Shown here: positions 1 to 64,000 of the stretch, one piece after another
How positions within the stretch are numbered: position 1 is the stretch's first letter
How the letters are laid out: each line of letters starts with the position of its first letter
DNA from: Patescibacteria group bacterium
Lineage (GTDB): Bacteria > Patescibacteriota > Minisyncoccia > UBA6257 > JACRHW01
Assembly (NCBI GenBank): GCA_028865725.1
Contig: JAGWJP010000001.1
Span: 294,568-358,567, forward strand
Direction of reading: 5' to 3'
DNA: 64,000 bases
Position numbers and translations under genes: made by a program
Notes under the pieces: model-generated
What the model saw: the letters and a program-made list of their open reading frames with translations, nothing else
Told to the model about the DNA's origin: nothing
Databases searched by the model: none

Positions 1-72
1 TTGTTGATCGAGCATCAATCGCACTCAGGTTAAGAAATTGTATAAAGTATTTCGGATTTTTATTACTATTTT

Positions 73-390
73 ATGAGAACCAAGAACATTTCCGGTGGCG
101 TAGCGCATTCGTTGCCGCAAGATTTACGGAACGTTCTGATATCCGATTCGAATGCGTTAGAGGAATGGAATAATCTTACTCCGCTTGCCCGCAATGAATG
201 GATCTGTTGGGTTATGTCCGTCAAACAACCGAAAACGCGCCGAGAACACGTGGATCGAGTCCGTTCGGAATTGAAAGAGGGGATGCGTCGTCCTTGTTGT
301 TGGTATGGTTGTGTGCACCGAAAAGATAAGCTATTGAGTTCTTCGCAAAAATTTATACTTCGCAAAAAATCTAAAGACTATGAAAAATAG
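73..390 (+). CDS. YdeI/OmpD-associated family protein (DUF1801-like)
   Basis: 105-aa ORF. The C-terminal motif WICWVMSVKQPKTRREHVDRVRSELKEG matches the YdeI/OmdA family signature. The opposite-strand ORF 66..365 is judged spurious. Confidence 0.5.
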   Translation: MRTKNISGGVAHSLPQDLRNVLISDSNALEEWNNLTPLARNEWICWVMSVKQPKTRREHVDRVRSELKEGMRRPCCWYGCVHRKDKLLSSSQKFILRKKSKDYEK

Positions 391-658
391 ATTTGCTGTC
401 CCTATAGGTATTATTTTTGTGATTTTAGTTCTTGCTTTTGGAATCGGATATTGGTTGTATCTCCGCAAGGCTCATAGCACGTTTGAGGATTATTATGCGT
501 TTCGCGGATGTACGGAACTCATCAGTACTACCACTGATTCAGGAACATGCCGAACCAGTAACGGTAAGATTCTTACGATTGCCGCCTATCATGGAAAGTG
601 GTACCTTGACGGTGATTTTCCGTGGGTATGTTTCGCAAAAACTTGTTTTGGCATATGA
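380..658 (+). CDS. hypothetical small membrane-anchored protein
   Basis: 92-aa ORF with one N-terminal TM helix (IGIIFVILVLAFGIGYWLYL). No recognisable domain. Confidence 0.3.
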   Translation: MKNRFAVPIGIIFVILVLAFGIGYWLYLRKAHSTFEDYYAFRGCTELISTTTDSGTCRTSNGKILTIAAYHGKWYLDGDFPWVCFAKTCFGI

Positions 659-705
659 CAATGGGCTTTGGTTTTAGAGTAGTCTTTTAGAAATTTATCA
701 TTTAT

Positions 706-1344
706 TTGAGATACACATCTTATATTATGAGCTATCATATCTTAGCGAACAAAGAGGCAGTAGAAAAAACAATCCGTGGTTTGGCTGATCGCGGCATGGA
801 GGGTATTGCGGTTGACGCGCGCGCGGAGGCGCTCGCACACATTATCTCATGGATTCCGAAAGGAGCATCAGTGATGAACGGAGCTTCGCGTACACTGGAA
901 GAGATTGGTTTTGTGGATTACTTAAAAACCGGAACGCATGGGTGGAATAACGTACACGCTCACATTCTTGCCGAGCAAGATCCTATGAGGCAAGCATTAC
1001 TTCGCAAGCAAGCAGTACTTTCTGATTATTATCTTGGAAGCGTGCATGCGATTACTGAGGACGGGGAGCTCGTGATTGCTTCGAACTCCGGCAGTCAATT
1101 GCCTCATATTGCCTTTACTTCGCCGAATTTGATTTTTGTTGTGGGTACGCAAAAAATAACTTCTCATCTTGAGGACGCGATGAAACGGGTTCGGGAGTAT
1201 GTTCTTCCTCTTGAGGATCAGCGGATGAAAAGCGTGGGAATGGGCGGGAGTGCAATTTCTAAACTTCTCATTGTGGAACGGGAACAGCCATTTATGAAGA
1301 GAACGGTTCGTATTATTCTGGTCAACGAAGTACTCGGGTTTTAA
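706..1344 (+). CDS. LUD-domain protein (LutC/YkgG-like)
   Basis: 212 aa. The sequence EGIAVDARAEALAHIISWIPKGASVMNGASRTLEEIGFVDYL is typical of the LutC/YkgG LUD fold. The true start may be the internal Met at about 727. Confidence 0.5.
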   Translation: MRYTSYIMSYHILANKEAVEKTIRGLADRGMEGIAVDARAEALAHIISWIPKGASVMNGASRTLEEIGFVDYLKTGTHGWNNVHAHILAEQDPMRQALLRKQAVLSDYYLGSVHAITEDGELVIASNSGSQLPHIAFTSPNLIFVVGTQKITSHLEDAMKRVREYVLPLEDQRMKSVGMGGSAISKLLIVEREQPFMKRTVRIILVNEVLGF

Positions 1345-1364
1345 AATTTTTTCCTACTGATTAT

Positions 1365-1952
1365 ATGAATACAAAAGTTTCTGGAGTGCTCATATGTGTC
1401 ATTGTGCTTGCTGTGTTTATTACCGGAGCGCTCGTATACCCCTCTCTAGGAGATTTCCGACTTGCATTTGGTCTCCCTATCACATTATTGATGTTGTGGG
1501 GTTTATGGGCGCTTTTGCCCGCGATCGATCCTATTGCAAAAGGATTTCCCGGCTTTCGGTATGTGTATGACCTGTTTTGGATTTTGCTTTCCTCGTTTCT
1601 CGCGTATTCGTACGCTCTAAAACTAAGCAAGGCATTGGGTGTGCTGCAAATTGATGTGCTTCGTGCTACGCTTCCCGCACTCGCCGCGCTGTTCTTTGTG
1701 ATAAGCATGCTGTTGCCGATGCTTCGACGCAATTGGTTTTTTGGCATTCGTACGCCATGGACCCTTTCTTCTGATGAAGATTGGATGAAGACGCATCAAT
1801 TTGCTCGTCCGCTTTTCGGTATCGCGAGCCTGCTCATTTTTATCGGTACTTTCATGCCACGGATATGGGGTATCGGACTTCTCGTTGGACCTATTTTTCT
1901 TGCTATTATGGCAAGCGCCATCTATTCTTATATTATATTTCCTCGTAAATAG
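1365..1952 (+). CDS. SdpI/YhfL-family membrane protein
   Basis: 195-aa polytopic membrane protein. It carries the SdpI signature RNWFFGIRTPWTLSSDEDW. Confidence 0.55.
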   Translation: MNTKVSGVLICVIVLAVFITGALVYPSLGDFRLAFGLPITLLMLWGLWALLPAIDPIAKGFPGFRYVYDLFWILLSSFLAYSYALKLSKALGVLQIDVLRATLPALAALFFVISMLLPMLRRNWFFGIRTPWTLSSDEDWMKTHQFARPLFGIASLLIFIGTFMPRIWGIGLLVGPIFLAIMASAIYSYIIFPRK

Positions 1953-2038
1953 AGCAGAAGGGCCGGAGTATTTTGTGAGTTACCCAATACCACGGCGCAA
2001 GACCGCGGTATTCTTATTTTTCGTTTTTTGATGCGTGA

Positions 2039-3847
2039 TTAGTGGATCAGGGAGTGTGTGATGAGCTCAAAGAGAAACGCAAACGGAGATTGTCTATACA
2101 GTGAAGCTTGTGGAGAAGGTTGAGACGCGGGAGTGTTCTGCGGCATCATCGTCTGTGGCATTTGTGGAGTATTTTCTGGAGTAGGCAGGGGAGGGGCGGA
2201 GAGTGTTCCGGGTAGGGCATTTTCTTCTCCCCCTTGCGGTGACATTATATTTTGAGGAGGCATTTGTATATTTGTATTTTGGGGAGGGAATGATCCTTGC
2301 TGTTCTTGATTCGTATAGGGCGTCTCCGATGGTTGGTTTCCTTGCGGTCCTCCTTGTGGCATAAATTGCTGATTTCCTTCTTGCGGGGGCATCGAGCCTT
2401 GTTGTTGAGGATAATGTTCCTGAGGTATCATTCCATCTTGTGAGGGCATAGTATTCCGGTTTAGCTGGTTTGGCATTCTGTTTCCATTTTGATCACTATT
2501 TCCATGGAAGGGAGGGATCATCGTCTGCTGCTGACCGCTATGCGGCATTTCTTGTGGTCCGTTCATTCTTTGCTGTTGAGGACCATTCATGAAGGGCGTG
2601 TTCGATCCGCCAGATTCTTGTTGATGCGCGTTTTGCTGCGGCATTTGTGGAAAGCATTGGCTCATTTTTTTGCCGATATCCGATGATGGCATAATACTTC
2701 CACTTTGTAATTTTTGAAGTGTGTCTGCCCCGATAGTATTGTTCAAACACGTAAGTACGTCAGGAGGAATGTTTTGCAGCGATTTTTGCATCTGTCCCTG
2801 CTGGCTTTGCATATTCTGAAGATCTTGTTGCGAAATCAGGCCATTATCTTTCGCAAAGTTGAAACATGCTTCCTGATTGTTCGGATCTTTACAGAAGGCA
2901 TCGCATGATTCTTTTGATGTGCATCCGCCAGGGCCTTTTCCCCCCGTTTTTTTTGCGATGGCGGCATCTTCCGGTGTCATAAAGCCCGCGGCGACCGCGA
3001 AATTTGTGCATTCATCAAAATGTGCAGGTTCGGCGCAGTAGGCATCGCACGCGTCTTTTCCTTTGCAATTCGGCGGTGTTACTCCTTTTTGAAGCGCGGT
3101 GAGCACTCCTTGTGAATTTTTTTCTTCTTCCGGAGTCATGAGGCCTGCCTGTTTTGCAAACGTGATGCAGGTCGCCATGTGGGCAGGTTCGGCGCAGTAA
3201 GCATCGCACGCATCTTTACCGTTACAAGGCGGCGGCGTAGCTCCGGCGTCAATAGCAGCTACCATTTTCTTTGCATTTTCCAGATCCTGCCCCCTAAGAA
3301 ATCCTGCTGCTTCCCCGAACGCTACGCACACATGCATATGTGCCGGTTCGCTGCAGTAGGTGTCACATTCTTCTTTGTTCTTGCAAGGCGGAGGTTGCAC
3401 CCCTTTTGCAAGCGCAGATTGTATCTGTTCTGCCTGTTGCAGTTTATCAGGCGGCAGGATTCCTGTTTTCTTTGCAAATGCGACGCACTCGTTGATATGC
3501 CCAATATCATTGCAATACGCTTCACACGATTGCTGATCGGTGCACCCTCCCGGTCCCTGGGTGTCTGCGGCAATAAACTTTTTTGCGATGGCCACGTCGT
3601 TCGGAGACATCAGATTATGTTGTTCTGCAAAATCAAGACATGCTTGCACGTGGGAAGCATCATCGCAATATGTTTTGCAATCCGACTTGCTTGAGCAGTT
3701 GCCTAGGGCGGAAACAGGATAGCTGATGGTGGCGGGCGATGTAACTGGTGCAGTGCTCGTGCTTTGTGCATGAATGTGCCGCGCAGGAATCAAGACAAAA
3801 GCTGTTGCGAGACTTAAAAAAACGAATGAGAAAAGAACACGTTTCAT
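2039..3847 (-). CDS. secreted cysteine-repeat protein with Met/Gln/Pro-rich low-complexity C-terminal tail
   Basis: 602 aa with an N-terminal signal peptide (MKRVLFSFVFLSLATAFVLIPARHIHA). It has six or seven tandem ~50-aa repeats of the pattern C-x4-6-C-x3-C-x4-H-x3-C-x2-FA, for example CKGKDACDAYCAEPAHFDECTNFA. The last ~230 aa are Q/P/M/N-rich with repeated MPPQ/MPQ motifs. Confidence 0.6.
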   Translation of the reverse strand: MKRVLFSFVFLSLATAFVLIPARHIHAQSTSTAPVTSPATISYPVSALGNCSSKSDCKTYCDDASHVQACLDFAEQHNLMSPNDVAIAKKFIAADTQGPGGCTDQQSCEAYCNDIGHINECVAFAKKTGILPPDKLQQAEQIQSALAKGVQPPPCKNKEECDTYCSEPAHMHVCVAFGEAAGFLRGQDLENAKKMVAAIDAGATPPPCNGKDACDAYCAEPAHMATCITFAKQAGLMTPEEEKNSQGVLTALQKGVTPPNCKGKDACDAYCAEPAHFDECTNFAVAAGFMTPEDAAIAKKTGGKGPGGCTSKESCDAFCKDPNNQEACFNFAKDNGLISQQDLQNMQSQQGQMQKSLQNIPPDVLTCLNNTIGADTLQKLQSGSIMPSSDIGKKMSQCFPQMPQQNAHQQESGGSNTPFMNGPQQQRMNGPQEMPHSGQQQTMIPPFHGNSDQNGNRMPNQLNRNTMPSQDGMIPQEHYPQQQGSMPPQEGNQQFMPQGGPQGNQPSETPYTNQEQQGSFPPQNTNIQMPPQNIMSPQGGEENALPGTLSAPPLPTPENTPQMPQTMMPQNTPASQPSPQASLYRQSPFAFLFELITHSLIH

Positions 3848-3848
3848 A

Positions 3849-4121
3849 TTATTTGAATGGGTTTGTTTTTATGGTTGTGAAAGGATTCGCTGTTTGAATA
3901 GGGTTGAGGTTCGGTTGATTTTGAAGGGGGGTGAGGGAGTTATTGAGAGAAGGAAGCACGCCCTGCGTAACACTTGAAGCAACTGTTTGTTCAAGCCCCG
4001 AAGAAGCGGGAGGAGGTGTTAGTTTTTTGTTTGATTTATATTTCCAAAAGATAAATCCCCCTACGATGAACACTATAATAGCGATGAACACTAAAAAAAT
4101 ATTATTATGTTTGGTAGACAT
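3849..4121 (-). CDS. small membrane-anchored protein, translationally coupled to the Cys-repeat protein
   Basis: 90 aa with an N-terminal TM helix (IFLVFIAIIVFIVGGFIFW). Its stop lies 1 nt before the downstream start at 3847. The C-terminal half is Pro/Asn/Thr-rich. Confidence 0.4.
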   Translation of the reverse strand: MSTKHNNIFLVFIAIIVFIVGGFIFWKYKSNKKLTPPPASSGLEQTVASSVTQGVLPSLNNSLTPLQNQPNLNPIQTANPFTTIKTNPFK

Positions 4122-4256
4122 AGTATTGCTAGTATACCTAATAGTATATCATATTTTCATATAGTAAGATATGAACCCCGCTGTTTTTTGCATAGTATGA
4201 ATATTTGTGTTTTAATAAATTCGGGGCGTTGAAAATTGAAAGAGGAGGAACAAAAC

Positions 4257-4820
4257 ATGCGAAGTACTGCTTTGGTACTCGTGGATCTGCAGAATGATTT
4301 TTTTCCGGGTGGTGCATTGGGGGTCTCGCGTGCTCATGAGATAATCGATCCTGTGAATACGATGATTGCATGGGCGGTTACGATGAATCTTCAGATTTAT
4401 GTTTCCCGAGATTGGCATCAGCCAGAAACGCCGCATTTTAAAAAGTGGCCGGTGCACTGTGTGCAAGGTACTGAGGGAGCAAAGTTCCATCCAGAAGTCC
4501 ATATCCCCACCGAATATCCGCGACTTGTCATTATCTCGAAGGGTTTGGGTAATGCAGACGGATATTCTGCGTTTGAGAGTGATATGAGTCCTGGCGTTTT
4601 ACGACTTTTAGTGTGCGGACTTGCGACAGACTATTGCGTGTTGTCAACGGTTCGTGATGCATGTGAACGTGGATATGAAGTCGTTCTGCTTTCTGACGCA
4701 TGCCGTGCGGTGAATCAACATCCTGGCGACGGGGATCGTGCGCTTCAGGAGATGCGTAATAGGGGGGCGCATGTGATGAGCACGGGAGAGTTTCTTCGTA
4801 GTTTGGATGAAGAGGAATAG
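4257..4820 (+). CDS. pncA: nicotinamidase / isochorismatase-family hydrolase
   Basis: ALVLVDLQNDF at the N-terminus, a conserved Lys, and CGLATDYCV holding the catalytic Cys. GGAGGA lies 8 nt before the ATG at 4257; the ORF track's start at 4236 is probably too long. Confidence 0.7.
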   Translation: MRSTALVLVDLQNDFFPGGALGVSRAHEIIDPVNTMIAWAVTMNLQIYVSRDWHQPETPHFKKWPVHCVQGTEGAKFHPEVHIPTEYPRLVIISKGLGNADGYSAFESDMSPGVLRLLVCGLATDYCVLSTVRDACERGYEVVLLSDACRAVNQHPGDGDRALQEMRNRGAHVMSTGEFLRSLDEEE

Positions 4821-4822
4821 TG

Positions 4823-4895
4823 TTAAGACTTACGCTGGCTAGCGTAAGTCTTAAGTTTGTAATTCTAAAAACCATGTCGTGAACATGGTTTTTTC
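4823..4895 (+). terminator. tandem rho-independent terminator hairpins after pncA
   Basis: First hairpin: TTAAGACTTACGCT-GGCT-AGCGTAAGTCTTAA, a perfect 14-bp stem. Second hairpin: AAAAACCATG-TCGTGAA-CATGGTTTTTT with a T-tract. Confidence 0.6.
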
Positions 4896-4975
4896 TTGTC
4901 CGACAGATGATGTGAAACATATCTATGAGTCACTGGTATATGTTATAGTGAGATGAAAGATGATGCGAACATAAT

Positions 4976-5752
4976 ATGGTTATGAGAACGATGCTTGATA
5001 TTCTTGTACTCGTGGTGCTCAATTGCATCGCAGTTTTTGTTTCGGTTGTATGGCATACAGAATTTTTGACATCTACGTTTTTATTCCTGGGCATCCCTTC
5101 TCTTTACCTTATTCTTAGAGAGCGGCGCATAAGGCTCAATGTGGTCGGAGCAGCACTTATTGTGGGGTTGTTATTTTGTTTTGTCTTTGATTTTATCGCT
5201 GAATTTAACAAAGCTTGGGGGTGGAATGGGGGGCTTTTGTGGGGAAGGATTTTTGGTGTAGTACAGATCGACGTGATGGTGTGGTTTGTTTTGTGGCTAC
5301 TTCAGATCTTTCTTTTTTATGAGCATTTCATCGATCGTACCCGTCTTGTCTTATATAAAAGCGAACAACAATTAAAAATGTTCATTGCGGGCGTGTTAAG
5401 TGTTTTTTTACTTCTTGTGATCTACACCCCGTCTCCCTCCTTACTCTATATTTCCAAGGCCTACTTTGTACTTTGTCTTTTTGTTCTGATCCCTTTCTTT
5501 ATTATTTGTGTAAAAAAACCGAAGATAGTGCGGCGCACCCTGCTGATTATTCCCTATTTCTTTTTTGTCTATATCACTCATGAAATTACAGCATTGCAGC
5601 TGCATCAGTGGAATTTTCCAGGTGATTATCTTGGATGGATTCAAGTAATGGGGGTGCGTTTTCCTGTTGAGGAGTTTGTGTTTTGGATTATCTTGAGCAG
5701 TCTCGTGGGCGCAACCTATTATGAGTTTTATTTCGATAATCAAAAAAACTAG
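4976..5752 (+). CDS. polytopic membrane protein (possible lycopene-cyclase-domain-like motif)
   Basis: 258 aa with about 7 predicted TM segments. The C-terminal PVEEFVFW resembles the PxEE motif of CrtYcd-type domains, but the assignment is tentative. Confidence 0.35.
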   Translation: MVMRTMLDILVLVVLNCIAVFVSVVWHTEFLTSTFLFLGIPSLYLILRERRIRLNVVGAALIVGLLFCFVFDFIAEFNKAWGWNGGLLWGRIFGVVQIDVMVWFVLWLLQIFLFYEHFIDRTRLVLYKSEQQLKMFIAGVLSVFLLLVIYTPSPSLLYISKAYFVLCLFVLIPFFIICVKKPKIVRRTLLIIPYFFFVYITHEITALQLHQWNFPGDYLGWIQVMGVRFPVEEFVFWIILSSLVGATYYEFYFDNQKN

Positions 5753-5814
5753 ATTGGTGTTTAGATTTTCGTTTGGATTTCGACAGGAGAGTGGCGAGAA
5801 CAATATTATCTGAA

Positions 5815-5860
5815 AAAATAACCCGCAACATCCAAATTCGGGTGTTGCGGGTTTGAGAGA
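5815..5860. terminator. hairpin between convergent genes
   Basis: ACCCGCAACA-TCCAAATTCGGG-TGTTGCGGGT forms a 10-bp stem flanked by A/T runs. It lies between 4976..5752(+) and 5915..7432(-). Confidence 0.5.
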
Positions 5861-5914
5861 GATACTTCTGATTTTTTTAAAAAGGTTGCAGCGTATAAGA
5901 GAGTGTTCCAAAGA

Positions 5915-7432
5915 TTAGGCAAATCCAGGAAAAAAATCTACTTTAATCTGGCGGCGCGGTACTCCCATTTGGTTCAGTATCGCCTCAAATGCAATAACCA
6001 TGGTACGAGGACCCGAGATATAGAAGGTGCATTCACAATAGTCAGGTATCTCTTTTGCAATGATCTCCGCACTGATCGATCGTGTGTAGATACCCGGAAT
6101 CGGACCTTGTTCTGCGGTTACGCTATATACTGTTTTGATTCCTAATTGTTCCCACGCTTCATCAAGGATGGGTTTATAGGCGATATCGGCCACTTTTTTG
6201 TTTGCGTAGAAAAGCGTAATGGGCCTGTGTTCCTGCATATCGATGAGGTATTTGAGCATACTGCGGAATGGAGTAATCCCAATCCCTCCCGCAATGAATA
6301 CCAGTTTTTGCGCCGGGTCGCGCGGAAGCGTAAATTCTCCTGCCAGTTGTGATGCAGTAATGGTGTCTCCTTGTTTCATCGCTGCGAGAGCGCGTTTAAA
6401 ACTGCTTCCCTGCGGATAGAATTTTACCCCTAGACGAATTTCTTGTTCTGTGGGAGAAGAGGCGATCGTGAAGTAACGGCGATTGCCGCGATCATCGGGG
6501 GACGCGTGACTGAGCGTCCACTCGAGATATTGCCCCGGGCGAAAAGAGAATGTGTGATCAGGGCGGAAGATAAAATCATACATGTCGGTTCCTATTTGTT
6601 CTACTGCGCGCAGAGAAAGAAGTAGACGTTCTTTTGGGCTTACTGCATAAGAAAAGATATTACCTGCGAGTAAGGCCAGTTCAGGCGTAAAATAAAATGA
6701 GCCAATGTGTGCAGCGGGCACGAACAAGGCGCCGACAATGGCACCGTAGAGAATGCGCATGGTACGCCCGGGAGGTGTCGTCAATGGTTCTGTGAGCATC
6801 ACAAAAGAAAAAAAGAAGAGTGATGAATGAAGGAGTGTCTGAAGTATTGGATTCAGGATTATTTTCGATGATGACGTGACTATACTTATTCCTAAGGCTA
6901 CTATAATGGCACTAAGAACAAGATCGGTTTTTTGTATTTTACGTACGACGAGAATGCCCCCCAGCACTACAAGCGGAAGAAGAGGAAGATTTCCTCCTAC
7001 CCACCATGTCGCTGATTGATTGATAGCTATTGCGGAGAGCGCTACTGCAAATGCGGCAGGGTTGAAGATGTGTTTTTTTCTGATCGCACAAAGATATTTG
7101 CATGCCATAGACCAGCTTCCCGCAAATATTAAAAATCCCAACCCTGCGGAATTTTGTGCGGTTACAGGAGAGATAATGAGTGCGAGAATGAATGCGGTAA
7201 TATAGACTGATTCTGCATTCTCCTGCGCATGAAAGACGTGAGCAAATACGCGATTTGTTATCCAAGTCACCACGAGAAGGACGATTGTGGAAAAGACGAT
7301 TGCCGTGGGATCATAGGGGAGCACTCCTAGCATGCTGAACAACGTCGCTGCGCCAAGGAGTGCGATAAGATAGTACAGTACCAAGCGATACATGGTGATC
7401 CTGTTAAGTGCGGTATCAATAAATGCGAACAT
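5915..7432 (-). CDS. RnfD/NqrB-like polytopic membrane domain fused to FNR-like FAD/NAD(P)H-binding oxidoreductase domain
   Basis: 505 aa. The N-terminal ~280 aa are multi-TM with FNPAAFA and MLTEPLTTP motifs, similar to the RnfD/NqrB TDP-region. The C-terminal ~220 aa carry FNR signatures: RRYFTIASSP (the RxYS FAD motif), GGIGITPFRSM (the NAD(P) motif) and YISGPRTM. Confidence 0.6.
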   Translation of the reverse strand: MFAFIDTALNRITMYRLVLYYLIALLGAATLFSMLGVLPYDPTAIVFSTIVLLVVTWITNRVFAHVFHAQENAESVYITAFILALIISPVTAQNSAGLGFLIFAGSWSMACKYLCAIRKKHIFNPAAFAVALSAIAINQSATWWVGGNLPLLPLVVLGGILVVRKIQKTDLVLSAIIVALGISIVTSSSKIILNPILQTLLHSSLFFFSFVMLTEPLTTPPGRTMRILYGAIVGALFVPAAHIGSFYFTPELALLAGNIFSYAVSPKERLLLSLRAVEQIGTDMYDFIFRPDHTFSFRPGQYLEWTLSHASPDDRGNRRYFTIASSPTEQEIRLGVKFYPQGSSFKRALAAMKQGDTITASQLAGEFTLPRDPAQKLVFIAGGIGITPFRSMLKYLIDMQEHRPITLFYANKKVADIAYKPILDEAWEQLGIKTVYSVTAEQGPIPGIYTRSISAEIIAKEIPDYCECTFYISGPRTMVIAFEAILNQMGVPRRQIKVDFFPGFA

Positions 7433-7455
7433 GGGTATAATAATTTTTTCCGTTT

Positions 7456-7992
7456 TTAAATTGTGGCAGGTTGGAGCGCGCTTTCTAGTGATTGTTGAAA
7501 TGCCATACTGGTATCAGTGGCACCTGAAACGATATTGACATGTGCATTTTGTGCCTGAATGGCTTCACGTTGCAAGAGAGGCATCGCCTGACTGTTAATG
7601 TAGCGTGATGTGCTTCTGTCATTCGGGTATTGCAGGAATGTGACATTAGTAATTACGCCGTTTTTTATTACGGCTTCCACTTGAACCGTCCCGTAATATG
7701 CATCTACCGGATCGCCTCGATAGGTTCCGTCTTTATATTTGCCATGTTGCGAAGAAAGGGTCGGGGCGGCAGGTTTTGCAGGTTCTGAGGCGGGGAGTGA
7801 TGAGGGGAGGGTAGAAACGGGCGTATTCGTCGTTTCAAGCAATTGCGACCCAGAAGAGACGGCAATTTGCTCCTCCGGTTGGGAAAGAAGGTTGTGAAGT
7901 GCGCGTTCCGGGGTGGTCCCTTTCATATTTACATACAAGGCATAGACGAGCGATGCCCCGATAAACCATATCGAGAGAGTAGTTTTTTTCAT
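7456..7992 (-). CDS. exported FMN-binding domain protein (NqrC/RnfG-like) with covalent-flavinylation motif
   Basis: 178 aa with an N-terminal signal anchor (LSIWFIGASLVYALYV). The FMN_bind domain ends in NIVSGATDTSMAF, which is the [S/T]GA[T/S] ApbE flavinylation site. It sits 23 bp upstream of the RnfD-FNR fusion on the same strand. Confidence 0.6.
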   Translation of the reverse strand: MKKTTLSIWFIGASLVYALYVNMKGTTPERALHNLLSQPEEQIAVSSGSQLLETTNTPVSTLPSSLPASEPAKPAAPTLSSQHGKYKDGTYRGDPVDAYYGTVQVEAVIKNGVITNVTFLQYPNDRSTSRYINSQAMPLLQREAIQAQNAHVNIVSGATDTSMAFQQSLESALQPATI

Positions 7993-8032
7993 AAGTCTTT
8001 ATTTGTTACTACACAGGAGGTGGATATTTATT

Positions 8033-8746
8033 TCATTCGTGGAGATTTGTCACTACATGGATACCATAGGCTTGGATAATCCCATTATTGTTGTCTCCTG
8101 CCACGTAGAGTTTATCGCCTTCATGAAGAGTGGCGACATTAAAAACAGAGGGAAGCATGACAGTCCATGTACCATCATCGGTGTCGCGGTCTGTATCATC
8201 GTGGCTGATCACCACCGTTTTATTTTTAATAGAAATTATTTTTCCGCGGAAGATTCCATGCGTGACATGAGAATCATGAATTTGTTCGTACCACGAGCCA
8301 ATAAGCGGCAACTTATCCTGATCTGCCTTGTCGAGAAGCGCGCGGTGGAGCGATGTGCTGTTAAGTGCGAGGCTTCCTAGGAGGGCGACCATGATGATAA
8401 GGAGAAAGATGGCAAGTAGCGAGGTGCGGTACCCAAATTTAAATAAACGCCAGAGCCATTCCACAAGAAGAACCAGAATGATATCGATTTCAAAAAGCAT
8501 CCAGGGAAAGAGAATTAAAAACGTGATAATACCTGACAGGCCAAAGCCAAGTAAAAACTGTTCCCCACTTTCTTGAAGACTAAAGAGTACAAAGCTCATG
8601 ATGAACATCGTGAGTATAAGGGCGCCCAAAGAAAGAACAGCTACCAAAATAATTTGTGCCGCAAAATAGAGTTTGGGGCGCATGTGTATTTTCTTCTCTT
8701 TAATTTTTTCCAACACACGTGTTGAAATGTCCGTATCGTGAGGCAT
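8033..8746 (-). CDS. membrane protein between the ECF sigma gene and the FMN module (possible anti-sigma or system component)
   Basis: 237 aa with about 4 TM helices, then a C-terminal ~100-aa extracytoplasmic domain rich in Asp/Thr. It lies immediately downstream of the ECF sigma gene, with an 8-bp gap. It has no canonical anti-sigma HxxxCxxC motif. Confidence 0.35.
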   Translation of the reverse strand: MPHDTDISTRVLEKIKEKKIHMRPKLYFAAQIILVAVLSLGALILTMFIMSFVLFSLQESGEQFLLGFGLSGIITFLILFPWMLFEIDIILVLLVEWLWRLFKFGYRTSLLAIFLLIIMVALLGSLALNSTSLHRALLDKADQDKLPLIGSWYEQIHDSHVTHGIFRGKIISIKNKTVVISHDDTDRDTDDGTWTVMLPSVFNVATLHEGDKLYVAGDNNNGIIQAYGIHVVTNLHE

Positions 8747-8754
8747 AGTGTATA

Positions 8755-9333
8755 TTAGTGCGTATTATAATGTGTCGCGGAATGAAGTAATTTTTTTAAT
8801 AGTTCTTTTCCGCGTCGCAATCTGATGCCCACCGTCCCTATTGGAATGTGGAGGATGTCTGCAATTTCTTGATAGCGTAGCTCTTCTCCATAAAACAAAA
8901 TGAGTACTTCCCGATAGATTGCAGGAATTGTATTCAGGCCTGACTCCAACATCGCATTCATATGCTGCGCCTCCTCTTTATTTTCCAATTTTTCTTCGTA
9001 GGTGGGGTGAGAAAGGAGTGTGTCAAAATTCATGAAAAGCAAAGGAGTGTGTTGTCGTGTCCGGAGTGCGTTCACAAATGCGTTATGTGCAATGCGGTAG
9101 AGCCACGGAGAAAATCGTTTTGAAGTATCGAAACTTTGGATATTTTGATACGCACGTATAAAAATATCTTGGACGATATCTTCAATGTGGCTGTGTTCTG
9201 CAAGGAATCTTCGGCCATAACGAAGCAGACGATCTTGGTACCTCTTCATTAATACCCCAAATGCCATCTCATTATTTCCTTGCACGCGTGCGACGAGTTC
9301 CTCGTCGGATAAATTCTCCTCAGAAATAGCCAT
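8755..9333 (-). CDS. ECF-type RNA polymerase sigma-70 family factor
   Basis: 192 aa. Region 2 reads DIVQDIFIRAYQNIQSF...WLYRIAHNAFVNALR. Region 4 reads REVLILFYGEELRYQEIADILHIPIGTVGIRLRRGKELL. Confidence 0.8.
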   Translation of the reverse strand: MAISEENLSDEELVARVQGNNEMAFGVLMKRYQDRLLRYGRRFLAEHSHIEDIVQDIFIRAYQNIQSFDTSKRFSPWLYRIAHNAFVNALRTRQHTPLLFMNFDTLLSHPTYEEKLENKEEAQHMNAMLESGLNTIPAIYREVLILFYGEELRYQEIADILHIPIGTVGIRLRRGKELLKKLLHSATHYNTH

Positions 9334-9431
9334 ATCTTTGTTCTTCTCCAGTGTACGTAAATTTATCTTGATTGTATATGTAGGACAACACAGATCGGTG
9401 TGTCCTCTCTGCGTGTATGGTACAATAAAAT

Positions 9432-10817
9432 TTGATATTCCTCATGCCTATCACGCTCCGGTCTCTTTATGTATTTCTCGCTATAATCCTGTGGTGTGGC
9501 GGGTTCTTTTTGAATGTTTCTGTTTTTTCTGCGCACGGACAAGTACTTACCACTGAAGAACGGGCACAGCTTGAGGCTCAACTCGCTGAAGTACAAGCCG
9601 AACAGGCACAGGCACAACATGATTTGAGCATCGCACAGACCAAATCCTCCTCACTCCAGAATGATATTAACGTACTTACGGCAAAGATCAGATCTGAACA
9701 GCTCGATATTCAAGCCAAAAATCTTTTAATTAAAACACTGGGCGATAACATTACCACAAAACAAGGCGAGATTAATACGCTTGATGCCGCCATTGCGCGT
9801 GACAAAGAAGATATCGGTGCGCTATTCCGTGAAGTGCAGCAAACTGACAATATTACCATTCCGGAAGTATTGCTTTCGAGTGGATCATTGTCTGCATTTT
9901 GGGACGATATTATAAAGATTGAGACAGTACAGCAAAGTCTAGGGGTGCTTTCGTTGCAGCTTGCTGTTCACGAAGCTTCAAGTACTGCTGAAAAAAATAC
10001 ACTTGTAGTGAAACAAACCGCTGCTATTGATACGCGCTATGCGATCCAGCAGGAACAAAAAACGGTGCAGGCCAATCAAGCGCAGCAAAAACAACTTCTC
10101 GCTATCAGTAAGAATAATGAACATTCCTACACAGCACTCGTGGAGCAAAAGAAAAAACAGGCTGATGCAATCAAGGCGCGGTTGTTTGCTCTCGCAGGAG
10201 GATCCAATCCTATTCCATTTGGACAAGCGTACTCGTACGCACGTTCTGCACAAAAGGGGACAGGGGTGGATCCCGCATTTCTTCTTGCGATCATGACGCA
10301 GGAATCAAATCTTGGTACCAACCAAGGTACGTGCTATTTGACGGATACGAAAACAGGCGCGGGGGTGAGCGTAAAATCTGGTCGAGCGTTTGATAATGTC
10401 ATGAGTCCCACACGCGATGTGCCCCCGTTTCTTACGATTGCCGCTGCGCTTGATGTAGATCCTCTTCATACGGTCGTGTCGTGTCCTCAGTCGGTAGGAT
10501 GGGGAGGCGCGATGGGGCCGGCGCAATTTATCGCATCGACATGGATGCTCTTGAAGGATCGCGTAGCTTCTGCGCTTGGCTTTTCCGGTATGGCTAATCC
10601 ATGGGATCCGCGTGATGCATTTATGGCGTCGGCCATGTATTTATCTGATTTAGGAGCAAGTTCCGGAGGATATACTGCCTCGCGTAATGCGGCCTGCCGA
10701 TATTATTCAGGTAATGTGTGCAGCAAGTCGTCACTCATTGCAAGCTATGGCGATAGCGTGATGTCGCTTGCGTCCACGATCCAGACCACGGAAATCGATA
10801 AAATTACCGGCATTTAG
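9432..10817 (+). CDS. coiled-coil protein with C-terminal lytic-transglycosylase-like (lysozyme-like) domain
   Basis: 461 aa with an N-terminal TM or signal. About 230 aa are heptad-rich coiled coil (QLEAQLAEVQAEQAQAQHDL...). The C-terminus has FLLAIMTQESNLG, the catalytic-Glu ES motif, and GAMGPAQFIASTW, a GLMQ-like motif. Confidence 0.5.
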   Translation: MIFLMPITLRSLYVFLAIILWCGGFFLNVSVFSAHGQVLTTEERAQLEAQLAEVQAEQAQAQHDLSIAQTKSSSLQNDINVLTAKIRSEQLDIQAKNLLIKTLGDNITTKQGEINTLDAAIARDKEDIGALFREVQQTDNITIPEVLLSSGSLSAFWDDIIKIETVQQSLGVLSLQLAVHEASSTAEKNTLVVKQTAAIDTRYAIQQEQKTVQANQAQQKQLLAISKNNEHSYTALVEQKKKQADAIKARLFALAGGSNPIPFGQAYSYARSAQKGTGVDPAFLLAIMTQESNLGTNQGTCYLTDTKTGAGVSVKSGRAFDNVMSPTRDVPPFLTIAAALDVDPLHTVVSCPQSVGWGGAMGPAQFIASTWMLLKDRVASALGFSGMANPWDPRDAFMASAMYLSDLGASSGGYTASRNAACRYYSGNVCSKSSLIASYGDSVMSLASTIQTTEIDKITGI

Positions 10818-10897
10818 AAATTTGTTTTCCCGCTAAGATTTGGCTCCGTAATAAATATATGCTAGTATAACTCCAGCAATCGAACGGAGGATTCGAG

Positions 10898-11806
10898 ATG
10901 GATTTGACAATTTTAAAATGTGTGGCAGATGGTTGTTTAATGCTAGTGTCAGGAGTATTGCTTACTTCTCTTACTTCGAGAAAGAAAGAGGAAAAAGAAG
11001 AAAAAAAGCAAGACCTCACAGGTTTTATGTTTGGCCTTGCCGTGTCTCAAGCAGGAATGCGCAGTCCGGTAGAGCACGCACTCATCAACGTCTTACAGGA
11101 AGCGGGTGCGGAGTGTATGCTCGCGGGGCGCAATAGTGTGCGCGGTGAAGTGCTCGATAAGGATGTCATTGATGCGCTTGGCATTTCAAATCCACAGTTT
11201 GTGATTGTAGGAACGATTCATGAGAATGAGATATTTCTAGATAATAAAGAAAGACCTAGACGTACTGATTCTTTTTACAAGTGGTGGGTAGGAAGATTTC
11301 CACAGGCTACTGTTGATGATGCGGAAACAGGAGAGGTAGAAGACATAAAGAAATTATTCAGGGACTTATTTCTTTATTACGATTTGACCCACAGAGATTT
11401 GTACCTGCTTTATACGAAAGAAACCGGACAAAGCCCTTACGTCGATAATGCTAAGCGTAGGTATGCGCTGCGAGTCTCGCTTGACTGCTATGCCTCTCAA
11501 GGCACGGTCGTCGGATCGTTCCATAAAGAGTGCGAGTTTTATCATGAAGACCGCGATAAGATGTACCGCCAGATTGCCGAGGAGTTTTGTGCGACGCTTC
11601 GTCTTGCGCATCATGTTGAGGATGCTTGTGCCGCAGAACCGCGGTATCCGCGTTTTAGCGATACAGGCGTGCAGCATTTGCTCGACGGACAAGAACCCAC
11701 TTCTTCTTTTAGTTCTACGCGCCCATTGAACGAGGAGGAGCTTTTGAGCGATGTTCGTGCCGAGGAGGCGGATCATATCAACCCCTTCGAGGCCGATGAT
11801 CCGTGA
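10898..11806 (+). CDS. hypothetical protein
   Basis: 302 aa. GGAGGA lies 7 nt upstream of the start. There is an N-terminal hydrophobic segment, then a Lys/Glu-rich linker. No domain recognised. Confidence 0.4.
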   Translation: MDLTILKCVADGCLMLVSGVLLTSLTSRKKEEKEEKKQDLTGFMFGLAVSQAGMRSPVEHALINVLQEAGAECMLAGRNSVRGEVLDKDVIDALGISNPQFVIVGTIHENEIFLDNKERPRRTDSFYKWWVGRFPQATVDDAETGEVEDIKKLFRDLFLYYDLTHRDLYLLYTKETGQSPYVDNAKRRYALRVSLDCYASQGTVVGSFHKECEFYHEDRDKMYRQIAEEFCATLRLAHHVEDACAAEPRYPRFSDTGVQHLLDGQEPTSSFSSTRPLNEEELLSDVRAEEADHINPFEADDP

Positions 11807-11847
11807 AGAGTGTACTCACGTTCGTAGAATAAAATAATATTAATAAA

Positions 11848-11882
11848 CCGCGCCGACATGAACTCGCGCGGTTTTTTATTAT
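11848..11882 (+). terminator. rho-independent terminator
   Basis: ACCGCGCCGACATGAACTCGCGCGGT hairpin followed by TTTTTT. Confidence 0.5.
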
Positions 11883-11952
11883 GGAACAGTGTGGTAGAGT
11901 GGATGGGGAGATCTGCGTTCCCCGTGTATTGCATCAATTTTTAATGAAGTAA

Positions 11953-12531
11953 ATGAAAAATATGATTACCATTGGACACCCTATCGAAGATTTTGAAGTA
12001 AAGGCATATGATCCGCGTAAGGATCGTTTTGTAACAGTGAAGTCTGAGGAATATCGTGGAAGGTGGGTGCTGCTCGTGTTTTATCCGGCTGATTTCACGT
12101 TTGTTTGTCCCACGGAGCTTGAGGATTTAGCGGATCATTATGATGCGTTCAACGCACTCGGAGCAGAGGTCATGAGTATCTCGACCGATACTGAGTTCGT
12201 GCACAAGGCATGGCATGATCACTCAGAAGCAATTAAAAAAGTGCCGTTTCTTATGCTTGCAGACCCAACCGGAAATGTGTGTCGTGAATTCGGAGTGTAT
12301 CTTGATCAAGAGGGACTTGCGTTACGCGGAACGTTTGTGATTGACCCCGATGGAGTATTAAAAACAATTGAGATTCACGATAATGCTATAGGGCGAAGCG
12401 CGAAAGAATTGTTGCGCAAGCTTCAGGCGGCAAAATTTGTTCGCGAACACAAGGGCAATGTGTGTCCCGCAAGTTGGGAGCCGGAAGGGAAAACACTTGA
12501 GCCCGGCATTGATCTGGTGGGGAAGATCTAA
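11953..12531 (+). CDS. typical 2-Cys peroxiredoxin (AhpC/TSA family)
   Basis: 192 aa. The peroxidatic Cys lies in FTFVCPTEL and the resolving Cys in GNVCPASW. Confidence 0.8.
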   Translation: MKNMITIGHPIEDFEVKAYDPRKDRFVTVKSEEYRGRWVLLVFYPADFTFVCPTELEDLADHYDAFNALGAEVMSISTDTEFVHKAWHDHSEAIKKVPFLMLADPTGNVCREFGVYLDQEGLALRGTFVIDPDGVLKTIEIHDNAIGRSAKELLRKLQAAKFVREHKGNVCPASWEPEGKTLEPGIDLVGKI

Positions 12532-12545
12532 GGAGACTTCCGTTC

Positions 12546-14069
12546 CTATGATTCGATAAACACCTCTTCGTGTGGAGAGGTGTTTTTAGGCACGCGAATA
12601 AACAATGCGCTTACTGCCCCTATGCCAAGAAGCACTGATGCGATAGCAAATACATCTCCGTACGAGGCTACTTGAGCTTTCAGTATCATGAGTCCTATCG
12701 CTCGACGATAATCGAGCGCATTGGTGAGATGAATCGTGCTCCACATAGAGATGCGCAGTAATCGTGCTTCTGTGGTGTGTTGTAAGATGGTTCCGAATAT
12801 TGCGATGCCAAATGCACCGGCAATATTGCGTGCCAGTGCAAGGATCGATGAGGCGACACCGATTTCGTGTTGAGGAACTACGGATGCAATGATATTCGTG
12901 CGCTGCGGCATACCAAAACCAAGCCCGAATGCCATAATGGATAAGGGGATAATAATATCAAGCGGACCGGAGCGTGGATCGAGTCGGGAGAACAAAGAAA
13001 TACCAAGCGCGGCTACGAGCGTACTCGCCGCAATTACGTAACGCGGTTCTACTTTTCCTGTAAGATTTCCTCCGATAGGTGCGGCGATGAGCATCATAAA
13101 TGCCATTGGCATGAAGAGGTATCCGGATTGCGTGGCGTCGTATCCCAGAAATGTTTGCACAAAAATCGGAATCAGGAATATGCCGCCCATCATTCCCATA
13201 AAAATAATGATATTGTTGTTCAGCGTGTGTACGAATGCCGGTATTCTAAAGAATTTGAAATCGATAATGGGATCCGGGTGATGCCGTTCTATGGCCACAA
13301 ATACAGCCATAAATACAAGGACGGTACTATAAGCAATTATGCTGTTTGTGGAAAGCCAGCCCCATTCGAGACCTTTGTCGAGCACAAGGACAAGAGCAGA
13401 AAGCGCGCTTCCGAGTGTCAGTGCTCCCCACCAATCGAACACACTCGTTTTCTTTTCCGATGTTGATTCCTTAATAAATGAAAGCGCCATCAAAAGCCCG
13501 ACAATTCCGACTGGTAAGTTGACAAGAAATACCGACCGCCACCCAAACGTATCGATAAGCGGTCCCCCCACAAGCGGTCCAAAGACTGTTGCTGCTGCAA
13601 AGGATGCGGACCAGATTCCAAGAGCTTGCGCACGTTCTTTTCCTTCGCGAAACGTGATCGCAAGAATGGCCATAGCCGTAGGGTAATCCGCGGATCCTGC
13701 AATGGCTTGAATAATGCGAAACGCGATCATGGAAGTAAGGTTCCACGAGAGTCCGGCAAGGATGGATCCTATAATAAATACGACAAACCCAATAATATAT
13801 ACTTTTTTCCTTCCGATTGTATCACCTAGTTTTCCCCATACGGGTACAAAAATTGCGTTGGCAAGAATATACGCGGTGGCAATCCATCCTGCCGCCGAAA
13901 CCGTAATGCCAAAATCGTTAATAATTTTAGGAAGCGCGAGATTGACAATAGTTTGATCAAGTCTCCCCAAAAACGTCCCCACCATTACCGTGAGAAGAAC
14001 GAGCCACCGCGTAGAGGAGGATCCAGCGGGGACAGGGTGCTCGTGCGGAGATGCTATGGGGAGATCCAT
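12546..14069 (-). CDS. MFS drug:H+ antiporter, DHA2 (EmrB/QacA) family, 14-TM type
   Basis: 507 aa. The MFS motifs GRLDQTIVNLALP and GKLGDTIGRKKV are present, and the length and TM count fit DHA2. It overlaps the upstream adaptor gene by 16 nt. Confidence 0.75.
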   Translation of the reverse strand: MDLPIASPHEHPVPAGSSSTRWLVLLTVMVGTFLGRLDQTIVNLALPKIINDFGITVSAAGWIATAYILANAIFVPVWGKLGDTIGRKKVYIIGFVVFIIGSILAGLSWNLTSMIAFRIIQAIAGSADYPTAMAILAITFREGKERAQALGIWSASFAAATVFGPLVGGPLIDTFGWRSVFLVNLPVGIVGLLMALSFIKESTSEKKTSVFDWWGALTLGSALSALVLVLDKGLEWGWLSTNSIIAYSTVLVFMAVFVAIERHHPDPIIDFKFFRIPAFVHTLNNNIIIFMGMMGGIFLIPIFVQTFLGYDATQSGYLFMPMAFMMLIAAPIGGNLTGKVEPRYVIAASTLVAALGISLFSRLDPRSGPLDIIIPLSIMAFGLGFGMPQRTNIIASVVPQHEIGVASSILALARNIAGAFGIAIFGTILQHTTEARLLRISMWSTIHLTNALDYRRAIGLMILKAQVASYGDVFAIASVLLGIGAVSALFIRVPKNTSPHEEVFIES

Positions 14070-14722
14070 ATTTTTGCTGACATTCCATTCTTTAATTCCG
14101 GATACGCATGCGTGTCAAATCGTATTTTGACGTCGAATTGCTTTACCTCGCGCTTATCCGAAATATTAAAGACAATGTCTCCTTGCCGGGAGGAAGGGCT
14201 GATCTCATCTACGATTCCTTCATAGCGTTTTGATCCGAATGCATCCACGGTAAAAGTGGCGCGTGCACCGATACGTATATGTGAAATGCCCTTGTCTTCA
14301 TCGATGTGTCCCACGACTCGCAATGCGTGAGGATCAAACATACTGACGACAGTTTCTCCGCGATTGAATAACTTACCCGTGTTGACATTGACAGATGAAA
14401 CGATGCCGGTAATAGTCGTCTGAAGGAGTTCGTTGCCAACTTGTGCGACAATGGTATTTGCATCAATGACATCTCCTTCGTGAACGTAAATATTTTGCAA
14501 GATACCTTGATTTTGAGGTGCAAGCTCAATAAGGGGTGCTTCGATGTCTGCATTGTCTGTGTAGATTACCCCATGAGTGATACTCAGATATGCAAACGCA
14601 CACGCGCTTCCCAAGAAAAGAAGAGAGATGAGTATGGTAAGAACCCATGCATTTTTCGAGAGGCGTTTCAAAGGGTGTTCATAATGAGGAGGAGTGATGG
14701 TGTGTTCTTCTTGTGGTAACAT
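14054..14722 (-). CDS. short HlyD-family membrane-fusion (periplasmic adaptor) protein
   Basis: 222 aa with an N-terminal TM, a biotin/lipoyl-like domain and a beta-barrel region. It lacks a long coiled-coil hairpin. Confidence 0.55.
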   Translation of the reverse strand: MLPQEEHTITPPHYEHPLKRLSKNAWVLTILISLLFLGSACAFAYLSITHGVIYTDNADIEAPLIELAPQNQGILQNIYVHEGDVIDANTIVAQVGNELLQTTITGIVSSVNVNTGKLFNRGETVVSMFDPHALRVVGHIDEDKGISHIRIGARATFTVDAFGSKRYEGIVDEISPSSRQGDIVFNISDKREVKQFDVKIRFDTHAYPELKNGMSAKIWISP

Positions 14723-14754
14723 AGTGCGATAAAATCGTTGTGTTCGTGTAGTAT

Positions 14755-16281
14755 TTATTGTGATAGACCGAACGTGGCGATGTGCGTATCTGGTTGGAGT
14801 CCTGCTGTGATTTCTGTAAATCCGTTTGCCCCGGTAATGCCTGTCGCGACAGTTTGTTCTTTCACCGTTCCTTTGCTTAACTGCACAAGAACGACCGTGT
14901 TGTCTCTGCGTTGTATGATCGCGCTTGCGGGTACTCCCAACACATTATCATGTGTGGCAGTGATGATGCGCGCATGTGCATGCATCCCGGCTTTTATGCG
15001 ACTATCGTTATCGTTGAACTGAAGGATAACTTTATAGGTGTGTGTTCCCGCAACAAGAGTGGACGCAGGATCGATATGGATTACCGATGCCTTAAAGTCA
15101 TCATGTATTCCATAAGCATCAAGCGATACATATGCTGTTTGTCCTTGTTGCAGTTTTGCAATATCCGTTTCCGGAACAAATAATTCTACTTGATATTGAG
15201 TACTAGAGATGACAGATACTAAAGGCGTATTCGGTGTTGCGAGCGCTCCCACCTGTGCGTCTTGTGTACTGACAATACCCGTGAGAGGAGAGCGCAGTGT
15301 CATGGTGTTGAGTTCCGCATTGACAAGATCCAGATTAGCTTTTGCAAGATCATACTGTGCCCGTTGTGCCTCGATTTGCTTTGCAGTTGCTCCTGCTTTT
15401 AGGGAAATTACGTTGTGTTGTGCTTCTGCAAGCATCTTCTGTGCCAAAGTGACCGCCTGCTCTGCAGAAGAAACATTAGTAAGAGCAGTGTCGATTGCCG
15501 TACGTGCTCCGAAGATAGCCAATTTATACGCGTCGATAGTAGATTGGGGCATTTCTTTTGTGGGGAGCAAGTAATTGACTGCCCGCGCTTCATTTGTGAG
15601 GAACGATGATATTTGTTGGAGGTTATTGGTTACGAACGTTGTTTCCGGAGATGGGGAGTGATCCCATGCGGTTAACATTGTTTCAATCCCCACACGCGCG
15701 AGTTGAATATCAATCGTAAGCTGTTCATCAGGAATGAAAATAAACTGGGGAGACGATGAACGCGGATTTGAAAAGAGTTGATCGCTTTTGTTTCGTATCG
15801 CATCATCCGCTGCGGTATAGGCATCGTGGAGAGTATTCGAGAGCGTATCCTGCGCATTGGTGAGTGTGGTGAGCGCAGTAGAGACTTTTAAGTTGTCAGC
15901 TTGAATATCTTCTGGACGCGCCCCCCCGATTAATTCTTCTAATTTGGCGTGTTGCGTATCCATCGCCGCTTGTGCTGCCGCCTGTTCGGCGCTTAATTCT
16001 GATATATCAAGTGCAATGAGAGGCATCCCTGCATGTACTTCATCTCCAGCTTGTGCATACACTGCGCGAATAGTTCCGCCGCGTTCAAATGCGAGATTGA
16101 CTACTTCCGCAGCCTGCACGGTGCCGTCCGCATGCACCTCTTCTTGAATCGTCATGGGGGTCACGGTTGTAAAAGTGAATGCACTCTGTGTCGCATATCC
16201 CCACATTGCGTATGATATGACTCCTATGCTTACAAGTGCGGCACCGATAATAATGGCTATATGATGGCGTAGAAAACTCAT
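14755..16281 (-). CDS. long HlyD-family periplasmic adaptor subunit
   Basis: 508 aa with an N-terminal TM, a lipoyl-like domain, an extended alpha-helical hairpin and C-terminal beta-barrel/MPD domains. Its stop overlaps the MarR gene by 4 nt. Confidence 0.6.
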   Translation of the reverse strand: MSFLRHHIAIIIGAALVSIGVISYAMWGYATQSAFTFTTVTPMTIQEEVHADGTVQAAEVVNLAFERGGTIRAVYAQAGDEVHAGMPLIALDISELSAEQAAAQAAMDTQHAKLEELIGGARPEDIQADNLKVSTALTTLTNAQDTLSNTLHDAYTAADDAIRNKSDQLFSNPRSSSPQFIFIPDEQLTIDIQLARVGIETMLTAWDHSPSPETTFVTNNLQQISSFLTNEARAVNYLLPTKEMPQSTIDAYKLAIFGARTAIDTALTNVSSAEQAVTLAQKMLAEAQHNVISLKAGATAKQIEAQRAQYDLAKANLDLVNAELNTMTLRSPLTGIVSTQDAQVGALATPNTPLVSVISSTQYQVELFVPETDIAKLQQGQTAYVSLDAYGIHDDFKASVIHIDPASTLVAGTHTYKVILQFNDNDSRIKAGMHAHARIITATHDNVLGVPASAIIQRRDNTVVLVQLSKGTVKEQTVATGITGANGFTEITAGLQPDTHIATFGLSQ

Positions 16282-16703
16282 AGTGATGGAGACGTGGGCA
16301 TTATTTTGGAAAGAATCGTCGTGAGTTGTTGTTTTTCTTCTTGGGTAAGATGTGAAATCAGCGCATGAATTCGCGAGGTAATCTTTTTTCGTTTTTCTTT
16401 CAGTTTGTTTTTTCCTTGCGCGGTGAGAGATAAATGGATAATCCTGCGATCGTGTGTATCATGTATTTTTTTGAGAGCTCCTGCAGCGATCATGCGGTGA
16501 ATAAGCACGGTGGTAGAAGGTGGGGTGATGGAGAGATGATGCGCCACCTCTTTCATGGTTGGGTTGTGTTGCCGAGCGACAAAACAAAGGATTTTAAATT
16601 GCGCAATGGAAAAACGATCTATTTTTCCATGTCGCGTAGTGTGCTCGCGCAGTGTCCGGAGCGCTGTGATAATGAGATTAATAAGTGTTTCATCCTGGTG
16701 CAT
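16278..16703 (-). CDS. MarR-family transcriptional regulator
   Basis: The winged-HTH motif is FSIAQFKILCFVARQHNPTMKEVAHHLSITPPSTTVLIHRMIAAGALKK...DRRIIHLSLTAQG. The ORF track extends to 16760; the start at Met 16703 (MHQDE...) is preferred because it leaves the inverted repeat intergenic. Confidence 0.65.
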   Translation of the reverse strand: MHQDETLINLIITALRTLREHTTRHGKIDRFSIAQFKILCFVARQHNPTMKEVAHHLSITPPSTTVLIHRMIAAGALKKIHDTHDRRIIHLSLTAQGKNKLKEKRKKITSRIHALISHLTQEEKQQLTTILSKIMPTSPSL

Positions 16704-16750
16704 AATACCTAAATTATTAGGTAACCTAACTTTATATGCCGGTATGATAA

Positions 16751-16789
16751 TTGTCAACAACTCCAGGCCAAAGCTCAGAGTTGTTGACA
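16751..16789. promoter_or_regulatory. 13-bp inverted repeat, candidate MarR operator
   Basis: TTGTCAACAACTC-N14-GAGTTGTTGACA lies in the short divergent region between the marR-efflux operon and the + strand ORF. Confidence 0.45.
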
Positions 16790-16840
16790 GTAGTGCTTAC
16801 TTCAGGTTCTGCGACGGAGGAAGAAAAACGCCAGGCAAAA

Positions 16841-17149
16841 ATGTTGTATCAGGATATTGTGTTTATCGGATTTTCTTGGCAGCGAAATGGGCGTGTTGAT
16901 GAAATTGCCCGCCAAGAAGATGAAGAGGTGCGTGAACGAATGGATGAAAAAGAAAGTTTTGTGATGACAAAAAAAGAATATCAGGAGATGATTGATCGCC
17001 TTGTTGAACAAATGCATCTTTCCGCACAGTCGGAAGAATATTACCGTCTGGCTATGATTAAAGATAGAATTGCGGAATTAAGAGCGGAGATGGAACATCC
17101 ACGGCATATTCGTCAAGAAAACGGAGAAGAGGATTGGAATAATGAATGA
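16841..17149 (+). CDS. hypothetical acidic protein
   Basis: The track ORF 16751..17149 starts on TTG inside the inverted repeat. The ATG at 16841 (MLYQDIV...) is preferred. The protein is Glu/Arg-rich and helical, with no domain recognised. Confidence 0.3.
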   Translation: MLYQDIVFIGFSWQRNGRVDEIARQEDEEVRERMDEKESFVMTKKEYQEMIDRLVEQMHLSAQSEEYYRLAMIKDRIAELRAEMEHPRHIRQENGEEDWNNE

Positions 17150-17331
17150 CGAAAAACATAGATTTCCTTCCCCGACTGATAAAATATGACCTAGTTTAAT
17201 AGGAGATGCTGCGGCGGTTGTAGTGGTAATGGCTGCTGACCCAATTGAGTTGCTTTGTAATGTTTGGTGTCTTGTGAGAAGGTCTCGTACTGCGATGAAA
17301 TGGATCCTGATGCGAGGAGCCTCTACCATAC

Positions 17332-18114
17332 TTGGGTAATCTATGGTATAGGCAATATATGAAATATTATCGTATTGGGATCTTGGCGGTGATGATGGGA
17401 GCGTTCGCCATGCCTGCTTGTGCGGCAAGCACATCGTTCACGCTTACTCCCTCTATGCTTCAGGTGGCGCGAGGCGAGAAGTTTACTATGGCGCTCGCCG
17501 TGAACCCTCAAGGAGAGAGGAATTATACGGTGCGAACTACGTTGTCATATCCTCCCGATTTGCTTCAGGTGAGTTCGTTTTATTTTGCAGGATCATGGAT
17601 GCCGCTCAATGAGCCTTCTTATGATGCGATTGATAACACGCGCGGCGTGCTCATAAAAACTGCGGGATATCCCCATGGATTTTCTGATCCCACTCTCTTT
17701 GGCACAGCTACATTCGACGCAAGAAAAGCGGGCATCGCGACGATACGCATGGCGTCGGGCACGATAGCGCTTGACGTTATGAATCAGAATAGCATTGCCG
17801 CTCCGTTGCCGAGCGTTGCTCTCGTGATCACAGACTTGCCGCAGGTATCCGCGGCGCAAGAGGCTCTTGCAGTGAAGGCGAATCCTACTACACCTATCTC
17901 AGGATCTTCCTTATCTCCCTTCGTTCAACGATCTTCTTCCACGGTTTCCTCTTCCTCTGTTTTCTCTTCCGCATCTTCTTCAGCTCTTTTTGCACATATT
18001 GGAAGCGCGGCAACCCTGCCAGTGAGTTCGTCGTGGCGTATTGTGCTTTTCTTTTTGTTTTTATTCGTTCTTTTTAGTGCGTTTCGTTCTACCCGTCGTT
18101 CATCATCCTCTTGA
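17332..18114 (+). CDS. exported protein with Ser-rich region and C-terminal hydrophobic anchor
   Basis: 260 aa with a signal peptide (ILAVMMGAFAMPACAAS). It has a beta-rich central domain, a poly-Ser tract (SSSTVSSSSVFSSASSS) and a C-terminal TM (IVLFFLFLFVLFSAF). Confidence 0.45.
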   Translation: MGNLWYRQYMKYYRIGILAVMMGAFAMPACAASTSFTLTPSMLQVARGEKFTMALAVNPQGERNYTVRTTLSYPPDLLQVSSFYFAGSWMPLNEPSYDAIDNTRGVLIKTAGYPHGFSDPTLFGTATFDARKAGIATIRMASGTIALDVMNQNSIAAPLPSVALVITDLPQVSAAQEALAVKANPTTPISGSSLSPFVQRSSSTVSSSSVFSSASSSALFAHIGSAATLPVSSSWRIVLFFLFLFVLFSAFRSTRRSSSS

Positions 18115-18187
18115 ACGCGGTTATTGATTAGAATACCTGCCTGTGCTATTTTTACTGTGAGTTCGTTGACAATCATTTTGAGAGGAG

Positions 18188-18682
18188 ATGGATGAAAGTA
18201 TGGATAAGAAGCGTTTGGTGTTGCTTCTTTTTTCTCTTGTTTTTTTGGGTGTCGTAGGGACGGGATGGGGTTTCGCACCCTCTTACGCATATGCGCGGTC
18301 AAAACCTGCGGGAAAAAAAGGACATAGAGTGCGCACGATTCCGTTTTCGAGTGTAATACTCAGTGAAAACCTTACTCGGAGTGAGGGACGCGGCGTTCTT
18401 GCATTCGAGGTGATTATGGGCCCAACATATCCTATGTGTCAGCCTCTATTCTCGGTCTGGCTTGATAGCGTACGCGTTGAGATGCGCAAAGATGGCAAGG
18501 CGTATACCTCGGTTCAAATTGAGGATGAGAATGAATTGGTGGGTGCCTTTGCAATTATTCTTGTTCCTCGCGCAGAGGATGTAGGAATGTGGAATAAATG
18601 GCTCCAATCTGTTCGCACACATGTGCGTACCATTCTTGCGCCGCTTACACCTCATCGTGTACTTCCGCCCGTGACTCCCTAA
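18188..18682 (+). CDS. exported hypothetical protein
   Basis: 164 aa with an N-terminal signal/TM. No domain recognised. Confidence 0.4.
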   Translation: MDESMDKKRLVLLLFSLVFLGVVGTGWGFAPSYAYARSKPAGKKGHRVRTIPFSSVILSENLTRSEGRGVLAFEVIMGPTYPMCQPLFSVWLDSVRVEMRKDGKAYTSVQIEDENELVGAFAIILVPRAEDVGMWNKWLQSVRTHVRTILAPLTPHRVLPPVTP

Positions 18683-18699
18683 GAAAGGAGGTGAAAATC

Positions 18700-18903
18700 A
18701 TGGGAGAGTTTCTTGTACCGAATCCACAGAGATGTGGAATAGGAAAAAAGGAAAAATGTTGCATATTTCTTGTTTTGGCTTCTCAGGGATTTCAGTGTGC
18801 TCGCGATACACCGTTGGGAAGAGTCCTTTTTTTCCGGAATGATATGAGCGCGAAACGAGCTCCCGTTAAACCTTATCCCGAGTGCCAGCTTGAAGAAGAG
18901 TAG
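18700..18903 (+). CDS. small cysteine-containing protein with strong RBS
   Basis: AAGGAGGTG lies 6 nt before the ATG at 18700. The 67-aa product is MGEFLVPNPQRCGIGKKEKCCIF...PECQLEEE, with 5 Cys. The start is internal to the track ORF 18598..18903. Confidence 0.4.
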   Translation: MGEFLVPNPQRCGIGKKEKCCIFLVLASQGFQCARDTPLGRVLFFRNDMSAKRAPVKPYPECQLEEE

Positions 18904-19011
18904 GAAATGTCGCTTGAGAACAAGCGACATTTTGTTTTTGGGAGCCTGGAATATATTCTGAAATATGTGAAGATATGTTATGGAATAGCGGACAATTAAT
19001 ATTTTTTATGT

Positions 19012-19767
19012 ATGACCTACAAAGAAACAAGGCTTCTCATGGGAATGCCGATTACTGTAGAAATCGTAGACAAGATGGAAGGTCCTCAGGATATTGAGGA
19101 TGTATTTGCGTACCTTATATATATTGATGAGACGTTTAGTACCTACAAAGACACAAGCGAGATCTCTCGTATCAATCGAGGGGAATTAACGCCAGAAGAA
19201 TATAGTGATGACATGAAGACCGTATTTGCCCTTTCTCAAAGCATGAAGCAATCCACACATGGCTATTTTGATATCATGCGTGGTGATGGCACCTATGATC
19301 CTTCAGGGCTTGTAAAAGGATGGGCCATAGAAGGTGCTGTGGATATTCTTTCAAAAAAAGGTTTCTCAAATTTTTTTGTAGATGCCGGTGGTGATGTGCA
19401 GGTAAGTGGGCACAATGCGCAAGACGTCGATTGGAAGGTTGGAATTAGAAATCCGTTTCATCGCGATGAGATTGTAAAAGTGGTGTCTCTTCACAATGAA
19501 GCCATCGCTACTTCAGGAACCTATATTCGCGGTGCGCACATTTACAACCCGCTCAATCGTAGTGAGAGTCTAAACGATGTTGTGAGTTTGACAGTCATCG
19601 GCCCCACCATATGTGATACGGATTGTTACGCCACTGCTGCGTTTGCAATGGGATACAAAGGGATTCGTTTCATTGAAAATATTCACGGATTTGAGGGCTA
19701 TATGATTGACAAGGAGGGCATGGCAACAATGACAACTGGGTTTGAGCGTTATTGTGTCCCGCATTGA
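19012..19767 (+). CDS. apbE: FAD:protein FMN transferase (ApbE family)
   Basis: The four ApbE signatures are LMGMPITVEI, DPSGLVKGWAIE, DAGGD and AIATSGTYIRG. It has 251 aa and no N-terminal signal peptide or lipobox. Confidence 0.7.
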   Translation: MTYKETRLLMGMPITVEIVDKMEGPQDIEDVFAYLIYIDETFSTYKDTSEISRINRGELTPEEYSDDMKTVFALSQSMKQSTHGYFDIMRGDGTYDPSGLVKGWAIEGAVDILSKKGFSNFFVDAGGDVQVSGHNAQDVDWKVGIRNPFHRDEIVKVVSLHNEAIATSGTYIRGAHIYNPLNRSESLNDVVSLTVIGPTICDTDCYATAAFAMGYKGIRFIENIHGFEGYMIDKEGMATMTTGFERYCVPH

Positions 19768-19824
19768 TTTTTAAAAAAAGAACATGTGCTGGGGCATGTG
19801 TTCTTTTTTAACGAGGTTGTCTCG

Positions 19825-20463
19825 CTACCGCTCTATTCCCACACGGAACAGCGCGCGATCGTGTGCGAAAAGAACGCGGGCGATATGGGATATGGAGTAA
19901 GTGATGAAAAATGCGGAGAGCACATCAATCGAATAATGAAGATGCGCGAGAAGCACTACGACACCAAAAAATACGGCGGTAAGCGTAAAAATCACGCGGA
20001 GGTATTTATGATCCCAAAAAATAAGCGCCATTAAAAAAGGAAGTCCTGTGTGTCCGGAAAAAAACAAATCGCCTCCAAACGTAATATCTTTTACAAACTT
20101 TTGATTGTAATTAATTGCAACCTCAGTCGGATAGGGCCCTATATGAGTGAGGGTTACAAAAAAAGAACGAATAAACACAAAAAGAGCGATACTTTTTAAG
20201 ACAAAGGGAATTCTTTTGGGCTCCCGAATGCAAATAATCGTGACAAAAATCCAAAAGATAACAGGTCCATATACAAAAACATCACCAAGATTAAAAACAG
20301 GAATATTGTCGAGGATAATATCATTGACGGCATTGCTGGCATGAACGGTTGCATAAGTTCCCGCGTATATATTTACGAATAGACTTATCACGAAAAGCAC
20401 TACTCCGATCCCAAGGGAAGTAAGAAAATCCTTATTACTGAAATATTTTTTATAATGTCCCAT
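19825..20463 (-). CDS. PAP2_C / sphingomyelin-synthase-like membrane protein
   Basis: 212 aa with about 6 TM helices. The FFSGHTGLPFL and HYSIDV motifs match the PAP2_C catalytic His/Asp arrangement. Confidence 0.5.
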   Translation of the reverse strand: MGHYKKYFSNKDFLTSLGIGVVLFVISLFVNIYAGTYATVHASNAVNDIILDNIPVFNLGDVFVYGPVIFWIFVTIICIREPKRIPFVLKSIALFVFIRSFFVTLTHIGPYPTEVAINYNQKFVKDITFGGDLFFSGHTGLPFLMALIFWDHKYLRVIFTLTAVFFGVVVLLAHLHYSIDVLSAFFITYSISHIARVLFAHDRALFRVGIER

Positions 20464-20487
20464 GTAGTGTGATGGTATTAAGTATAC

Positions 20488-21549
20488 TTATTTTTCTATA
20501 GTTTTCAAGAAGGTACGATATTGTGTAATGATTGTTTCTACTTCATATGCATGATGTGTATCCATGAGTTTTGCGCGCAGTTCTTTTGCGCCGTGAAATC
20601 CATTCACATAGGCCTTATAATGTTTTTTCATAATATTGAAATTTTTTATACCATGAAATAACAATTCAAATCGCGCAGTGTGTTCTGCCAGTATACGCAA
20701 TCGCTCATCTAAGGAAGGCAACGACGTGTCGTTTTTGGAATTACCGATCTTCTTTTCCGGTAATCCGGAAAATAGCCAGGGATTTCCAAAAATACCGCGT
20801 CCAATCATTACTCCATCCAGGTTATATCGTTTCGATTTTTCAATTGCCTCATCTACGGTTTTTATATCACCATTGCCGAGAATACGGGTATGTGGAGAAT
20901 AGATATCGCGTAAAGAGATTGCGTGTCCTGCCAAACTCCAATTGGCCGGTACATCAGACATCTCTTTTCTTGTACGGAAATGAATAGTAATGACTGCAGG
21001 ATGTGCGGCGAGAAGACACGGAAGCCACTCTTCAAGGATCTCTGTATTAAAACCGATGCGTGTTTTTACTGATACCGGAATTTTTCCCGCACCCGCAATT
21101 GCCGCTTTTATTATTTCCTGCGCGCAAGCAGGGTTTTTTATGAGTGCTGCACCTGCTCCTTGTTTTTCTATTTTTCGATCAGGACAGCCCATATTAATAT
21201 CAATGCCGTCAAATCCAAGTGCGCGCGCGATTTGTGCGGCACGGTACATATGATCGGGTTTTGATGTGAAGAATTGTGCGACAATAGGACGCTCTTGTTC
21301 GCTAAACCACAAGTCCGGCAGTAATTTTTTCCCTCCCATTGAAATAAGCCCATCAGCAGAAACAAATTCGGTCCACATCACATCCGGTTTTCCGTACGTA
21401 GCAATAATGGAACGAAATGCTTCATCGGTTACGTCTGCCATGGGCGCCAAGGCAATGATTGGCTTTTTCAGTGTTTTCCAAAAACCATGGTGTATCATGG
21501 TGTGCTTCATACCATGATACAGATACACTATCAACCCCTCTCGCAACAA
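20488..21549 (-). CDS. tRNA-dihydrouridine synthase (Dus family)
   Basis: 353 aa. LAPMADVTD, IDINMGCPDRKI (the catalytic Cys) and VKTRIGF are consistent with a TIM-barrel FMN enzyme. Confidence 0.8.
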   Translation of the reverse strand: MLREGLIVYLYHGMKHTMIHHGFWKTLKKPIIALAPMADVTDEAFRSIIATYGKPDVMWTEFVSADGLISMGGKKLLPDLWFSEQERPIVAQFFTSKPDHMYRAAQIARALGFDGIDINMGCPDRKIEKQGAGAALIKNPACAQEIIKAAIAGAGKIPVSVKTRIGFNTEILEEWLPCLLAAHPAVITIHFRTRKEMSDVPANWSLAGHAISLRDIYSPHTRILGNGDIKTVDEAIEKSKRYNLDGVMIGRGIFGNPWLFSGLPEKKIGNSKNDTSLPSLDERLRILAEHTARFELLFHGIKNFNIMKKHYKAYVNGFHGAKELRAKLMDTHHAYEVETIITQYRTFLKTIEK

Positions 21550-21554
21550 TTAAA

Positions 21555-21658
21555 AGTTATCCATAACTACTCATCACCCGCATAAGTAATTAAAAATCTT
21601 CTGTTTGTAGAGGGATATGTATGAAGTTATCCACAATTGCATAAGGGTGAATGAGTGA
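21555..21658. promoter_or_regulatory. paired repeat / inverted-arm element in divergent promoter region
   Basis: Direct repeat AGTTATCCA(T/C)AA(C/T)T at about 21555 and about 21625. Inverted arms ACTCATCACCC and GGGTGAATGAGT. GCATAAG occurs twice. The element lies between the divergent dus gene and the giant surface-protein gene. Confidence 0.3.
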
Positions 21659-21724
21659 TATACTCCAAGGTGATAGTTTTTTAAAACTAACTTTATTTAT
21701 TTTATTATTAATTTTATAAGAAGG

Positions 21725-24700
21725 TTGCGTATGAAAAAAATCAATTTATTTTTTGCTGCCGTTTTTATTGTTTCTGCAGCAAGTTTTTTATACGAATCTC
21801 ATAATGTATCTGCATTTACCGTTGCAGGTGCATTTTTACGAGATTCACAATCATTTAACGTGTTGTTCGATGCTGATGTTGCAAGTTCGACCTTCTCGAC
21901 ATCGACGTTGTCGCTGAGTACTTCTACGCTTCAGGCGGTATCAACCTTCCCAGAAAATACTCGAGAAATTTTTGGAAGTGTCTCTGGTACACTCACAACC
22001 GCCGATACGGTAACGGTATCAAGTACGGCACACGATACGTTGGGCAATGCAAACCTTGCCAGTACGACACCGTTTACCTTTTTACCTGCAATTAAAATTG
22101 CTGCGGTTCGTTCTGGAACAACAGGAAATAATCTAAATGAGTTCATCATGTTATATAACACGATGAATCAAAGTTGGAATGCCAGCTCTGCTCTCCATCT
22201 CCACGTGCTTAATGCGAGCGGACACGACAACGTCATTCCGCTTACGTTTGCAACGTCAACTATTCCGGCAAATGGCTTCTTTTTAATTGCGTCTGCCAAT
22301 GGATATGGTGGTACGATATCTCCCGACGCAACGTATAGTTCTTCCACAGATATCTTAGCTACCTCTACTACCGCTATTTTTATAAATTCCACCTCAACTC
22401 CAACTGATGCTTCTTCTATAGGATCGGTTATTGATAAGGTGGAGTGGGGTGCATCGGCTCAAATTGGGTCTTCAGTTTCTTTCTCGTTTGCCACTACGAC
22501 TGCTAGTACAAGCTTACCGCTTGATTATACATTTGTACGCAAGGCATCTTCCGCGTCTACTCCCGTGAGTATGGCCTCTGGTGGATCTGATAGTAATAAA
22601 GGCAATGGATATGATACGAGAGATAATGCGCAAGATTTTGTAATGCTTTCCGGGTCGTTGTCACCTGCGCTCAAAAATTCTGCGAGTCCGAGCGAGTTTG
22701 CGTCCGGAGGAGGGGTGCAGGATGCGACTGTTCCTATTGTTATGGGATCGTTTCCAAGCGGAATGAATGGGGAGATGGTGCCCACGGATCTGCAGTTCGT
22801 TGGATTTGGGTTTAATAAATCAATGGACGGTTCTACTATCACCTCTTCTACTGTTTCATTAGTACAGCAAGGCCAAGCCACTAATATGTGTTCTTCTGTG
22901 AGTTATAGTAATTCATTTAATACCAGTGGACCTCCGGGGCAATGTACAATTCCTGCAGGCGCGCTTATAGCGGGTTCTACCTATGTTTTCACGATCAAGG
23001 GATCGAGCTCAACCCCGAGCGTTCATGATTCTTCTGGTAATGTACTGAATCAACCGAGTGGACAAAATGGAAATGCCAATCATGATTATCAAGTCATCTT
23101 TACTCCTACATCCGGTTTTACTCTTACTCCGCAAACCCCCCCCAGTATTATAGGAAGCTTTCCCGCACCCGGTGCAAATGGAATTCCTACTAATATATCG
23201 AGTATTTCAATTGGTTTTAGTCAAGCAATAGACCCCGCATCACTCTCTGGGGTTACCCTATTGAGGAGCGGAGGCTCTAATGTACTCAATGCGTTAACAC
23301 CAAAACTTTCTTCTGATGGAAAGTCTGCAACAATTCCCGTATCCGCATCTCCCCTTTTAGCGGGAACGACTTATACGCTCACTGTGCCCACGACAGTAAG
23401 AAATAGCAATAACGTAAATTTGCCACAGACGTATACTGCTTCATTTGTTACCGGTGCGTCTGGCGGTGATATGACGGGGCCCCTTGTGTTAGGACATCTT
23501 CCGAACATTGCGACGGGGGTTCCTGTGAACGCCACAGATATTCATCTTTCTACTGATGATGCGTTGAACCCGACTACGATTACTTCCAGTACGGTTCAAA
23601 TTACTGATGCCAACGGCAATCATATTCCTGGCACATTAACTTATGATTCACTTTCTCAGGAGATTGTGTTTGTGGCTGATAATGTATTTCAAACCAACAC
23701 TCTTTATACGGTAACGTTAAACGCAGCAAGTGCAACACCTGTGATCGAAAACGTGGTAGGATTGCCTCTCCAAGATAGTGACGGGAGTAGTGATAATAAA
23801 TATACATTTAGCTTTACCACTTCGGCGTCTCCTGATACGACCCAGCCTGGACTTTTGGTTGCGAATGCAAACACGTTTTCACTTTCTCTTACTTTTGATG
23901 AAGCAGTGAAACAGACAGAGGCAGAGAATATTGCCAATTACGCCCTTACAAGCGGAGGAAATCCTGTAACACTTTCTTCATTTAATGGGAATACTGCATC
24001 GTACGACCTTTCGACGCATACTGTTACCATCAATAATCTTGCGCTTACCGCAGGAGCATCTTTTAGTGTGACGGTTTCCAATGTGCATGATCTTTCAGGG
24101 AATGTTATCGATCCTACAAAGGTAAGTGCTGGTGGTACCGTTCTTGCCCCTACTTTAAATGGGGGTATCATTGGTATGGGTGGCGGATATATTGCCCCTA
24201 CCAACGGCTTGCCTACGGGATTTTCCAGTGGATCATTTGGTTTTGTTCCTCAGGTAGGTGTTCATCCCATGAATACAACTGCGGGATTTACATCTGGGTA
24301 TGCAGTCGATCTTCCTATTTCTACACAAATCCCTGCGTCGGGAAAAATTGTACTTACCTTTCCCAGCTCATTTACGCTGGCCAATGCTATTGCTGACACC
24401 TTTAGTCCCGCCAATAACGATATCAACGGACCAGGTACTGGTACTGTTACGATTGCAAGCGTAGTGGGCGATGATACAGCGCATACAGTTACCGTGACAT
24501 TAGGCGGTACAGGAACCCAATCGAATGGAGGTGATACGCATGACTTTTTGCATTTTGATCTCGCTCAAATCGTCAATCCTACTGTACCTAATACCGCGGA
24601 TGGTTATACGATTGACATACGAACACTAAATGGGTCAAACTCTCTCGAATCTTTTACCTCCATGCCGTTTTTCATAACTTCGGCAGGAAGTAATAGTTTG

Positions 24701-27700
24701 ACAGTAAATCTTACTGCAAGTGGCGCAACAAATGGAACTTCAACGGTATATCTTTTGTCTCCTCAAACAGGTCCTATTTCGAGAGTGTCAACGGCATTTG
24801 TGGGGGCGAGCTCAACCGTTATCTTTTCTGGATTGCAGAGTGGAATGTACGCACTGATGACCGATCCTATTATTACGCTCACCGGAGGAACATTTATTGG
24901 CCAGTCAAATCCGACTCCTGTGAATGTCAATGGAAGCACATCATTTGCTCTTGCGCTTTCTCCTGCAGGTTCGCTTGCTTCAACGACGGTAAGCATTCAT
25001 GCCACAGGAGCAAAAAAGGTTTCTGTATTTGCAGGGGGTCCTAATGGTTATGTTGACACGCCGCTTACCACTTCAAACGGAACGACTACGGTAGCGATTT
25101 ATTATCCTGCAAACGGTGATTATACGGTAGGTGTTGGTCCGCAGATGAGTAAAACGTTCAACGGTCCTCCTCCTGCACCTGATTATGTGATGCCGCAGCC
25201 AGTTCAAGTTCATGTTGCTTCAAATCTTGCTTCACAAACGACACTGAGTTTCGATCTTGTTTCCGCAGGTCTTACGATCGCCGGTTCTGTCAAAGATGGT
25301 TCTGGAAAAGCAATTACAGGTGCAAACGTGTACGCGTATTCCCCGCAGGGAGGATCAGGGACTTTTGGTACCACAGCATCAGACGGTAGCTTTGCATTAA
25401 ATGTTGCCGCGGGAAGTTATGAAGTAGGCGCACGCGCTCCAGGGTTTCCTTCTGGCATTGATACGCCAGTAGTCGTAGATTCTAGTGGCAGCCTCTTTGT
25501 AAATGGCGCTGCAGCATCTTCTTCCTCGGTAACTGTTAAATTAAGCAAGGGCGGTGTGACCATAAGCGGTAAGGTAACAGATGGAACCAATCCTGTTCAA
25601 GGAGCACAAGTGTGGGCATATTGCGACTCGAGCGTAAGTAACAATGCTTGTTTTGGGCCAAATAGCAATGTTTCTGCACAAACGGATTCTTCCGGAGCCT
25701 TTACACTTTATGTCGGCAATGGAACATGGAAGATAGGATCATTTATTCCAGGATATGGCCAACAGCCCATTCTTACCCAGGTTATTTCTGGTTCAAATGT
25801 AACGCTTTCTGATATTAGGCCGTCAGCAACAGGAACATTTGCGACAGTAAGCGGTACGGTGTGTACGAACACCACATCTGATTGTACGAGCGGATCTCCT
25901 TCTGCGGTTTCTGGCGCAATGATAAGAATTCAAGGAACGGACGCAAGTGGAAATTTCTATTCTAATTCTGTAATTTCTGGGAGCGACGGATCATACTCGT
26001 TTGCATCAAGCGTTCCTTCAGGAGCTGGATCAAGCTATCGAGTGCTTGGCAATGTGGCCGGGCTTGGTGAAATTGCGCCAACAGCAAACTTTTCTGTAAC
26101 AGGAAATGTGAGCAATAAAGATCTTGTTTTGAAAGCGGGGCGCACTGTGAATCTCAATGTGAGCAACCCGCCTTCCACCTACGATATGTTCCTTAAATTC
26201 ACAAACACTACCTCTGGAGTAGCTAATTATCTTACGTTGCACAATAATGCTTCAGGAACAATATCGCTTCAGAATGGATCTACCTATGCTATTGATGCGC
26301 GCGCGCAAGGATTTTCTTTCCCTGTTTCTTTGATTACATTGACAGGGGGTACGGCAACCTATTCAACATCGACGGGGCAGCTTGCTCTTAACGGAGGCTC
26401 CTCGGATACCGTTACTCTTAATCTCGCCTTTCCTGCAGCAAATGTGGTAAGCGGTACGGTGAAAGATGGTTCTGGTACGTTATTATCGAATGCCTGGGTT
26501 GATTTTGCCGATCCAACACACGGATCTCACTTTGGAACGCAATCTAATGCAAGTGGCACCTATTCGCTTCCTATTCAGGATGGTTCGTATCAAGTTTCTG
26601 TATATGCGCCGGGATACTTGCCAAACCCAACATCGCTTTCTTTGGATGGAGGCACGATCACACTTGGAAATGCAACAACTTCAGCAAGTACGGTAAACCT
26701 TATCGCGAACAAGTCGAACCTTTTAATTGCGGGTACTATTACTATAGATGGTTCTCCCGCAGCGAATGCGCTGGTAAAAGGTACGCTTTTGGGTGGTAGT
26801 ACAAGTATTGTGACTGCAAACACTGACGGTACATATTCTTTGCCTGTATCGAATGGCAGCTGGACGGTTACTGCTTCTGCAAATGGATATCAAAATAAAG
26901 ATTATGCTTCAACAGTTACCGTGAACGGTTCTTCGGTATCAGGAGTCGATATCAATCTTACTTCTCTTGCTACTCTCGGTAATCCATCAACCCTTTCTAT
27001 CGTGCCTTCTCAAGGCGGAACGCTTCAAAATGCTTCAGGCACGTTGACGATCGCAGTTCCTGCAAATGCATTGAGTACTTCTGCAAACGCTGGTAAACTC
27101 GCAGCAACCGAAACGAGTAATGTGATCAATACTGCTTCTGCAAAAGTTTTTGGAAACGGTGTTGATATCAGCGCGCAAGATTCTTCTAATAATCCGCTTT
27201 CAAGTGGGTTTACCGATAATGTAGTAATTACGATGGATATAGCAAGCTCCTCATTTGCTGCAGATGCCCTTACAAGCACTAGTACGGCAAGCAAGATGGA
27301 ATTGGGATATTTCAAATCCTCACTGAATGACTGGGTCCCCGTTGAGACAACGCTTACGTATGAGGATGCAAATGGTGCTCCTGTAACTGCGGCGAGCGAT
27401 TTGAGCAACGTTGACCATATCAGCCTGTCGGTTCCTACAAAACACTTTACCGTGTTTGGCATAATCACTCCCACCGATGCGCTTGCGCCAAGTGCTCCTA
27501 CTAACGTTTCTGCGACTCAAAGCGGATCTTCTGCGGTGGTGACATGGACTGCACCGACTACGAATTCTGATGGAACTGCGCTTTCCGATTTGCAGGAATA
27601 TGAGATATATCGGGATACAAGCGCAAGCGGGAGTTTTACAACGCAAGTAAATTCAAGCCAAGTAACGGGGACAACATTTACCGATTCCACTGTTTCAGCA

Positions 27701-28234
27701 GGCACCACATATTACTATAAAGTTTCCGCAGCCGATACGAGTGGAAATGAATCTTCAAAGTCATCTGTTTCATCGGGGCTTGCTGTCGCTGCTCTTGTTT
27801 CCGGAGGAGGTTCCTACTCATCTGCTGCCTCTTCAGCAGCAAACCCTGTAGTTACCACTACAAACACAGAAACCTCAACGGTTGAAAATGCAACGCCAAC
27901 TTCTTCTCCCGTTTCTGCTTCTGTAAGTACGGTAACCACCCCAACATCTACGACAGCCCCCCAAGCAGTTTCTTCTACTGCACATGCAGCCGCAACACTT
28001 ACTCGATCGCTTTCTCTCGGCAGCAAAGACTCCGAAGTGACAACCCTTCAAAAACTTCTCGCATCCGATCCGTCACTTTATCCGGAAGGACTCATATCAG
28101 GCTACTTCGGCGCACTTACCAAGAAAGCAGTCATTCGATTCCAAGAAAAATATGGTATCGCGACTGATGCAGCAACAGCCGGACTTGTAGGACCAGAGAC
28201 ACGTGCGAAATTGATGGAGGTGTTAGGAAGATAG
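21725..28234 (+). CDS. giant (2169 aa) cell-surface protein with LTD, Ig-like, CarboxypepD_reg-like, FN3 and peptidoglycan-binding domains
   Basis: Signal/TM segment MRMKKINLFFAAVFIVSAASF. A lamin-tail-like domain spans roughly aa 120-270 (AIKIAAVRSGTTGNNLNEFIMLYNT...GFFLIASANGYG). Multiple Ig-like/Big repeats follow, then four or more CarboxypepD_reg-like repeats (for example GSVKDGSGKAITGANVYAY...SYEVGARAPGF). An FN3 domain follows (PSAPTNVSATQSGSSAVVTWTAP...YYYKVSAADTSGNES). The C-terminus has a PG_binding_1 domain (LSLGSKDSEVTTLQKLL...GYFGALTKKAVIRFQEKYGI). All minus-strand ORFs inside are judged spurious. Confidence 0.8.
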   Translation: MRMKKINLFFAAVFIVSAASFLYESHNVSAFTVAGAFLRDSQSFNVLFDADVASSTFSTSTLSLSTSTLQAVSTFPENTREIFGSVSGTLTTADTVTVSSTAHDTLGNANLASTTPFTFLPAIKIAAVRSGTTGNNLNEFIMLYNTMNQSWNASSALHLHVLNASGHDNVIPLTFATSTIPANGFFLIASANGYGGTISPDATYSSSTDILATSTTAIFINSTSTPTDASSIGSVIDKVEWGASAQIGSSVSFSFATTTASTSLPLDYTFVRKASSASTPVSMASGGSDSNKGNGYDTRDNAQDFVMLSGSLSPALKNSASPSEFASGGGVQDATVPIVMGSFPSGMNGEMVPTDLQFVGFGFNKSMDGSTITSSTVSLVQQGQATNMCSSVSYSNSFNTSGPPGQCTIPAGALIAGSTYVFTIKGSSSTPSVHDSSGNVLNQPSGQNGNANHDYQVIFTPTSGFTLTPQTPPSIIGSFPAPGANGIPTNISSISIGFSQAIDPASLSGVTLLRSGGSNVLNALTPKLSSDGKSATIPVSASPLLAGTTYTLTVPTTVRNSNNVNLPQTYTASFVTGASGGDMTGPLVLGHLPNIATGVPVNATDIHLSTDDALNPTTITSSTVQITDANGNHIPGTLTYDSLSQEIVFVADNVFQTNTLYTVTLNAASATPVIENVVGLPLQDSDGSSDNKYTFSFTTSASPDTTQPGLLVANANTFSLSLTFDEAVKQTEAENIANYALTSGGNPVTLSSFNGNTASYDLSTHTVTINNLALTAGASFSVTVSNVHDLSGNVIDPTKVSAGGTVLAPTLNGGIIGMGGGYIAPTNGLPTGFSSGSFGFVPQVGVHPMNTTAGFTSGYAVDLPISTQIPASGKIVLTFPSSFTLANAIADTFSPANNDINGPGTGTVTIASVVGDDTAHTVTVTLGGTGTQSNGGDTHDFLHFDLAQIVNPTVPNTADGYTIDIRTLNGSNSLESFTSMPFFITSAGSNSLTVNLTASGATNGTSTVYLLSPQTGPISRVSTAFVGASSTVIFSGLQSGMYALMTDPIITLTGGTFIGQSNPTPVNVNGSTSFALALSPAGSLASTTVSIHATGAKKVSVFAGGPNGYVDTPLTTSNGTTTVAIYYPANGDYTVGVGPQMSKTFNGPPPAPDYVMPQPVQVHVASNLASQTTLSFDLVSAGLTIAGSVKDGSGKAITGANVYAYSPQGGSGTFGTTASDGSFALNVAAGSYEVGARAPGFPSGIDTPVVVDSSGSLFVNGAAASSSSVTVKLSKGGVTISGKVTDGTNPVQGAQVWAYCDSSVSNNACFGPNSNVSAQTDSSGAFTLYVGNGTWKIGSFIPGYGQQPILTQVISGSNVTLSDIRPSATGTFATVSGTVCTNTTSDCTSGSPSAVSGAMIRIQGTDASGNFYSNSVISGSDGSYSFASSVPSGAGSSYRVLGNVAGLGEIAPTANFSVTGNVSNKDLVLKAGRTVNLNVSNPPSTYDMFLKFTNTTSGVANYLTLHNNASGTISLQNGSTYAIDARAQGFSFPVSLITLTGGTATYSTSTGQLALNGGSSDTVTLNLAFPAANVVSGTVKDGSGTLLSNAWVDFADPTHGSHFGTQSNASGTYSLPIQDGSYQVSVYAPGYLPNPTSLSLDGGTITLGNATTSASTVNLIANKSNLLIAGTITIDGSPAANALVKGTLLGGSTSIVTANTDGTYSLPVSNGSWTVTASANGYQNKDYASTVTVNGSSVSGVDINLTSLATLGNPSTLSIVPSQGGTLQNASGTLTIAVPANALSTSANAGKLAATETSNVINTASAKVFGNGVDISAQDSSNNPLSSGFTDNVVITMDIASSSFAADALTSTSTASKMELGYFKSSLNDWVPVETTLTYEDANGAPVTAASDLSNVDHISLSVPTKHFTVFGIITPTDALAPSAPTNVSATQSGSSAVVTWTAPTTNSDGTALSDLQEYEIYRDTSASGSFTTQVNSSQVTGTTFTDSTVSAGTTYYYKVSAADTSGNESSKSSVSSGLAVAALVSGGGSYSSAASSAANPVVTTTNTETSTVENATPTSSPVSASVSTVTTPTSTTAPQAVSSTAHAAATLTRSLSLGSKDSEVTTLQKLLASDPSLYPEGLISGYFGALTKKAVIRFQEKYGIATDAATAGLVGPETRAKLMEVLGR

Positions 28235-28457
28235 AATTATACATTTATCTGTTTCACCTGCACCATAAAAGCGTCCACTAAGGGCGCTTTTTTGGGTCTC
28301 TTAGAATGTGGTTTACTCGATTTAACAAGCGAGTTATAATCATTAGTATAAAGAAAGGGTGTGATGGTTTTTTACACTCAGGGAATAATGAGTTATGGGC
28401 GTGGACGTAGGGAGAGATTGTATTTAGATAGCTTTCTCAGTATTATTTAGACACCAC

Positions 28458-28844
28458 ATGAAAGTTCTTATCATTGAAGATGAAGAGGTGCTTGCCAAAG
28501 TCTTAAAGGAGGAATTTACCAATGAGCATTTTGAAGTTGCTCTCGTGATGAATGGTGATGAGGCACTCGCTCGTATAAAATCGTTTCATCCTGATATTAT
28601 TCTGCTCGATCTCATTCTTCCCAAGAAGGATGGTTTAGAGATTTTACAGGAATTGAAAGCTGATACGTGGTTGAGCGGTATCCCGGTTATTATTATTTCT
28701 AACCTTGGGGATACTGAGCATATTAAGAATGGTTTGGCCCTTGGCGCGGCAGCTTACTTAGTAAAGTCCCAGCATTCATTGAGTGAAATTGTTGCTATAG
28801 TTCGTCAACAACTCATGAAAGAAAAAAAGCCAACAAACTTTTAA
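28458..28844 (+). CDS. stand-alone response-regulator receiver (CheY-like)
   Basis: 128 aa. KVLIIEDEE and DIILLDLILPKKDG carry the phospho-acceptor Asp. PVIIIS and the conserved Lys in AAYLVKS complete the receiver fold. Confidence 0.8.
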   Translation: MKVLIIEDEEVLAKVLKEEFTNEHFEVALVMNGDEALARIKSFHPDIILLDLILPKKDGLEILQELKADTWLSGIPVIIISNLGDTEHIKNGLALGAAAYLVKSQHSLSEIVAIVRQQLMKEKKPTNF

Positions 28845-28845
28845 A

Positions 28846-30384
28846 TTGGATACCATGTCTTCTTTTTCCGGGGAGTACCCTATTGGTTTTGAACAAGCAC
28901 TTGATGTGTTAGAAAACTCAAGCGAAGGTTTTGTGATTGCAGATGGATCACGCGCGCACACTATTCTTTATGTAAATCCAGCGTGGGAGCGTATTACCGG
29001 GTGGACTAAGGATGAGGTAATAGGAAAACTTTCTCCTCGTATTTTGAAATCAGGTAAACAAGATGCCGAGTTTTATGATCATATGTGGGGGACTATTCTT
29101 CAAGGTGATATTTTCACAAGCGAGATTGTGAACAAGCGCAAGGATGGAAACCTTTATGACGCCGAAATAAGCATTTTTCCTATACGCGGTACTGATAATA
29201 GGGTTTTTTACGCCGAAATAAGCCGCGACATTACAATCAAAAAAAAGCTTGAAGAAGATGCTAAAAATCGTGCGAGTTTACTTAAACTCGAGGTGGAATT
29301 ACGCACGAATGAGTTAAAAAATAGGATTTTGGAAGATGAAGCCATTCTCATGTCCCTTGGTGAAGGTCTTGTGGTAACCGATCAAAATGGTCTTATCACA
29401 CTTGTAAACAAGGCGTTCGAAGATCTTGTGGGGTGGACGAGTGAGGAGGCGGTGGGTAAAAATATTTTTGACGTGATTCCTGTGGAGGATGAAGAAGGGA
29501 ATGGAATTTCTACAAACGATCTCCCGGTATTTCGGGTGATATCTGGACAAGGTGCTCCGAGCATTCGCTCACGTTACTATTATGTGCGTAAAGATAAGAC
29601 TAAGTTTCCCACGGCAGTTGTAACTACCCTGATACGGGGGGGAGACATTGTAAAAGGTGTCGCAACTATTTTTCGCGATATTACGAACGAGTTGGCCTTG
29701 GAAAAAGCAAAAGATGAATTTGTTTCTATTACTTCTCATCAATTGCGTACCCCGCTTTCTGCGATTAAGTGGACACTTGAGCTTTTTTCAAAAGAAACAG
29801 ATCTATCTCCGAAAAACCAGGAGCGTGTTCGTGATTTGTATCGTTCCTGTGAGCAGTTGATCGATCTTGTGAACACCTTGTTGAACATTGCGCGCATTGA
29901 ATCAGGCAAGCTTGTGGCCGTCAAAAAGAAAGTTAATATCGTCAATCTCATTCACGAATCGCTTACACTCTACAAGCCTGCTGCAGACAAGAATGGTCAA
30001 AACGTTCTTTTCACCGCGCCCCCACATGTAGAGGACGTTATGTGCGATCCTATTCTTTTTACCCAAGCATTTAATAATTTGCTAAGCAATGCCATTAAAT
30101 ATTCTCCCCCGCATTTAACTATTAAAGTTATCTTGGAAAAACAAGAAGCACAGTATCGCATAATGGTACACAATGAAGGATCGACTATTCCGGAAACGGA
30201 TTATAGTAAAGTATTCTCTAAGTTTTATCGCAGTCCTGATGCGCGGTACCAAGAAACCGCAGGAAGCGGATTAGGTCTTTTTATTGCAAAGTCATCGGTA
30301 GAAAAAAACGGAGGAATCATAGGATTTGAATCTAATGTCAGCAAAGGAACTACCTTTTTCTTTACTATTCCCTCGCATGAATAA
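28846..30384 (+). CDS. cytoplasmic PAS-domain sensor histidine kinase
   Basis: 512 aa with two PAS folds. The HisKA H-box is ITSHQLRTPLSAI. The HATPase_c motifs include NLLSNAIKYS and GSGLGLFIAKS. No TM segments. It starts 2 nt after the receiver gene. Confidence 0.8.
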   Translation: MDTMSSFSGEYPIGFEQALDVLENSSEGFVIADGSRAHTILYVNPAWERITGWTKDEVIGKLSPRILKSGKQDAEFYDHMWGTILQGDIFTSEIVNKRKDGNLYDAEISIFPIRGTDNRVFYAEISRDITIKKKLEEDAKNRASLLKLEVELRTNELKNRILEDEAILMSLGEGLVVTDQNGLITLVNKAFEDLVGWTSEEAVGKNIFDVIPVEDEEGNGISTNDLPVFRVISGQGAPSIRSRYYYVRKDKTKFPTAVVTTLIRGGDIVKGVATIFRDITNELALEKAKDEFVSITSHQLRTPLSAIKWTLELFSKETDLSPKNQERVRDLYRSCEQLIDLVNTLLNIARIESGKLVAVKKKVNIVNLIHESLTLYKPAADKNGQNVLFTAPPHVEDVMCDPILFTQAFNNLLSNAIKYSPPHLTIKVILEKQEAQYRIMVHNEGSTIPETDYSKVFSKFYRSPDARYQETAGSGLGLFIAKSSVEKNGGIIGFESNVSKGTTFFFTIPSHE

Positions 30385-31624
30385 TCATATGAAATACATA
30401 CGAAGAACTTTTTCTCGTGTCGCGAAGGGAAACGTTTTTTTTATCGGATTGCTTAGTTTTTTTGGGGGAATCAGTCAGGACATTTTTGTGCCCGTATTAC
30501 CCCTTTACCTTACGACTGTACTTGGATTCAATAGGGAATTTGTAGGAATCACCGAAGGATTAGTTACGAGCGGCGCTAGTCTTTTTAAGATTGTTGCAGG
30601 ATTTCTTTCTGACCGCGTGCATTTACGAAAGCCTATTGTGTTTGTGGGATATTTCGCTTCGCTTGTGGGGAGAATGTTGCTTGCATTCATCGCGTCTGCA
30701 GGAGGGATTCTGGCACTTCGTTTTCTGGATGGTGCCGGAAAGGGGATTAAGGACCCTTCAAAAGATGCATTGATTGCGGACTCTACACCCAGAGAATCGC
30801 GTGGACGAGGGTTTGGAGTGGTACGTGCACTCGATACGTTTGGATCTGTTGCGGGGCCGTTACTCCTGTTCCTTTTGTTGTATATCTGGAGAGACAATAT
30901 ATTGAAATATCACTACATTTTTTTAGTGACTGCCATTCCGCTTCTTGCCACGCTTGGTATTCTTACGTGGTACGTACGTGAAATTTCCCCTGTACCGAAA
31001 GAGTTGAGTCAAGGAAAGATTCCTGCAAATGCACCACTTGTCTTACCACGGTCTTTTTATTTATTTCTTGTCGTGATGACATTGTTTTCCTTAGGAAATT
31101 CTTCCGACGCGTTTCTTATTTTACGTGCGCGCAATGTAGGGGTTACGTTGCTCGCAGTGCCTCTTGTCTATGCCTTGTTTAACGTAGTTTATGCATCGGC
31201 TTCTATTCCTCTTGGCAGTTTGTCAGATAGGATTGGGCGTGAAAAGGTAATTCTCTTAGGGTGGTTTACATACGGGCTTGCGTATTTAGGATTTGCGTTT
31301 GCTGACCAGAGTTATCAGATTTGGTTGTTGTTTGCCTTTTATGGAATTTACTATGCGACGACTGAGGGGGTAGCAAAAGCATTTGTGGCAGATCTGGTGC
31401 CATCTTCTTCGCGTGGGAGGGCCTATGGGATTTATAACTCGATTATAGGACTTATGGCATTACCCGCCGGTATCATTGCAGGATATCTATGGGACACATT
31501 TAGCCCCGCTACTCCTTTTTTGTTTGGTTCTGGTATTGCGCTCTTTGCGGCAGTTCTGTTGCTGCTTCTTATGCAGTTCTCGCTCCATAACACTTCTGTG
31601 GTGCCAATGAGCGAAGTGAATTAA
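30377..31624 (+). CDS. MFS transporter
   Basis: 12-TM MFS with the motif GFLSDRVHLRKPIVF. The start is probably ATG 30377 or 30389; the track ORF 30326 overlaps the kinase gene. Confidence 0.65.
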   Translation: MNNHMKYIRRTFSRVAKGNVFFIGLLSFFGGISQDIFVPVLPLYLTTVLGFNREFVGITEGLVTSGASLFKIVAGFLSDRVHLRKPIVFVGYFASLVGRMLLAFIASAGGILALRFLDGAGKGIKDPSKDALIADSTPRESRGRGFGVVRALDTFGSVAGPLLLFLLLYIWRDNILKYHYIFLVTAIPLLATLGILTWYVREISPVPKELSQGKIPANAPLVLPRSFYLFLVVMTLFSLGNSSDAFLILRARNVGVTLLAVPLVYALFNVVYASASIPLGSLSDRIGREKVILLGWFTYGLAYLGFAFADQSYQIWLLFAFYGIYYATTEGVAKAFVADLVPSSSRGRAYGIYNSIIGLMALPAGIIAGYLWDTFSPATPFLFGSGIALFAAVLLLLLMQFSLHNTSVVPMSEVN

Positions 31625-31625
31625 A

Positions 31626-31655
31626 AACCCACGGACAGGAACCGTGGTGTTTTTG
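31626..31655 (+). terminator. rho-independent terminator
   Basis: CCCACGG-ACAGGAA-CCGTGGTG followed by TTTTTG. Confidence 0.5.
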
Positions 31656-31719
31656 TATTAGCATATTTTTTGTGAAACAAAGAGCGCGTGCTACAATAAA
31701 AACGGTTAACTATATTTTT

Positions 31720-34104
31720 ATGAACGCAAAACAGGTTTCTATTCCCACTGTTCTTGTTATTTTTGGTGCAACCGGAGATCTTATGGCTCGGAAAATCGCT
31801 CCTGCATTATTTAACCTCTCGCAAAAAGGAAAGCTCCCTGAGAAACTGAGATTTGTAGGGGTAGCGCGAAGAGAGTTGTCCTCCATCGATTTTCGTAAAC
31901 ATTTAAAAGACGCGCTCAAAGGGCGTGTAAAGGGTACTTCAACACAGGTTCATGAGTTTCTTGATATGTTTCTGTACCACCAAGGACTTCTTGATGCGCG
32001 CGAAATGTATATTTCTCTCGCAGAGGTACTCCATAGTATTGATGAAGAGTGGGGTGTGTGCAGTAACAAACTTTTTTATCTCGCGGTTCCTCCGGAGCTT
32101 TACAAAACGATATTCGAACATCTTGCCGCATCAGGGCTTACTATTCCTTGTGGAGGGGATGAAGGGTGGACACGTGTCCTTGTGGAAAAGCCGTTTGGGA
32201 GCGATCTGGCAACCGCAGAGGAACTTGATCGGGTATTGGGTTCCTTGTTCCACGAGAGTCAGATTTACCGCATCGATCATTATCTCGCGAAAGAAATGAT
32301 ACAGAATATTCTCGCATTTCGTTTTTCCAACAATCTTTTTGAAGAGAGCTGGGATGCGCACCACATTGAACGTATCGACATACGACTGTTCGAGACGCTC
32401 GGGGTAGAGGAGCGCGGAATGTTTTATGATCACGTGGGCGCATTGGTGGATGTGGGACAAAACCATCTCTTGCAGATGCTCGCGCTTATTGCGATGGACC
32501 CCCCTACTTCTCTCGGCGCGGAGAGCGTGCGAAAAGCGCGCGCACATATTTTAGAGAGTTTGCATCCAATGTCTTCTCGCGATATCCAGTATGCCACCTT
32601 TCGTGGCCAGTATAGGGGGTATTTGGACATTAAAGGCGTGCGTCCTCGCTCTACCACGGAGACATTTTTTAAGATTATTACGACACTTGATCATCCGCGC
32701 TGGGGATCTGTTCCATTTGTGCTGGAAGGCGGGAAAGGGATGGCGGAACAGCGAAAAGAGATTGTGGTTACGTTTCGTCACCCCACCCCGTGTTTGTGTC
32801 CCCCTCTGCAACACTACAAAAATAAGGTTATTATCTCGCTCGAGCCTCATGAAAGTATTGTGATTCAATTTTGGTCTAAGAAACCAGGATTTGATTTTCA
32901 AATGGAAGAACGCACCTTTGATTTCTTTTTGCGTGATGCGAAGGTGAGATCTCAGTATGTAGAAGAGTATGAAAAATTGCTTCTTGATTGTATCGCGGGA
33001 GATCAAACGTTGTTTGTAAGTACCGATGAGGTGCGTGCGATGTGGAGGTTTATTGATCCTATCGTAGCTGCATGGCGCGGTGAAAAAACGGTGCCCGTTG
33101 TTTCTTATACGCGCGGATCGAATGAGGCGGCAGAAAAGTCGGTTGTGCTTGAGAAGTCTTTGCTTCCTGTAACACTAAAGCATAAAGAAGTTGCGATTGT
33201 GGGATTGGGAAAAATGGGTGGAAATATTGCGCGCCAGCTTTTGCGGAAGGGGTGGCATGTCACAGGGTTTAATCGCTCGCGTGAGGCGACTGACGCACTC
33301 ACGAAGGAAGGGCTTTGTGGCGTGTATGAGGCAAAAAATCTTTTCGATACGCTTCACGCTCCTCGTATCTTCTGGTTTATGCTGCCGTCGCGCGAAACAG
33401 GGAATATCGCACCCATCGACGGGATATTATTTGGGAAAAATGGAATTGCAGCACAGCTTCGCAAAGGCGATATTGTGATTGATGGCGCAAACGCGTTTTA
33501 TAAGGATTCGATACGCCGCTATCGCGCGCTCAAAAAGCGTGGGGTAGGGTTTCTTGACGTAGGTGTTTCAGGTGGCCCTCAAGGCGCACTCCGTGGCGCA
33601 TCGCTCATGATTGGGGGTGATCGTGAAGTGTTTCTGCGCGCAGAGCCACTGTTTCGTGATATTGCGGAGTTGGGTGCCTACCAATTCTTCGAAGGCGCAG
33701 GTGCGGGACATTTTGTGAAGATGGTACACAACGGCATTGAGTACGGAATGATGCAGGCCTTGGCAGAAGGGTTTGCGATTATGAAGGCTTCGAAGTACCA
33801 CCTCGATCTTACTCGTGTTGCTGATGTCTACAACCATGGCAGTGTGATAGAGTCACGTCTTGTGGGTTGGTTGAAACAAGGGTTTATTACCTATGGCGAG
33901 GATCTTCGTAGTGTTTCAGGGACGGTGGGGCATACCGGTGAGGGGGCATGGACTGTTGAGACCGCAAAAGAACTGAAGGTGCAGGTAAAGATTATTGAGG
34001 GCGCGCTCCAGTTTCGCAAACAGTCCGCAAAGAACCCAAGTTATACAGGAAAGATTCTTAGCATGATTCGTAACCAGTTCGGAGGACACAGTATTAGTAG
34101 TTAG
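31720..34104 (+). CDS. zwf: fused glucose-6-phosphate 1-dehydrogenase / 6-phosphogluconate dehydrogenase (decarboxylating, short form)
   Basis: The N-terminal ~480 aa carry VIFGATGDLMARKIAPALFNL (the G6PD NADP fold), RIDHYLAKEMIQNILAFRFSN (the G6PD active-site motif) and a G6PD C-terminal domain. The C-terminal ~300 aa carry VAIVGLGKMGGNIARQL, GVSGGPQGALRGASLMIGG and GAGHFVKMVHNGIEYGMMQ (6PGDH/Gnd-like). The start is preferred at ATG 31720. Confidence 0.75.
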   Translation: MNAKQVSIPTVLVIFGATGDLMARKIAPALFNLSQKGKLPEKLRFVGVARRELSSIDFRKHLKDALKGRVKGTSTQVHEFLDMFLYHQGLLDAREMYISLAEVLHSIDEEWGVCSNKLFYLAVPPELYKTIFEHLAASGLTIPCGGDEGWTRVLVEKPFGSDLATAEELDRVLGSLFHESQIYRIDHYLAKEMIQNILAFRFSNNLFEESWDAHHIERIDIRLFETLGVEERGMFYDHVGALVDVGQNHLLQMLALIAMDPPTSLGAESVRKARAHILESLHPMSSRDIQYATFRGQYRGYLDIKGVRPRSTTETFFKIITTLDHPRWGSVPFVLEGGKGMAEQRKEIVVTFRHPTPCLCPPLQHYKNKVIISLEPHESIVIQFWSKKPGFDFQMEERTFDFFLRDAKVRSQYVEEYEKLLLDCIAGDQTLFVSTDEVRAMWRFIDPIVAAWRGEKTVPVVSYTRGSNEAAEKSVVLEKSLLPVTLKHKEVAIVGLGKMGGNIARQLLRKGWHVTGFNRSREATDALTKEGLCGVYEAKNLFDTLHAPRIFWFMLPSRETGNIAPIDGILFGKNGIAAQLRKGDIVIDGANAFYKDSIRRYRALKKRGVGFLDVGVSGGPQGALRGASLMIGGDREVFLRAEPLFRDIAELGAYQFFEGAGAGHFVKMVHNGIEYGMMQALAEGFAIMKASKYHLDLTRVADVYNHGSVIESRLVGWLKQGFITYGEDLRSVSGTVGHTGEGAWTVETAKELKVQVKIIEGALQFRKQSAKNPSYTGKILSMIRNQFGGHSISS

Positions 34105-34290
34105 TATGTCAGTGTATTAATACGTTATATTTGCCACTCGAGTTTCGGGTATAGGGTGTGTGAGAAAATAGAAGGCAGCAAATAGAAAATAGTATGCGAA
34201 CGTATTCTGAACCAGCTGAAGAAGCGAAGAGAATAAGTCGAGAATCTTCCCGATTCTAAACCCATTAACACGCAATACAAACGAATCTCT

Positions 34291-34372
34291 AAGCACTAAT
34301 TACTAAGCACTAATTACTCTCGTTACGTTCTCGTTTGTGATAACTAACACACTAACAAACTCAACAATGATG
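34291..34372 (+). promoter_or_regulatory. conserved upstream element (tandem 14-bp duplication plus a shared motif pair), also present upstream of rseP at about 63561..63612
   Basis: Perfect tandem AAGCACTAATTACT x2 at 34291-34318. The block ACTAATTACTCTCGTTACGTTC is followed by the 12-mer ACTAACAAACTC, ending 4 nt before the ATG at 34367. The same 12-mer and a 26-mer with 4 mismatches occur 4 nt before the rseP start. Confidence 0.4.
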
Positions 34373-35347
34373 TACGACGCAATACAAAACTTTTCAAAAC
34401 AATTTGAGTACGAGCCGGTGGTTGAAAATGCGGATTTCTTACCGCGCGCAACAACATTTGTGGTGGTAGGAATGGGGGGCTCTCATCTTGCCGCGGATCT
34501 TATTCGTGCCTGGAAACCTGATGCAAACATTGTGGTGCATCGTGATTACGGGCTTCCTTCTATCGCGCGTAGTGAGGAGCGTGATGTGCTTGTGGTCATA
34601 AGCTCCTATTCGGGAAATACCGAAGAAGTGCTTGATGCACTCCATGTGGCTCGTGCCGAGGACTTTCCTGTGGCAGTGATTGCAAAAGGCGGCAAGCTTT
34701 TGGAAGAGGCGTATGCGAATACTTTTCCGTATGTAAAACTTCCTGATATGGATTTGCAGCCTCGGCTTGCAATAGGGCTTAGTATGCTGGGGCTTTTGGC
34801 GCTTATGGGGGATACAGAAGGAGTGCGTGAAGTGCAGCGACTTGCTGCTTCGTTACGTCCTAATGACTGGGAGGAGAAGGGAAAACAGTATGCCGAGATG
34901 CTTTACGGGCGCATACCACTTATCTACGCGTCCACGCGTAATACCGCACTTGCCTATATTTGGAAAATTACTCTCAACGAAACAGGCAAGATCCCCGCGT
35001 TTTATAACGTATTTCCCGAATTGAATCACAATGAGATGACCGGATTTGATATCGCGGCTTCTACACATGAGCTTAGCAAGCTCTTTGCGTGCGTGATGCT
35101 AAAAGACGAGACTGACGATGTGCGTATCATCCGTCGTATTAAGATTACCGAGCGGTTGTATCATGACCGCGCTATCCCTGCACATACGATCGTATTTCCT
35201 GGGGAATCACGCATTTATTCTCTTTTCTCACTTATCGTACTCATAGAATGGGTGGCCTATTATATTGCCACACGCTACGATCGCGATCCTGAAGAAGTTC
35301 CCATGATCGAAGAATTCAAACGAAACATCGCAGATAACCGTTCATAG
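34367..35347 (+). CDS. bifunctional phosphoglucose/phosphomannose isomerase (SIS domain, archaeal-type PGI/PMI)
   Basis: The N-terminus MMYDAIQNFSKQF and the SIS P-loop VVGMGGSHLAA match the PGI/PMI family. The protein is about 326 aa. The track start at 34337 is GTG inside the conserved upstream motif. Confidence 0.6.
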   Translation: MMYDAIQNFSKQFEYEPVVENADFLPRATTFVVVGMGGSHLAADLIRAWKPDANIVVHRDYGLPSIARSEERDVLVVISSYSGNTEEVLDALHVARAEDFPVAVIAKGGKLLEEAYANTFPYVKLPDMDLQPRLAIGLSMLGLLALMGDTEGVREVQRLAASLRPNDWEEKGKQYAEMLYGRIPLIYASTRNTALAYIWKITLNETGKIPAFYNVFPELNHNEMTGFDIAASTHELSKLFACVMLKDETDDVRIIRRIKITERLYHDRAIPAHTIVFPGESRIYSLFSLIVLIEWVAYYIATRYDRDPEEVPMIEEFKRNIADNRS

Positions 35348-35391
35348 CAACAGCATAGACATCTTCTTTGGTTTTGTGTAGGATATTTTGT

Positions 35392-35727
35392 ATGAAAACG
35401 ATCAAGTTTGCCCACCACCTGGTGCAAAAGATTCTTGATGGAAGCAAAACTGCGACGTGGCGGTTGTTTGATGATAAGGATCTTACAACGGGTGACATGC
35501 TTCAATTTATCGATACGGATACGAGTAACCCTTTTGCTGAAGCTGAGATTACAAACGTGAGAGAAAAATACCTGGGAGAGATAGAGAATCAGGATTACGA
35601 AGGGCACGAGCCGTTTGAAAGCCCAGAAGCTATGCTCGCGACATTTAGAAAATACTATGGTGATATGGTATCGTGGGATACTCCTGTGAAAATGATATCG
35701 TTTAGATTGCTAAAGACGGTATTATAA
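35392..35727 (+). CDS. ASCH-domain (PUA-like) protein
   Basis: 111 aa. MKTIKFAHHLVQKILDGSKTATWRL...GDMLQF is an ASC-1-homology beta-barrel pattern. Confidence 0.5.
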   Translation: MKTIKFAHHLVQKILDGSKTATWRLFDDKDLTTGDMLQFIDTDTSNPFAEAEITNVREKYLGEIENQDYEGHEPFESPEAMLATFRKYYGDMVSWDTPVKMISFRLLKTVL

Positions 35728-35780
35728 TAAATAAATTCCAAATTTTTGCCTTTTGATTTTTAACTTTTGCATTTACTATT

Positions 35781-36509
35781 GTGCCCCACATTGAAATAGC
35801 CGCAGAGCATATTATCGGGTTTGTTACCAATACATTACTTTCCGCATGGGTCGTTCTTTTGGTATGGGCGGGTATCGCCTTTTTTCTTTCAAAAGGGAAG
35901 GAGCTTGTTCCTTCAATGCTCCAGAATGTAGTAGAGATTGTACTCGAGGCCCTGCTTGGTCTCTTGGAAGATGTGTTTGGCTCGCGTCGTGACGCAGAGC
36001 GCTATCTTCCCCTTATTGGGACTATCTTCTTATTTATCCTTACTTCAAACTGGCTTGGCATTGTGCCAGGGTTTGGTTCTGTGGGATTTTTTGCGGTCCA
36101 TGAGGGTCAGCAGACGTTTGTGCCTTTTTTGCGGAGCGGCGCGAGTGATTTGAATACCACATTAGCGCTTGCGATTGTGGCGATGGTACTTGTGCAGATC
36201 TTTGGTATTATGACCATTGGTTTTGTGCGTCATGTGTCTAAATTTTTTACGCTCAAAACCCCCATCGACTTTTTTGTAGGCATTCTTGAATTTATTTCAG
36301 AACTTGCTAAAATAATATCGTTTTCATTTAGGCTTTTTGGTAATATTTTTGCGGGAGAGGTCCTCCTGATTGTGATGGGGGCGCTGGCTCCTTACTTGGT
36401 TCCTGTTCCTTTTTTGGGGCTTGAACTTTTTGTAGGATTTATTCAAGCACTGGTTTTCGCGATGCTTACCATGGTTTTTATCGAAATCGCAACAACAGAG
36501 CACTATTAA
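35781..36509 (+). CDS. atpB: F0F1 ATP synthase subunit a
   Basis: GTG start. NWLGIVPGFGS and RLFGNIFAGEVLL carry the conserved Arg of subunit a. 5-6 TM helices. Confidence 0.85.
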   Translation: MPHIEIAAEHIIGFVTNTLLSAWVVLLVWAGIAFFLSKGKELVPSMLQNVVEIVLEALLGLLEDVFGSRRDAERYLPLIGTIFLFILTSNWLGIVPGFGSVGFFAVHEGQQTFVPFLRSGASDLNTTLALAIVAMVLVQIFGIMTIGFVRHVSKFFTLKTPIDFFVGILEFISELAKIISFSFRLFGNIFAGEVLLIVMGALAPYLVPVPFLGLELFVGFIQALVFAMLTMVFIEIATTEHY

Positions 36510-36677
36510 ATAAATCCAAAACTACAATGGAAAAATCAAAAATATTTTTTGAATACTTTTGAATTTTGAGTTTAAATTTTTCCTTTTGATGTTTGAGTTA
36601 AAGAATAATGATTAAAGTCGATATTAAATTTTAAGTTGGAAGTGTAGAAAATAAGAAATAATTATAATTTTTGTTAA

Positions 36678-36908
<231 letters not shown>

Positions 36909-37054
36909 ACACTTTTTGTTTGGCGCATAGCTTTGTTAGAAACTATATTTCCCGCTCACCATACCAATCGTGTATGGCTCGCGGGAAGCCTCGTTTCTTT
37001 CTCGCTCTGCATCCAAACAAAGAAGTGTTTTTCGCAGCTTGTTATTTGCCTCAT

Positions 37055-37110
37055 TTTTCTACTATTTTCTAGATTCTATTTTCTAGTTTCTAGATACTAG
37101 ATTCTTCATG
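37055..37110. repeat. TCTAGA-rich repeat cluster in the atpE-atpF spacer
   Basis: TTTTCTAGATTCTATTTTCTAGTTTCTAGATACTAGATTC contains three CTAGA(T) cores. It is related to AATCTAGAA clusters at about 46150-46185 and about 60733-60766. Confidence 0.4.
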
Positions 37111-37115
37111 TACGT

Positions 37116-37643
37116 ATGTCAGACTTTATTACTCATTTTGGTATTGACTGGAAACTTCTTCTTGCTCAGATTGTCAATTTTGGTGTACTCTTGTTTTTGC
37201 TGAAGCGATTTGTTTACGGTCCCATCCTCACGATTCTAAAAACAAGGAAAGAAAAGATTGAACAAGGTCTTCAATACGCTCGAGATGCGGAGGAAGAGCT
37301 TAAGCATACCGAGATATTGCGGCAAGAGATCTTAGAATCTGCAAAACGAGAGGCGCATGCGATTGTTGCTCGCGCAGAAAGCAGTGCGCAACAACGAGAA
37401 GCCGAATTACTTGAAGTAACGCATAAAAAAACAGAGATCGCAATTGCAGAGGCAAGGCGTATTATTCAAGATGAAAAGGTAAAGATGCAGAATGAGTTTC
37501 AAGGCGAGGCAGAAGCACTTGTGCGCGCAGGTATCATAAAAGTGCTCGGCGAGCTCCCGGCTGAAGTGCGCGATGCATCTCTTGTGGCTGACGCAGTACG
37601 TGAATTAAAATCCCTTTCTCCTGAGAAAACAAAAAGACCATGA
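37116..37643 (+). CDS. atpF: F0F1 ATP synthase subunit b
   Basis: 175 aa with an N-terminal TM (LLLAQIVNFGVLLFLL) and a long charged helix. It sits between atpE and atpH. Confidence 0.7.
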   Translation: MSDFITHFGIDWKLLLAQIVNFGVLLFLLKRFVYGPILTILKTRKEKIEQGLQYARDAEEELKHTEILRQEILESAKREAHAIVARAESSAQQREAELLEVTHKKTEIAIAEARRIIQDEKVKMQNEFQGEAEALVRAGIIKVLGELPAEVRDASLVADAVRELKSLSPEKTKRP

Positions 37644-38020
37644 AGTATACCGTACGAGAATATGCCCACGCGCTTGTTGAGCTCGCAGAAGATAAAAAAC
37701 AGAGCGAGATGAATGCCCTTTTGCATGGGTTTTTGAGCTTTGTATACCGTAATGGAGATATGGCGCGCCTTGGGCGTATTGTCCAAGAAGTTTCGCGCCA
37801 GTATTATCGATCACGCGGACTTCATCCATTGGAAATAGAAAGCGCATCGCCACTAACCGATGCGGTGCGTAATGCCATTCGTTCCTCAGTTTTTCAAGGC
37901 ATTCTTATTAAAGAATCCTTGCGCGAGGAACTACATGGAGGAGTAACAATTCTTATTGATCATGAAATTCTCATTGATGCATCATTTGAATATCAATTGA
38001 CACGCATGTTTACTCATTAA
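37640..38020 (+). CDS. atpH: F0F1 ATP synthase subunit delta (short OSCP)
   Basis: 126 aa. There is a 4-nt ATGA overlap with atpF. The C-terminal [21 protein letters not shown] is an OSCP-like motif. It lies between atpF and atpA. Confidence 0.6.
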
Positions 38021-38034
38021 CCTATTTTGCTTTT

Positions 38035-39570
38035 ATGCATGATTCTCTTATCGACAATCTAAAAAAGGAAATTGAAGGATTTAAGCGTACGTTGAAGACC
38101 GAGATGATCGGACATGTGATTGAAGTAGGTGACGGTATCGCAAAAATTTCTGGTATTTCTGGGGTGGGTGCTCAAGAAATGTTGCTTATCACCACGCATA
38201 CAGGAGAAGTGGCTGGTATCGCTTTTAATTTAGAGGAGGATTTGGTGGGGGCTATTATTCTTGGCGATTCTTCAAACGTTCGGGAGGGAGATGTGGTGAA
38301 ACCGACAGGACGCGTGTTGTCGGTACGTGTAGGGGAGAGTCTTGTGGGACGCGTCGTCGATCCGCTCGGCAATCCTCAGGACGGGCGTGGTCCGATATTT
38401 GAAGACGTTACGGAAGAGATTTTTTATTCTGTCGAACGCGCAGCACCTTCGGTGATTGAGCGCGAATCGGTGCGTACCCCGCTTCATACGGGAATTAAGG
38501 CAATTGACAGCATGGTACCGATTGGTCGTGGGCAGCGCGAGTTAATTATCGGAGATAGACAAATTGGTAAAACCTCTCTCGCTATAGATACGATTATCAA
38601 TCAAAAAAATGATACCCGCCATGTTACTCCTATTTGTATTTACGTGGCGATTGGACAAAAAGAATCTAAGATTGCAAAAATTGTCGCTACGTTGAAGGAG
38701 GCGGGCGCAATGGCATATACGATAGTTGTTTCCGCACCCGCATCATCTCCCGCATCGTTATGGTTTTTGGCTCCCTATAGCGCTACTGCGATAGGTGAGT
38801 ATTTTATGGAACAAGGCCAGGATGCGCTTATTGTGTATGATGACCTTTCAAAGCACGCATGGGCGTACCGTGAGCTCTCCCTCTTGTTGCGTCGTCCTCC
38901 TGGCCGCGAAGCATATCCCGGTGATATTTTTTATCTTCACTCGCGGCTTCTCGAGCGTTCTGCGCGTTTGAGTAAAGAGCGTGGGGGCGGATCTCTTACC
39001 GCACTTCCTATTATCGAAACGCAACTTGGTGACGTGTCTGCATATATTCCTACCAATGTGATTTCGATTACTGATGGTCAAATCTATTTGGAGCCTGAAC
39101 TATTTTATCAGGGAATTCGTCCTGCGGTGAATGCGGGGCTTTCAGTTTCTCGCGTGGGTTCTTCTGCGCAAACCAAGGCAATGAAAAAAGTGGCGGGTCG
39201 CTTGCGCCTAGAGCTTGCACAGTTTCGTGAACTTGCTGCGTTTACGCAGTTTGCTTCAGAGCTTGATGAATCGACTCGAAAACGTATTGATCGCGGAAAG
39301 GTGCTTATTCAAGTATTGAAACAACCAGAATTGAATCCCGTGCCATTTGAGCAACAGGTTGTTTTATTCTATGCAGCGATTCATGGATATTTCGATTCAA
39401 TTCCTTCAGAAGAGGTGCAAACATATAGCAACACACTTCTTCGTTATATGGAATCTATGCACAAAGAAGACATTCTTGGCGCACTTTTAAAATCAGGCGA
39501 ACTCTCAACAGACATTGAAGAAAAAATGAAATCCGCGTTTAACGACTTCTCCGCTACCGCGCACTCCTAG
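38035..39570 (+). CDS. atpA: F0F1 ATP synthase subunit alpha
   Basis: 511 aa. Walker [10 protein letters not shown] and the classic alpha-subunit signature [29 protein letters not shown]. Confidence 0.95.
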
Positions 39571-39594
39571 CGGTTAATTGCTAACAGTTCAGAC

Positions 39595-41909
<2,315 letters not shown>

Positions 41910-41961
41910 CTTGTAGAGAGTGAGATTTTTCTATAAGCTCACAGCTAGAAGCTACACGTTT

Positions 41962-42204
41962 ATGACACTCGGCATCTATACACTACAAGGCACCTTATTT
42001 CAGGGTCACGTGAAAAAAATCATCGCAACGACAACTGCGGGTGAGATAACAATTCTTGATCACCATATCCCTCTTGTTGCGCGTCTTGCGAGTCCTTCTG
42101 TACGTCTTGTTGACGCGCAGGAAAAAGAGACTATAATAAAAATTACCTCTGGCGTGCTCGAAGTCAGGGGAGGAAGCGAGGTTTTCATCCTTGCTACGCA
42201 ATAG
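41962..42204 (+). CDS. atpC: F0F1 ATP synthase subunit epsilon (N-terminal beta-sandwich only)
   Basis: 80 aa from Met 41962, immediately after atpD. ITILDHHIPLVARL matches the epsilon beta-sandwich. There is no C-terminal helical hairpin. Confidence 0.65.
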   Translation: MTLGIYTLQGTLFQGHVKKIIATTTAGEITILDHHIPLVARLASPSVRLVDAQEKETIIKITSGVLEVRGGSEVFILATQ

Positions 42205-42211
42205 AATTACC

Positions 42212-42661
42212 ATGGCGCAGGATTATATTTTCAAAGAAGAAAGCGATTTGGAGCATTACGATGCAAGTGCTTTTGCTCTTCGATGTTTTGATAACAGATT
42301 CTGGATCGTTTTTAAGCACCTCATTAAAGGTGATGAAACACTCGATCATATTGATCTTGAATCAACCGCAGGCGGAGCAAAAGTGCTCGCGTCTCCTGAG
42401 GTAGAGAGCGATCGGGAGGCCCTTCTGCGCGAGATTGAAAAATCAGTGCGTCTCCACCATACGCCGAAGGTAATGCTTTTCAATCATATCGACTGCGGCG
42501 CATATGGCGGTTCCACGCGATTTAATGGAAACAGAGATGAAGAGCTCACGTTTCATGTGGAAGAGCTCAAGCGCGCTCGTGCGATCGTACAAGAACGTTT
42601 CCCAAATCTTGTTGTCGAGACATATTTTATCGACGAGCACGGTATTATGAAGATTCAGTAA
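42212..42661 (+). CDS. beta-class carbonic-anhydrase-like protein (tentative)
   Basis: About 149 aa from Met 42212. It has a C-x-D-x-R motif (RCFDNRF) and H-x-x-C-G (NHIDCGAYGG) about 67 aa apart. That spacing is like the beta-CA zinc ligands. Confidence 0.35.
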   Translation: MAQDYIFKEESDLEHYDASAFALRCFDNRFWIVFKHLIKGDETLDHIDLESTAGGAKVLASPEVESDREALLREIEKSVRLHHTPKVMLFNHIDCGAYGGSTRFNGNRDEELTFHVEELKRARAIVQERFPNLVVETYFIDEHGIMKIQ

Positions 42662-42689
42662 ATCTCATAGTTACTATCGATCAAACCAG

Positions 42690-42717
42690 ATAACACTTCG
42701 CCGCGGCGAAGTGTTAT
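42690..42717 (+). terminator. perfect 13-bp stem hairpin after the atp-operon-distal gene
   Basis: ATAACACTTCGCC-GC-GGCGAAGTGTTAT. No strong T-tract follows. Confidence 0.4.
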
Positions 42718-42734
42718 GCTCCTACGCGTTTTGT

Positions 42735-42763
42735 TGACAATATATCAAACTTGATGTATATGC
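42735..42763 (+). promoter_or_regulatory. candidate sigma-70 promoter
   Basis: TTGACA, then 17 bp, then TGTATATG (-35 consensus and an extended -10-like element). The first 12 nt, TTGACAATATAT, are identical to the promoter at about 58764. Confidence 0.4.
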
Positions 42764-42860
42764 AGAAAAGAAGTTTGGTAAAAAAGGAAAAAAAGGTCCA
42801 CTACCATTTTGGGTTTCTCCGTTTTTTTCAACGACAGGGAAAGATCTTAAGGAAGCGGTT

Positions 42861-42932
42861 ATGAAAAATATCGATGACATGTATGCGCGCTTCAAAGAAG
42901 AACTTCGCCGATCGTCAGATTCAGAGCAGTAG
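42861..42932 (+). CDS. candidate 23-aa small ORF (MKNIDDMYARFKEELRRSSDSEQ) between promoter and terminator
   Basis: AAGGAAG RBS 6 nt upstream. It is followed by the hairpin ATAGCAC-GCGA-GTGCTAT plus TTTTT at about 42944-42965. It is below the ORF-track length cut-off. Confidence 0.2.
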   Translation: MKNIDDMYARFKEELRRSSDSEQ

Positions 42933-43046
42933 TAAGAATAGAATAGCACGCGAGTGCTATTTTTTAATATGTTTTGGACCTTAATCCATTTCACATCTGC
43001 GGAGTTTTTTGTTACAATACGTATATTATTAAGTTACTTATTATCT

Positions 43047-43550
43047 ATGGAGCCACAGACCACCCATGTTGCGCTTGCAGTAAAAACATCGCCAAAGGAT
43101 TTTTTTCTTCATCTTTTAAGCATGGTCGCACTTTATGCAAGCGCGGTGAGTTTTTTGATGATCGTGTTTTCTCTTATTAACGTGTATTTTCCTGATGTTG
43201 CGCAGCAGAATCTGTATGATCAGGTTTCTTCGTTACGCGATTCCATACGCGGATCGCTTTCTTCCTTGATCGTGTTTTTTCCGGTTTTTCTCGTTGTTAC
43301 GTCGCTCTTGAACAAAAGTTATCATACATTCCCCGAAAAACGCAATCTTGGCGTGCGTAAATGGCTGATTTATTTCACACTTTTTGTTGGGGCGCTTGTC
43401 ATGATGGGCTATTTAGTTTCTGCCATTTATGGTCTTTTGGGGGGAGAACTTACGCTCCCGTTTAGCCTTAAAGTGCTCTCAATCTTTTTTGTGGCGGGAT
43501 CCATTTTTGTGTATTATCTTTCCGATATCAAAAAACACGGTACAGAATAA
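43047..43550 (+). CDS. polytopic membrane protein (DUF5671-like)
   Basis: About 167 aa from Met 43047 with 4-5 TM helices. It is often paired with a pilin-like gene in small-genome bacteria. The domain call is from memory. Confidence 0.4.
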   Translation: MEPQTTHVALAVKTSPKDFFLHLLSMVALYASAVSFLMIVFSLINVYFPDVAQQNLYDQVSSLRDSIRGSLSSLIVFFPVFLVVTSLLNKSYHTFPEKRNLGVRKWLIYFTLFVGALVMMGYLVSAIYGLLGGELTLPFSLKVLSIFFVAGSIFVYYLSDIKKHGTE

Positions 43551-43553
43551 TCC

Positions 43554-44042
43554 ATGAAGTTATTTTCTTTTACGGTGATTGTTCTTGTTGTGTTGGTGCT
43601 TGTGGTCGGGTTTTATTTTGTGGGTTCACCTGCGACCGCGCGGTTTGAACGGCTGGATGCACAGCGTGTTTCCGATTTGGAGCTGCTTCAAAATGACATT
43701 CTTAATTATTGGAGTACCAAAAAAACTGTTCCTGCAAAGCTTTCTGATCTTAATGATATTATGGTAAATGTCATAACACCGCGCGATCCGGCGACGAGAG
43801 AGGAGTATGGGTATACCGCAAGCGGGACGAACGCCTTTACGCTATGCGCTACATTTGCACTGCCGAGTTCTTCTTACCAGGGAATACATTATGGCACGCT
43901 TCCGTCTGTCCCACAACCTGTTGCCTTAAAAACCGCCCCCGCATATCCAGGCGAGTATGGCGATATCTGGTATCACGGGCAATCGGGGTATGTGTGTTTT
44001 GATCGTACGATCGATCCTGGACGATATGTGCAAACGCCTTAG
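43554..44042 (+). CDS. membrane-anchored hypothetical protein (possible pilin/pseudopilin-like)
   Basis: 162 aa. The N-terminal hydrophobic helix is FSFTVIVLVVLVLVVGFYFVGS. The start lies 4 nt after the upstream gene. A terminator hairpin lies downstream (AGGGGTTTCAAACGCCCCT plus T-tract, about 44133-44162). Confidence 0.4.
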   Translation: MKLFSFTVIVLVVLVLVVGFYFVGSPATARFERLDAQRVSDLELLQNDILNYWSTKKTVPAKLSDLNDIMVNVITPRDPATREEYGYTASGTNAFTLCATFALPSSSYQGIHYGTLPSVPQPVALKTAPAYPGEYGDIWYHGQSGYVCFDRTIDPGRYVQTP

Positions 44043-44184
44043 TGATGTTTTCTCTCTGTAACCTTTCTCCTCTCTCTAATCATTAGGTAGGAACAGGAAC
44101 GAGGCTGATTACTCAACGCGTATCGATGAGGGGTTTCAAACGCCCCTTTTTTGTTGTAATCTGAGTAATTAGCCACGAGGCATC

Positions 44185-46158
44185 ATGTTTAATCTCATAT
44201 CTCATAATAGGCCCGCGGGTGATCAGCCTGATGCGATCAGGTCTCTTGTGCACGGACTTGAACAGGGGTTTGCGAAACAAACGCTTCTTGGCGTTACGGG
44301 ATCGGGGAAGACATTTACAGTCGCCAACGTCATCGCAAAGATGAATATCCCGACGCTTGTGATTGCTCACAATAAGACACTTGCGGCACAGCTTTGCAAT
44401 GAGTTCCGGGAGCTGTTTCCGAAGAATTCGGTACACTATTTTGTTTCGTATTACGATTATTATCAGCCGGAAGCGTATATTCCTTCCTCCGATACCTATA
44501 TTGGAAAAGAAGCGATGGTGAATGAAGAAATCGATAAGCTCCGCCACGCAGCTACTACCGCGCTCCTGACGCGGCGCGATGTGATCATTGTAGCCTCAGT
44601 ATCGTGTATTTACGGATTAGGTGCGCCCGAAGCGTACCGCGAAAATATCTTGCATGTGAAGGTGGGGGATATGATCGAGCGCGCAGCATTTATGAAAAAG
44701 CTCGTCACGCTTCAATTTACTCGTACGAACGCAGACCTTACTCGTGCGACCTTTCGTGTGCGTGGAGACAATTGGGAGATTATGCCTCCAGACCGCGAAA
44801 TCATTTATTCATTCCATTGTGCAGAAGGCGTGGTACGAGAGATTTATGAAGTGAATCCTGTTGAAGGGTTTGTCCCAGGCGTTACCGCGACTGTTCCCGA
44901 GGTTGTTTTTGCTCCGGCTAAACATTTTATTACCAGTGTTTCAGATCGCACACGCGCGATGAAAGCGATTGAAGCAGAGTTAAAAGAGCGACTTCGATAT
45001 TTTGAGCAGAACCAAAAATATCTTGAGGCGGAACGTCTTGAGCGGCGCACAAAAGCAGATCTGGCAATGATGCGCGAAGTAGGGTATTGCAATGGCATCG
45101 AAAATTATTCGCGCCATCTTTCAGGGCGCGCGCCGGGAGATCCCCCCGATACGCTGCTTGATTATTTTCCCGAAGACTTTTTAACGGTGATCGATGAGTC
45201 TCATGTGACGGTGCCTCAGATTGAGGGAATGCAGGCGGGAGATGCTTCGCGTAAAAAGACCTTAGTAGATTTTGGATTTCGTCTTCCTTCTGCAAAAGAT
45301 AATCGTCCGCTTACGTTTCAGGAGTTTTCTGCGCGCGTGCATCGCGTGATGTATACGTCCGCCACGCCAGGCTCCTACGAACTTACTCACAGCGATCAGG
45401 TAGTTGAACAAATCATTCGTCCTACCGGGCTTGTGGATCCCGAAATTACCATTTGTCCTGTACAAGGCCAGGTGAGCGATCTTATTCCTCGTATTGAGGC
45501 GCGCGTGAAGGTTCATGAGCGCGTACTGGTTACGACGCTTACCAAAAAAATGGCGGAAGACCTCAGTGCGTTTCTTGAGGAAAAGGGAATTAAGGTATCC
45601 TACCTTCATAGTGATGTAAAAACACTAGATCGGGTACGCATTTTGACGGGGCTTCGCAAAGGAGAGTTTGATGTGCTGGTGGGGGTGAACCTTCTGCGTG
45701 AGGGGCTTGATTTACCCGAGGTGTCTCTTGTTGCGATTCTTGATGCCGACAAGGAAGGATTTTTGCGCAGTGAGACGTCACTCGTTCAAACAATCGGCCG
45801 TGCGGCGCGGAATGTACGAGGAGAGGTGGTAATGTACGCTGATGTTATGACCGGTTCCATTACGCGGGCGGTACAAGAAACAAATCGTAGACGTTCCCTT
45901 CAACTTGCCTACAACGAGAAATACCACATCATACCAAAAACGGTGCTAAAAGAGATTACCGATATTCTTCCTACCGGGCGTATTTTGCAACTTGAAATGA
46001 AACCTGTTCCTACGTCTAAAAAACAGCGTTCCGAATTTATTAAAGAAAAAGAACATGAAATGCGTGAGGCGGCAGGGCGCCTTGATTTCGAACTCGCTGC
46101 CATTTTACGTGACGAACTTAAGGAGCTTCAAAAAGATCAAAAGAAAAAGAGAAACTAG
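44185..46158 (+). CDS. uvrB: excinuclease ABC subunit B
   Basis: 657 aa. Walker A GVTGSGKTFT, the beta-hairpin region, helicase motifs and the C-terminal UVR domain (LDFELAAILRDELKELQ). Confidence 0.95.
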   Translation: MFNLISHNRPAGDQPDAIRSLVHGLEQGFAKQTLLGVTGSGKTFTVANVIAKMNIPTLVIAHNKTLAAQLCNEFRELFPKNSVHYFVSYYDYYQPEAYIPSSDTYIGKEAMVNEEIDKLRHAATTALLTRRDVIIVASVSCIYGLGAPEAYRENILHVKVGDMIERAAFMKKLVTLQFTRTNADLTRATFRVRGDNWEIMPPDREIIYSFHCAEGVVREIYEVNPVEGFVPGVTATVPEVVFAPAKHFITSVSDRTRAMKAIEAELKERLRYFEQNQKYLEAERLERRTKADLAMMREVGYCNGIENYSRHLSGRAPGDPPDTLLDYFPEDFLTVIDESHVTVPQIEGMQAGDASRKKTLVDFGFRLPSAKDNRPLTFQEFSARVHRVMYTSATPGSYELTHSDQVVEQIIRPTGLVDPEITICPVQGQVSDLIPRIEARVKVHERVLVTTLTKKMAEDLSAFLEEKGIKVSYLHSDVKTLDRVRILTGLRKGEFDVLVGVNLLREGLDLPEVSLVAILDADKEGFLRSETSLVQTIGRAARNVRGEVVMYADVMTGSITRAVQETNRRRSLQLAYNEKYHIIPKTVLKEITDILPTGRILQLEMKPVPTSKKQRSEFIKEKEHEMREAAGRLDFELAAILRDELKELQKDQKKKRN

Positions 46159-46185
46159 AATTGAAAATCTCGAATCTAGAAAGAA
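46150..46185. repeat. AATCTAGAA-motif pair at the uvrB 3' end
   Basis: GAAACTAGAATTGAAAATCTCGAATCTAGAAAG carries the same CTAGAA core as the 37055-37110 and 60733-60766 clusters. Confidence 0.35.
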
Positions 46186-46254
46186 GGAGTGAGCGAAACG
46201 ACTCGAGGAGCTACCCTTAAAAGAAAAAACCGCATTGGGCGGTTTGCGATTTTA

Positions 46255-46503
46255 TTATTGTATAAATTTTGGCCTTTTGATGCCGGAAAATAGACGGAAG
46301 AGGAAAGATCTGTAGTCTTTGATCAGGAGATCAGTTTGACAGTGTTTATTTGGACAAACTACATATATATAATTTGCTGACGCCCATCCGTTTAAATCAT
46401 ATCGGATATCGGGTTCCTTGTATTCGAATACACAACCACATGCAGTGCATTTCAATTTTCCTTCTTTGCGATAGTGTTGTTTTCCTTCCACAACGATACG
46501 CAT
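46255..46503 (-). CDS. small zinc-ribbon protein
   Basis: 82 aa from Met 46503. It has the Cys pairs CTACGC and CPNKHC. It follows the upstream minus-strand gene by 4 nt. Confidence 0.4.
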   Translation of the reverse strand: MRIVVEGKQHYRKEGKLKCTACGCVFEYKEPDIRYDLNGWASANYIYVVCPNKHCQTDLLIKDYRSFLFRLFSGIKRPKFIQ

Positions 46504-46507
46504 ATTG

Positions 46508-46819
46508 TCAGTCTCCTTTCGGACGTAGTCTAGGATGGAGAGCGCCCATACCATATTGAGGCGGATCATCCTTTTGCACATCAGCTACATATTCTTTGGG
46601 AAGCGTGTGTTCAAGATAATGTTTTATCGCTTCCAATTCTTGTTTGCTTAACCACAATAGTATTCTAAATTGCATTTGATCTCGATAGAGTGCCCCATAA
46701 AGCTGTTCAAGCGTCTTATAGCCACGCTCAGCAAGGCGTGTTTTCTGTTTTTTATTAAGAATGGTGTCGGGTACGCATTCCACAGGAGTTCCTTCAGGTT
46801 GGAGCTTGAAATCCGGCAT
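46508..46819 (-). CDS. hypothetical protein (possible helix-hairpin-helix-like segment)
   Basis: About 104 aa from Met 46819, divergent from uvrA. KTRLAERGYKTLEQL is a candidate HhH segment. No firm domain recognised. Confidence 0.3.
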   Translation of the reverse strand: MPDFKLQPEGTPVECVPDTILNKKQKTRLAERGYKTLEQLYGALYRDQMQFRILLWLSKQELEAIKHYLEHTLPKEYVADVQKDDPPQYGMGALHPRLRPKGD

Positions 46820-46973
46820 AAATGATCCTCCTGTTATCAAATTCCTACGAAGAGCATAGCACATGTATTTTAGTTTTAGCAAGGTTGCTTTTCTACAATT
46901 TTTTGTATATTCTTTGAAAAAAGGAAATGATAGGGCATCCCCACAACATATTTGCGGGGCGCTTTCCGTTTTT

Positions 46974-49586
46974 ATGAAAGACAAAATCAAAATCAAAGGG
47001 GCGCGTGAGCACAACTTAAAAAATGTGCATTTGGAGTTGCCGCGTGGAAAGATGATTGTTTTTACCGGGCCCTCGGGATCCGGAAAATCTTCACTTGCAT
47101 TCGATACGATTTTTGCGGAAGGGCAGAGACGCTATATTGAATCATTGTCAGCTTATGCGCGACAGTTTTTAGGTCGCCTTGATAAGCCGGATGTGGATGA
47201 TATCGAGGGGCTTTCTCCCGCTATTTCCATTGATCAGAAAAGCCACTCTTCAAATCCGCGCTCGACGGTTGCGACGATCACGGAAATTTATGATTATTTG
47301 CGTGTATTATTCGCGCGCATCGGCACACCCTACTGTCCCGAGTGTGGAAAAGAGATTCGCAAAATGACGCGCGAGCAGATCGTGGATGTGGCGATTCAGT
47401 TTTCGGATAAGCATCGGATGAAGGATGGTGATCATTTTGTTCCGCGCGCAAAACGCGATGATAATTTTATTACTGTTTTTGCTCCTGTGGTGAGAGGAAG
47501 AAAAGGAGAGTATTATCAGATGCTCTATGATTTCTTGAATGCAGGGTTTAGCGAGGTGCGTATTGATGGCAACGTATATTCATTGCGGGAACGCATTCAG
47601 CTGAGTCGTTATAACGCGCACACCATTGAACTTGTGATTGATCGTATTCCTCTTACGCTTGATTTTGCGGACAAAGAGAATCGCCTTCGCATATCAGAGG
47701 CGGTGGAGTCAGGGATAAAATATGGAAATGATGTGGTGACGATTGCTGCAGCTTCGGATGAGATTACCCTTTCTACCAAGTTTTCCTGTCCCGAGGATGG
47801 ATTCGCGTTTCCTGAAATAGAACCGCGCTTGTTTTCATTTAATAGTCCTTATGGTGCCTGTTCCGAGTGCCATGGTATTGGTACAGAGCATCTATGGTCT
47901 GACGAGCCGTGCAAGATGTGCGAGGGGAAGCGACTTAAAAAGGAAAGTTTGAGTGTGTTGATAAATAACATTCATATTGCGCGTGTTACGCAGTTTTCCG
48001 TGGATGAGGCGTATCAGTTTTTTGACACTGTGGAGTCGACGCTTCTTGAACACAATGATACACGCCTGGGGGTTGCGGATGTGCCTCTCCGCGAGATTAA
48101 AAATCGGCTTCGCTTTTTGCAGAATGTAGGGCTTGAATACCTGACGCTTGAACGAAAAGCGGGAACGCTTTCAGGAGGAGAGGCGCAGCGTATTCGGTTG
48201 GCGTCACAGATCGGATCCCAGCTGACCGGCACGCTTTATGTTCTCGATGAGCCGACGATTGGTCTTCATCAACGTGATAATGCAAAATTAATTGCTACCC
48301 TTCACAAGCTTCGCGATCTTGGCAATACGATTATCGTTGTTGAGCATGATGAAGATACGATTCGTGCTTCAGACTATCTTGTGGATTTTGGCATAGGGGC
48401 GGGCGTTCACGGGGGCAGTGTAATGGCAGAGGGAGAGCTTTCGGATCTTTTGAAACACAAGAAAACCCAGTCACTGACGCTGGATTATTTGCGCGGCGTG
48501 AAGACGATTGCGGTGCCCGGGAAACGCCGGACGATAAAATCAAAACGTGGGTGGATTGATGAATCGCTCAAAATTCGCGGCGCCCACATTCATAATCTCA
48601 AAAACGTTGATGTCGATATTCCGCTTCGCAAACTAACCTGTGTAACTGGGGTTTCTGGTTCTGGAAAATCGACACTTATTTATGATGTGTTGCACCGATA
48701 TGTGTCCGACACGTTTAATGGTGTGTTTCGTCCGCGTCTGGGTGCAAGGCCAAAAAAATTCGAATGGTGCGATACGGTGCTCGGGCTTGAATATGTTAAT
48801 CGGGTGCTGACTATTGACCAATCTCCCATTGGCAGGACTCCTCGATCAAATCCGGCGACCTATGTGGGTGCGTGGACGCATATTCGCGATCTGTTTACTT
48901 CCACAGAGGACGCGCGCGTACGCGGATACAAGCCTGGACGCTTTAGTTTTAACGTGCGTGGCGGACGCTGTGAACATTGCGAGGGTCATGGTGTGATTGC
49001 GATCGAGATGCATTTTTTGCCTACTGTCTATGTACCCTGCGATGTGTGCAAGGGAAAGCGGTTTGATCGCGAGACGCTTGAAGTAGAGTACAGGCAGAAA
49101 AATATTTATGAGGTTCTTCAGATGACCGTAGAGGAAGCACTTATGTTTTTTGAAGATATTCCTTGGCTTGACGCAAAGCTTCGTATTTTGAATGAGGTCG
49201 GCTTAGGGTACCTTACACTTGGACAATCAGCCACCACACTTTCGGGAGGAGAAGCGCAACGCATCAAGTTGGCTGCAGAACTTGGAAAACATGATACACA
49301 CAGAACTCTTTATCTTCTTGATGAGCCCACAACGGGATTGCATTTTTCTGATATTGAGAAACTTCTCGACGTGCTGCAACGGTTGGTCGACAGGGGAAAT
49401 ACTGTTGTCGTAATCGAACACAATCTCGATGTCATAAAGACCGCTGATTGGATTATCGATCTTGGTCCCGAAGGGGGCGATCGTGGTGGAAAGATTGTTG
49501 CGACCGGTACCCCAGAAGAAATTGTGCGTAATGCACTCAGTATTACCGGGCGTTATCTTAAGGATGTTTTGAAAAAAATCGCGTAG
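46974..49586 (+). CDS. uvrA: excinuclease ABC subunit A
   Basis: 870 aa from Met 46974 (MKDKIKIKGAREHNLKNV). Two ABC ATPase modules: GPSGSGKSSLAFDT and GVSGSGKSTL Walker A, with LSGGEAQR signatures. Zinc-finger Cys clusters: CPECGK and CSECHG...CKMCEG. Confidence 0.95.
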   Translation: MKDKIKIKGAREHNLKNVHLELPRGKMIVFTGPSGSGKSSLAFDTIFAEGQRRYIESLSAYARQFLGRLDKPDVDDIEGLSPAISIDQKSHSSNPRSTVATITEIYDYLRVLFARIGTPYCPECGKEIRKMTREQIVDVAIQFSDKHRMKDGDHFVPRAKRDDNFITVFAPVVRGRKGEYYQMLYDFLNAGFSEVRIDGNVYSLRERIQLSRYNAHTIELVIDRIPLTLDFADKENRLRISEAVESGIKYGNDVVTIAAASDEITLSTKFSCPEDGFAFPEIEPRLFSFNSPYGACSECHGIGTEHLWSDEPCKMCEGKRLKKESLSVLINNIHIARVTQFSVDEAYQFFDTVESTLLEHNDTRLGVADVPLREIKNRLRFLQNVGLEYLTLERKAGTLSGGEAQRIRLASQIGSQLTGTLYVLDEPTIGLHQRDNAKLIATLHKLRDLGNTIIVVEHDEDTIRASDYLVDFGIGAGVHGGSVMAEGELSDLLKHKKTQSLTLDYLRGVKTIAVPGKRRTIKSKRGWIDESLKIRGAHIHNLKNVDVDIPLRKLTCVTGVSGSGKSTLIYDVLHRYVSDTFNGVFRPRLGARPKKFEWCDTVLGLEYVNRVLTIDQSPIGRTPRSNPATYVGAWTHIRDLFTSTEDARVRGYKPGRFSFNVRGGRCEHCEGHGVIAIEMHFLPTVYVPCDVCKGKRFDRETLEVEYRQKNIYEVLQMTVEEALMFFEDIPWLDAKLRILNEVGLGYLTLGQSATTLSGGEAQRIKLAAELGKHDTHRTLYLLDEPTTGLHFSDIEKLLDVLQRLVDRGNTVVVIEHNLDVIKTADWIIDLGPEGGDRGGKIVATGTPEEIVRNALSITGRYLKDVLKKIA

Positions 49587-49651
49587 GATATTGCCTGTTT
49601 TTAATTTTTTTGATAAAATGAAACGAATCTCATGGGAGGAGAGTTGGAGTA

Positions 49652-49984
49652 ATGTCTCGTGCAGTTATTGTCCCTGAGAATTATTACATTAAACCAGGCG
49701 ATATTGATACAAGTAAGCCATTTTTGGGGATTTTTGGAAAACTGGGCGCTGAAGTATTTGGACATATGTTTGTGCAAATGTGTCAGCATAATGGATTTTG
49801 GAATGCGTTTACCCGCGATGAGCTTGCCGTATGTTGCACACAAGCGGGTGCAAATATGTTTTTTCTCGATTGGTTTATTGTTCGGGATCTCCTCGTATGC
49901 GATATGCATGGAAAATTCTGTGCCACTCTGGAGTTTGTGAACAGTTGTCCGCGCGTAACTCCGCCTGCCACACCAGTACAATAA
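49652..49984 (+). CDS. hypothetical Cys-rich protein
   Basis: 110 aa. GGGAGGAG lies 9 nt upstream. 7 Cys. No domain recognised. Confidence 0.4.
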   Translation: MSRAVIVPENYYIKPGDIDTSKPFLGIFGKLGAEVFGHMFVQMCQHNGFWNAFTRDELAVCCTQAGANMFFLDWFIVRDLLVCDMHGKFCATLEFVNSCPRVTPPATPVQ

Positions 49985-50035
49985 ACAAACAGCAAGACCT
50001 TGATTAAGGTCTTCTTTTTTTGAAAGAATAGAATT

Positions 50036-50860
50036 ATGACATCTTTATCACGAATCCGACAATTTAGGAGAACGGTTCGCGCATATTATCGTAAGCACAA
50101 ACGTGCTTTTCCGTGGCGCGAAACTGCGGATCCCTATCATATTTTAGTGTCTGAAATTATGCTGCAACAGACCCAAGTTGGAAGAGTCTGTGAAAAGTAT
50201 CCAGAGTTTGTTGCCGCGTTTCCTGAGGTTGCCTCACTTGCCGAAGCCCCTTTGTCCTCTGTGCTTCGCGTGTGGAAGGGCATGGGGTATAATCGTCGCG
50301 CGCTTGCCCTCAAGTCTATCGCGTACATCGTATGTCAGAAATATGGCGGGGTTATTCCGCGCGATCCTGAGATTCTTCGTACTTTGCCAGGTATTGGCAA
50401 AGGTACCGCAGGTTCGATTCCCGCGTTTGCGTACAATATACCCACGGTATTTATTGAAACGAATATACGCCGCGTATTTATTTATCACTTTTTTCCTCAC
50501 GCAACACAAGTGCGTGATGAGACTATTTTGAAATTAGTCGCAGAAACTCTTGATCGGAAAAATCCGCGCGCCTGGTACTCCGCGCTTATGGATTATGGAT
50601 CCTATCTTGGTAGTACGCTTCGCGGCAATAACCCGAATATAAAAAGTAAACATTATCGCAAGCAATCCGCATTTGAAGGATCGAACAGAAAAATACGCGG
50701 CATAATTATCGCGTTGCTTTCGAACGGACAAAAACAATCAATGCATGCTGTTATTCGTGCTGCGGGAAACGATTCCGGACGTGTGAGGCACAATCTTTCT
50801 GTCCTCGTGAAAGAAGGATTCCTTGAAAAACAACGTGGAGGGTACAGGATGAAATCCTGA
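50036..50860 (+). CDS. HhH-GPD DNA glycosylase (MutY/Nth-like) without [4Fe-4S] Cys cluster, C-terminal winged-helix-like tail
   Basis: FPWRETADPYHILVSEIMLQQTQV is the MutY/Nth N-terminal helix. LPGIGKGTAGSIPAFAY is HhH-GPD. No C-x6-C-x2-C-x5-C motif anywhere in the ORF. No NUDIX domain. Confidence 0.65.
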   Translation: MTSLSRIRQFRRTVRAYYRKHKRAFPWRETADPYHILVSEIMLQQTQVGRVCEKYPEFVAAFPEVASLAEAPLSSVLRVWKGMGYNRRALALKSIAYIVCQKYGGVIPRDPEILRTLPGIGKGTAGSIPAFAYNIPTVFIETNIRRVFIYHFFPHATQVRDETILKLVAETLDRKNPRAWYSALMDYGSYLGSTLRGNNPNIKSKHYRKQSAFEGSNRKIRGIIIALLSNGQKQSMHAVIRAAGNDSGRVRHNLSVLVKEGFLEKQRGGYRMKS

Positions 50861-50875
50861 AGTTTAAGAAGAATA

Positions 50876-50905
50876 AAACTGCTCGGGAGACGAGCAGTTT
50901 TTAAA
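50876..50905 (+). terminator. rho-independent terminator
   Basis: AACTGCTCG-GGAGA-CGAGCAGTT followed by TTTTAAATT. Confidence 0.5.
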
Positions 50906-51245
50906 TTGTTGTAGAGATAGACTATCGGCGGCAGATTTTTGTGGCGTCCCTTTGGTTTCCAGGTAGCGGATATGGTTTTTGCACCGCAAGCGTGCGTACA
51001 TGCCTCTCATTATAATAATAGTTATGTATTGTGAAAGTTCATACGTACGACGTACATCATGATGATGGGGTGTGTGTCGAAAAACTTATATTTCGCGTTT
51101 TCCACAATGCCTGAACGATCATTCTTGGCCTTTTGACTATCTCTTATTTTCGATGATTCTCAAAGTTCTTCTTACAGTATACTGGCGTGCGAAGAAGCAT
51201 TCAATATATTGATTGTGGATATCTTATGTGGCATTATGAGTATCT

Positions 51246-52430
51246 ATGTTATATTCAAAATTTCCCTCTACGCCCGGCGTCTACCGCATGAAAGATCATG
51301 CAGGAAAGACATTATATATAGGAAAAGCTGCAAATCTGAAGCGGCGTGTTTCTAGTTATTTTACTCGTACTCTCGATCCGCGTATTGCCACAATGGTGTC
51401 GCGTGTTCATGCAATTGAATATATCAAAACGAAAAGCGTTCTTGAGGCCTTGATACTCGAAGCAGAACTTATTAAAAAAGAACAGCCCCCCTTTAACGTG
51501 AAGGAGAGGGATGATAAAAGTTTTTTGTATATCGAAATTATGCGTGAAGCATTTCCCCGCGTTCTTCTTACGCGCGGGAGATCTGCGCGCGCAGGAAAAC
51601 GATTTGGACCTTTTGTTTCTGCGCATGACGCGCGCGAGGCATTGCGTATTCTTCGCCGTATTTTTCCATGGAGTGTTCATACACCGGAAAAAGTAGGCAC
51701 GTACAAAAAACCATGTTTCGATTATCAAATTGGATTATGTCCGGGAACATGCATAGGAGCAATTTCTAAGACGGAATATCGCAAGAATATTCATCGTCTT
51801 GCCGATTTTCTAAGCGGCAGGAGAGAACGGGTTATTCTTTCGCTGGAACGTGATATGCACCGTGCGAGTACGACGCTCGCGTTTGAACACGCAGAAAGCG
51901 TGAAGCGTCAACTTCACGCTCTTTACCATATTCAAGATACTGCACTTATTTCAGAAAACGTGATACGCGGTGCGCACCCCTCTTCACAAGACGTACGTAT
52001 CGAAGGGTATGATATCTCCAATATTTCTGGGGTCTCTGCGGTGGGATCGATGGTGGTATTTGTGAACGGCATGCCCGATAAAAAAGAGTATAAGAAATTT
52101 AAGATTCATACTATTACCGGTGCAAACGATGTGGGTATGTTAGAAGAAGTTTTGCGTCGTAGATTTCATCGTGCATGGAAATTACCTAATCTGATTCTTG
52201 TGGATGGCGGTACACCGCAGGTCAATCGCGCAAAACTTGTATTGCGCGATGCCGGTTTAGGAATTCCCGTGGTCGGTATTGCAAAAGGACCTGCACGCGA
52301 CAAAAATGAATTTGTGGGGGATACCACATCAAAGGATGAGGAGCAAATCTTGATTCGCGTGCGCGATGAAGCACATCGTTTCGCGGTAAGTTATCACAAA
52401 GTCGTGCGCGGAACAACATTCTTCCAATAA
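51246..52430 (+). CDS. uvrC: excinuclease ABC subunit C, short form lacking C-terminal (HhH)2 domain
   Basis: 394 aa. N-terminal GIY-YIG (PGVYRMKDHAGKTLYIGKAANLKRRVSSYF). Cys-rich UvrB-interaction region (CFDYQIGLCPGTC). C-terminal endonuclease/RNase-H-like domain (IEGYDISNISG...LILVDGG). Confidence 0.8.
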   Translation: MLYSKFPSTPGVYRMKDHAGKTLYIGKAANLKRRVSSYFTRTLDPRIATMVSRVHAIEYIKTKSVLEALILEAELIKKEQPPFNVKERDDKSFLYIEIMREAFPRVLLTRGRSARAGKRFGPFVSAHDAREALRILRRIFPWSVHTPEKVGTYKKPCFDYQIGLCPGTCIGAISKTEYRKNIHRLADFLSGRRERVILSLERDMHRASTTLAFEHAESVKRQLHALYHIQDTALISENVIRGAHPSSQDVRIEGYDISNISGVSAVGSMVVFVNGMPDKKEYKKFKIHTITGANDVGMLEEVLRRRFHRAWKLPNLILVDGGTPQVNRAKLVLRDAGLGIPVVGIAKGPARDKNEFVGDTTSKDEEQILIRVRDEAHRFAVSYHKVVRGTTFFQ

Positions 52431-52433
52431 AAA

Positions 52434-52480
52434 ACACTGCATTATGCAGTGGAGCGAGTAAGTCCTTTTTATTACTCGTT
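52434..52480 (-). terminator. tandem hairpins, T-tract on minus strand (terminator for the small minus-strand ORF, possibly bidirectional for uvrC)
   Basis: CACTGCAT-T-ATGCAGTG and CGAGTAA-GTCCTTTTTA-TTACTCG. On the minus strand the first hairpin is followed by TTTTTT. Confidence 0.5.
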
Positions 52481-52621
52481 TTCATGGGAGGTAGCACGGC
52501 GACGTTTTACTTCTATGCAATATTCACAGGAACAGTGATAAGCCCGTTTTGCATACATGTGGGCAAGAAGACCCCGCTTGACTCGCGCAATCCCTTTCCG
52601 GTGTCTTTGTGCTTTTCGCAT
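52472..52621 (-). CDS. unannotated 49-aa basic Cys-containing small protein
   Basis: Manually translated from the reverse complement: MRKAQRHRKGIARVKRGLLAHMYAKRAYHCSCEYCIEVKRRRATSHENE. GGAGG lies 10 nt upstream of the ATG. It ends at TAA in front of the tandem terminator. It is below the ORF-track size cut-off. Confidence 0.35.
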   Translation of the reverse strand: MRKAQRHRKGIARVKRGLLAHMYAKRAYHCSCEYCIEVKRRRATSHENE

Positions 52622-52744
52622 TTCACTTTTGCCTCCTTGACTCATATGCTGAATTAAGTATATTCGTCTTTTGGTGGGTAGGCAACCTATTTTTGTTTTG
52701 GTGGAGAGCGCATTATAATGGAAATAAGGCTCGTTTAATATGGT

Positions 52745-53938
52745 ATGACTGTTTCTTTTCTTGCGCCTCTCGTGCAGGCAATGTCGAATATGCTGGTTTC
52801 CATGAACGCGAAAAATGCGGTAGATTTTTGTATCGTGGCCTCTCTTGTATATTTGGTGCTCGTTTTGTTTCGTAGATCAGGTTCGTATGTGATGCTGCAA
52901 GGCGTGCTTTTTCTTTTTCTTCTTTATGCATGCGCCGCCTATTTTCACCTTTATCTTACAAGTTTGTTATTCGGATATTTTTTCACGTTCTTTATCGTCG
53001 TATTTGTAATTATTTTTCAGCGTGAGTTGCGGACGTTTTTTGAGTGGCTTCCTATGATTGGACGTATGAGGGGATTACGCAGAAGCCTGAGCGCAACAGA
53101 CGTTCTTGTTGGAATGGTACGAAGCGCGGTAGACACGCTCGCAAAAAATAAAACCGGAGCGCTTATTGTGTTTCCCGGGTTTCAGCCAGTAGACCGTTTT
53201 TTGGAAAAAGGAACTCCATTAAATGGCGATGTGTCTACAACATTGTTGCTCAGTATTTTTGATACTTCTTCTCCCGGACATGACGGCGCAGTGGTGATAC
53301 GGGGAAATAAGATCTCTCGTTTTGGTGTTCACCTTCCTCTTGCGGAGCGAGAGTCTGAACAGTTGCGGGGGGCGGGAACACGCCACCGAGCGGCTCTTGG
53401 TCTTGTCGAGCGCACCGATGCGCTCGTGCTTGTCGTTTCTGAAGAACGGGGGACTATTTCTCTTGCACAAAACGGAACGATAAAAACTGTGGCAGATTCA
53501 TCCGTATGCGCAGCGCATCTTCATTCCTTTCTTGATCAATTTTCTGCAGAGACAGAACGCGGTTTTTTAAAAAAGGTTTTGTTCTCCTATGTGCCTGAAA
53601 AAATTCTTGCTCTTCTAATCACTACCTTTCTTTGGTTTGTATTTGTAGTGCAAGGCGGAGTTATTCATAAAGAGCTTCTTGTACCTGTCGAATTTAAGTT
53701 TCTTGGTCCCAATCTTGCTGTAGAGAGTGTGCGTCCGACTGAGGTGGGAGTGAGTCTTAGTGGAAAAGCTTTAGATTTCAATTTGCTTAATCCTGAAGAT
53801 GTACAGGTGGTTGTCAATGCGACTGGTTTTAAAACAGGGTCTTACACCGTTACGCTTACACCCAAAAACGTAGAGGTGACAGGAAATTTTTCGGTAGATA
53901 CGGTTACTCCTGATCATGTTACGTTCCGCGTGCAATAA
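52745..53938 (+). CDS. cdaA: diadenylate cyclase CdaA fused to YbbR-like (CdaR-type) domain
   Basis: Three N-terminal TM helices. The DAC domain carries DGA (SPGHDGAVVIRG) and RHR (GTRHRAALGL) motifs and VVSEERGTISLA. After an extra TM (ILALLITTFLWFVFVV), a ~110-aa beta-rich YbbR-like module follows (VPVEFKFLGPNLAVESV...VTLTPKNVEVTGNFSVDTV). Confidence 0.65.
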   Translation: MTVSFLAPLVQAMSNMLVSMNAKNAVDFCIVASLVYLVLVLFRRSGSYVMLQGVLFLFLLYACAAYFHLYLTSLLFGYFFTFFIVVFVIIFQRELRTFFEWLPMIGRMRGLRRSLSATDVLVGMVRSAVDTLAKNKTGALIVFPGFQPVDRFLEKGTPLNGDVSTTLLLSIFDTSSPGHDGAVVIRGNKISRFGVHLPLAERESEQLRGAGTRHRAALGLVERTDALVLVVSEERGTISLAQNGTIKTVADSSVCAAHLHSFLDQFSAETERGFLKKVLFSYVPEKILALLITTFLWFVFVVQGGVIHKELLVPVEFKFLGPNLAVESVRPTEVGVSLSGKALDFNLLNPEDVQVVVNATGFKTGSYTVTLTPKNVEVTGNFSVDTVTPDHVTFRVQ

Positions 53939-54110
53939 ATGATAGAGTCGTCCTTTGTGCTATGGCGCACTCTGCATAGAGTTTTTGTGCTGGAGGATTC
54001 CACCTCCACTTAACGCGAAGTAATATTTGAGTAATATACATGAAAGATTGACAGAAGGAACCTGATCTAATAAGGTGGATGTAGGTCTTTTGCAAGAAGG
54101 GAATCCCTCC

Positions 54111-54506
54111 ATGAAGTCATTAGAGATTGATGTAGGAAGTCGTTCCTATCGCTGGCTTCGGTTTGTGTATGGCACCTTGCGTGGCATACCATTTGACCAT
54201 CCTCGGGATGTATGCAGTTACTTTTGGGGCATTGTGTGGAGTCCGGTGGCTGCTCTTGTTTCTCCTTGGGCGTTGTGTTTCTATTTTATCTGTTGCCTAG
54301 GTTTACTGATGAGCATGCAGGTGCATAAGGTGGGTCTGCTTTTTTATGCAAAAATTGTAGGAATTGTGTTGGGGTGTATGTTGTCGTTGATGGTCCTTGT
54401 TCTCGCGTTCACTGCTTTGTGTGGTGTGCTCAAGCCATATTGGGATTCATTGAAAAAGCGGCACTGTGCTCTTATCACCTATACGGATAAAAAGAATTCT
54501 CTATAG
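54111..54506 (+). CDS. hypothetical membrane protein
   Basis: About 131 aa with 3 TM helices. No domain recognised. Confidence 0.35.
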   Translation: MKSLEIDVGSRSYRWLRFVYGTLRGIPFDHPRDVCSYFWGIVWSPVAALVSPWALCFYFICCLGLLMSMQVHKVGLLFYAKIVGIVLGCMLSLMVLVLAFTALCGVLKPYWDSLKKRHCALITYTDKKNSL

Positions 54507-54650
54507 AGACAGGAAGGAGACAGCGAATAATTTATGATTTCGATCCTGTACGCGTATCTGTGTGCGGGGTCTTTTCTTTTCAAATCCTAAAAAATATGAT
54601 ATTTTTAGTGCGTTCTATCAATGTTGTTTACTAAAATTCATAAGCTTTCT

Positions 54651-55661
54651 ATGTCTAAACTTTCGATCGGAATTGTAGGGTTGCCGAACGTGGGGAAATC
54701 GACGCTTTTTCATGTACTCACCAGACAGTTGGTGACGATTGCAAATTATCCTTTTGCGACTATCGATCCAAATGTCGGTGTTGTGGCGGTTCCGGATGAG
54801 CGATTAGATGTGCTCGCTGAACTTTCTCATTCAAAGAAAAAAGTACCCGCAGTGGTGGAGTTTTATGATATCGCCGGACTTGTGAAAGGGGCAAATCAGG
54901 GGGAAGGGCTGGGAAATCAGTTTCTTGCGCACATCAGGGATGTGCGTGCTATTGTGCAAGTGGTGCGCGTATTTGAATCATCTGAGATTATTCATGTTGA
55001 AGACGCCGTCAATCCGCTTCGCGATATTGAGATTATCAATACCGAACTTATCTTGAAAGATTTGGATACACTGCAGAAACGTATGCACAAGCTTGAAGCT
55101 GAAGCGCGCACGGGCGACAAAACAAAGTTAAAAGATAAGGAAGTGTTAAAAACGATTGAGGAGGGGCTTTTGCGCAATGTTCTTGCACGGAATGTAGATG
55201 AAGCGCTTCTCGACGAACCCGTACTCCTTGAATTGAATCTTTTGACGATGAAGGCGCAGGTCTATCTTTTCAACGGCCGGAAGGAGGACGTGACGGATGA
55301 TCTCATTCATGCCGTATCCATGCTCCATGCTGATTATCTTATTGCCGATCTTGCCGCATCGGACGCGGTACCCGCTCTTATCAAAAAGACTTATGAGGTG
55401 CTCGGGCTTATCAGTTTCTTTACGACCGGCGAAGATGAAACGCGCGCATGGACGATTGAACGCGGCATAAAGGCGCCACAGGCGGCAGGGGTTATTCATA
55501 CTGATTTTGAGCATAAGTTTATTAAAGCAGAGGTGGTGGCGTGGGATGTGTTGCGGGATTGCGGCGAATGGTCGGCGGCAAAACAAAAAGGAAAATTGCG
55601 CCTTGAGGGGAAAGAGTATATAGTCGCTGACGGGGACGTGATGGTCATCAAACATGGATAG
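54651..55661 (+). CDS. ychF: redox-regulated ribosome-binding ATPase YchF (Obg-family GTPase)
   Basis: The G1 motif is IGIVGLPNVGKSTLF. An NxxE-like specificity region and C-terminal TGS domain are present (HTDFEHKFIKAEVV). Confidence 0.85.
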   Translation: MSKLSIGIVGLPNVGKSTLFHVLTRQLVTIANYPFATIDPNVGVVAVPDERLDVLAELSHSKKKVPAVVEFYDIAGLVKGANQGEGLGNQFLAHIRDVRAIVQVVRVFESSEIIHVEDAVNPLRDIEIINTELILKDLDTLQKRMHKLEAEARTGDKTKLKDKEVLKTIEEGLLRNVLARNVDEALLDEPVLLELNLLTMKAQVYLFNGRKEDVTDDLIHAVSMLHADYLIADLAASDAVPALIKKTYEVLGLISFFTTGEDETRAWTIERGIKAPQAAGVIHTDFEHKFIKAEVVAWDVLRDCGEWSAAKQKGKLRLEGKEYIVADGDVMVIKHG

Positions 55662-55745
55662 AATAAATTTAAAACTCAAAATGCAAAAGTCAAAACTAAA
55701 ACTTAAAAATAAAAACTATATTCCGTTAGTTTTAACTTTTGATTT

Positions 55746-56891
55746 ATGATGGAGTTTTCTGTTGTAAAACGTTCAAAGAAAACAAAAGCGCGTGTTGGTA
55801 TTCTCATGACATCGCATGGCGAGATTGAGACACCGGCGTTTGTTCCTGTGGCGACCCAGGCTACTATTAAAGCGCTTACCATAGAGGAAACAGCGCGGAC
55901 GGAAAGCCAGCTTTTGATTGCAAATACGTTTCATCTTCATCTGAAACCTGGTGAGGCGCTCGTAAAACGCATGGGCGGTCTCCACGCATTTATGAATTGG
56001 AAGAGACCATTGATGACGGATTCTGGTGGATTTCAGGTGTTTAGCTTGGGGTTTGGCCGTGACATGCAGGTTGGAAAGGTGCTCAAATTTTTTCCAGGAA
56101 GCCATACGGAATTTCTGCACCCCTCCGCACAGCCGCAATCGGTGAAAATCACATCTGATGGTGTTTTTTTTCGATCTCCTTTGGATGGCAAGGAATTGTT
56201 TTTGGGTCCGAAAGAATCCATGAAGATTCAGGCAACGCTTGGCGCGGATATGATATTTGCTTTTGATGAGTGCACTTCACCGCTTGCCACCCATGCGTAT
56301 ATCAAAGAATCACTTGCACGGACACATGCATGGGAAACACAATGTCTTGCGCTCAAGAAACGTGATCAAGCATTGTTTGGTATTGTGCAGGGGTCTCGTT
56401 TTAAAGATTTGCGTGTAGAAAGTGCTGCATTTATCGGCGGTCTTCCATTTGATGGATTTGGTATTGGAGGCGATCTTGGCGCTTCCAAAAAAACTATGCA
56501 GGATATCTTGCATTGGACCATGCCGCACTTGCCGGAAGGGAAACCTCGGCACTTGCTTGGTATCGGTTATCTTGAAGATATGGAGATGGTTGTGAAATCG
56601 GGTATTGATACGTTTGACTGTATTGTGCCGACACATTACGCGCGGCACGGTGTTGCGTTTACTCATGCGGGAAAACTGAGTATTGCAAAGCCTGTGTTTG
56701 CGCGCGACAAAAAACCGCTTGATCCTACCTGTGCATGCGAAGTATGCCAACATCATTCGCGAAGCTATATCAGCCACCTCTATCGCGCGAAAGAAATTGC
56801 GGCGTCGGAGTATCTTACGTTTCACAATCTTTTTTATTTCAATACGTTCGTCGCTGCAATCAGAAAAAAAATCAAAACCGGCGTATTGTAG
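55746..56891 (+). CDS. tgt: queuine tRNA-ribosyltransferase
   Basis: 381 aa. DSGGFQVFSL carries the nucleophile Asp. The zinc site is CACEVCQHHSRSYISHL. The fold is a TIM barrel. Confidence 0.85.
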   Translation: MMEFSVVKRSKKTKARVGILMTSHGEIETPAFVPVATQATIKALTIEETARTESQLLIANTFHLHLKPGEALVKRMGGLHAFMNWKRPLMTDSGGFQVFSLGFGRDMQVGKVLKFFPGSHTEFLHPSAQPQSVKITSDGVFFRSPLDGKELFLGPKESMKIQATLGADMIFAFDECTSPLATHAYIKESLARTHAWETQCLALKKRDQALFGIVQGSRFKDLRVESAAFIGGLPFDGFGIGGDLGASKKTMQDILHWTMPHLPEGKPRHLLGIGYLEDMEMVVKSGIDTFDCIVPTHYARHGVAFTHAGKLSIAKPVFARDKKPLDPTCACEVCQHHSRSYISHLYRAKEIAASEYLTFHNLFYFNTFVAAIRKKIKTGVL

Positions 56892-56920
56892 ATCCATTTA
56901 AAAGCGTTTGCTAATTTAAA

Positions 56921-56946
56921 AACCCACGTTGCGGTGGGTTTTTTGA
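56921..56946. terminator. bidirectional terminator between convergent tgt and methyltransferase genes
   Basis: AAACCCAC-GTTGCG-GTGGGTTT flanked by A-run and T-run. Confidence 0.55.
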
Positions 56947-56948
56947 AA

Positions 56949-57896
56949 CTATTGTGCCTGCCAGGTGTGACGAAAAAGTTGCATGGGGGGCGGATTGCCA
57001 TTTTTGCTTCTAAATTGCCAGTTCCAGGATTCAGTAATGAAAATGCTTATAAATCCTTTTACAGTAACCGATGGTGATTTTGTAAAAGAATGTGCAATCG
57101 ATTTCCACATTTTTGGAGAAGAAAGAAATGCCTTTCGCAATCTTCGCAGCCACTCTTCTGAAGTGAGACGATAGTCTTCTGTACCATCAATTGTACTTGT
57201 GGGAACAAAGAGTGGTTTTGCATTTTTTTCGAGTTGTCCTCGAGAAGGGTAGAACGCGAAATTTTGCATAAGAAGCGCACAATGGAATTCGGAAGATCCC
57301 CAGGGAAGGAGAAACGGATTTCGGATCAAGGCCTTTGGATTAATAGAGGTTCCTCGAAAATGGATTATCGTTGTTGTGAATCTTCGCGCGGAAGAATGTG
57401 GATCGAGAAGACGGTGGCTAATTTCAAACAATTCTTGGTAAATCAAATCTTGCCCCCCTTTCAAAGCATCCTGTGCATTTACAAAGTGTTCCACAGAGCC
57501 ATTCGCAATAATACCGTCAAATTTGCCATTCCAATTTTGTGGAATATCTCGATAATTCATTACCCGTACATCAAGTCCCTTTGCTTGACATCTCTGTGCT
57601 TGTGCGGGAGAAAGAGTAAGACCGATCCCCTGTGCACCCCGTTTCCTTGCTTCTTCGAGCAACGTTCCCGCGCCACATCCGATATCAAGGATCCTTGATC
57701 CAGGACCGCACTTGATTTCATCGAGAAGATAATTAAGTTGATTGCTTTGAGCTATCTCATAGGGTATCGTTGGATCTCCAAAATACATGCCGTCCGTGTA
57801 GTCCTCCAGACCTGATTCTGTAAATGGAGTATCGAGTGCGTCATAACCGTTCGCAACTGCAATAATATTTGTTTGAGGCAATGTAGGCATGTTCAT
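56949..57896 (-). CDS. class I SAM-dependent methyltransferase with N-terminal extra domain
   Basis: 315 aa. Motif I is ILDIGCGAGTLLEEARKRG. The post-I acidic residue (GLTLS) and motif II (DGIIANGSVEHF) are present. Confidence 0.7.
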   Translation of the reverse strand: MNMPTLPQTNIIAVANGYDALDTPFTESGLEDYTDGMYFGDPTIPYEIAQSNQLNYLLDEIKCGPGSRILDIGCGAGTLLEEARKRGAQGIGLTLSPAQAQRCQAKGLDVRVMNYRDIPQNWNGKFDGIIANGSVEHFVNAQDALKGGQDLIYQELFEISHRLLDPHSSARRFTTTIIHFRGTSINPKALIRNPFLLPWGSSEFHCALLMQNFAFYPSRGQLEKNAKPLFVPTSTIDGTEDYRLTSEEWLRRLRKAFLSSPKMWKSIAHSFTKSPSVTVKGFISIFITESWNWQFRSKNGNPPPMQLFRHTWQAQ

Positions 57897-58023
57897 TCAC
57901 TCCTCATTCAATGACCTGGTCCGATGCTAACATAGACGGCTTTTTTTTTGCAAGATTATGGAGAACGTAGTTTTTAAAAGGGTATGATAAAATAAGGGTT
58001 ATTATGTATAGTATCAATCGAGT

Positions 58024-58728
58024 ATGCAAGCAGTTATCTTAGCGGGAGGTGAGGGAAGGCGGTTAAGGCCGCTTACGAACGATATCCCCAAACCGATGGT
58101 GCATATTGCGGGAAAACCTATCCTTGAATACACAATTCGCGCGCTCCCCAAAGAGGTGAGTGAAGTGGTGTTGGTAGTAGGGTATAAGCGCGATGTGATT
58201 AAAACGCATTTTGGGACTATGTTTGACGGACGGCACATCGTCTATATCGAACAGGATGCGCCAAAAGGAACGGGGCATGCATTGAATCTTGTACATCCTG
58301 TCTTGCGTGGAAATGAATTTTTCCTGCTCTATGCCGATGATCTGTATGATCCCTACGATATCGCCCAATGTCTCAAGCAAACTCCATCACTTTTAGTGAA
58401 AGAAACTTCAAACCCAGAGCGATTTGGCGTATGTACTATTGACGGCGATAACCGACTTCTTGCGCTTTATGAAAAGGTTTCAAATCCGCCGAGCAATCTT
58501 GCGCTTATTGGCGTGCATGTGTTAAATCACGAAATCTTTGATATCGAGGAGGTTTATACGCCAAATGGAGAGAGTAATTTATCAGGACGTATTGGCGTAT
58601 GGGCAAAGACAAGGTCCATACATGTCGTAAAAGCTGGCTTTTGGCATCCGATTGGTTATCCGGAGGATGTTCAAGCCGCCGAACAGCTTGATCTCTCCAC
58701 CCATCCATGCAATAGTGCGAATAATTGA
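58024..58728 (+). CDS. sugar-phosphate nucleotidyltransferase (NTP_transferase family)
   Basis: 234 aa. MQAVILAGGEGRRLRPLT is the G-x-G-x-R-L signature. YADDLYD and a GlmU/RmlA-like fold. Confidence 0.7.
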   Translation: MQAVILAGGEGRRLRPLTNDIPKPMVHIAGKPILEYTIRALPKEVSEVVLVVGYKRDVIKTHFGTMFDGRHIVYIEQDAPKGTGHALNLVHPVLRGNEFFLLYADDLYDPYDIAQCLKQTPSLLVKETSNPERFGVCTIDGDNRLLALYEKVSNPPSNLALIGVHVLNHEIFDIEEVYTPNGESNLSGRIGVWAKTRSIHVVKAGFWHPIGYPEDVQAAEQLDLSTHPCNSANN

Positions 58729-58763
58729 TATTTCCCTATAACCACAGGCCCCGCCATCAAGGC

Positions 58764-58813
58764 TTGACAATATATGTTGATATGATATAATTGCATCATC
58801 AAAGAAAGGAGGG
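58764..58813 (+). promoter_or_regulatory. near-consensus sigma-70 promoter with extended -10 plus consensus Shine-Dalgarno
   Basis: TTGACA (58764-58769), 16-bp spacer, then TGATATAAT (TGn + TATAAT, 58783-58791). AAAGGAGG at about 58805-58812 lies 7 nt before the ATG at 58821. Confidence 0.5.
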
Positions 58814-58820
58814 TTTTCTT

Positions 58821-59084
58821 ATGAAACCCTGCGTCAAATGTGGCCACCCCGTCGGAAACGGCGGGGAGCGGCACAAGAAGGGGACGTGCCCGCCACCCCG
58901 GCCCGCCTACCTCTCCCCCGAGGGGAAGGCGGAGCGGCAGGATGCCGATCGCGCGCGTCGGCGCGCGAAGAATCGCGCTCGGCGGGCCGCGGCGGACGTT
59001 CCTGTCCGCGGGGCGCCCGTGAAGGGGACGTCTGGGAGCGGCGCGAAGAGCAAGCGCCGCGCCGCCGCGGGTCCGGGCACCTAG
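58821..59084 (+). CDS. GC-rich ORF encoding 87-aa Arg/Ala/Gly/Pro-rich basic protein with N-terminal C-x2-C...C segment
   Basis: The product is MKPCVKCGHPVGNGGERHKKGTCPPPRPAYLSPEGKAERQDADRARRRAKNRARRAAADVPVRGAPVKGTSGSGAKSKRRAAAGPGT. Its G+C and GC3 are far above every other gene in the window. This frame alone has RBS+ATG. Four other frames also stay open across the island, which is typical of high-GC DNA. Confidence 0.45.
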   Translation: MKPCVKCGHPVGNGGERHKKGTCPPPRPAYLSPEGKAERQDADRARRRAKNRARRAAADVPVRGAPVKGTSGSGAKSKRRAAAGPGT

Positions 59085-59100
59085 TAGGGCCTGGACCCAA

Positions 59101-59133
59101 AAAGCTGTGAGCATCGTCTCGCAGCTTTTTTTC
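59101..59133 (+). terminator. rho-independent terminator
   Basis: AAGCTG-T-GAG-CATCGT-CTC-G-CAGCTT followed by TTTTTTTC, immediately after the GC-rich ORF. Confidence 0.55.
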
Positions 59134-59174
59134 TTGTTCCTGAAGAATATGAACCTTGTATATTATTTTGTACC

Positions 59175-60578
59175 TTATGATCTGGCAGGGAAATCGAAAT
59201 TAATCGAAAAAAGAGTGTTGCCGACCGTGTAATACATCGTGTTGCCTGCACTGTACATACTATAGTTTATATTTGCGGCAAGTTTGGTAATGCCAAGCGG
59301 CATCCGGTTATCCGTATCTAAAAAATAGAGTGTGTGATTCACTGTGGTTCCAAAAAGATGGGCACTATCCTCATACCACGCGAAAGATGAAAATGTCGGT
59401 CCAAATAAGAGCGTGTCAATTTCTTGAGGGGTTTTTCGTAGTTCCTCGTCGGCCTCAATCCAATAAAGTGTAGGAATGCCTTGTTTAAGATAGGCTATTT
59501 TTTTCGAATCGGGAGAGAAGGAGGGAGAAGAAACGTCTGTATCGACAAGAGAAAGCGTAGTCGATGCGGAAGTACCAAGGTAGAGCTTGTCGTGTGTCGT
59601 ATCGTATGCCGCAACCGTGTTCTCATCAGGGCTCATAAGGAGCGTCCAATGCGTATGTGGAGATGAGGCAAGCGCATCAAACGGCGCAAAGGAGGTCGGT
59701 ACAGGATTTTTGGTAATAAGATTTTCAGAGTAGAGTCTTCCATTCGCATCAAAATAGTAAAGAGAAGAGCGAGTGACTGCAAGTGTCACAGGATCTGTTG
59801 AGGCAAGAAGAGTTGATATCTCGGCACGCGGATCAAACGCAAATATTCCTGATGAGGTGTGAATAATTAATTTAGGTTCGAACGGGTGCGGATATATGGC
59901 ATGGATGATGAGCGTGCTCGGCACATCAAATCCTTTAAGTGAGTGCTTAAATATGGTTTGTATGTTTGTGGCCCCTCGCGTATCAATGAGGAGCGGAGCG
60001 TTTTGCGTGGCGCTTTCATACCAAAACGAATTATTATCAGAGAGCCACGCAAATCCTGTTGCTGCATGTTCTTTTATAGAATAGAGAGCAGATTTATGTG
60101 CTAAGTCATAGGAAATGATAGTATGTTTTATTGTGTCCGCATAGGCGATGCGTGTCGCATCAGGGGAGAGTGAGAGTGAGGCGAGCGATGAAGAAGCGGT
60201 AAATATCCTAGTGGGAGTTAGAGGATCAGGAAGCAGCATTACTTCTTTAAAGGAGGTAACAAGATTAGGGAGCACAGTAAATTCTTTTTTCCATGATACG
60301 TAGTGATCTTTGGTAATATCGAGCGTGTAGGAACCCGGGGTAAGTCCTGATACAAAAAGTTCATTTGGTATTGCATAATGTTTGGTGAGGTGTTTTCCTT
60401 CAAGCGTAGCATTATAATTTTGAGTGTTTGTTTTTGCAAAAACACCTCCCACTTTTTCAAGCGTCATTGTTCCAAAATCAACTCGATACCCAATCACAAA
60501 AAGAATAAGTGATACGCCTCCCACGATAAAAAGAGCCACAAGGACCCAAAATAGCACTGAGCGTGTACGACGTGTCAT
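59175..60578 (-). CDS. membrane-anchored beta-propeller protein (PD40/TolB-like repeats)
   Basis: 467 aa with an N-terminal TM (VLFWVLVALFIVGGVSLILFVIG). Repeated SPD-x-x-x-IAY motifs (SPDATRIAY, SPDENTVAAY, SPDSKKIAYL) are typical of PD40 blades. Confidence 0.5.
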   Translation of the reverse strand: MTRRTRSVLFWVLVALFIVGGVSLILFVIGYRVDFGTMTLEKVGGVFAKTNTQNYNATLEGKHLTKHYAIPNELFVSGLTPGSYTLDITKDHYVSWKKEFTVLPNLVTSFKEVMLLPDPLTPTRIFTASSSLASLSLSPDATRIAYADTIKHTIISYDLAHKSALYSIKEHAATGFAWLSDNNSFWYESATQNAPLLIDTRGATNIQTIFKHSLKGFDVPSTLIIHAIYPHPFEPKLIIHTSSGIFAFDPRAEISTLLASTDPVTLAVTRSSLYYFDANGRLYSENLITKNPVPTSFAPFDALASSPHTHWTLLMSPDENTVAAYDTTHDKLYLGTSASTTLSLVDTDVSSPSFSPDSKKIAYLKQGIPTLYWIEADEELRKTPQEIDTLLFGPTFSSFAWYEDSAHLFGTTVNHTLYFLDTDNRMPLGITKLAANINYSMYSAGNTMYYTVGNTLFSINFDFPARS

Positions 60579-60732
60579 AAGCGGCGATGTTCCTTATTTT
60601 ATCTTTTTTTTCCGCGAGAGGTAATATTGACATAATTATAAATACACAGTGTTCTTTATGCGAGAGTGTTTTTCAGATTGTAGAATTTTTTTCTGTGATG
60701 TTGCGTTCGAGAGCTAAAAGAGCTATAACCAA

Positions 60733-60766
60733 GTCAGAATCTAGAATATAGAAAATCTAGAATTTA
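60733..60766. repeat. AATCTAGAA-motif pair upstream of mreB
   Basis: GAATCTAGAATATAGAAAATCTAGAATT: two copies, 16 bp apart, about 60-90 bp upstream of the mreB start. Confidence 0.4.
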
Positions 60767-60827
60767 GGATAAAGAATTTCGCTGTTTGTTTTTCTCGTAT
60801 TTATTTTTTTTCTATCCCATCATTATA

Positions 60828-61838
60828 ATGATTTCTCGCATTGGTATTGATTTAGGCACGGCAAATACGCTTGTGTTTGTCCCGAAGAAGGGCGTGGTGA
60901 TGAACGAGCCTTCTATTGTTGCGCTTGATAACAAAACGCGCGCGGTTTTGGCCGTAGGAAAGGAAGCGAAAGAAATGCTCGGCAGAACTCCTGAGGATAT
61001 TGGCGCCTACCGTCCGCTAAAAGATGGAGTAATCGCGGATTATTATATTACGAAGTCGATGCTGAAATATTTTATTACCAAAGCGACAGGTTTCTCATTT
61101 TTTAAGCCTGAAGTGGTAATCTCTGTGCCCGCAGGGATTACGTCTACCGAACGGCGCGCGGTTATTAGCGCGGCGGAAGAAGCGGGGGCTAAAACGGCGT
61201 ATGTTGTGAAGGAGCCCATTCTTGCCGCGCTTGGTGCGGGTATTCCTATTAATTCTCCGTCGGGTAATATGATTGTGAATATTGGCGGAGGCACGACAGA
61301 GGTGGCCGTTATTTCACTTGGGGGGATTGTGGCTTCCCGCTCGCTCCGTATCGCCGGCAACAAGTGCGATCAGGCGATTGCGGAGTACGTGAAGAAAAAG
61401 TATTCACTTGCAATTGGAGAACAGACGGCGGAAGGAATTAAGATTGAGATTGGGTCGGCCCTGCCCATGAAGGCTAAACTTGAGATGCAGGTGCGCGGAC
61501 GAGATCTGGTGAGCGGATTCCCTCAGGTGATTACCATGAATTCAAATGAAGTGGCATCTGCAATTTCTGATCTGCTTCTTGACGTAATTCGTACCGTGAA
61601 AGATGTTTTTAACGAAACGCCTCCTGAACTTGCTGCTGATGTAATGGACAAAGGGATTGTAGTGAGTGGCGGAGGGGCATTGTTACGTAATATCGATGAA
61701 TACATCAAAAAAATGACGGGCGTGTCCGCGTTTTGTGTCGATAACAGTCTTTTTTCAGTAGTCAATGGCGCCGGAATGGTTATTAATCACCTTGATACGT
61801 ATCAACGTGCTCTGGTAACAAAGCGATTTCATGCCTAA
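60828..61838 (+). CDS. mreB: rod-shape-determining actin homologue MreB
   Basis: IGIDLGTANTLV (phosphate-1), VISVPAGITSTERRAV, the actin-fold ATPase motifs GGGTTEVAVIS and VVSGGGALLRN. The start is preferred at Met 60828 (MISRIGIDLG). Confidence 0.9.
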   Translation: MISRIGIDLGTANTLVFVPKKGVVMNEPSIVALDNKTRAVLAVGKEAKEMLGRTPEDIGAYRPLKDGVIADYYITKSMLKYFITKATGFSFFKPEVVISVPAGITSTERRAVISAAEEAGAKTAYVVKEPILAALGAGIPINSPSGNMIVNIGGGTTEVAVISLGGIVASRSLRIAGNKCDQAIAEYVKKKYSLAIGEQTAEGIKIEIGSALPMKAKLEMQVRGRDLVSGFPQVITMNSNEVASAISDLLLDVIRTVKDVFNETPPELAADVMDKGIVVSGGGALLRNIDEYIKKMTGVSAFCVDNSLFSVVNGAGMVINHLDTYQRALVTKRFHA

Positions 61839-62673
61839 TATAGCAAAAGAATCTACACATATGAATTCAAGTTTGCTTGAATCATTTTTTGTAGGAAATG
61901 AATCCACGCGCACAAAGGCGGAGGAATATCTTTTTGATTCTTCACCGCGCAATATGATTTTGGGAGGATTGAAAGGACTTGGAAAACGAACGTGGGCGGA
62001 AGCCTATTGTAAAGAGAAAAATCTTCCTTGCATTCTGATTCAAACCACACTCTCCATCGATGCTATACGCACCGTATCTTATTTAGCGTCGTTGCGCCAA
62101 AAAGGACGGATAGTGGTAATCCTAGATGACGCGGACACGGCAGAAGAAGCTGCACAACATGCGTTCTTAAAAACATTGGAGGAGGCGCCCTATTTATCGT
62201 TTGTGCTTGTTGCGCATAACCCCGACGCGCTTCTTCCGACCATTCGTTCTCGCGCACCGCTTTTTTATTTTTCTCCCGTATCAGAAGATTTATTGCGTCT
62301 TTTTGTGCAACGTTTTGATATCATGAGTTCCGCTGATCAGGATTTTATTGCCATATATAGCGCAGGGAGGCCAGGCGTTGCCACGCGTATCGCAGAGTCG
62401 CTTGAATCATTGCGCAAGTGGGAGGTGGATTTAAGACATTTTTTTGAACACAAGGACGCAGCACGCATTCAGTTTTTTTATTCTTATCTCCTCCCGTATT
62501 TCCAAGAAGATCCTGAACGTTTGGTCGATATGTGCATTATTATGTTGCAGCGCAGTGCTGCCACTCATAGTGCAGACCAGGTACTAATCAGGCGCCTCTT
62601 AGCGTTTGCTGCCCTACCGCGGTCTTCAGATCGGTCCGTGTTACAGTTTGTAGATATTTTTTGTGTAGCATAA
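61831..62673 (+). CDS. holB: DNA polymerase III delta-prime-like clamp-loader subunit (AAA+ with degenerate Walker A)
   Basis: GGLKGLGKRTWAEAYCK is P-loop-like, with Arg in place of Ser/Thr. HAFLKTLEEAPYLSFVLVAHNPDALLPTIRSRA is the delta-prime box with the TIRSR SRC-like motif. The start could also be Met 61861. Confidence 0.55.
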   Translation: MPNIAKESTHMNSSLLESFFVGNESTRTKAEEYLFDSSPRNMILGGLKGLGKRTWAEAYCKEKNLPCILIQTTLSIDAIRTVSYLASLRQKGRIVVILDDADTAEEAAQHAFLKTLEEAPYLSFVLVAHNPDALLPTIRSRAPLFYFSPVSEDLLRLFVQRFDIMSSADQDFIAIYSAGRPGVATRIAESLESLRKWEVDLRHFFEHKDAARIQFFYSYLLPYFQEDPERLVDMCIIMLQRSAATHSADQVLIRRLLAFAALPRSSDRSVLQFVDIFCVA

Positions 62674-62918
62674 CCTTTCGCCGTCTTTGGGTGGTATTTT
62701 AGATCAGCGTTTTCGTACGTCGCATCATCAACCATCTCGGGATATTCCAGGATTTTTGTTATTTTGACCTATTGAAGAAAGCGAATATAAACGATAGAAT
62801 GAACATGTATCTTGTGAAGGACCTATCGTGAGCCGACTATAGACTGCAGGTATTTTTGTTTTTTTATAACTGGCGTCCTCATACACTAACAGACTAACTA
62901 GCTAATAATCTTAGAGTT

Positions 62919-63458
62919 ATGGATTATATCAAACAATTTGAGTCAACGTTGCAGCATATCGTGGATAATTTTTCTCTTGAAATTCGCGCGTTAAAAGCAG
63001 GGCAGGCATCCCCCGCGTTAATAGAAGATATCGACGTTCCTTGCTATGGAGATCAGGTGATGAAGTTAAAACAAATTGCTGCGATTTCTGTTTCGTCTTC
63101 TCGCGAAATGGTAATTCAGCCATGGGATGCTGCGCTTATCCAGCCTATCGCGAAAGCAGTAAGTGACATCCCTGGGGGTGTGCAAATTACGCCTGACAAA
63201 AATCTTGTACGGATAGTGCTGCCGGTGCTTACTGAAGAGCGAAGGAGGGAGTTTATAAAGTTGGTGAACAAAATGGCAGAGGAGTCGCGTATTAAAATGC
63301 GTCATGCGAGAGATGATATGAATAAGAAAGTGGAAACGATTGCCGCCGAAGATGAGCGTTTTCGCACCAAAGACGGTATCGATGATGCTACAAAACGATT
63401 TCAAAAAGATATTGATCTTGCAGCAGCAAACAAGGAGAAAGAACTTCTTGCTTTCTAG
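62919..63458 (+). CDS. frr: ribosome recycling factor
   Basis: 179 aa. IRALKAGQASPALIEDIDVPCYG, VIQPWDAALIQPIAKAV and the C-terminal KKVETIAAEDERFRTKDGIDDATKRFQKDID are RRF signatures. Confidence 0.9.
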   Translation: MDYIKQFESTLQHIVDNFSLEIRALKAGQASPALIEDIDVPCYGDQVMKLKQIAAISVSSSREMVIQPWDAALIQPIAKAVSDIPGGVQITPDKNLVRIVLPVLTEERRREFIKLVNKMAEESRIKMRHARDDMNKKVETIAAEDERFRTKDGIDDATKRFQKDIDLAAANKEKELLAF

Positions 63459-63616
63459 CAGTGTTCGTAGTCAGTGCGTAGTGATGAGGCATTCATGTAT
63501 TCAATCTTGTTGGAAATTTGCATGTACCTACTTATTAAAAACTTTTCTAAACACTAGGCATTAAGAACTAATTACTTTCGTTGCGCTCATACACCAAAAG
63601 ACTAACAAACTCGATT

Positions 63617-64000
63617 GTGTCTATCATTATTTCTATCCTCATTATTGCGTTTCTTGTATTTATCCATGAGCTGGGTCATTTTTTGGCGGCCAAACGTGCA
63701 GGAGTACTGGTGGAGGAGTTTGGTATTGGGTTTCCTCCTCGTTTGTTTTCTTGGAGGCGGGGAGAGACACTCTATACGCTGAATCTGCTCCCTCTTGGCG
63801 GATTTGTGAAAATTTATGGCGAAGGGAATGAGTTTAAAGACGATCTTAGAAGTTTTGCGTCGCGTTCTATCCTTACGCGCGCGGGTATTGTTTCTGCAGG
63901 AGTTGCAATGAATGCGCTTTTTGGCATGGTGTTGCTTATCATTGCATATAGTATCGGGTTCCCTTCTGTGGTAACCCCAGAGAACAAGGCATTTATTCAT
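63617..64000 (+). CDS. RseP-like site-2 protease (M50 zinc metalloprotease), 5' partial, runs off window
   Basis: Read manually from the + strand; it is absent from the ORF track because no stop falls inside the window. The product starts [30 protein letters not shown]... and carries the HExxH zinc motif at aa 17-21. [15 protein letters not shown] lies downstream. GTG start at about 63617. Confidence 0.6.

Follow-up and report, generated by a model that had tools for sequence, protein, structure and literature searches.

Two adjoining genes on the reverse strand of the window (the whole 64-kb stretch of DNA that was analysed) raise the question of what a secreted protein with repeated cysteines does next to a small membrane protein, and whether the two belong together. 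We find that the secreted Cys-repeat protein and its small membrane-anchored partner are a real two-gene unit across Parcubacteria, and that both are unnamed and undescribed as a gene pair. A literature search on the two families returned no paper on either, only a general family survey of the CPR (Candidate Phyla Radiation). At E ≤ 1e-3 the 602-aa protein has 1,134 clusters of homologues, which share about 50% identity with it across the first two thirds; these are Patescibacteria wherever a taxon is named, and the annotation is hypothetical in all. For the small protein a word-indexed search returned the query alone, and its homologues, which make up 129 representative clusters, were gathered by exhaustive phmmer. 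The two genes and their parts are located as follows.

4131..4175, reverse strand: a pair of overlapping sigma-70-like promoter matches 5' of the small gene (9/12 matches each; weak)
3849..4121, reverse strand: small partner gene, 90 aa, KGI50_01690, single-pass membrane protein of signal-anchor type (open reading frame; also an NCBI gene call)
4044..4103, reverse strand: transmembrane (TM) helix of the small protein, aa 7-26, NIFLVFIAIIVFIVGGFIFW (hydropathy)
3852..3971, reverse strand: C-terminal peptide of the small protein, aa 51-90, VTQGVLPSLNNSLTPLQNQPNLNPIQTANPFTTIKTNPFK, with three NP motifs and one degenerate TP (alignment)
2039..3847, reverse strand: large gene, 602 aa, KGI50_01685, secreted Cys-repeat protein (open reading frame; also an NCBI gene call)
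3767..3847, reverse strand: Sec-type signal peptide, aa 1-27, likely cut between ...HIHA and QS (read from the sequence; low pLDDT)
2831..3721, reverse strand: array of six repeats, aa 43-339, with three helices and four invariant Cys apiece in C-x5-C-x3-C-x8-C (regular expression, alignment, AF2)
2618..2830, reverse strand: post-repeat helical domain, aa 340-410, with the isolated Cys pair C367/C398 (alignment, AF2)
2084..2617, reverse strand: disordered Q/P/M/N-rich tail, aa 411-588 (pLDDT 35-53, no secondary structure in AF2)
2042..2083, reverse strand: C-terminal amphipathic helix, aa 589-602, FAFLFELITHSLIH (family motif; AF2 helix at pLDDT of about 50-58)

The original prediction had the stop of the upstream gene overlapping the start of the large gene. 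This is not borne out, as the TAA of the small gene (3849-3851) and the ATG of the large gene (3845-3847) are separated by one base. Its further claim that the two genes are one unit holds when loci are compared: of 80 genome loci, 77 have the small gene directly upstream of the large one, while the second-commonest neighbour family is present in only 8, and no other conserved neighbour that would hint at function was found in these 80 loci. The pairing is kept even where the small protein has just 26% identity. The intergenic gap in the homologous loci varies between -8 nt and a few tens of nt, and such short or negative gaps suggest that the pair is translationally coupled. No natural fusion of the two proteins was found among 120 homologues and 71 loci. 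It may be noted that the neighbours in the window (SdpI, isochorismatase and RnfD-like/FMN_bind) are not common to the other loci, and that the same window also encodes a giant surface protein. Promoter-like sites are no more numerous in the region upstream of the small gene than expected from shuffling.

The N-terminus of the large protein consists of MKR and 17 hydrophobic residues, followed by the putative cleavage site, and the family consensus of this segment closes with ...AQ. On the evidence of this layout, the clear signal peptide claimed for the 602-aa product can be upheld as a predicted Sec-type signal in the query and in 114 of 120 homologues. A twin-arginine motif (Tat export) was found in none of the 120 homologues. 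The query signal peptide has no Cys and a lipobox-like string is present in just 4 of the 120, while an LP.TG sortase signal within the last 60 aa was found in 0/120.

The expression C-x5-C-x3-C-x8-C-x2-F[AG] gave six matches in the query, starting at aa 51, 102, 155, 208, 261 and 309 (periods of 51, 53, 53, 53 and 48 aa), and none in 20,000 shuffled versions of the protein. The tandem units of about 50 aa in the original prediction are real, but their number is exactly six instead of 6-7. Exactly six array repeats are also present in 62 of 66 loci, a figure obtained after classifying the repeats, the strict expression by itself also counting tail modules and skipping divergent array repeats. 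Repeats of the same index are 60-72% identical between species as opposed to 29-52% for different indices. On examining 120 homologues at the 24 repeat Cys positions we found not a single Cys substitution, and a repeat Cys is missing solely through deletion of a whole repeat; the total Cys count is even in 117 of the 120. The His of the repeat behaves differently. In the query it is present in repeats 1-5 and replaced by Asn in repeat 6, and across the 120 homologues the position alternates between His and Asn, with Asn in 97/120 cases for repeat 1, 76/120 for repeat 4 and 103/107 for repeat 6. Overall, about half of all repeats have His at this +5 position, with a conservation of about 85-90% in repeats 2, 3 and 5. 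Conservation of the Cys/His positions, on which the original reading depended, is therefore confirmed for Cys and not for His.

The AF2 model of the array (pLDDT 91.2, pTM 0.73) is all-helical with three helices per repeat, of which H1 holds the second and third Cys and H2 the fourth Cys and the F-A pair, followed by H3. The post-repeat domain is modelled as four helices with pLDDT >90, and its C367 and C398 are near-invariant or invariant in the family. The array and this domain are confidently predicted to form a continuous helical fold over the first ~400 residues. That the repeat would not be a named domain was also correct, as no Pfam or NCBIfam match was obtained for the protein or for single repeats. 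With the whole 602-aa protein against Pfam-A/NCBIfam nothing scored above cut-off: the best was an AtDEF-like match of 22.2 bits, for which 25 would be required, followed by TusD with 13.9 bits. Searches at E ≤ 10 with single repeats, with the post-repeat domain and with the C-terminus yielded either no hit or scores of ≤15 bits. The small protein gave only sub-threshold matches to TM models of LPXTG anchors. A Foldseek search of the AF2 array against PDB and viral folds found no significant match; the best whole-array matches were Sel1, TPR and PPR solenoids, all insignificant (E 0.4-5), and Rap, NprR and PlcR were among the insignificant helical-repeat matches.

Residues 371-602 of the query contain 17.7% Q, 15.5% P and 7.3% M, and its tail has about 7.4% Met and 2.9% His. 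The original prediction compared this tail to Cu(I)-binding Met-rich segments. The Met/Gln/Pro-rich composition stands for the query, but enrichment in Met and His and the Met motifs are not family-wide: family tails have a median of 4.7% Met (range 0-14%) and 0.4% His, and Mx(1-3)M motifs occur at 0.49 per 100 aa in the query (one motif) against a family median of 0, with none in 73 of 113 tails. The copper or Met-tail reading is thus a peculiarity of a single sequence and not a family property. What the family conserves in the tail is its P/G/Q-rich disorder. A short module GPGGC-x5-C-x3-C-x7-C is present in 89 of 114 homologue tails and absent from that of the query, and no DNA-level tandem repeats were found in the tail-coding region. 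The large protein closes with the conserved motif P(Q/P)S(F/L)..LGS(I/L)(I/L)..F.., which corresponds to the C-terminal helix. This helix was considered as a TM anchor and ruled out, since its apolar run (median about 7 aa) is too short and it is too amphipathic. In the full-length AF2 model it is found without confident docking.

The upstream 90-aa protein does have the one TM helix ascribed to it. In the family this helix has a median hydropathy of 2.67 over 19 aa and spans about 22 aa. The flank N-terminal to it is the more positive in 68 of 110 members and the C-terminal flank in 20, as also in the query, an atypical case (N-flank +1 and C-flank +4). From the flanking charges of the majority we favour an N-in/C-out topology, while the charges of the query taken alone would place its NP peptide in the cytoplasm. 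The C-terminal peptide of about 35 aa is near-invariant across lineages. The consensus of 78 sequences is SATxGVLPSxxxNPLENKPDxNPxxKANPFKxIKTNPFx, with its four NP dipeptides 91-100% conserved, and NP[FYLI] followed by ≤4 aa closes the sequence of every short member (125 of 125). A type IV pilin-like identity was also considered. Class III signal peptides of type IV pilins have G-(F/M)-x-x-x-E, cut after the G, where the hydrophobic segment begins, whereas the family consensus of the small protein starts with MxKK, about 20 hydrophobic residues and GGYFYW and has no G-F..E motif, and this candidate was rejected.

We infer that the four Cys of each repeat form two disulfides rather than a metal site. 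The original prediction had left both options open, and disulfide-knotted extracellular modules are the better of the two in view of the invariant Cys, the even Cys counts, the extra Cys pair and Sec export. The isolated C367/C398 pair cannot form a Cys4 site, which fits the disulfide reading, and export of Sec type instead of Tat type argues against a pre-assembled cofactor. Membership of the disulfide-stapled class would call for disulfides shown chemically; the other marks of this class are seen here, namely export of Sec type, conserved Cys in even number and an oxidative folding system. CPR bacteria carry MdbA/DsbA-like oxidoreductases with VKOR, and an MdbA-like oxidoreductase together with VKOR is reported to be CPR-wide (Meheust et al., bioRxiv 10.1101/335083). 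In 5 loci the pair has a DsbA-like gene in its vicinity. No DsbA was found in the 64-kb window, which is uninformative because the window covers only part of the genome. Many Patescibacteria inhabit anoxic water, and under such conditions exposed thiols could remain in the reduced state and take up metal. It is conceivable, though unlikely, that the protein is an extracellular metal- or cluster-binding array in which the Cys4 (with or without His) of each repeat binds Zn, Fe, Ni or Cu, the whole serving as a metal store, scavenger, buffer or redox-active thiol array and the Met tail aiding Cu(I) capture. The fixed spacing of the four invariant Cys in every repeat, the strong conservation of His in repeats 2, 3 and 5, the Met and His content of the query tail and a cupredoxin gene about 3 kb past the window start are compatible with such an array. 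Yet His is not a conserved ligand, alternating as it does with Asn, a poor soft-metal ligand that is nearly always found in repeat 6, and the Met and His of the tail vary in the manner described above. Also, three of the four Cys are predicted by AF2 to lie inside helices and not in knuckle-type loops, no metal-handling gene is found among the conserved neighbours, and the lone Cys pair, the even Cys parity and the Sec-type signal all speak for disulfides.

Taking these results together, we tentatively propose that the pair makes a co-translated envelope complex, in which the NP peptide of the small protein keeps a disulfide-stapled rod at the membrane and the disordered P/G/Q-rich segment acts as a spacer. 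With two disulfides per unit, helix 1 (through Cx3C), helix 2 and the N-terminal loop would be linked to each other, giving a rigid rod that is stable extracellularly. The small protein, as an N-in/C-out anchor, would expose its NP-motif peptide outside the cell; this location is suggested by the more positive N-flank of the majority and by the position of the peptide at a free C-terminus in all short members. The peptide may then dock along the repeat array and tether the rod to the membrane's outer face as a 1:1 complex. Such a complex would have a conserved housekeeping role in the envelope, e.g. as scaffold, spacer or for ligand capture, and would not be a species-specific adhesin or bind copper. 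A housekeeping rather than a variable role is indicated because the repeat positions are orthologous across lineages and the number of six repeats is kept in nearly all loci. The number of repeats was also compared with the number of NP motifs as possible evidence of docking, but the initial correlation (Spearman 0.34, p=0.005) was a counting artefact and the recount gave rho 0.21, p 0.09.

The same architecture could serve a host-contact adhesin of an episymbiont, with the array on its proline-rich stalk binding the host surface and the small protein only a chaperone or anchor. A signal peptide, tandem three-helix units of about 50 aa, a P-rich disordered spacer and a C-terminal hydrophobic element would all suit this, as would the other giant surface protein encoded in the window and the prediction that Patescibacteria are symbionts (Meheust et al., bioRxiv 10.1101/335083). 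We consider it quite unlikely: host-binding adhesins usually vary, whereas this protein keeps its identity and its six repeats over many candidate phyla with presumably different hosts, has neither LPXTG nor another known wall-sorting signal, and ends in a helix too short for a membrane span. The conservation focused on the last 35 aa of the small protein, up to its free C-terminus, and the adjoining gene for a helical-repeat protein may also recall the adjacent pairs of small peptide and helical-repeat receptor in Gram-positive bacteria, and Rap, NprR and PlcR are among the insignificant matches of the fold search. By this analogy the small protein would be a secreted precursor from which the peptide is released, and the large protein would bind, carry or process it. 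But the peptide is nearly invariant between lineages, unlike signalling pherotypes, the hydrophobic segment of about 22 aa is anchor-like with no A-x-A cleavage site downstream, and no conserved protease or exporter is nearby, so that this appears very improbable. It is improbable, too, that the proteins are merely co-expressed and act separately, e.g. with the C-terminus of the small protein in the cytoplasm and the adjacency reflecting shared regulation only. The charge pattern of the query and of the 20 similar members is in line with this, and so are the lack of fusions and of significant covariation in the counts; however, near-universal adjacency with start/stop coupling in very divergent genomes, where the other neighbours change, is a pattern typical of physically interacting subunits.

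Parcubacteria (Paceibacteria) are a huge and almost uncultured radiation with largely undescribed envelope and host-interface components. With about 50% identity across many candidate phyla and a fixed six-repeat build, the pair is among their better-conserved extracytoplasmic proteins, and no name, Pfam family or structural relative exists for either member. It offers a compact and tractable target, namely a confidently predicted helical rod of 400 aa and a peptide of 35 aa, and may find use as a CPR envelope probe, a lineage marker or a surface epitope for cell labelling and enrichment. A more far-reaching reading, which we regard as doubtful, is that the pair is a core envelope device of Parcubacteria, essential for surface organisation or host contact of these ultra-small symbionts. 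In it a new Cys4 helical repeat would read a membrane-anchored Asn-Pro turn peptide, or else 24-40 invariant extracellular thiols would be redox- or metal-active in anoxic habitats. If this were true, the Cys4 repeat would be a new peptide-recognition module.

Several known systems resemble the pair in part. Staphylococcal protein A and the GA/albumin-binding modules of protein G/PAB are Gram-positive tandem three-helix-bundle proteins on a proline-rich wall-spanning stalk, and share with the query a signal peptide, tandem three-helix units of ~50-58 aa, a low-complexity spacer rich in Pro and a hydrophobic element at the C-terminus. The Helicobacter cysteine-rich proteins (Hcp) and other Sel1-like proteins are likewise secreted alpha-helical repeats with a disulfide cross-link per repeat (putative in the query), but Sel1-like units have about 36 aa, two helices and one disulfide as opposed to 48-53 aa, three helices and four Cys here; no Sel1 HMM match was obtained, and Foldseek matches to SLR/TPR proteins had E>0.3. 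CHCH, twin-Cx3C and twin-Cx9C proteins (Cox17, small Tims) have a helix-loop-helix with two disulfides, as proposed for the repeats of the query, and Cx3C in a helix, and Cox17 binds Cu(I). They differ from the query in its C-x5-C-x3-C-x8-C spacing with one Cys in helix 2, in its tandem array and in its being a Sec-exported bacterial protein, and no CHCH HMM matched the 602-aa protein. Met-rich periplasmic Cu(I) proteins (CopC/PcoC, CusF, the Met-rich insert of CueO) are similar to the query in the Met content and some His of its tail, except that clustered MxxM/MxM is essentially missing, a cupredoxin- or CusF-like fold is absent and the tail is disordered. Lambda-repressor-like/XRE helix-turn-helix domains, which are five-helix and DNA-binding, may also be counted among the closest known systems. 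Finally, the eukaryotic EH domains are small helical domains that recognise a short Asn-Pro-Phe turn motif, and by analogy the repeated NP(F/L) motifs of the small partner may resemble the peptide side of NPF/EH recognition.

The two genes under study, the pair, are read from the minus strand of the window.

2039..3847, minus strand: secreted Cys-repeat protein, 602 aa (large protein)
3849..4121, minus strand: small partner KGI50_01690, 90 aa, with one TM helix

The ORF call confirms the 602-aa reading frame, and NCBI lists the identical product as KGI50_01685, from the Patescibacteria MAG GCA_028868355.1. The signal peptide expected in the original prediction appears to be of the Sec type, judging from the layout of the N-terminus (MKR, 17 hydrophobic residues, then ...HIHA|QS). 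This layout is common to 114 of 120 homologues, among which a twin-arginine motif never occurs (0/120) and a lipobox is as a rule absent. The tandem Cys repeats are likewise present, although their number is not "6-7": the motif C-x5-C-x3-C-x8-C-x2-F[AG] is found exactly six times, starting at aa 51, 102, 155, 208, 261 and 309, and in 0 of 20,000 shuffles of the 602-aa protein. It may be mentioned that long antisense ORFs over the gene (for example 3179..3694, plus strand, 171 aa) recur in 59-72 loci. Their conservation mirrors that of the sense gene, and those on the plus strand of 2039..3847 and in homologous loci are best regarded as non-coding shadows.

A search of 5.8 billion proteins at E<=1e-3 returned 1,134 homologue clusters, all labelled 'hypothetical', with an identity of about 50% in the N-terminal two thirds of the query. 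The named clusters are all from Patescibacteria (Liptonbacteria, Paceibacteria, Azambacteria, Nealsonbacteria, Portnoybacteria and others). A one-genome-per-species scan gave 176 encoding loci, 80 of which were fetched. Alignments of 30, 107 and 120 members show little or no variation at any repeat Cys; single-Cys substitutions number zero and a Cys is lost only with the in-register deletion of a whole repeat. The array has exactly six contiguous repeats in 62 of 66 loci, and between species the repeats of the same index are 60-72% identical vs 29-52% for those of different index. On these sequence comparisons we take the six-repeat array to be ancient, each position being individually constrained. 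Typical copies of the pair also lie on contigs whose records are labelled Aenigmatarchaeota or Gammaproteobacteria (loci L061, L064 and L070), and many other pair-bearing contigs carry the generic label 'uncultured Candidatus Saccharibacteria'; such cases probably reflect errors of binning or record labelling and not true occurrences outside Parcubacteria.

An AF2 model of aa 28-410 built with 120 sequences (pLDDT 91.2, pTM 0.73) is made up entirely of alpha helices, three to each repeat. The first Cys (C1) lies in the loop preceding helix 1, C2 and C3 are one turn apart within helix 1, and helix 2 carries C4 and the F-A residues. As the original prediction supposed, the repeat is not a named domain: no Pfam or NCBIfam model covers it, and this applies to single repeats at E<=10 as well. 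A profile search of PDB sequences gave 0 matches, Foldseek against PDB and viral models found nothing at E<=0.001 (the best matches being generic PPR, ankyrin, TPR and Sel1 solenoids, E 0.4-5), and a literature search on the family returned nothing specific. Downstream of the array is a conserved helical domain of about 70 aa, in which C367 and C398 make up an isolated Cys pair. The tail follows, AF2 giving residues 411-588 as disordered (pLDDT 35-53) and 589-601 as a low-confidence helix, which coincides in position with a conserved amphipathic motif of about 15 aa at the tail terminus. The helix was considered as a membrane span and rejected as too short and too amphipathic; LPXTG is absent from the C-terminus. 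Query residues 371-602 contain 17.7% Q, 15.5% P and 7.3% M, with no tandem repeat of the tail at the DNA level, and the medians over 114 tails are P 19%, G 14%, Q 11%, M 4.7% (range 0-14%) and H 0.4%. One to three shortened modules (GPGGC-x5-C-x3-C-x7-C) are carried by 89 of the 114 homologue tails, and the query has none. The disordered Pro-rich spacer is the family property; the Met/His flavour is specific to the query sequence.

The original prediction also coupled the small gene to the large one by an overlap of stop and start. The coupling stands and is tight, but the overlap is wrong by two bases, the TAA of the small gene being one base from the ATG of the large one. In 77 of the 80 loci a same-strand ORF of 70-120 aa is found immediately upstream, spaced -8 to a few tens of nt from the large gene. 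The pair does co-occur in relatives, and no other neighbouring family is common to more than 8 of the 80. Exhaustive phmmer with the 90-aa protein gave 129 representative clusters, 125 of them short, and all 125 short members end in NP[FYLI] (NP, Asn-Pro) followed by at most 4 residues. Even a member of 26% identity is again upstream of a Cys-repeat protein (gap 5 nt). The consensus runs from MxKK through a TM segment of about 22 aa ending GGYFYW and a variable linker of about 25 aa to the C-terminal peptide SATxGVLPSxxxNPLENKPDxNPxxKANPFKxIKTNPFx, whose four NP dipeptides are 91-100% conserved (in the query three remain NP and the other is TP). The charge flanking the TM segment is greater on the N side in 68 of 110 members, equal in 22 and smaller in 20, which would favour an N-in/C-out topology; the query is atypical (N-flank +1 vs C-flank +4). 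No natural fusions of the two proteins were found. The number of repeats had seemed to correlate with that of NP motifs, but this was rejected as a regex-counting artefact.

Other features of the window are as follows.

5915..7992, minus strand: NqrB/RnfD-like membrane domain fused to FAD- and NAD-binding ferredoxin-reductase domains (505 aa), with the preceding gene for a 178-aa secreted FMN_bind protein
8033..9333, minus strand: ECF-type sigma factor (Sigma70_r2/r4_2), then a 237-aa multi-TM protein
21725..28234, plus strand: giant 2,169-aa ORF with CarboxypepD_reg, Big_5, fn3 and C-terminal PG_binding_1
31672..34104, plus strand: 810-aa single polypeptide fusing glucose-6-phosphate dehydrogenase (G6PD_N/C) and 6-phosphogluconate dehydrogenase domains

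The NqrB/RnfD-like fusion and FMN_bind protein have the look of a module for extracytosolic flavin-based electron transfer, a type that PMC8238504 surveys, and are not conserved beside the pair in other genomes. The 237-aa protein has no Pfam match and is possibly the anti-sigma factor of the adjoining sigma factor. The 2,169-aa ORF encodes a large surface protein, apparently attached through peptidoglycan binding; GC content falls to 0.39 just upstream of it (20-22 kb), and at 20-28 kb the sign of the GC skew switches. An ARAGORN scan of the whole window (1..64000) turned up neither a tRNA nor a tmRNA gene.

The pair is a conserved, tightly coupled two-gene unit, encoding a Sec-exported protein with a confidently helical Cys4 repeat array and a disordered spacer, and an anchored small protein whose C-terminus is an invariant NP peptide. 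We propose that the four Cys of each repeat unit would form two disulfides, with one more in the post-repeat domain. This is suggested by the even Cys count in 117 of 120 homologues, by the lone conserved Cys pair, which is unable to form a Cys4 site, and by a signal of Sec and not Tat type. In 5 of the 80 loci a membrane-anchored DsbA/Thioredoxin_4 protein is encoded some 2.4 kb downstream of the pair (10078..10827 in locus L003), which shows that pair-bearing organisms encode extracytoplasmic thiol-disulfide oxidoreductases and also points to disulfides, as does the CPR-wide (Candidate Phyla Radiation) MdbA-like oxidoreductase with conserved CxxC, often beside VKOR, reported by Meheust et al. 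(bioRxiv 10.1101/335083); no DsbA/Thioredoxin_4 gene was found within the 64-kb window. The NP peptide, extracytoplasmic in this scheme, is predicted to dock on the array and so tether it to the membrane, as suggested by the obligate synteny and coupling and by the extreme degree to which a peptide at the free C-terminus is conserved. The role would be a conserved envelope function. Disulfides, docking and envelope function taken together, we give the scheme somewhat less than an even chance.

The original prediction offered metal sites in the repeats and a Cu(I)-type Met tail. A Cys4(+His) metal array would fit the invariant Cys and the frequent His, but the His does not behave as a conserved ligand: its position is occupied by H (51% overall) or N (47%), with N in 97/120, 76/120 and 103/107 members for repeats 1, 4 and 6 and mostly H in repeats 2, 3 and 5. 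Of 113 tails, 73 lack any Cu(I)-type Mx(1-3)M motif, and the query has one. With Sec export and no conserved metal genes nearby also against it, a metal array is unlikely, and copper or metal binding by repeats or tail is unsupported. In the query's own genome a gene for a 149-aa cupredoxin/copper-binding protein (6871..7320 in locus L081) is separated from the pair by a few genes, on the same contig JAGWUQ010000001.1 and about 3 kb past position 1 of the window; other loci do not have it as a conserved neighbour, so it does not revive the copper hypothesis. A host adhesin on a stalk would agree with the protein A-like layout, yet the conservation is too high and a wall-sorting signal is absent. 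Housekeeping-like conservation and fixed repeat number argue for an envelope role against a fast-adapting adhesin, which we consider quite unlikely. That the two proteins are co-expressed and do not interact would suit the charge distribution of the query's own small protein and is very unlikely, and a released pro-peptide with its binder is highly improbable.

The pair, as docked and disulfide-bonded proteins or otherwise, is a well-defined, widely conserved and tractable putative component of the Parcubacteria envelope. Its repeat domain is unnamed and without a structural relative in PDB, and its obligate partner carries a previously undescribed NP-motif peptide. The general kind is familiar, namely a secreted helical repeat protein, probably disulfide-stapled, on a Pro-rich spacer.

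Follow-up and report, generated by a model that had tools for sequence, protein, structure and literature searches.

The analyzed window, a stretch of 64,000 nucleotides from a Patescibacterial genome, carries on its minus strand four co-directional genes that encode, in the order of transcription, an ECF (group 4) sigma factor (8755-9333, 192 aa), a membrane protein of 237 aa that is a putative anti-sigma or sensor partner of the sigma factor (8033-8746), an NqrC/RnfG-like FMN_bind subunit (7456-7992, 178 aa) and a protein of 505 aa in which an RnfD/NqrB-like membrane domain is fused to an FNR-type module (5915-7432). A check of the open reading frames of the window located all four genes where the original prediction had put them, with successive gaps of 8, 40 and 23 bp. 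On the minus strand, no terminator-like site separates the genes, and no sigma-70-like promoter was found inside the gaps, in agreement with the single four-gene unit that had been proposed. Pfam searches yielded matches above the gathering cut-offs for the sigma factor, the FMN_bind protein and the fusion protein. A further gene, coding for an ApbE-type flavin transferase of 251 aa that lacks a signal peptide, is located on the plus strand at 19012-19767, approximately 11 kb from the unit. An Rfam search of the window produced no matches, and thus no FMN riboswitch. The convergent open reading frame of 258 aa (4976-5752) was considered as a conserved partner and rejected because its homolog is absent from other loci; it is not the counterpart of the 256-aa gene embedded in a related cluster (L087) either.

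The fusion protein consists of the RnfD/NqrB-like membrane domain (residues 1-265; 6638-7432, minus strand), with about 10 transmembrane (TM) helices and both termini inside, and the cytoplasmic FNR-type FAD/NAD(P)H module (residues 269-505; 5918-6628, minus strand). The former matches NQR2_RnfD_RnfE over residues 155-261 (E=3.9e-8, 33.5 bits against a cut-off of 27.7), and the latter matches FAD_binding_6 (E=2.3e-5) and NAD_binding_1 (E=4.2e-14). This module shows the fold of the FNR superfamily, a beta-barrel joined to a Rossmann domain, and carries its RxY[S/T] motif for FAD and its GxGxxP motif for NAD(P)H. The motifs FNPAAF, MLTEPLTTP, RRYFTIASSP and GGIGITPFRSM, from which the fusion architecture had been originally read, are invariant or nearly so in alignments of 20-25 homologs, and that architecture is now backed by three Pfam families; rather than falling outside the RnfD/NqrB clan, the N-terminal domain matches the clan profile above the cut-off.

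The FMN_bind protein comprises an N-terminal signal anchor (MKK followed by a hydrophobic stretch), a Ser/Thr/Pro-rich linker that is neutral or acidic, as is typical of exported domains, and the FMN-binding domain, for which the charge distribution indicates a location outside the membrane, with the FNR module inside. Residues 99-174 cover positions 2-77 of the 77 in the PF04205 profile (E=1.2e-7, above the cut-off), and the domain is similar to the solved FMN-binding domain 8p2a (E=8.7e-11), in which VSGATYTS aligns with VSGATDTS of the window protein. Motif conservation and this alignment point to Thr159 (codon 7516-7518, minus strand) as the predicted site of flavinylation by ApbE. The motif, of the Dxx[S/T]GA[T/S] type and close to the C-terminal end as in known ApbE substrates, is present in the form [DNSE]xx[ST]GA[TS] in 45 of the 46 FMN_bind homologs from related loci; in the window sequence, NIVSGAT, the Asp of the motif is replaced by Asn, as it is in 16 of the 46. 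The description of this protein as a probably exported FMN_bind protein with a predicted flavinylation site is supported, and the context of the Thr, the loss of which upon alignment would have counted against it, is retained.

The fusion protein and its NqrC/RnfG-like partner correspond to the 'NQR/RNF-like system' described by Méheust et al. (2021; eLife 10:e66878), for which Huang et al. (2024; bioRxiv 2024.03.13.584918) built a two-subunit AlphaFold-multimer model that they call high confidence and in which the flavinylated residue sits at an outward pocket. As in that system, the NqrB/RnfD domain (PF03116) is N-terminal and the NqrF-type NAD-binding domain (PF00175) C-terminal within one protein, an NqrC/RnfG-like FMN_bind gene encoding an N-terminal signal anchor is located 23 bp upstream, the association with ApbE is found, no other Nqr/Rnf subunits are encoded in the cluster, and the same model of electron transfer from NAD(P)H to an extracytosolic flavin applies. 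The system is known chiefly from the candidate phyla radiation and from genomes of the Chloroflexota/Actinobacteria type, a distribution into which the window falls. Two features set the window apart, namely the ApbE gene, which lies outside the range of five genes used by Méheust et al. to define clusters (a range within which the FMN_bind gene falls), and the conserved pair of genes for the ECF sigma factor and the membrane protein that precedes the cluster. There are at least 7,995 homologs of the fusion protein, and the usual gene order is FMN_bind-ApbE-fusion. The FMN_bind gene is directly upstream of the fusion or ApbE gene in 43 of 68 related loci, the remaining loci being mostly truncated contigs, and this arrangement, with or without ApbE, is seen again with closely spaced genes in dozens of loci, which indicates a conserved partnership. 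No Rnf/Nqr Pfam families, including RnfA/B/C/E-like ones, were detected within 10 kb on the source contig, and no such subunit or further structural gene recurs in the 68 related loci, so the original notion that the other subunits are missing from the neighborhood stands.

The first gene of the unit encodes an ECF sigma factor, as had been claimed: the protein contains only the sigma-2 and sigma-4 regions in about 190 aa, matches Sigma70_r2 (E=2e-19) and Sigma70_r4_2 (E=1e-12) above the Pfam gathering cut-offs, and scores 102.9 bits with TIGR02937 (sigma70-ECF; cut-off 42.9), the best equivalog-type matches being SigW-like but under the cut-off. The 237-aa protein had been described as a 4-TM protein with an outside domain; the outward domain is retained, whereas the structure model and the charge distribution make three TM helices likelier. 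In the model, a short cytoplasmic helix (residues 7-16) leads into a segment that spans the membrane about three times, beyond which residues 165-232 form an OB-fold domain on the extracytoplasmic side; the N-terminus is inside, the C-terminus is outside, and the cytoplasmic part before the first TM helix amounts to only about 24 residues. The OB-fold domain bears an acidic loop, HDDTDRDTDDGTW, that is conserved in the pattern DxDxDxDDG.

The 237-aa protein belongs to a large Patescibacterial family with 2,804 cluster representatives, the members of which are encoded directly 3' of an ECF sigma gene in all nine contexts, the two genes overlapping or lying no more than 18 bp apart. Given that the sigma gene precedes the family member in each of these contexts, the 237-aa protein probably is an anti-sigma or sensor partner of the sigma factor, a role consistent with its being coupled to the gene just upstream, anchored in the membrane and endowed with an outward domain. 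No zf-HC2/RskA-type anti-sigma domain was matched in Pfam or NCBIfam in the window protein or in 29 family members; sub-threshold matches were obtained to DUF4179, which we take to be the TM-proximal region of RsiV-type anti-sigma factors, in four of the 29 and to Sigma_reg_N in one. The pair resembles SigW-RsiW and SigV-RsiV in that the gene of an ECF sigma factor overlaps or almost abuts the downstream gene of a membrane protein whose N-terminus is inside and whose sensor-like domain is outside, a likeness extended by the SigW-like best NCBIfam similarity of the sigma factor and the weak DUF4179 matches of the partner family. It differs from RsiW and RsiV in the lack of a recognizable anti-sigma domain, in the number of TM helices (about three, against one) and in the OB-fold of the outer domain.

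When the neighborhoods of the fusion gene were sampled (3 loci from genome contigs, retrieved with a single-protein query, and 80 from metagenomes, retrieved with an alignment query), no homolog of the sigma factor or the membrane protein was found near any of the 83 loci, and the linkage looked incidental, a conclusion that was overturned by searching from the membrane protein. Homologs of the latter with 40-50% identity show the order sigma factor, membrane protein, FMN_bind, (ApbE), fusion in six of six contexts, seven of seven with the window, with gaps of 8-57 bp or overlapping genes; an orthologous sigma gene is located upstream of the membrane protein gene in loci L087-L091. This order spans two branches of the fusion tree, and only the closest sub-branch of the 237-aa family precedes flavin genes. 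The sigma-linked fraction of the clusters is small and its sampling biased: more than 99% of the fusion homologs lack the 237-aa protein (62 word-indexed relatives, compared with at least 7,995). As to separation of the genes in relatives, named beforehand as evidence against the unit, the order is kept in all seven contexts, but the sigma gene is lacking in the close relatives P0003 and P0015 and in all 36 informative loci retrieved independently through the fusion protein.

We consider it likely that the locus belongs to the published Nqr/Rnf-like family of predicted flavin-based transmembrane electron-transfer systems, and that within one sub-clade of Patescibacteria such a system has come to lie downstream of the genes for an ECF sigma factor and the membrane partner of the latter. 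The original prediction had presented an electron conduit with an unrecognized four-gene architecture; the conduit mechanism turns out to have been published already, whereas the sigma linkage is described nowhere in the literature searched, and the word 'sigma' does not occur in the texts of Méheust et al. (2021) or Huang et al. (2024). The sigma-linked form appears to be a new regulatory variant of the known system.

This reading has to be weighed against the rather unlikely scenario under which the sigma factor and the membrane protein are a mere neighboring regulatory unit, with the flavin genes transcribed from a promoter of their own, outside the sigma regulon. Such a scenario would fit the absence of the pair from the 36 fusion-retrieved loci and the fact that distant sigma/membrane-protein pairs adjoin unrelated genes, such as a sortase gene. 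It would also fit the failure to define an ECF-type -35/-10 motif common to the upstream regions of six sigma genes, and the association of other subsets of the clusters with a histidine kinase and a response regulator instead of a sigma factor (e.g., L085). It is hard to square with the conservation of the order in seven of seven contexts, which come from two branches of the fusion tree and include membrane proteins of as little as 40% identity, with intergenic gaps of merely 25-57 bp and no terminator in the window. A motif search in the gaps between the membrane-protein and FMN_bind genes gave nothing convincing; the string GTGTA recurs in them and may be merely part of the ribosome-binding region.

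Still less probable is that the 237-aa protein serves as a third structural redox subunit, for example by docking the acceptor via the OB-fold, rather than as an anti-sigma factor. Family members outside the close sub-branch retain the overlap with the ECF sigma gene in the absence of Nqr/Rnf-like genes nearby, which makes the sigma factor the constant partner of the family, and the fusion protein only rarely co-occurs with a 237-aa homolog; the published two-subunit model, moreover, was called high confidence with no such protein included.

Under the preferred reading, that of a sigma-linked Nqr/Rnf-like system, we infer the donor, the direction of the flow and the acceptor as follows. The cytoplasmic FNR-type module of the fusion protein would oxidize NAD(P)H on FAD, the electrons would traverse the membrane via one or more non-covalent flavin sites in the RnfD/NqrB-like domain and reach the FMN placed by ApbE on Thr159 of the NqrC/RnfG-like protein, which would be anchored in the membrane, face outward and hand them to an extracytoplasmic acceptor. 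An envelope-side cue would free the sigma factor from its 237-aa partner, and the sigma factor would then transcribe its own four-gene unit. The overall logic, in which NAD(P)H is oxidized in the cytoplasm by an FNR-type or NDH module and the electrons are passed across the membrane, is shared with the flavin-based EET of Listeria (Ndh2/EetAB/PplA/FmnB) and with the NOX/ferric-reductase type (SpNOX), and in Listeria the electrons likewise end on an ApbE-flavinylated outward FMN_bind protein. The carrier, however, is an RnfD/NqrB-like flavin-binding domain here, in contrast to quinone/EetAB or a di-haem ferric-reductase domain there, so that the resemblance is best viewed as functional analogy, not homology of the membrane part.

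The ApbE of the window is 55% identical to the ApbE encoded between the FMN_bind and fusion genes of Ktedonosporobacter rubrisoli, and its gene is the sole significant tblastn match within the window; we regard it as the third component of the Nqr/Rnf-like system, displaced from the cluster. The ApbEs of the clusters match PF02424 with E-values of 1e-36 to 1e-45 and, in more than 30 loci, lack a signal peptide, as does the window copy; only 6-9 residues fit ahead of the first conserved strand, which leaves no room for one. A leaderless ApbE sits uneasily with the flavinylation of a domain that is exported, and raises doubts about the way in which the FMN_bind partner is modified or the membrane side where this happens. 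It could be taken to mean that the accepted topology and direction are wrong, with flavinylation and possibly the FMN_bind domain itself in the cytoplasm and no outward conduit, the more so as Méheust et al. (2021) accepted clusters in which any single target gene had a signal peptide. We nevertheless regard this as improbable, in view of the MKK start, hydrophobic helix and exported-type linker of the FMN_bind protein, the predicted outward orientation of the NqrB-equivalent flavin loop and the outward pocket that holds the flavinylated residue in the published complex model.

That the fusion protein is a plain RnfD of a conventional Rnf complex with the other subunits elsewhere in the genome, as its NCBI name ('RnfABCDGE type electron transport complex subunit D') suggests, is very hard to believe, given scores of 16.1 bits against a cut-off of 207 for rnfD (TIGR01946) and 15.3 against 414 for NqrB (PRK05349), the NAD(P)H module of its own, the definition of the family as two-subunit (Huang et al., 2024) and the lack of the other subunits in the neighborhood and in related loci noted above. 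Compared with Na+-NQR (NqrB, NqrC, NqrF) and Rnf (RnfD, RnfG), which are encoded in canonical six-subunit operons (NqrABCDEF, RnfABCDGE), the window system has no NqrA/D/E, RnfA/B/C/E or Fe-S domain, its NAD(P)H module is joined directly to the NqrB-like domain, and electrons are presumed to run outward in one direction, not along a semicircular path.

Patescibacteria generally lack respiratory chains, and Nqr/Rnf-like systems are among the most widespread predicted transmembrane electron-transfer devices of the candidate phyla radiation. The basic published picture of the system is unchanged by the present observations, the value of which is incremental rather than conceptual; a conserved dedicated module of a sigma factor and a sensor offers a concrete handle on when the system operates, and the cue sensed by the OB-fold domain, once identified, would point to the acceptor or the stress that is served. 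Speculatively, and with little expectation that all its parts will prove correct, one can envisage that the dedicated sigma factor and OB-fold sensor detect an envelope cue, possibly a metal or an oxidant bound by the DxDxDxDDG loop, and induce a minimal NAD(P)H-driven outward flavin reductase as an electron outlet or a device for iron or redox repair. In the same joint reading, the leaderless ApbE would imply an unconventional route of flavinylation, with the modification made on the cytoplasmic side prior to export or with an export route that has escaped recognition.

The membrane domain of the fusion protein contains, in the outward loop between TM5 and TM6, the motif QSATWW (residues 139-144; 7001-7018, minus strand), where NqrB/RnfD have a much longer loop bearing their flavinylated Thr. 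The loop is cut to about 22 residues, compared with about 68 in NqrB, and the structure model is low-confidence at this site; sequence alignment did not suffice to show homology of QSAT (139-142) to the SGAT of NqrB/RnfD, no structural equivalence to Thr236 of NqrB was established, and the flavinylated Thr of NqrB/RnfD is not conserved in Nqr/Rnf-like proteins (Huang et al., 2024). Among 186 homologs, A141 is conserved in 96%, T/S142 in 93%, and W143 and W144 in 100%, and flavin might bind a second time at this A-[T/S]-W-W loop.

The four genes of the unit are all present as open reading frames on the minus strand, at the positions proposed and separated by gaps of 8, 40 and 23 bp. The gaps contain no sigma-70-like promoter, and no hairpin resembling a terminator was found between the genes on that strand. 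The first gene (8755-9333) encodes an ECF sigma factor, as proposed in the original prediction, with matches to Sigma70_r2 and Sigma70_r4_2 of Pfam above the gathering cut-offs, and NCBIfam agrees. It is followed by genes for a 237-aa membrane protein (8033-8746) that belongs to no Pfam or NCBIfam family, a 178-aa FMN_bind protein (7456-7992) that covers the whole Pfam FMN_bind profile, and a 505-aa fusion protein (5915-7432) with matches to NQR2_RnfD_RnfE (residues 155-261; 33.5 bits versus a cut-off of 27.7), FAD_binding_6 and NAD_binding_1; each of these domains, all named in the prediction, scores above its gathering cut-off. NCBIfam also confirmed the FNR-type module of the fusion protein, the membrane half of which scores far under the NCBIfam equivalog cut-offs for rnfD and NqrB. 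Comparison of the whole 64-kb window (1-64000) with Rfam gave nothing at or above a gathering score, so this stretch has no riboswitch, and in particular no FMN riboswitch close to the flavin genes. A multi-TM ORF of 258 aa (4976-5752, plus strand) is convergent with the fusion gene; it belongs to no Pfam family, and none of the related loci has a homolog.

This arrangement exactly matches the definition of the NQR/RNF-like system, in which an N-terminal NqrB/RnfD domain (PF03116) is joined to a C-terminal PF00175 domain within a flavinylation gene cluster (Méheust et al., 2021; PMC8238504) and which has two apparent subunits only (Huang et al., 2024; PMC10979944). The core belongs to a family already recognised from bioinformatics, to which the window cluster adds a member, and the conduit proposed to run from NAD(P)H to an outward flavoprotein is the published hypothesis, both being predictions. 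The view that the four-gene architecture is undescribed does not hold for this core but does for the sigma linkage: no paper connecting an ECF sigma factor to an NQR/RNF-like system was found in the literature searched. The new details are the conserved module of sigma factor and putative OB-fold sensor, the displaced ApbE gene, and the absence of a leader from ApbE.

The fusion protein is 100% identical to a protein in the Patescibacteria MAG GCA_028868355.1, is named 'RnfABCDGE type electron transport complex subunit D' by NCBI, and has at least 7,995 homologs, the best 120 of which are of equal length and show 59-67% identity. Its AlphaFold model (pLDDT 77.9, pTM 0.73) consists of about 10 TM helices and, from residue 269 onward, a beta-barrel plus Rossmann module. 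RnfD (E=0.0039) and NqrB (E=0.035) were the sole PDB matches to a profile of the N-terminal half, so that this half stays within the RnfD/NqrB clan, as originally assigned. The predicted inner loops contain 8 Lys/Arg residues and the outer loops 1, a distribution by which both termini are assigned to the cytoplasm, and the NAD(P)H module with them. The outward loop between TM5 and TM6 corresponds in position to the flavinylation loop of NqrB/RnfD but is about 46 residues shorter, and carries the motif QSATWW (residues 139-144; 7001-7018, minus strand). Among 186 homologs, the A-[T/S]-W-W pattern retains Ala in 96%, Thr or Ser in 93% and both Trp residues in 100%; the other 7% have Val, Ile, Ala or Gln in place of Thr/Ser, which argues against an obligatory covalent flavin link. 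[quoted passage not shown] The loop could be a degenerate or a real flavin-contact site, and QSATWW itself may be either a flavin-contact or a residual flavinylation site.

The FMN_bind protein starts with MKK and a hydrophobic helix, followed by a Ser/Thr/Pro-rich linker and the terminal FMN-binding domain, in which VSGATDTS pairs residue for residue with VSGATYTS of the solved structure 8p2a (E=8.7e-11). Both features bear out the predicted exported-type protein with an SGAT flavinylation context, and the alignment identifies Thr159 (7516-7518, minus strand) as the predicted flavinylated residue. The motif [D/N/S/E]xx[S/T]GA[T/S] is present in 45 of 46 FMN_bind homologs from related loci, with Asn in place of the textbook Asp in the window protein and in 16 of the 46.

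Altogether 83 related loci were examined, 3 from species genomes (including Ktedonosporobacter rubrisoli) and 80 from metagenomes. The usual order is FMN_bind, ApbE and fusion on a single strand, where the stop codon of one gene often overlaps the start codon of the next; the intervening gene is ApbE (PF02424, E=1e-36 to 1e-45). Among the 68 loci with a full-length fusion, both partners lie upstream in 34, FMN_bind alone in 9, ApbE alone in 9 (because the contig ends) and neither in 16, many of which are truncated; five divergent loci among these 16 encode an FMN_bind-like protein missed by phmmer. Around the fusion, no further gene of the Rnf/Nqr type recurs, in agreement with the prediction of a conduit lacking the remaining Rnf/Nqr subunits.

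In the window operon, the FMN_bind and fusion genes are not separated by ApbE, and FMN_bind directly precedes the fusion also in L004, L006, L008, L017, L019, L032, L051, L086 and L088. An ApbE orthologue of 251 aa, which shares 55% identity with the ApbE of the K. rubrisoli cluster, is encoded on the plus strand at 19012-19767. Cluster ApbE has room, in more than 30 loci, for only 6-9 residues before the first conserved strand (MKxTRxxMGMPITVEI) and therefore lacks a signal peptide, as does the window ApbE. This is at odds with the exported FMN_bind domain as the presumed substrate; neither Méheust et al. (2021; PMC8238504) nor Huang et al. (2024; PMC10979944) remark on it.

The neighborhoods at first suggest that the sigma factor and the membrane protein are chance neighbours of the flavin genes: neither has a homolog in any of the 83 related loci found via the fusion, and the pair is absent from the long contigs of the close relatives P0003 (67% identity) and P0015 (66%). 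The search from the membrane protein overturned this reading. Its 62 word-indexed relatives all belong to Patescibacteria, Minisyncoccota or Paceibacterota, and their contigs match in length those of five of the 120 best fusion homologs. The order ECF sigma, membrane protein, FMN_bind, (ApbE), fusion is kept in six of six contexts at 40-50% identity; one of these, L087, has an extra 256-aa gene. Of the 41 loci whose upstream sequence extends over 1.5 kb or more, 5 have the pair, all five retrieved via the membrane protein. The sigma linkage is therefore real and is kept within a sub-clade, but only a minority of the family has it. On a rough NJ tree built from the fusion proteins, sigma-linked clusters occupy two places, the clade of L089, L090 and L091 and the clade of the window, where they are mixed with sigma-less clusters.

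An exhaustive profile search gave 2,804 representatives of the membrane-protein family at E<=1e-3 (575 at <=1e-30), nearly all full-length at about 240 aa. The sigma factor accompanies the membrane protein in 9/9 contexts. In the distant member P0329, the gene again overlaps that of an ECF sigma factor, while a sortase gene follows in convergent orientation and flavin genes are absent from the surroundings; another member, P0250, also overlaps a sigma gene. The constant partner is therefore the sigma factor rather than the redox genes. The predicted structure (pLDDT 82.4) shows a short amphipathic helix (residues 7-16) within a K/R-rich N-terminus, three TM helices (about 25-60, 70-101 with a kink at the invariant FPW, and 110-129) rather than the four originally proposed, two short helices, and a five-stranded barrel (165-232). 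The segment SFxxFSxHESGEQFLLGFG after TM1 and the acidic barrel loop HNDxDxDxDDGTW are conserved. There is no canonical anti-sigma domain; sub-threshold matches among 29 family members were to DUF5666 (6), DUF4179 (4) and Sigma_reg_N (1). On synteny and architecture, the protein is most likely the cognate membrane partner of the sigma factor, either an anti-sigma factor or a sensor. The four or five genes of the sub-clade probably form an autoregulated ECF unit.

Electrons would pass from NAD(P)H to the FAD of the inside FNR module, then to one or more flavin sites of the RnfD/NqrB-like domain, to FMN on Thr159 of the outward NqrC/RnfG-like protein, and finally to an acceptor; in the sigma-linked sub-clade, the OB-fold domain would sense a cue and switch the unit on. 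[quoted passage not shown]

Some of the neighbouring genes provide weak hints on function. In another subset of clusters (L017, L024, L027, L040, L047, L048 and L085; L085:303-4560), FMN_bind-ApbE-fusion has a PAS histidine kinase and response regulator next to it, which suggests that dedicated signal control of the NQR/RNF-like system is a recurring theme, in different forms. Genes for peroxiredoxin, DsbA and VKOR are found nearby in the window, with the AhpC/TSA peroxiredoxin (11953-12531, plus strand) 2.6 kb away, and in L089, where AhpC, DsbA and VKOR lie upstream of sigma. DUF2127 membrane-protein genes recur near the clusters (L087:10297-11527, L086:9231-9722, L089:3468-3971, L001:21217-21518); downstream in the sigma-linked L087, DUF2127 is followed by a VIT1 iron-transporter gene, which echoes the six NQR/RNF-like clusters with adjacent VIT1 (Méheust et al., 2021; PMC8238504). 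A separate FNR-like protein (PF00175; about 230 aa) that shares 38% identity with the C-terminal half of the fusion is encoded a few kb from the cluster in L087 (2372-3079), L004 (6-614) and the source contig L001 (18560-19246, just past the low end of the window), where it adjoins PQ-loop-like and cupredoxin genes. Divergent from the sigma gene is a coiled-coil SLT-domain lytic transglycosylase (9432-10817, plus strand). A 602-aa predicted secreted protein (2039-3847, minus strand) contains about seven Cys-rich modules in tandem (C..K..C..YC....H...C..FA) and a long tail rich in Gln and Pro, with no Pfam family and only a weak defensin-like match (E=1.8e-4). At 21725-28234 on the plus strand lies the gene for a predicted surface protein of 2,169 aa that is rich in Ser and Thr and has a signal peptide.

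Follow-up and report, generated by a model that had tools for sequence, protein, structure and literature searches.

A fused zwf–gnd gene of Patescibacteria predicted to encode a bifunctional glucose-6-phosphate dehydrogenase and short-chain 6-phosphogluconate dehydrogenase

The window, the 64-kb stretch of DNA that was analysed, carries on its forward strand a gene that combines glucose-6-phosphate dehydrogenase (G6PD, zwf) and 6-phosphogluconate dehydrogenase (6PGDH, gnd) in a single reading frame. This frame is free of stops over 31672..34104 (+) and encodes 810 aa from a GTG at 31672, whereas the GenBank start, an ATG at 31720, gives 794 aa. The ATG appears the more likely start because homologues begin there and because the upstream GTG falls within a promoter-like site. 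The locus contains the following features:

30389..31624 (+): MFS transporter, upstream (MFS_1, E=2.7e-47)
31629-31647 (+): terminator-like hairpin past the upstream MFS gene (pattern scan)
31670-31697 (+): promoter-like site with an extended -10 (pattern scan)
31720..34104 (+): zwf::gnd fused gene, predicted bifunctional G6PD and short-chain 6PGDH (single ORF, 794 aa plus stop)
31756..33156 (+): G6PD module (G6PD_N 31756-32307, G6PD_C 32311-33156)
33157..33189 (+): inter-enzyme linker, ...KSLLPVTLKHKE... (gap between Pfam domains, about 10-20 residues)
33190..34101 (+): short-chain 6PGDH module (NAD_binding_2 33190-33669, single 6PGD hemi-domain 33706-34035)
34367..35347 (+): bifunctional phosphoglucose/phosphomannose isomerase, downstream (bact-PGI_C, E=2.1e-39)

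The fused protein is 100% identical to GenBank P0001 (GCA_028868355.1), the same protein occurring on two contigs. P0001 is named 'MAG: glucose-6-phosphate dehydrogenase [Patescibacteria group bacterium]', from which the 6PGDH half is absent, and it is one of hundreds of database entries that carry only the name "glucose-6-phosphate dehydrogenase". Gene counts made by name may miss 6PGDH in many genomes of CPR, DPANN and Coriobacteriia, and the oxidative pentose-phosphate branch may then also be scored as absent in reconstructions of such genomes.

The N-terminal half contains both G6PD domains at full length: in the 810-aa numbering, G6PD_N spans residues 29-212 (E=1.7e-56; profile positions 1-183 of 183) and G6PD_C residues 214-495 (E=5.1e-82; positions 1-290 of 296). 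The score against TIGR00871 (zwf), 479.2 bits, passes the curated equivalog cutoff of 400.6. The following motifs were located in the sequence of this half:

31765-31782 (+): GATGDL
31858-31875 (+): ARR
32185-32199 (+): EKPFG
32269-32295 (+): active-site motif RIDHYLAKE
32455-32472 (+): catalytic GQNHLL (GQNHLLQ; xQNHxxQ helix)

Our reference set comprised 80 GTDB genome loci, and residue invariance was scored over 72 loci. All 72 loci retain Asp, His and Lys in RIDHYLxK, together with the QNH His. The Gly of the canonical RIDHYLGKE is replaced by Ala in the fused protein, as it is in 26/35 CPR relatives. The closest solved relative of the G6PD half is 9emm (6e-99), and Foldseek superposes the model of the fused protein on 1dpg and human G6PD with TM 0.85-0.90.

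The C-terminal half matches NAD_binding_2 at residues 507-666 (810-aa numbering; E=5.5e-40) and 6PGD at 679-788 (E=6.3e-18). The latter match (PF00393) is restricted to profile positions 1-116 of 290, corresponding to one hemi-domain. Both TIGR00872 (gnd_rel; 316.5 bits versus a cutoff of 297.2) and NF007161 (316.1 versus 271) are passed, and the best solved relatives, 8ihe, 10gw/6xeq, 6vpb and 4e21, are all short-chain enzymes. The following motifs were located in the sequence:

33202-33225 (+): GLGKMGGN
33268-33285 (+): FNRSRE
33565-33579 (+): VSGGP (Ser of SGG)
33700-33756 (+): GAGHFVKMVHNGIEYGMMQ, quoted in an earlier note on this DNA
33712-33747 (+): catalytic block FVKMVHNGIEYG
34069-34089 (+): C-terminal RX2FGXH motif, RNQFGGH

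None of the 72 loci departs from the catalytic Lys, His, Asn, Glu and Ser, nor from FVKMVHNGIEYG, VSGGP and RNQFGGH, and the catalytic and substrate-binding residues of both halves are likewise invariant; the Lys and Glu are the counterparts of sheep K183 and E190. The NAD_binding_2 domain is common to the entire beta-hydroxyacid dehydrogenase superfamily, and the module also gives weak matches to NAD_binding_11, HIBADH and TSR models. It could on these grounds be another member of that superfamily (HIBADH, tartronate-semialdehyde reductase or similar), in which case the two pentose-phosphate steps would not be catalysed. However, HIBADH, TSR and similar models reach only 54-85 bits against cutoffs of 290-450 (TIGR01692, 64.3 versus 291.6; TIGR01505, 84.9 versus 340.75), and NAD_binding_11 reaches 20 versus 30, whereas the two 6PGDH models exceed their cutoffs at 316 bits. 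The module also has the PF00393 domain, the K/H/N/E catalytic block and the RX2FGXH tail that is specific to 6PGDH. A 3-hydroxyisobutyrate dehydrogenase or the like, a doubt raised in the earlier note, is thus highly improbable. The domain assignments of that note, a complete G6PD with RIDHYLAKE followed by a Gnd/YqeC-type 6PGDH with GLGKMGGN and the quoted motif, are upheld by the curated models and the full-length domains.

The cofactor preference of the 6PGDH module is suggested by FNRSRE, which matches the N-R-T/S site for the NADP 2'-phosphate in sheep and E. coli 6PGDH. An Asp at the N-R-S position of the Rossmann motif is NAD-preferring, and alignments place Asp there in 8IHE (Gnd2) and 10GW/6XEQ, where the fused module has N-R-S. 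Both modules appear, from their sequence, to carry NADP-type 2'-phosphate-binding residues: ARR in G6PD and N-R-S in 6PGDH. The product name attached to TIGR00872, "NAD(+)-dependent", was not adopted, since the N-R-S motif argues for NADP.

[quoted passage not shown] The domain order of the fused protein, of which a monomer model was made, leaves the 6PGDH C-terminus free and is compatible with a tail-closing homotetramer. The AlphaFold monomer model has a mean pLDDT of 88.3 and a pTM of 0.74; pLDDT falls to 69 in the residue block 481-490, which is the linker. A PDB fold search with the fused protein returned no single chain spanning both halves. The fused protein also has four conserved cysteines (Cys114, Cys144, Cys358 and Cys360).

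Among other CPR genomes there are zwf→gnd pairs that remain unfused, 0-15 nt apart, and one locus (L004) is a single stop codon short of fusion, so that a single-base error could mimic a fused gene. A sequencing or assembly error might accordingly have deleted the stop codon between two separate neighbouring genes at the present locus. Against this, 119 independent fused homologues align collinearly across the junction (33136-33210, KSVVLEKSLLPVTLKHKEVAIVGLG), which excludes a frameshift or read-through artefact, and the linker region contains neither a stop codon nor a homopolymer run. At least 120 independent fused clusters, drawn from four data sources and just 55-67% identical, have the same arrangement; 22 fused GTDB loci include high-GC copies, and the identical protein on two contigs adds to this. 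In the light of these comparisons, an artefact is effectively refuted. The frameshift or read-through near 33150 about which the earlier note had worried can be set aside, and its single uninterrupted ORF of 795-810 aa stands, at 794 or 810 aa with no stop inside 31672..34104.

A fused gene could still give an unfused product: cleavage of the linker, or an internal start for the 6PGDH part, would yield two ordinary enzymes. Some diatom fusion enzymes are possibly cleaved post-translationally (Kroth 2008, PMC2173943). The linker of the family is variable in sequence and has the lower pLDDT, and a GTG codon lies where the 6PGDH Rossmann strand begins. We nonetheless judge separate products to be improbable. 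Neither a conserved cleavage motif nor an internal ribosome-binding signal is present, the length of the linker is similar throughout the family (two alignments) and has been retained across deep divergence, and a stop codon would easily be regained were separate proteins favoured. A single polypeptide carrying both enzymes is the reading that we prefer.

Relatives were searched as 90%-identity clusters from NCBI, JGI, ENA and Logan. The best 120 relatives are 55-67% identical to the fused protein and 773-848 aa long, and all have four domains. The search for the same architecture that the earlier note had called for thus yielded at least 120 fused clusters, each with G6PD_N, G6PD_C, NAD_binding_2 and 6PGD. 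Clustering at 50% identity gives about 12-18 fused clusters, and the range extends down to 38% identity. Among the GTDB loci, the fusion is found in 22/80. In 16 CPR loci, zwf→gnd are separate genes that lie adjacent or overlapping on the same strand, and L004 is fusion-like but for one in-frame TAG plus 3 codons. The order is gnd→zwf in 37 non-CPR loci, none of which is fused (0/37), in keeping with a 6PGDH whose C-terminus must stay free (bioRxiv 10.64898/2026.01.21.700892). Reverse-order fusions were considered in L053 (826 aa) and L058 (838 aa) and rejected, since translation revealed the long open stretches as out-of-frame read-through in high-GC sequence.

In NJ trees (no bootstrap), the fused genes group in a single large clade that emerges from among CPR pairs still unfused. 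For the few unfused pairs inside the fused clade, fission, repeated fusion and frameshifts introduced in assembly are all conceivable. The fused gene is also present in high-GC Coriobacteriia and on a contig with archaeal marker genes. Comparison of the loci shows that the fusion was born in CPR/Patescibacteria by loss of the stop codon between same-strand zwf→gnd neighbours, was kept by selection over a large clade, and then reached DPANN archaea and certain Coriobacteriia. The natural series that runs from separate genes through an in-frame stop to a fusion, with the opposite order unfused, is useful for studying constraints on gene fusion.

The earlier note took a G6PD-6PGDH fusion to be undescribed, which proved incorrect: the bacterial version is abundant in public databases, and the same type of fusion has been reported in the diatom Phaeodactylum tricornutum (protein 54663 / XP_002183714.1; Kroth 2008, PMC2173943; Stover 2011, PMC3148214). 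By its published description, the diatom protein has the same enzymes in the same order, G6PD first, with a spacer of 13 codons, and it likewise skips the lactonase step. Its annotation is inconsistent, as is that of the bacterial fused protein. In contrast to the latter, it is eukaryotic and reported from one diatom lineage only, and its fusion status has been doubted by later annotation. The two fusions are likely to be of independent origin, because the CPR family has its own zwf→gnd operon precursor. We found no description of a prokaryotic G6PD-6PGDH fusion in full-text searches of the literature, and a term search of the text of the main CPR metabolism paper (PMC7304191) gave no mention of it; the prokaryotic fused family itself appears undescribed. 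Since the enzymes and their chemistry are well known and the idea of such a fusion is not new, the under-annotated protein is moderately interesting rather than transformative.

The same rationale, co-expression or channelling, applies to the G6PD::6PGL enzymes (Plasmodium GluPho, G6PD::6PGL of Giardia and Trichomonas, metazoan H6PD). Their partner, however, is the lactonase of the next step, whereas the bacterial fusion adds a dehydrogenase two steps on and lacks Glucosamine_iso. A protein that combines G6PD_N, G6PD_C and Glucosamine_iso, P0244 (768 aa), came up in the relative search. The stand-alone short-chain 6PGDHs of Gluconobacter oxydans (10GW), Gluconacetobacter diazotrophicus (6XEQ/6VPB) and M. 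tuberculosis (Gnd2; 8IHE/9IJB) are tetrameric. They share with the fused module a length of about 300 aa, the single C-terminal hemi-domain, the KMVHNGIEY block and the RX2FGXH tail, but the fused module is attached at its N-terminus to a G6PD of 480 aa. Two kinds of operon encode orthologous enzymes (37-55% identity) as two polypeptides with the same tight linkage of the dehydrogenase genes: zwf→gnd(→pgl) in other CPR bacteria and, in reversed order, gnd→zwf→pgl in Chloroflexota, Bacteroidota, Chlorobiota and Nitrosomonas.

It is very probable that the gene encodes a bifunctional G6PD/short-chain 6PGDH, fused from the CPR zwf→gnd pair, that unites two NADPH-producing steps in one polypeptide. 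Both halves score above curated cutoffs, and among solved structures G6PDs and short-chain 6PGDHs come closest. The N-terminal G6PD would convert glucose-6-phosphate to 6-phosphoglucono-delta-lactone with formation of NADPH. Hydrolysis of the lactone would involve no domain of the fused protein and would be either spontaneous or catalysed by the product of another gene, the two routes that the earlier note had envisaged. [quoted passage not shown] The most likely benefit is a fixed 1:1 expression and co-assembly of both NADPH-making steps in a minimal genome. The closeness of the modules may help to catch 6-phosphogluconate, but simple substrate channelling cannot be the entire rationale because the fused steps are non-consecutive.

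The statement of the earlier note that no lactonase gene is adjacent can be extended to the whole window: none of its called genes has a lactonase domain (PF01182, PF10282) by Pfam, and a CPR-built lactonase HMM finds nothing in it at E<10. The fused protein itself has no match to PF01182 (Glucosamine_iso) at E<0.01. A pgl gene is adjacent to 0/22 fused loci, whereas the third gene is often a lactonase in unfused sets (7/16 CPR and 19/37 non-CPR loci; Fisher p=0.0009, a value confounded by kinship). It is conceivable that the fusion is an adaptation to lactonase-less life, in which tethering of 6PGDH or a latent hydrolytic capacity replaces 6-phosphogluconolactonase. The adjacency counts and the empty window would agree with this, as would work on E. 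coli Δpgl which argues that intracellular spontaneous hydrolysis does not suffice by itself (bioRxiv 10.1101/2023.11.29.569206). However, adjacency differs from genome content, the pgl counts covering the loci and the 64-kb window, and the pgl-linked loci form a basal clade in the NJ trees, so that phylogeny confounds the Fisher statistic. The fused protein offers no additional domain or insertion that could act as a hydrolase, a spontaneous chemical step is not accelerated by proximity, and a candidate alternative hydrolase lies near two fused loci. We consider such a replacement unlikely and prefer a bifunctional dehydrogenase that leaves lactone hydrolysis to other means. Equally doubtful is a broader proposal, in which an oxidative pentose-phosphate module free of lactonase would be built around the fused enzyme. 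Covalent coupling would let ultra-small symbionts (CPR, DPANN) and some Coriobacteriia drop 6-phosphogluconolactonase, the module would have moved from one domain of life to another as one gene, and, for part of the clade, a cyclase/arylformamidase-like hydrolase in the former pgl slot may be a non-orthologous lactonase. Whether a cell can run the oxidative branch without a lactonase is a question for which the family provides a natural test.

The hairpin past the MFS gene and the promoter-like site tentatively point to a separate promoter for the fused gene, the number of such pattern sites being not above the shuffled expectation. The upstream MFS transporter is possibly linked to sugar uptake. 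The PGI, MFS and ASCH neighbours are unconserved, MFS and ASCH recurring in none or one other locus, and we therefore make no operon claim beyond PGI as a plausible functional neighbour. This downstream isomerase scores 205.7 against TIGR02128, slightly under the cutoff of 213.9, and could plausibly supply glucose-6-phosphate from F6P. An isomerase is adjacent to zwf/gnd in three other loci (L019, L020 and L030).

The zwf::gnd gene occupies a single stop-free ORF on the + strand, as the earlier note had claimed. Counted from an upstream GTG, this ORF encodes 810 aa; from the first ATG it encodes a 794-aa protein that matches, at 100% identity, a GenBank entry on contig JAGWUQ010000001.1 (assembly GCA_028868355.1), which places the window in a Patescibacteria (CPR) metagenome-assembled genome. 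In the alignment, homologues begin at this ATG, at position 31720, which we take as the start of the fused gene. The flanking promoter-like and terminator-like elements are pattern matches only:

31629–31647, terminator-like hairpin, 5′ of the promoter-like site
31670–31697, promoter-like site enclosing the upstream GTG
31672–34104, + strand, ORF counted from the GTG (810 aa)
31720–34104, + strand, the same ORF from the first ATG (794 aa)

A domain scan found all four Pfam domains of a G6PD joined to a 6PGDH (810-aa numbering):

residues 29–212, G6PD_N (E=1.7e-56)
residues 214–495, G6PD_C (E=5.1e-82)
residues 507–666, NAD_binding_2 (E=5.5e-40)
residues 679–788, 6PGD (E=6.3e-18), spanning profile positions 1–116 of 290, a single hemi-domain

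Both halves pass the curated NCBIfam equivalog cutoffs, TIGR00871 (zwf) with 479.2 versus 400.6 and TIGR00872 (gnd_rel) with 316.5 versus 297.2. The closest solved structures of the N-terminal half are G6PDs (9emm, 6e-99, and the human and Leuconostoc enzymes), and those of the C-terminal half are short-chain 6PGDHs (8ihe, 10gw/6xeq, 6vpb and 4e21). The identity first read from the sequence is thereby confirmed. The alternative raised in that reading, a different β-hydroxyacid dehydrogenase at the C terminus, fails because 3-hydroxyisobutyrate dehydrogenase, tartronate-semialdehyde reductase and related models reach only 54–85 bits against cutoffs of 290–450. An AlphaFold model, with 120 homologues as input, is confident (mean pLDDT 88.3, pTM 0.74), and its G6PD half matches 1dpg and human G6PD with TM 0.85–0.90. 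A fold search of the PDB returned no chain spanning both halves.

Because NCBIfam holds no bifunctional model for a G6PD-6PGDH fusion, the deposited GenBank name covers only the N-terminal half (‘glucose-6-phosphate dehydrogenase’). The related database protein P0009 carries the opposite half-name, ‘phosphogluconate dehydrogenase’ alone. The second activity of the fusion is systematically missed in annotation, and correcting this is part of the main value of the finding.

The fusion is not a sequencing artefact. When 5.8 billion proteins were searched, the best 120 matches, drawn from NCBI, JGI, ENA and Logan assemblies, were all fused: each has 773–848 aa, contains all four domains and is 55–67% identical to the query. 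The fused homologues align collinearly across a linker that varies in sequence but is similar in length, and the junction DNA in the window contains neither a stop codon nor a homopolymer run. An exhaustive search of representatives at 50% identity yielded ~12–18 fused clusters, with identities down to 38%. We also surveyed zwf/gnd loci in one genome per GTDB species, verifying ORF continuity locus by locus. The genes are fused in 22 loci (19 complete, and three partial yet crossing the junction), separate and adjacent in the order zwf→gnd in 16 loci from Patescibacteria (CPR), and separate and adjacent in the order gnd→zwf in 37 non-CPR loci.

The catalytic residues of both halves are invariant in all 72 aligned loci. 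The G6PD half contains GATGDL, the Arg-Arg of ARR, EKPFG, RIDHYLAKE and GQNHLLQ; the sole departure from the canon, Ala for the Gly of RIDHYLGKE, is common to most CPR relatives. The 6PGDH half contains GLGKMGGN, FNRSRE, VSGGP, FVKMVHNGIEYG and a C-terminal RNQFGGH, which is an RX2FGXH motif. The N-R-S triplet corresponds to the N-R-T/S site that binds the NADP 2′-phosphate in sheep and E. coli 6PGDH, and ARR is the usual NADP-type arrangement of G6PDs. Judged from these motifs, both modules would use NADP+, and the product is probably a bifunctional, NADP-dependent enzyme. In short-chain tetrameric 6PGDHs, the RX2FGXH motif belongs to the C-terminal helix and tail with which a neighboring subunit covers the substrate (bioRxiv 10.64898/2026.01.21.700892).

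CPR-type G6PDs, fused or unfused, also share four near-invariant cysteines (WGVC, xPC and PCLCP; 794-aa numbering):

32059–32061, Cys114
32149–32151, Cys144
32791–32793, Cys358
32797–32799, Cys360

Non-CPR relatives never have Cys at three of these positions and have it at the Cys114 position in 8/37. The four residues may serve as a metal site or as a redox switch.

Gene order differs between the unfused groups. In CPR, zwf and gnd are adjacent or overlapping in 16/16 pairs. In one Parcubacteria metagenome-assembled genome (MAG; L004:4921-4980) the two are in-frame, parted only by a TAG and three codons (…ASVIV*RRTMQKTIGIIGLGKMG), and are therefore one substitution short of fusion; this locus represents either a transitional state between the separate and the fused arrangement or a recent fission. 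The non-CPR loci (L045–L083; Chloroflexota, Bacteroidota, Chlorobiota, Ignavibacteria, Nitrosomonas and others) have the order gnd→zwf(→pgl), tightly linked and often touching or overlapping, with no fusion in any of the 37. This contrast fits a structural constraint, in that the RX2FGXH tail would be free only in the G6PD→6PGDH order. Two apparent fusions among the gnd→zwf loci proved to be high-GC read-through artefacts. In an Armatimonadota MAG (L054:7688-10906), a 6PGDH-like region ends an open stretch of ~1,070 aa, which could be another fusion or merely high-GC read-through.

In neighbor-joining trees computed for the two halves separately and for their concatenation, built without bootstrap and only indicative, the fused genes group in one large clade emerging among unfused CPR pairs, with a few unfused pairs nested inside. 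The fused genes of four high-GC (64–69%) Coriobacteriia/Actinomycetes MAGs (L011, L012, L015 and L017) form a single group within this CPR clade. A further fused gene (L085:7370-9742) shares its contig with the archaeal markers fibrillarin and Nop56/58, which identify the contig, by gene content, as that of a DPANN archaeon. Together these placements indicate that the fused gene has moved horizontally, including between domains. The family offers a clean example of fusion evolution.

G6PD is well known to occur fused to the lactonase (Plasmodium GluPho, Giardia, Trichomonas, metazoan H6PD), and one search match, P0244, is of this type, unlike the G6PD-6PGDH protein described here. The earlier note did not recognize the latter combination as described, but the diatom Phaeodactylum tricornutum is reported to have a G6PDH/6PGDH fusion with its domains in this order (Kroth 2008, PMC2173943). 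Stover et al. revisited it in 2011 and found no further example in nr at the time (PMC3148214). Our full-text literature search found no description of a prokaryotic family, and term searches of the main CPR metabolism paper (PMC7304191) returned no mention of it. The prokaryotic family is large, new and of its own evolutionary origin; the kind of fusion was already known.

The fused enzyme would catalyze the first and third reactions of the oxidative branch, yielding two NADPH and ribulose-5-phosphate per G6P. A phosphoglucose isomerase gene immediately 3′ of the fusion (34367–35347) could provide the G6P. Because the two reactions are non-consecutive, classical channeling cannot be the chief reason for the fusion. 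A fixed stoichiometry, co-assembly and regulatory economy in a very small genome would be the most economical explanation, and local capture of 6-phosphogluconate is possible.

The intervening step raises the question of the lactonase. Glucosamine_iso and YbhE-type domains are absent from the called genes of the window. We picked a CPR lactonase (PF01182) by its position in unfused loci and ran an HMM built from it on all loci and the window. As the earlier note had observed locally, no lactonase gene adjoins the fusion; the 64-kb window contains none, and pgl is adjacent in 0/22 fused loci, in 7/16 unfused CPR loci, mostly directly 3′ of gnd, and in 19/37 non-CPR loci, after zwf. The difference between fused and unfused CPR loci (Fisher p=0.0009) is phylogenetically confounded because the pgl-linked loci are the basal CPR clade. 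The association of fusion with pgl absence holds for adjacency, as scored in the loci and the window. In E. coli Δpgl, intracellular spontaneous hydrolysis has been argued to be insufficient to sustain flux (bioRxiv 10.1101/2023.11.29.569206), so the fate of the lactone in fusion-bearing organisms poses a genuine question; whether flux can be lactonase-independent is testable.

Several CPR loci carry, directly 3′ of gnd or the fused gene, a ~205-aa ‘putative cyclase’/arylformamidase-like gene (PF04199; TIGR03035 136–147 bits, under the cutoff of 223):

L024:5430-6065
L031:1360-1974
L032:12376-12996
L036:12563-13189
L040:12555-13205
L043:12196-12822
L009:14169-14795

Its slot is the one that pgl occupies elsewhere in CPR, and no locus has both genes. 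As an idea only, it may be a metal-dependent hydrolase acting as a non-orthologous lactonase replacement; the window contains no homologue.

Just 3′ of the zwf-gnd(-pgl/cyclase) cluster, a ROK-family sugar kinase (putative glucokinase) recurs in CPR loci:

L025:12307-13125
L030:13595-14458
L032:13009-13842
L034:7042-7875
L037:12676-13593

The main CPR metabolism paper states that ROK proteins could not be established as glucokinases (PMC7304191); their linkage to the cluster hints at this role.

Elsewhere, the window encodes the following:

21725–28234, + strand, 2,167-aa protein with Big_5, several CarboxypepD_reg domains and one PG_binding_1 domain
5915–7992, − strand, redox genes
19012–19767, + strand, redox genes

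The 2,167-aa protein, whose gene lies upstream of those for a response regulator and a PAS histidine kinase, probably belongs to the giant cell-surface proteins that are common in CPR genomes; a 2,200-aa relative lies near the fused gene in another locus (L006). Among the redox genes, a protein of 505 aa, weakly matching NQR2_RnfD_RnfE and NAD_binding_1, adjoins an FMN_bind protein, with an ApbE flavin transferase gene nearby, forming a small flavin-based membrane redox set that is unusual for a CPR genome.

Follow-up and report, generated by a model that had tools for sequence, protein, structure and literature searches.

A two-block non-coding module shared by the upstream regions of pgi/pmi and rseP in a Parcubacteria-type genome

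The pgi/pmi and rseP loci and their start codons

The 64 kb stretch of DNA analysed here (the window) carries on its plus strand a gene for a bifunctional phosphoglucose/phosphomannose isomerase of 326 aa (pgi/pmi, hereafter pgi; 34367..35347, start ATG 34367) and, towards its end, the 5′ part of rseP (63617..64000, start GTG 63617). The latter encodes an M50 site-2 protease that runs beyond the window end and comprises 354 aa in the contig. The isomerase gene lies 3′ of a co-directional G6PD-6PGD fusion gene (zwf-gnd) and 5′ of an ASCH gene and an F-type ATP synthase operon, and rseP is located downstream of holB and frr. For gene-wide comparisons, the window was enlarged by ~9 kb on each side via flanking genes, giving 82,094 nt with 76 gene calls; inside these 82 kb, the window proteins have almost no paralogues. 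In a search of 5.8 billion proteins, pgi found its nearest homologue at 53% identity, and the closest homologues (48-53%) belong to Nomurabacteria, Sungbacteria, Liptonbacteria and Paceibacterota MAGs, that is, to Parcubacteria-type CPR bacteria. Other contigs encoding the identical pgi protein are 100% identical. In one locus from a relative (L017), rseP is placed directly upstream of pgi.

An initial annotation of this DNA had argued that pgi starts at ATG 34367 rather than at GTG 34337, and both homologues and the public annotation agree with it. Each of the 27 aligned homologues starts with MYEAI, MMYEAI or MIYDAI, none of them carries the 10-residue extension, and the 326-aa product from ATG 34367 equals the publicly recorded sequence. 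We predict that pgi starts at ATG 34367 (ATG 34370 being a possible alternative) rather than at GTG 34337. Translation of rseP from GTG 63617 places 16 residues before the HELGH motif, compared with 17 in the homologue from L017, and the Pfam M50 match starts at residue 7. The N-terminus of this homologue fits, and thereby supports, GTG 63617 as the predicted rseP start.

A co-linear module of two blocks

Two blocks of similar sequence lie in the same order 5′ of pgi (34285-34362) and of rseP (63543-63612), and both copies finish 4 nt 5′ of the start codon. Block 1 aligns without gaps over 46 nt (34285-34330 vs 63543-63588, 35/46 identical) and block 2 over 20 nt (34343-34362 vs 63593-63612, 17/20 identical), the two being separated by an 8-nt indel with the insertion on the pgi side. 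The module is ~75-80 nt long, G-poor and sense-oriented relative to the downstream gene at both loci. The shared, co-linear and start-anchored arrangement proposed in the initial annotation is thereby borne out, and the similarity extends further than was described there.

Block 1 of the pgi copy consists of four AAnnACT heptads followed by CTCGTTACGTTC, and that of the rseP copy of AAACACT AGGCATT AAGAACT AATTACT followed by TTCGTTGCGCTC, so that four in-phase heptads are present in both. Part of the pgi block is a perfect 14-bp tandem repeat, AAGCACTAATTACT, at 34291-34318, as annotated initially and as also reported by TRF (34289-34318, period 14, 2.1 copies, 100% matches); in rseP block 1, the first 14-mer copy has a degenerate equivalent, AAACACTAGGCATT. 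The 26-mer sites at 34305-34330 and 63563-63588 are identical at 22 of 26 positions, confirming the earlier count, and the corresponding degenerate pattern has only these two sites in the window, against 0 expected. Between the blocks, the pgi-specific spacer with the 8-nt insertion relative to rseP occupies 34331..34342. A TCTCGTT repeat of 11-nt period (starts at 34319 and 34330) reaches into it, and a second TRF array (34342-34367, period 8 x 3.1, 83%) follows. The period-14 and period-8 arrays are both made of short head-to-tail units, as expected of slippage-type tandem duplication. Several other intergenic regions of the window contain unrelated short-period arrays, which show active slippage, and period-7 intergenic arrays occur in the genome.

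Block 2 reads ACTAACAC ACTAACAA ACTC in the pgi copy and ACCAAAAG ACTAACAA ACTC in the rseP copy, and contains in each the invariant 12-mer ACTAACAAACTC (34351-34362 and 63601-63612). This 12-mer covers positions -16..-5 and ends 4 nt before both ATG 34367 and GTG 63617, as had been noted initially. It occurs exactly twice in the 64 kb and also twice in the 82 kb. Translation through the module from the in-frame codons GTG 34337 and TTG 63581 (both giving ...LTNS...) was rejected as an N-terminal extension, as the homologues are without any extension and the DNA similarity crosses in-frame stop codons further upstream.

The similarity was assessed by comparing the upstream regions of all 76 genes (2850 pairs). 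The pgi-rseP pair has the top Smith-Waterman score (28), with maxima of 15-21 in 60 shuffled sets. Among all intergenic regions, BLAST aligned the two over 76 nt at E 2-3e-7, the best direct match between different intergenic regions when simple-repeat families are excepted, and an nhmmer profile of the two copies recovered those two only (E 3e-21 and 6e-18). A 12-nt identical run at the same offset from the start codon was reached in 2/200 shuffles, the next best real pair having a run of 8, and near-matches to the 12-mer (<=2 mismatches) were not enriched (10 observed vs 5.5 expected). Taken by itself, the exact 12-mer pair carries little weight in 64 kb and is only mildly surprising given the ~78% identity elsewhere in the module; the whole module is far beyond chance.

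A related element in the frr leader had also been reported. A short element is indeed present at 62885-62898, at 21-34 nt from the frr start and not at 4, and its fuller form CTCATACACTAACAGACTAAC (62878..62898, plus strand; 18/21 identical to 63586-63606 of the rseP copy) lies 21-41 nt 5′ of the frr ATG 62919. BLAST aligned 26 nt at 85% identity (E 0.006). By itself, the similarity is within chance: the frr leader scored E 0.8 against the module profile in nhmmer, and the frr-rseP local score of 18 is inside the shuffle range. The frr element is thus a possible relative of uncertain membership, at chance level on its own.

Apart from these loci, the module was not found in the 82 kb of the genome. 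In 80 metagenome loci of relatives (780 kb), the nhmmer profile gave nothing better than E 0.25, and the strongest intergenic-to-intergenic matches of these relatives are tRNA genes, terminators and other structured repeats, with no leaders among them. Scanning a genome collection without the source assembly with AAGNACTAATTACTNTCGTT returned three unrelated chance matches (Maribacter, Oscillospiraceae and Chloroflexota). Such a distribution (two to three copies in 82 kb, zero in the 780 kb of relatives' DNA) would be expected of a neutral relic, a spacer left by a fairly recent event of duplication or gene conversion in intergenic DNA that is cryptically simple and prone to slippage. The fairly even identity (76-85%), the slippage visible in other intergenic regions of the window, and the lack of structure, ORF or known motif all point the same way. 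Against this, the similarity ends at -5 before two different starts with the start-proximal 12-mer most conserved, and the 46-nt block is free of indels, although both of these arguments are mild; moreover, both copies are sense-oriented in a compact genome with few long intergenic regions. We consider a neutral origin a serious but less probable explanation.

We found no small ORF shared between the pgi and rseP loci, no Rfam hit in the window at the gathering threshold (relaxing E to 10 added nothing but noise), no tRNA with ARAGORN, and no tRNA or tmRNA in the corresponding search. The sense strands have minimum free energies of -7.9 and -6.0 kcal/mol per ~100 nt (z +0.55 and +0.68), folding on both strands was never better than shuffled (z +0.35 to +1.04), and the RNAalifold consensus had 0 pairs for the sense strand and reached -1 kcal/mol for the antisense strand. 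A structured cis-regulatory RNA (riboswitch, T-box or ribosomal-protein leader) was rejected for want of a covariance-model match and of stable or conserved structure. As a separate matter, an oriC or DnaA-box cluster near 21550-21724 was dismissed, as DnaA boxes show no enrichment and no switch in GC skew was seen.

The module resembles REP/BIME and MITE-like repeats in being repeated non-coding DNA confined to intergenic regions. Unlike them, it has no palindromic hairpin or terminal inverted repeats (its ends, TCTAAGCACTAA and ACTAACAAACTC, are non-complementary), is present in two full copies and one doubtful copy in 82 kb, all sense-oriented, and keeps a fixed distance to the start codon in the two full copies. 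A pattern scan of viral contigs yielded 62 isolated chance-level matches, none longer than the seed, and BLAST against phage genomes gave no match. A mobile or phage origin was rejected on the lack of terminal inverted repeats and of phage similarity.

Candidate transcription and translation signals at the two loci

The recognisable promoters of this genome are of the extended -10 type, TGnTAnnnT, and cluster 17-35 nt before start codons. In the pgi spacer, TGTGATAAC (34336-34344) resembles this type, with a hexamer that ends 22 nt before the ATG; the hexamer matches at 4/6 positions, being without T at positions 1 and 6, and the element is pgi-specific and partly insertion-made, the aligned place in rseP having only CATACACC. 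The -10-like TACTCT (34315-34320) and TACTTT (63573-63578) of block 1 are weak, as they are without TGn and have the lowest scores among all genes scored. Scanning with the sigma-70 consensus gave 0 sites in the pgi region and none in or near the module in the frr-rseP region. The leaderless type, in which the -10 box ends 6-7 nt before the start, was found at neither pgi nor rseP; many pgi genes of relatives have TATAAT 6-7 nt before the ATG. An ECF sigma promoter was also considered, since the module holds AAGAAC/AAGCAC-N15-CGCTC/CGTTC, and was rejected: the spacing departs from the consensus tested (GAAC and CGT, 16-17 nt apart), and the motif is absent upstream of the ECF sigma gene of the window (8755-9333, minus strand), where autoregulation would place it.

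No intrinsic terminator was detected on the plus strand between zwf-gnd and pgi or between frr and rseP, which makes read-through transcription into pgi and rseP plausible. Elsewhere in the window, canonical hairpin-plus-T-run sequences that look terminator-like by eye are visible. The same gap could be filled by Rho, if the ~78-nt C-rich, G-poor and unstructured RNA of the module acted as a rut-like tract at which termination or attenuation is relieved by ribosome loading downstream. Both copies have the composition of a rut site (~80 nt, C-rich, G-poor, unstructured), with C/G counts of 20/7 (pgi) and 18/8 (rseP) in the last 78 nt (top 1.5% and top 3.3% of windows, the strand being G-rich otherwise), and the stretch 34244-34321 has 23 C and 5 G; the module further resembles rut sites in following a gene that has no intrinsic terminator. 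However, rut sites are compositional and need no shared sequence, which is what the module has, the C>G skew is exceeded in many coding windows, and termination from a site so close to the next start would fall within the gene it precedes. No rho gene lies in the 82 kb. We regard a rut function as quite improbable.

An alternative is that the four AAnnACT heptads (period 7/14), ACTAAY, or both are bound as DNA or RNA by a regulator shared by pgi, rseP and perhaps frr. The in-phase heptads of both copies fit such an operator, as do related words at similar offsets before the gene at 8033-8746 on the minus strand (GCACTAAT) and before greA just past the window (AAGAACTAAT). CTAAYA also starts at -17..-12 in 6 genes and is present in 8/76 genes against a shuffle mean of 3.2. 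However, the enrichment of ACTAAY is gone once upstream composition is controlled (6 genes vs mean 3.1, max 8), the continuous similarity of 75-80 nt far exceeds operator length, and a period of 7/14 bp mismatches the helical repeat. In addition, pgi, rseP and frr lack a functional link, and no candidate regulator was found: the nearby response regulator consists of a receiver domain only, and an ECF-type GMAC-N15-CGYTC element shares the shortcomings described above. A common operator is therefore unlikely, if less so than a rut site.

The module could also serve the opposite strand, with the 46-nt block forming the 5′ part of a minus-strand transcript that leads away from pgi or rseP. The reverse complements of ACACTAACA and AGACTAACA are TGTTAGTGT and TGTTAGTCT, which, read on the minus strand, fit TGnTAnnnT, the dominant promoter type of the genome, at each of the three loci (34349-34357, 63599-63607 and 62883-62891), and a terminator-like hairpin follows ~90 nt downstream on the minus strand of the pgi locus (34253-34238). 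Nevertheless, the three motif matches reflect one homologous event and are not independent, the rseP locus is without a comparable terminator, and folding gives little encouragement to a small RNA: the minus-strand consensus reaches -1 kcal/mol, and the individual sequences do not fold better than their shuffled versions (z 0.35). An antisense promoter would also leave the fixed distance to the sense starts unexplained, and we think it improbable that the module encodes one.

With regard to translation, the 12-mer was correctly described as sitting at the Shine-Dalgarno (SD) position and not being purine-rich. It overlaps the usual SD position (-16..-5), yet is free of G and not complementary to CCUCC, and so is not a member of this class; GGAG, GAGG and AGGA are absent from -20..-4 of both pgi and rseP. 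The 82 kb contain no rRNA gene. SD-like 4-mers in -20..-4 precede 11/76 genes (14.5%), a background frequency (random windows 11.6%, internal ATGs 14.1%), so a missing SD at pgi and rseP follows the rule in this genome and does not distinguish them. AGGA/GGAG is nonetheless 3-5-fold enriched at -20..-6 relative to -60..-25, which suggests that the canonical anti-SD still works for a minority of genes, and these probably use a canonical SD. SD diversity among bacteria has been described (PMC5850609), and in a published survey the anti-SD motif was undetectable in about half of Parcubacteria (PMC9297842).

Upstream regions in this genome are G-poor (15% vs 24% genome-wide), position -1 is T in 43/76 genes, and start regions are less structured than coding windows (-12.0 vs -17.7 kcal/mol per 90 nt). 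The module lies at 9-11% G, and the start regions of the three genes of interest take ranks 9, 13 and 14 among the 76, counted from the least structured.

The initial annotation had raised the idea that the 12-mer is an alternative initiation signal for a subset of genes. In such a scheme, ACUAACAAACUC or a core CUAAYA at about -15 would recruit the 30S subunit to a small housekeeping set via non-canonical rRNA pairing or via S1 or another protein. Apart from its position and the CTAAYA starts at -17..-12 in 6/76 genes, this idea gains from a 3-fold enrichment of CTAA at -20..-6 relative to -60..-25 and from CAAACUC, which is complementary to the universal GAGUUUG at the 16S 5′ end, a site that is inaccessible in the mature 30S. 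It does not hold up well against the remaining data: the exact 12-mer precedes 2/76 genes, which are homologous in this region, and has only these 2 copies in 82 kb; the spacing between the frr copy and its start codon differs; nothing similar occurs in the 780 kb from relatives, where the motif is absent and CTAAYA is scattered across 297 genes; SD absence is general; and AGGA/GGAG is itself enriched at -20..-6. We consider an SD substitute the least probable of the explanations weighed here.

A proposed duplicated leader and its meaning

S1-dependent leaders, such as the U-rich enhancer of Escherichia coli atpE, and the 'Kozak-like' translation initiation regions of Bacteroidetes are SD-independent and unstructured. 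The module is comparable to such A/U(C)-rich regions in that it is G-poor, unstructured and directly 5′ of the start codon in an SD-poor genome. They differ in that the known regions represent a compositional and positional preference of most genes, whereas the module is a specific ~75-nt sequence at two genes, an arrangement suggestive of shared ancestry rather than of a general signal. Another parallel is provided by paralogous promoter-leader regions, which like the module are co-linear, sense-oriented, similar up to the start codon, few in number and lineage-specific; the module departs from them in having no recognisable strong TGnTAnnnT promoter inside it. We take it to be a further example of paralogous non-coding sequence upstream of genes, from a lineage that has been little studied.

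Based on these comparisons, we tentatively propose, with a probability of roughly 40%, that the module is a lineage-specific duplicated 5′ leader or promoter-proximal cassette, shaped by slippage, that provides an unstructured SD-independent initiation region. The functional part of this proposal is inferred from sequence features. One ancestral promoter-proximal region with its 5′ leader would now stand before two unrelated housekeeping genes, pgi and rseP, with a possible partial third copy before frr. It would be transcribed in the sense direction, either by read-through from zwf-gnd and frr or from the weak internal -10-like elements, and the resulting A/C/U-rich, G-poor RNA, for which no structure is predicted, would leave the start codon accessible. 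The open start codon could then be bound by the 30S subunit independently of an SD, presumably the normal mode in this genome, and the 12-mer at -16..-5 would be the segment of the leader that the 30S subunit contacts. Such a placement would explain why the 12-mer is best conserved and unshifted by indels. The 14-bp tandem, the 11-nt TCTCGTT repeat and the 8-nt ACTAACAn repeat would be products of replication slippage in cryptically simple sequence.

The duplicated-leader proposal is favoured by the uninterrupted 46-nt block and by the location of the indel and tandem repeats where spacing would be less critical. It is weakened by the lack of a good sense-strand match to the TGnTAnnnT consensus of the genome, and low structure and low G are common to many leaders here, which leaves the specific sharing unexplained. 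With only two, perhaps three, copies, constraint is inseparable from recent common descent. As to origin, the order seen in L017, with rseP immediately upstream of pgi in one relative, allows a simple duplication-deletion route, in which an ancestral rseP-pgi neighbourhood was duplicated and reciprocal deletions then fused the old leader to pgi; this single locus makes such an origin possible. Most likely, the cassette is neither a class-wide initiation signal nor a novel type of ribosome-binding signal.

The module, with its two copies, its conservation confined to one genome and its functionally unlinked downstream genes, is a modest lineage-specific curiosity. If it is a functional leader, it would represent an organism-native expression signal for Patescibacteria/CPR bacteria, in which promoter and translation rules are almost uncharacterised, and would offer a test object for start-codon choice where most genes are without an SD. 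The wider context may outweigh the module itself: an SD-poor genome with an extended -10 promoter consensus and period-7 arrays, and apparent leaderless genes in its relatives.

Promoter position and start-codon context

Across the window, the recognisable promoters of this genome itself carry an extended -10 element (TGnTAnnnT, frequently TGnTACAAT or TGnTATACT) and lack a conserved -35 element (for example at 9418-9426, 31689-31697, 43010-43018, 4941-4949 and 57985-57993). Intergenic DNA makes up 13% of the sequence and holds 50 of the 179 occurrences of this motif. Since these intergenic sites cluster 17-35 nt 5' of start codons, their position implies that the predicted leaders in this genome are short. 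The 76 gene starts of the 82-kb extended sequence (window plus flanks) lack a leaderless-type -10 peak at 6-7 nt before the start, and the base at -1 is T in 43 and C in 20 of them, with G and A strongly avoided.

Judging from upstream sequence, pgi (phosphoglucose/phosphomannose isomerase) and many other genes look leaderless in relatives (loci L010-L040), where 6-7 nt separate TATAAT-like boxes from the ATG. Among 297 genes of these relatives, TANNNT was counted 32 times at d = 6 and 23 times at d = 7, compared with about 8-12 elsewhere, and Shine-Dalgarno-like motifs were at background level (34/297). GGTATAAT words are enriched 5-8-fold at -20 to -6 in the same loci. Our literature search found no paper linking Parcubacteria to leaderless mRNAs.

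Words related to the upstream module

The similar upstream sequences of pgi and the site-2 protease gene rseP, hereafter the module, contain a 26-mer box, and words common to this box lie at -15 to -6 before two other genes. These are GCACTAATAT (8747-8763, minus strand), preceding a minus-strand gene (8033-8746) that follows an ECF sigma gene, and AAGAACTAATAT (about 70213-70234 in the extension, about 17295-17316 of locus L003), preceding greA. The two upstream regions have an 8-nt run in common at an identical offset.

Read on the minus strand, the ACTAACA core (reverse complement TGTTAGTGT/TGTTAGTCT) fits the extended -10 consensus before each of pgi (34349-34357), frr (62883-62891) and rseP (63599-63607), which may represent an antisense promoter or a coincidence.

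Period-7 arrays and other features of the window

Six of the top-scoring intergenic tandem arrays in the window have a period of 7 (or 14/21) with differing units: AGAAAAT (34163-34192), AAGCACT/AATTACT (34289-34318), TTTTGAC (35742-35774), CTAGTTT/CTAGATT (37062-37105), AAAACTC (55671-55717) and AGAATAT (60736-60777). The genes downstream are pgi, atpB, atpF, tgt and mreB. Both the TAG/CTAG and the AAAAnnn array families occur in either orientation relative to the downstream gene. The UAG-N4-UAG spacing is reminiscent of HutP-type sites.

Directly 5' of pgi, a single ORF of 794-810 aa (31720-34104) joins glucose-6-phosphate dehydrogenase (G6PD_N/C) to a 6-phosphogluconate dehydrogenase-type part with NAD-binding and C-terminal domains. 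Elsewhere, a 602-aa protein (2039-3847, minus strand), whose sole Pfam match is weak and defensin-like, contains three internal repeats of ~159 nt (53 aa; 65-72% identical) at 3021-3438. On the coding strand, the DNA 5' of this protein's start, where a 90-aa ORF is called (3849-4121), is extremely rich in C and poor in G.

Gene order in relatives

About 1-3 kb 3' of pgi in one relative (locus L011), a ~60-nt intergenic element, AAAAAGGTTCGAACATCCCT...GGCAGGCGTCCTGTCCCGTGCAC, is present in three copies (11944-12007, 12541-12600 and 13022-13084; 84-90% identical), and is a repeat of a different kind from the pgi/rseP module. In another relative (locus L017), rseP (100-1113) lies immediately 5' of a 49% identical pgi (1152-2111), with a gap of ~40 nt. 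Because the two genes are adjacent there, rseP and pgi, which both carry the module in the window, may once have been neighbours.
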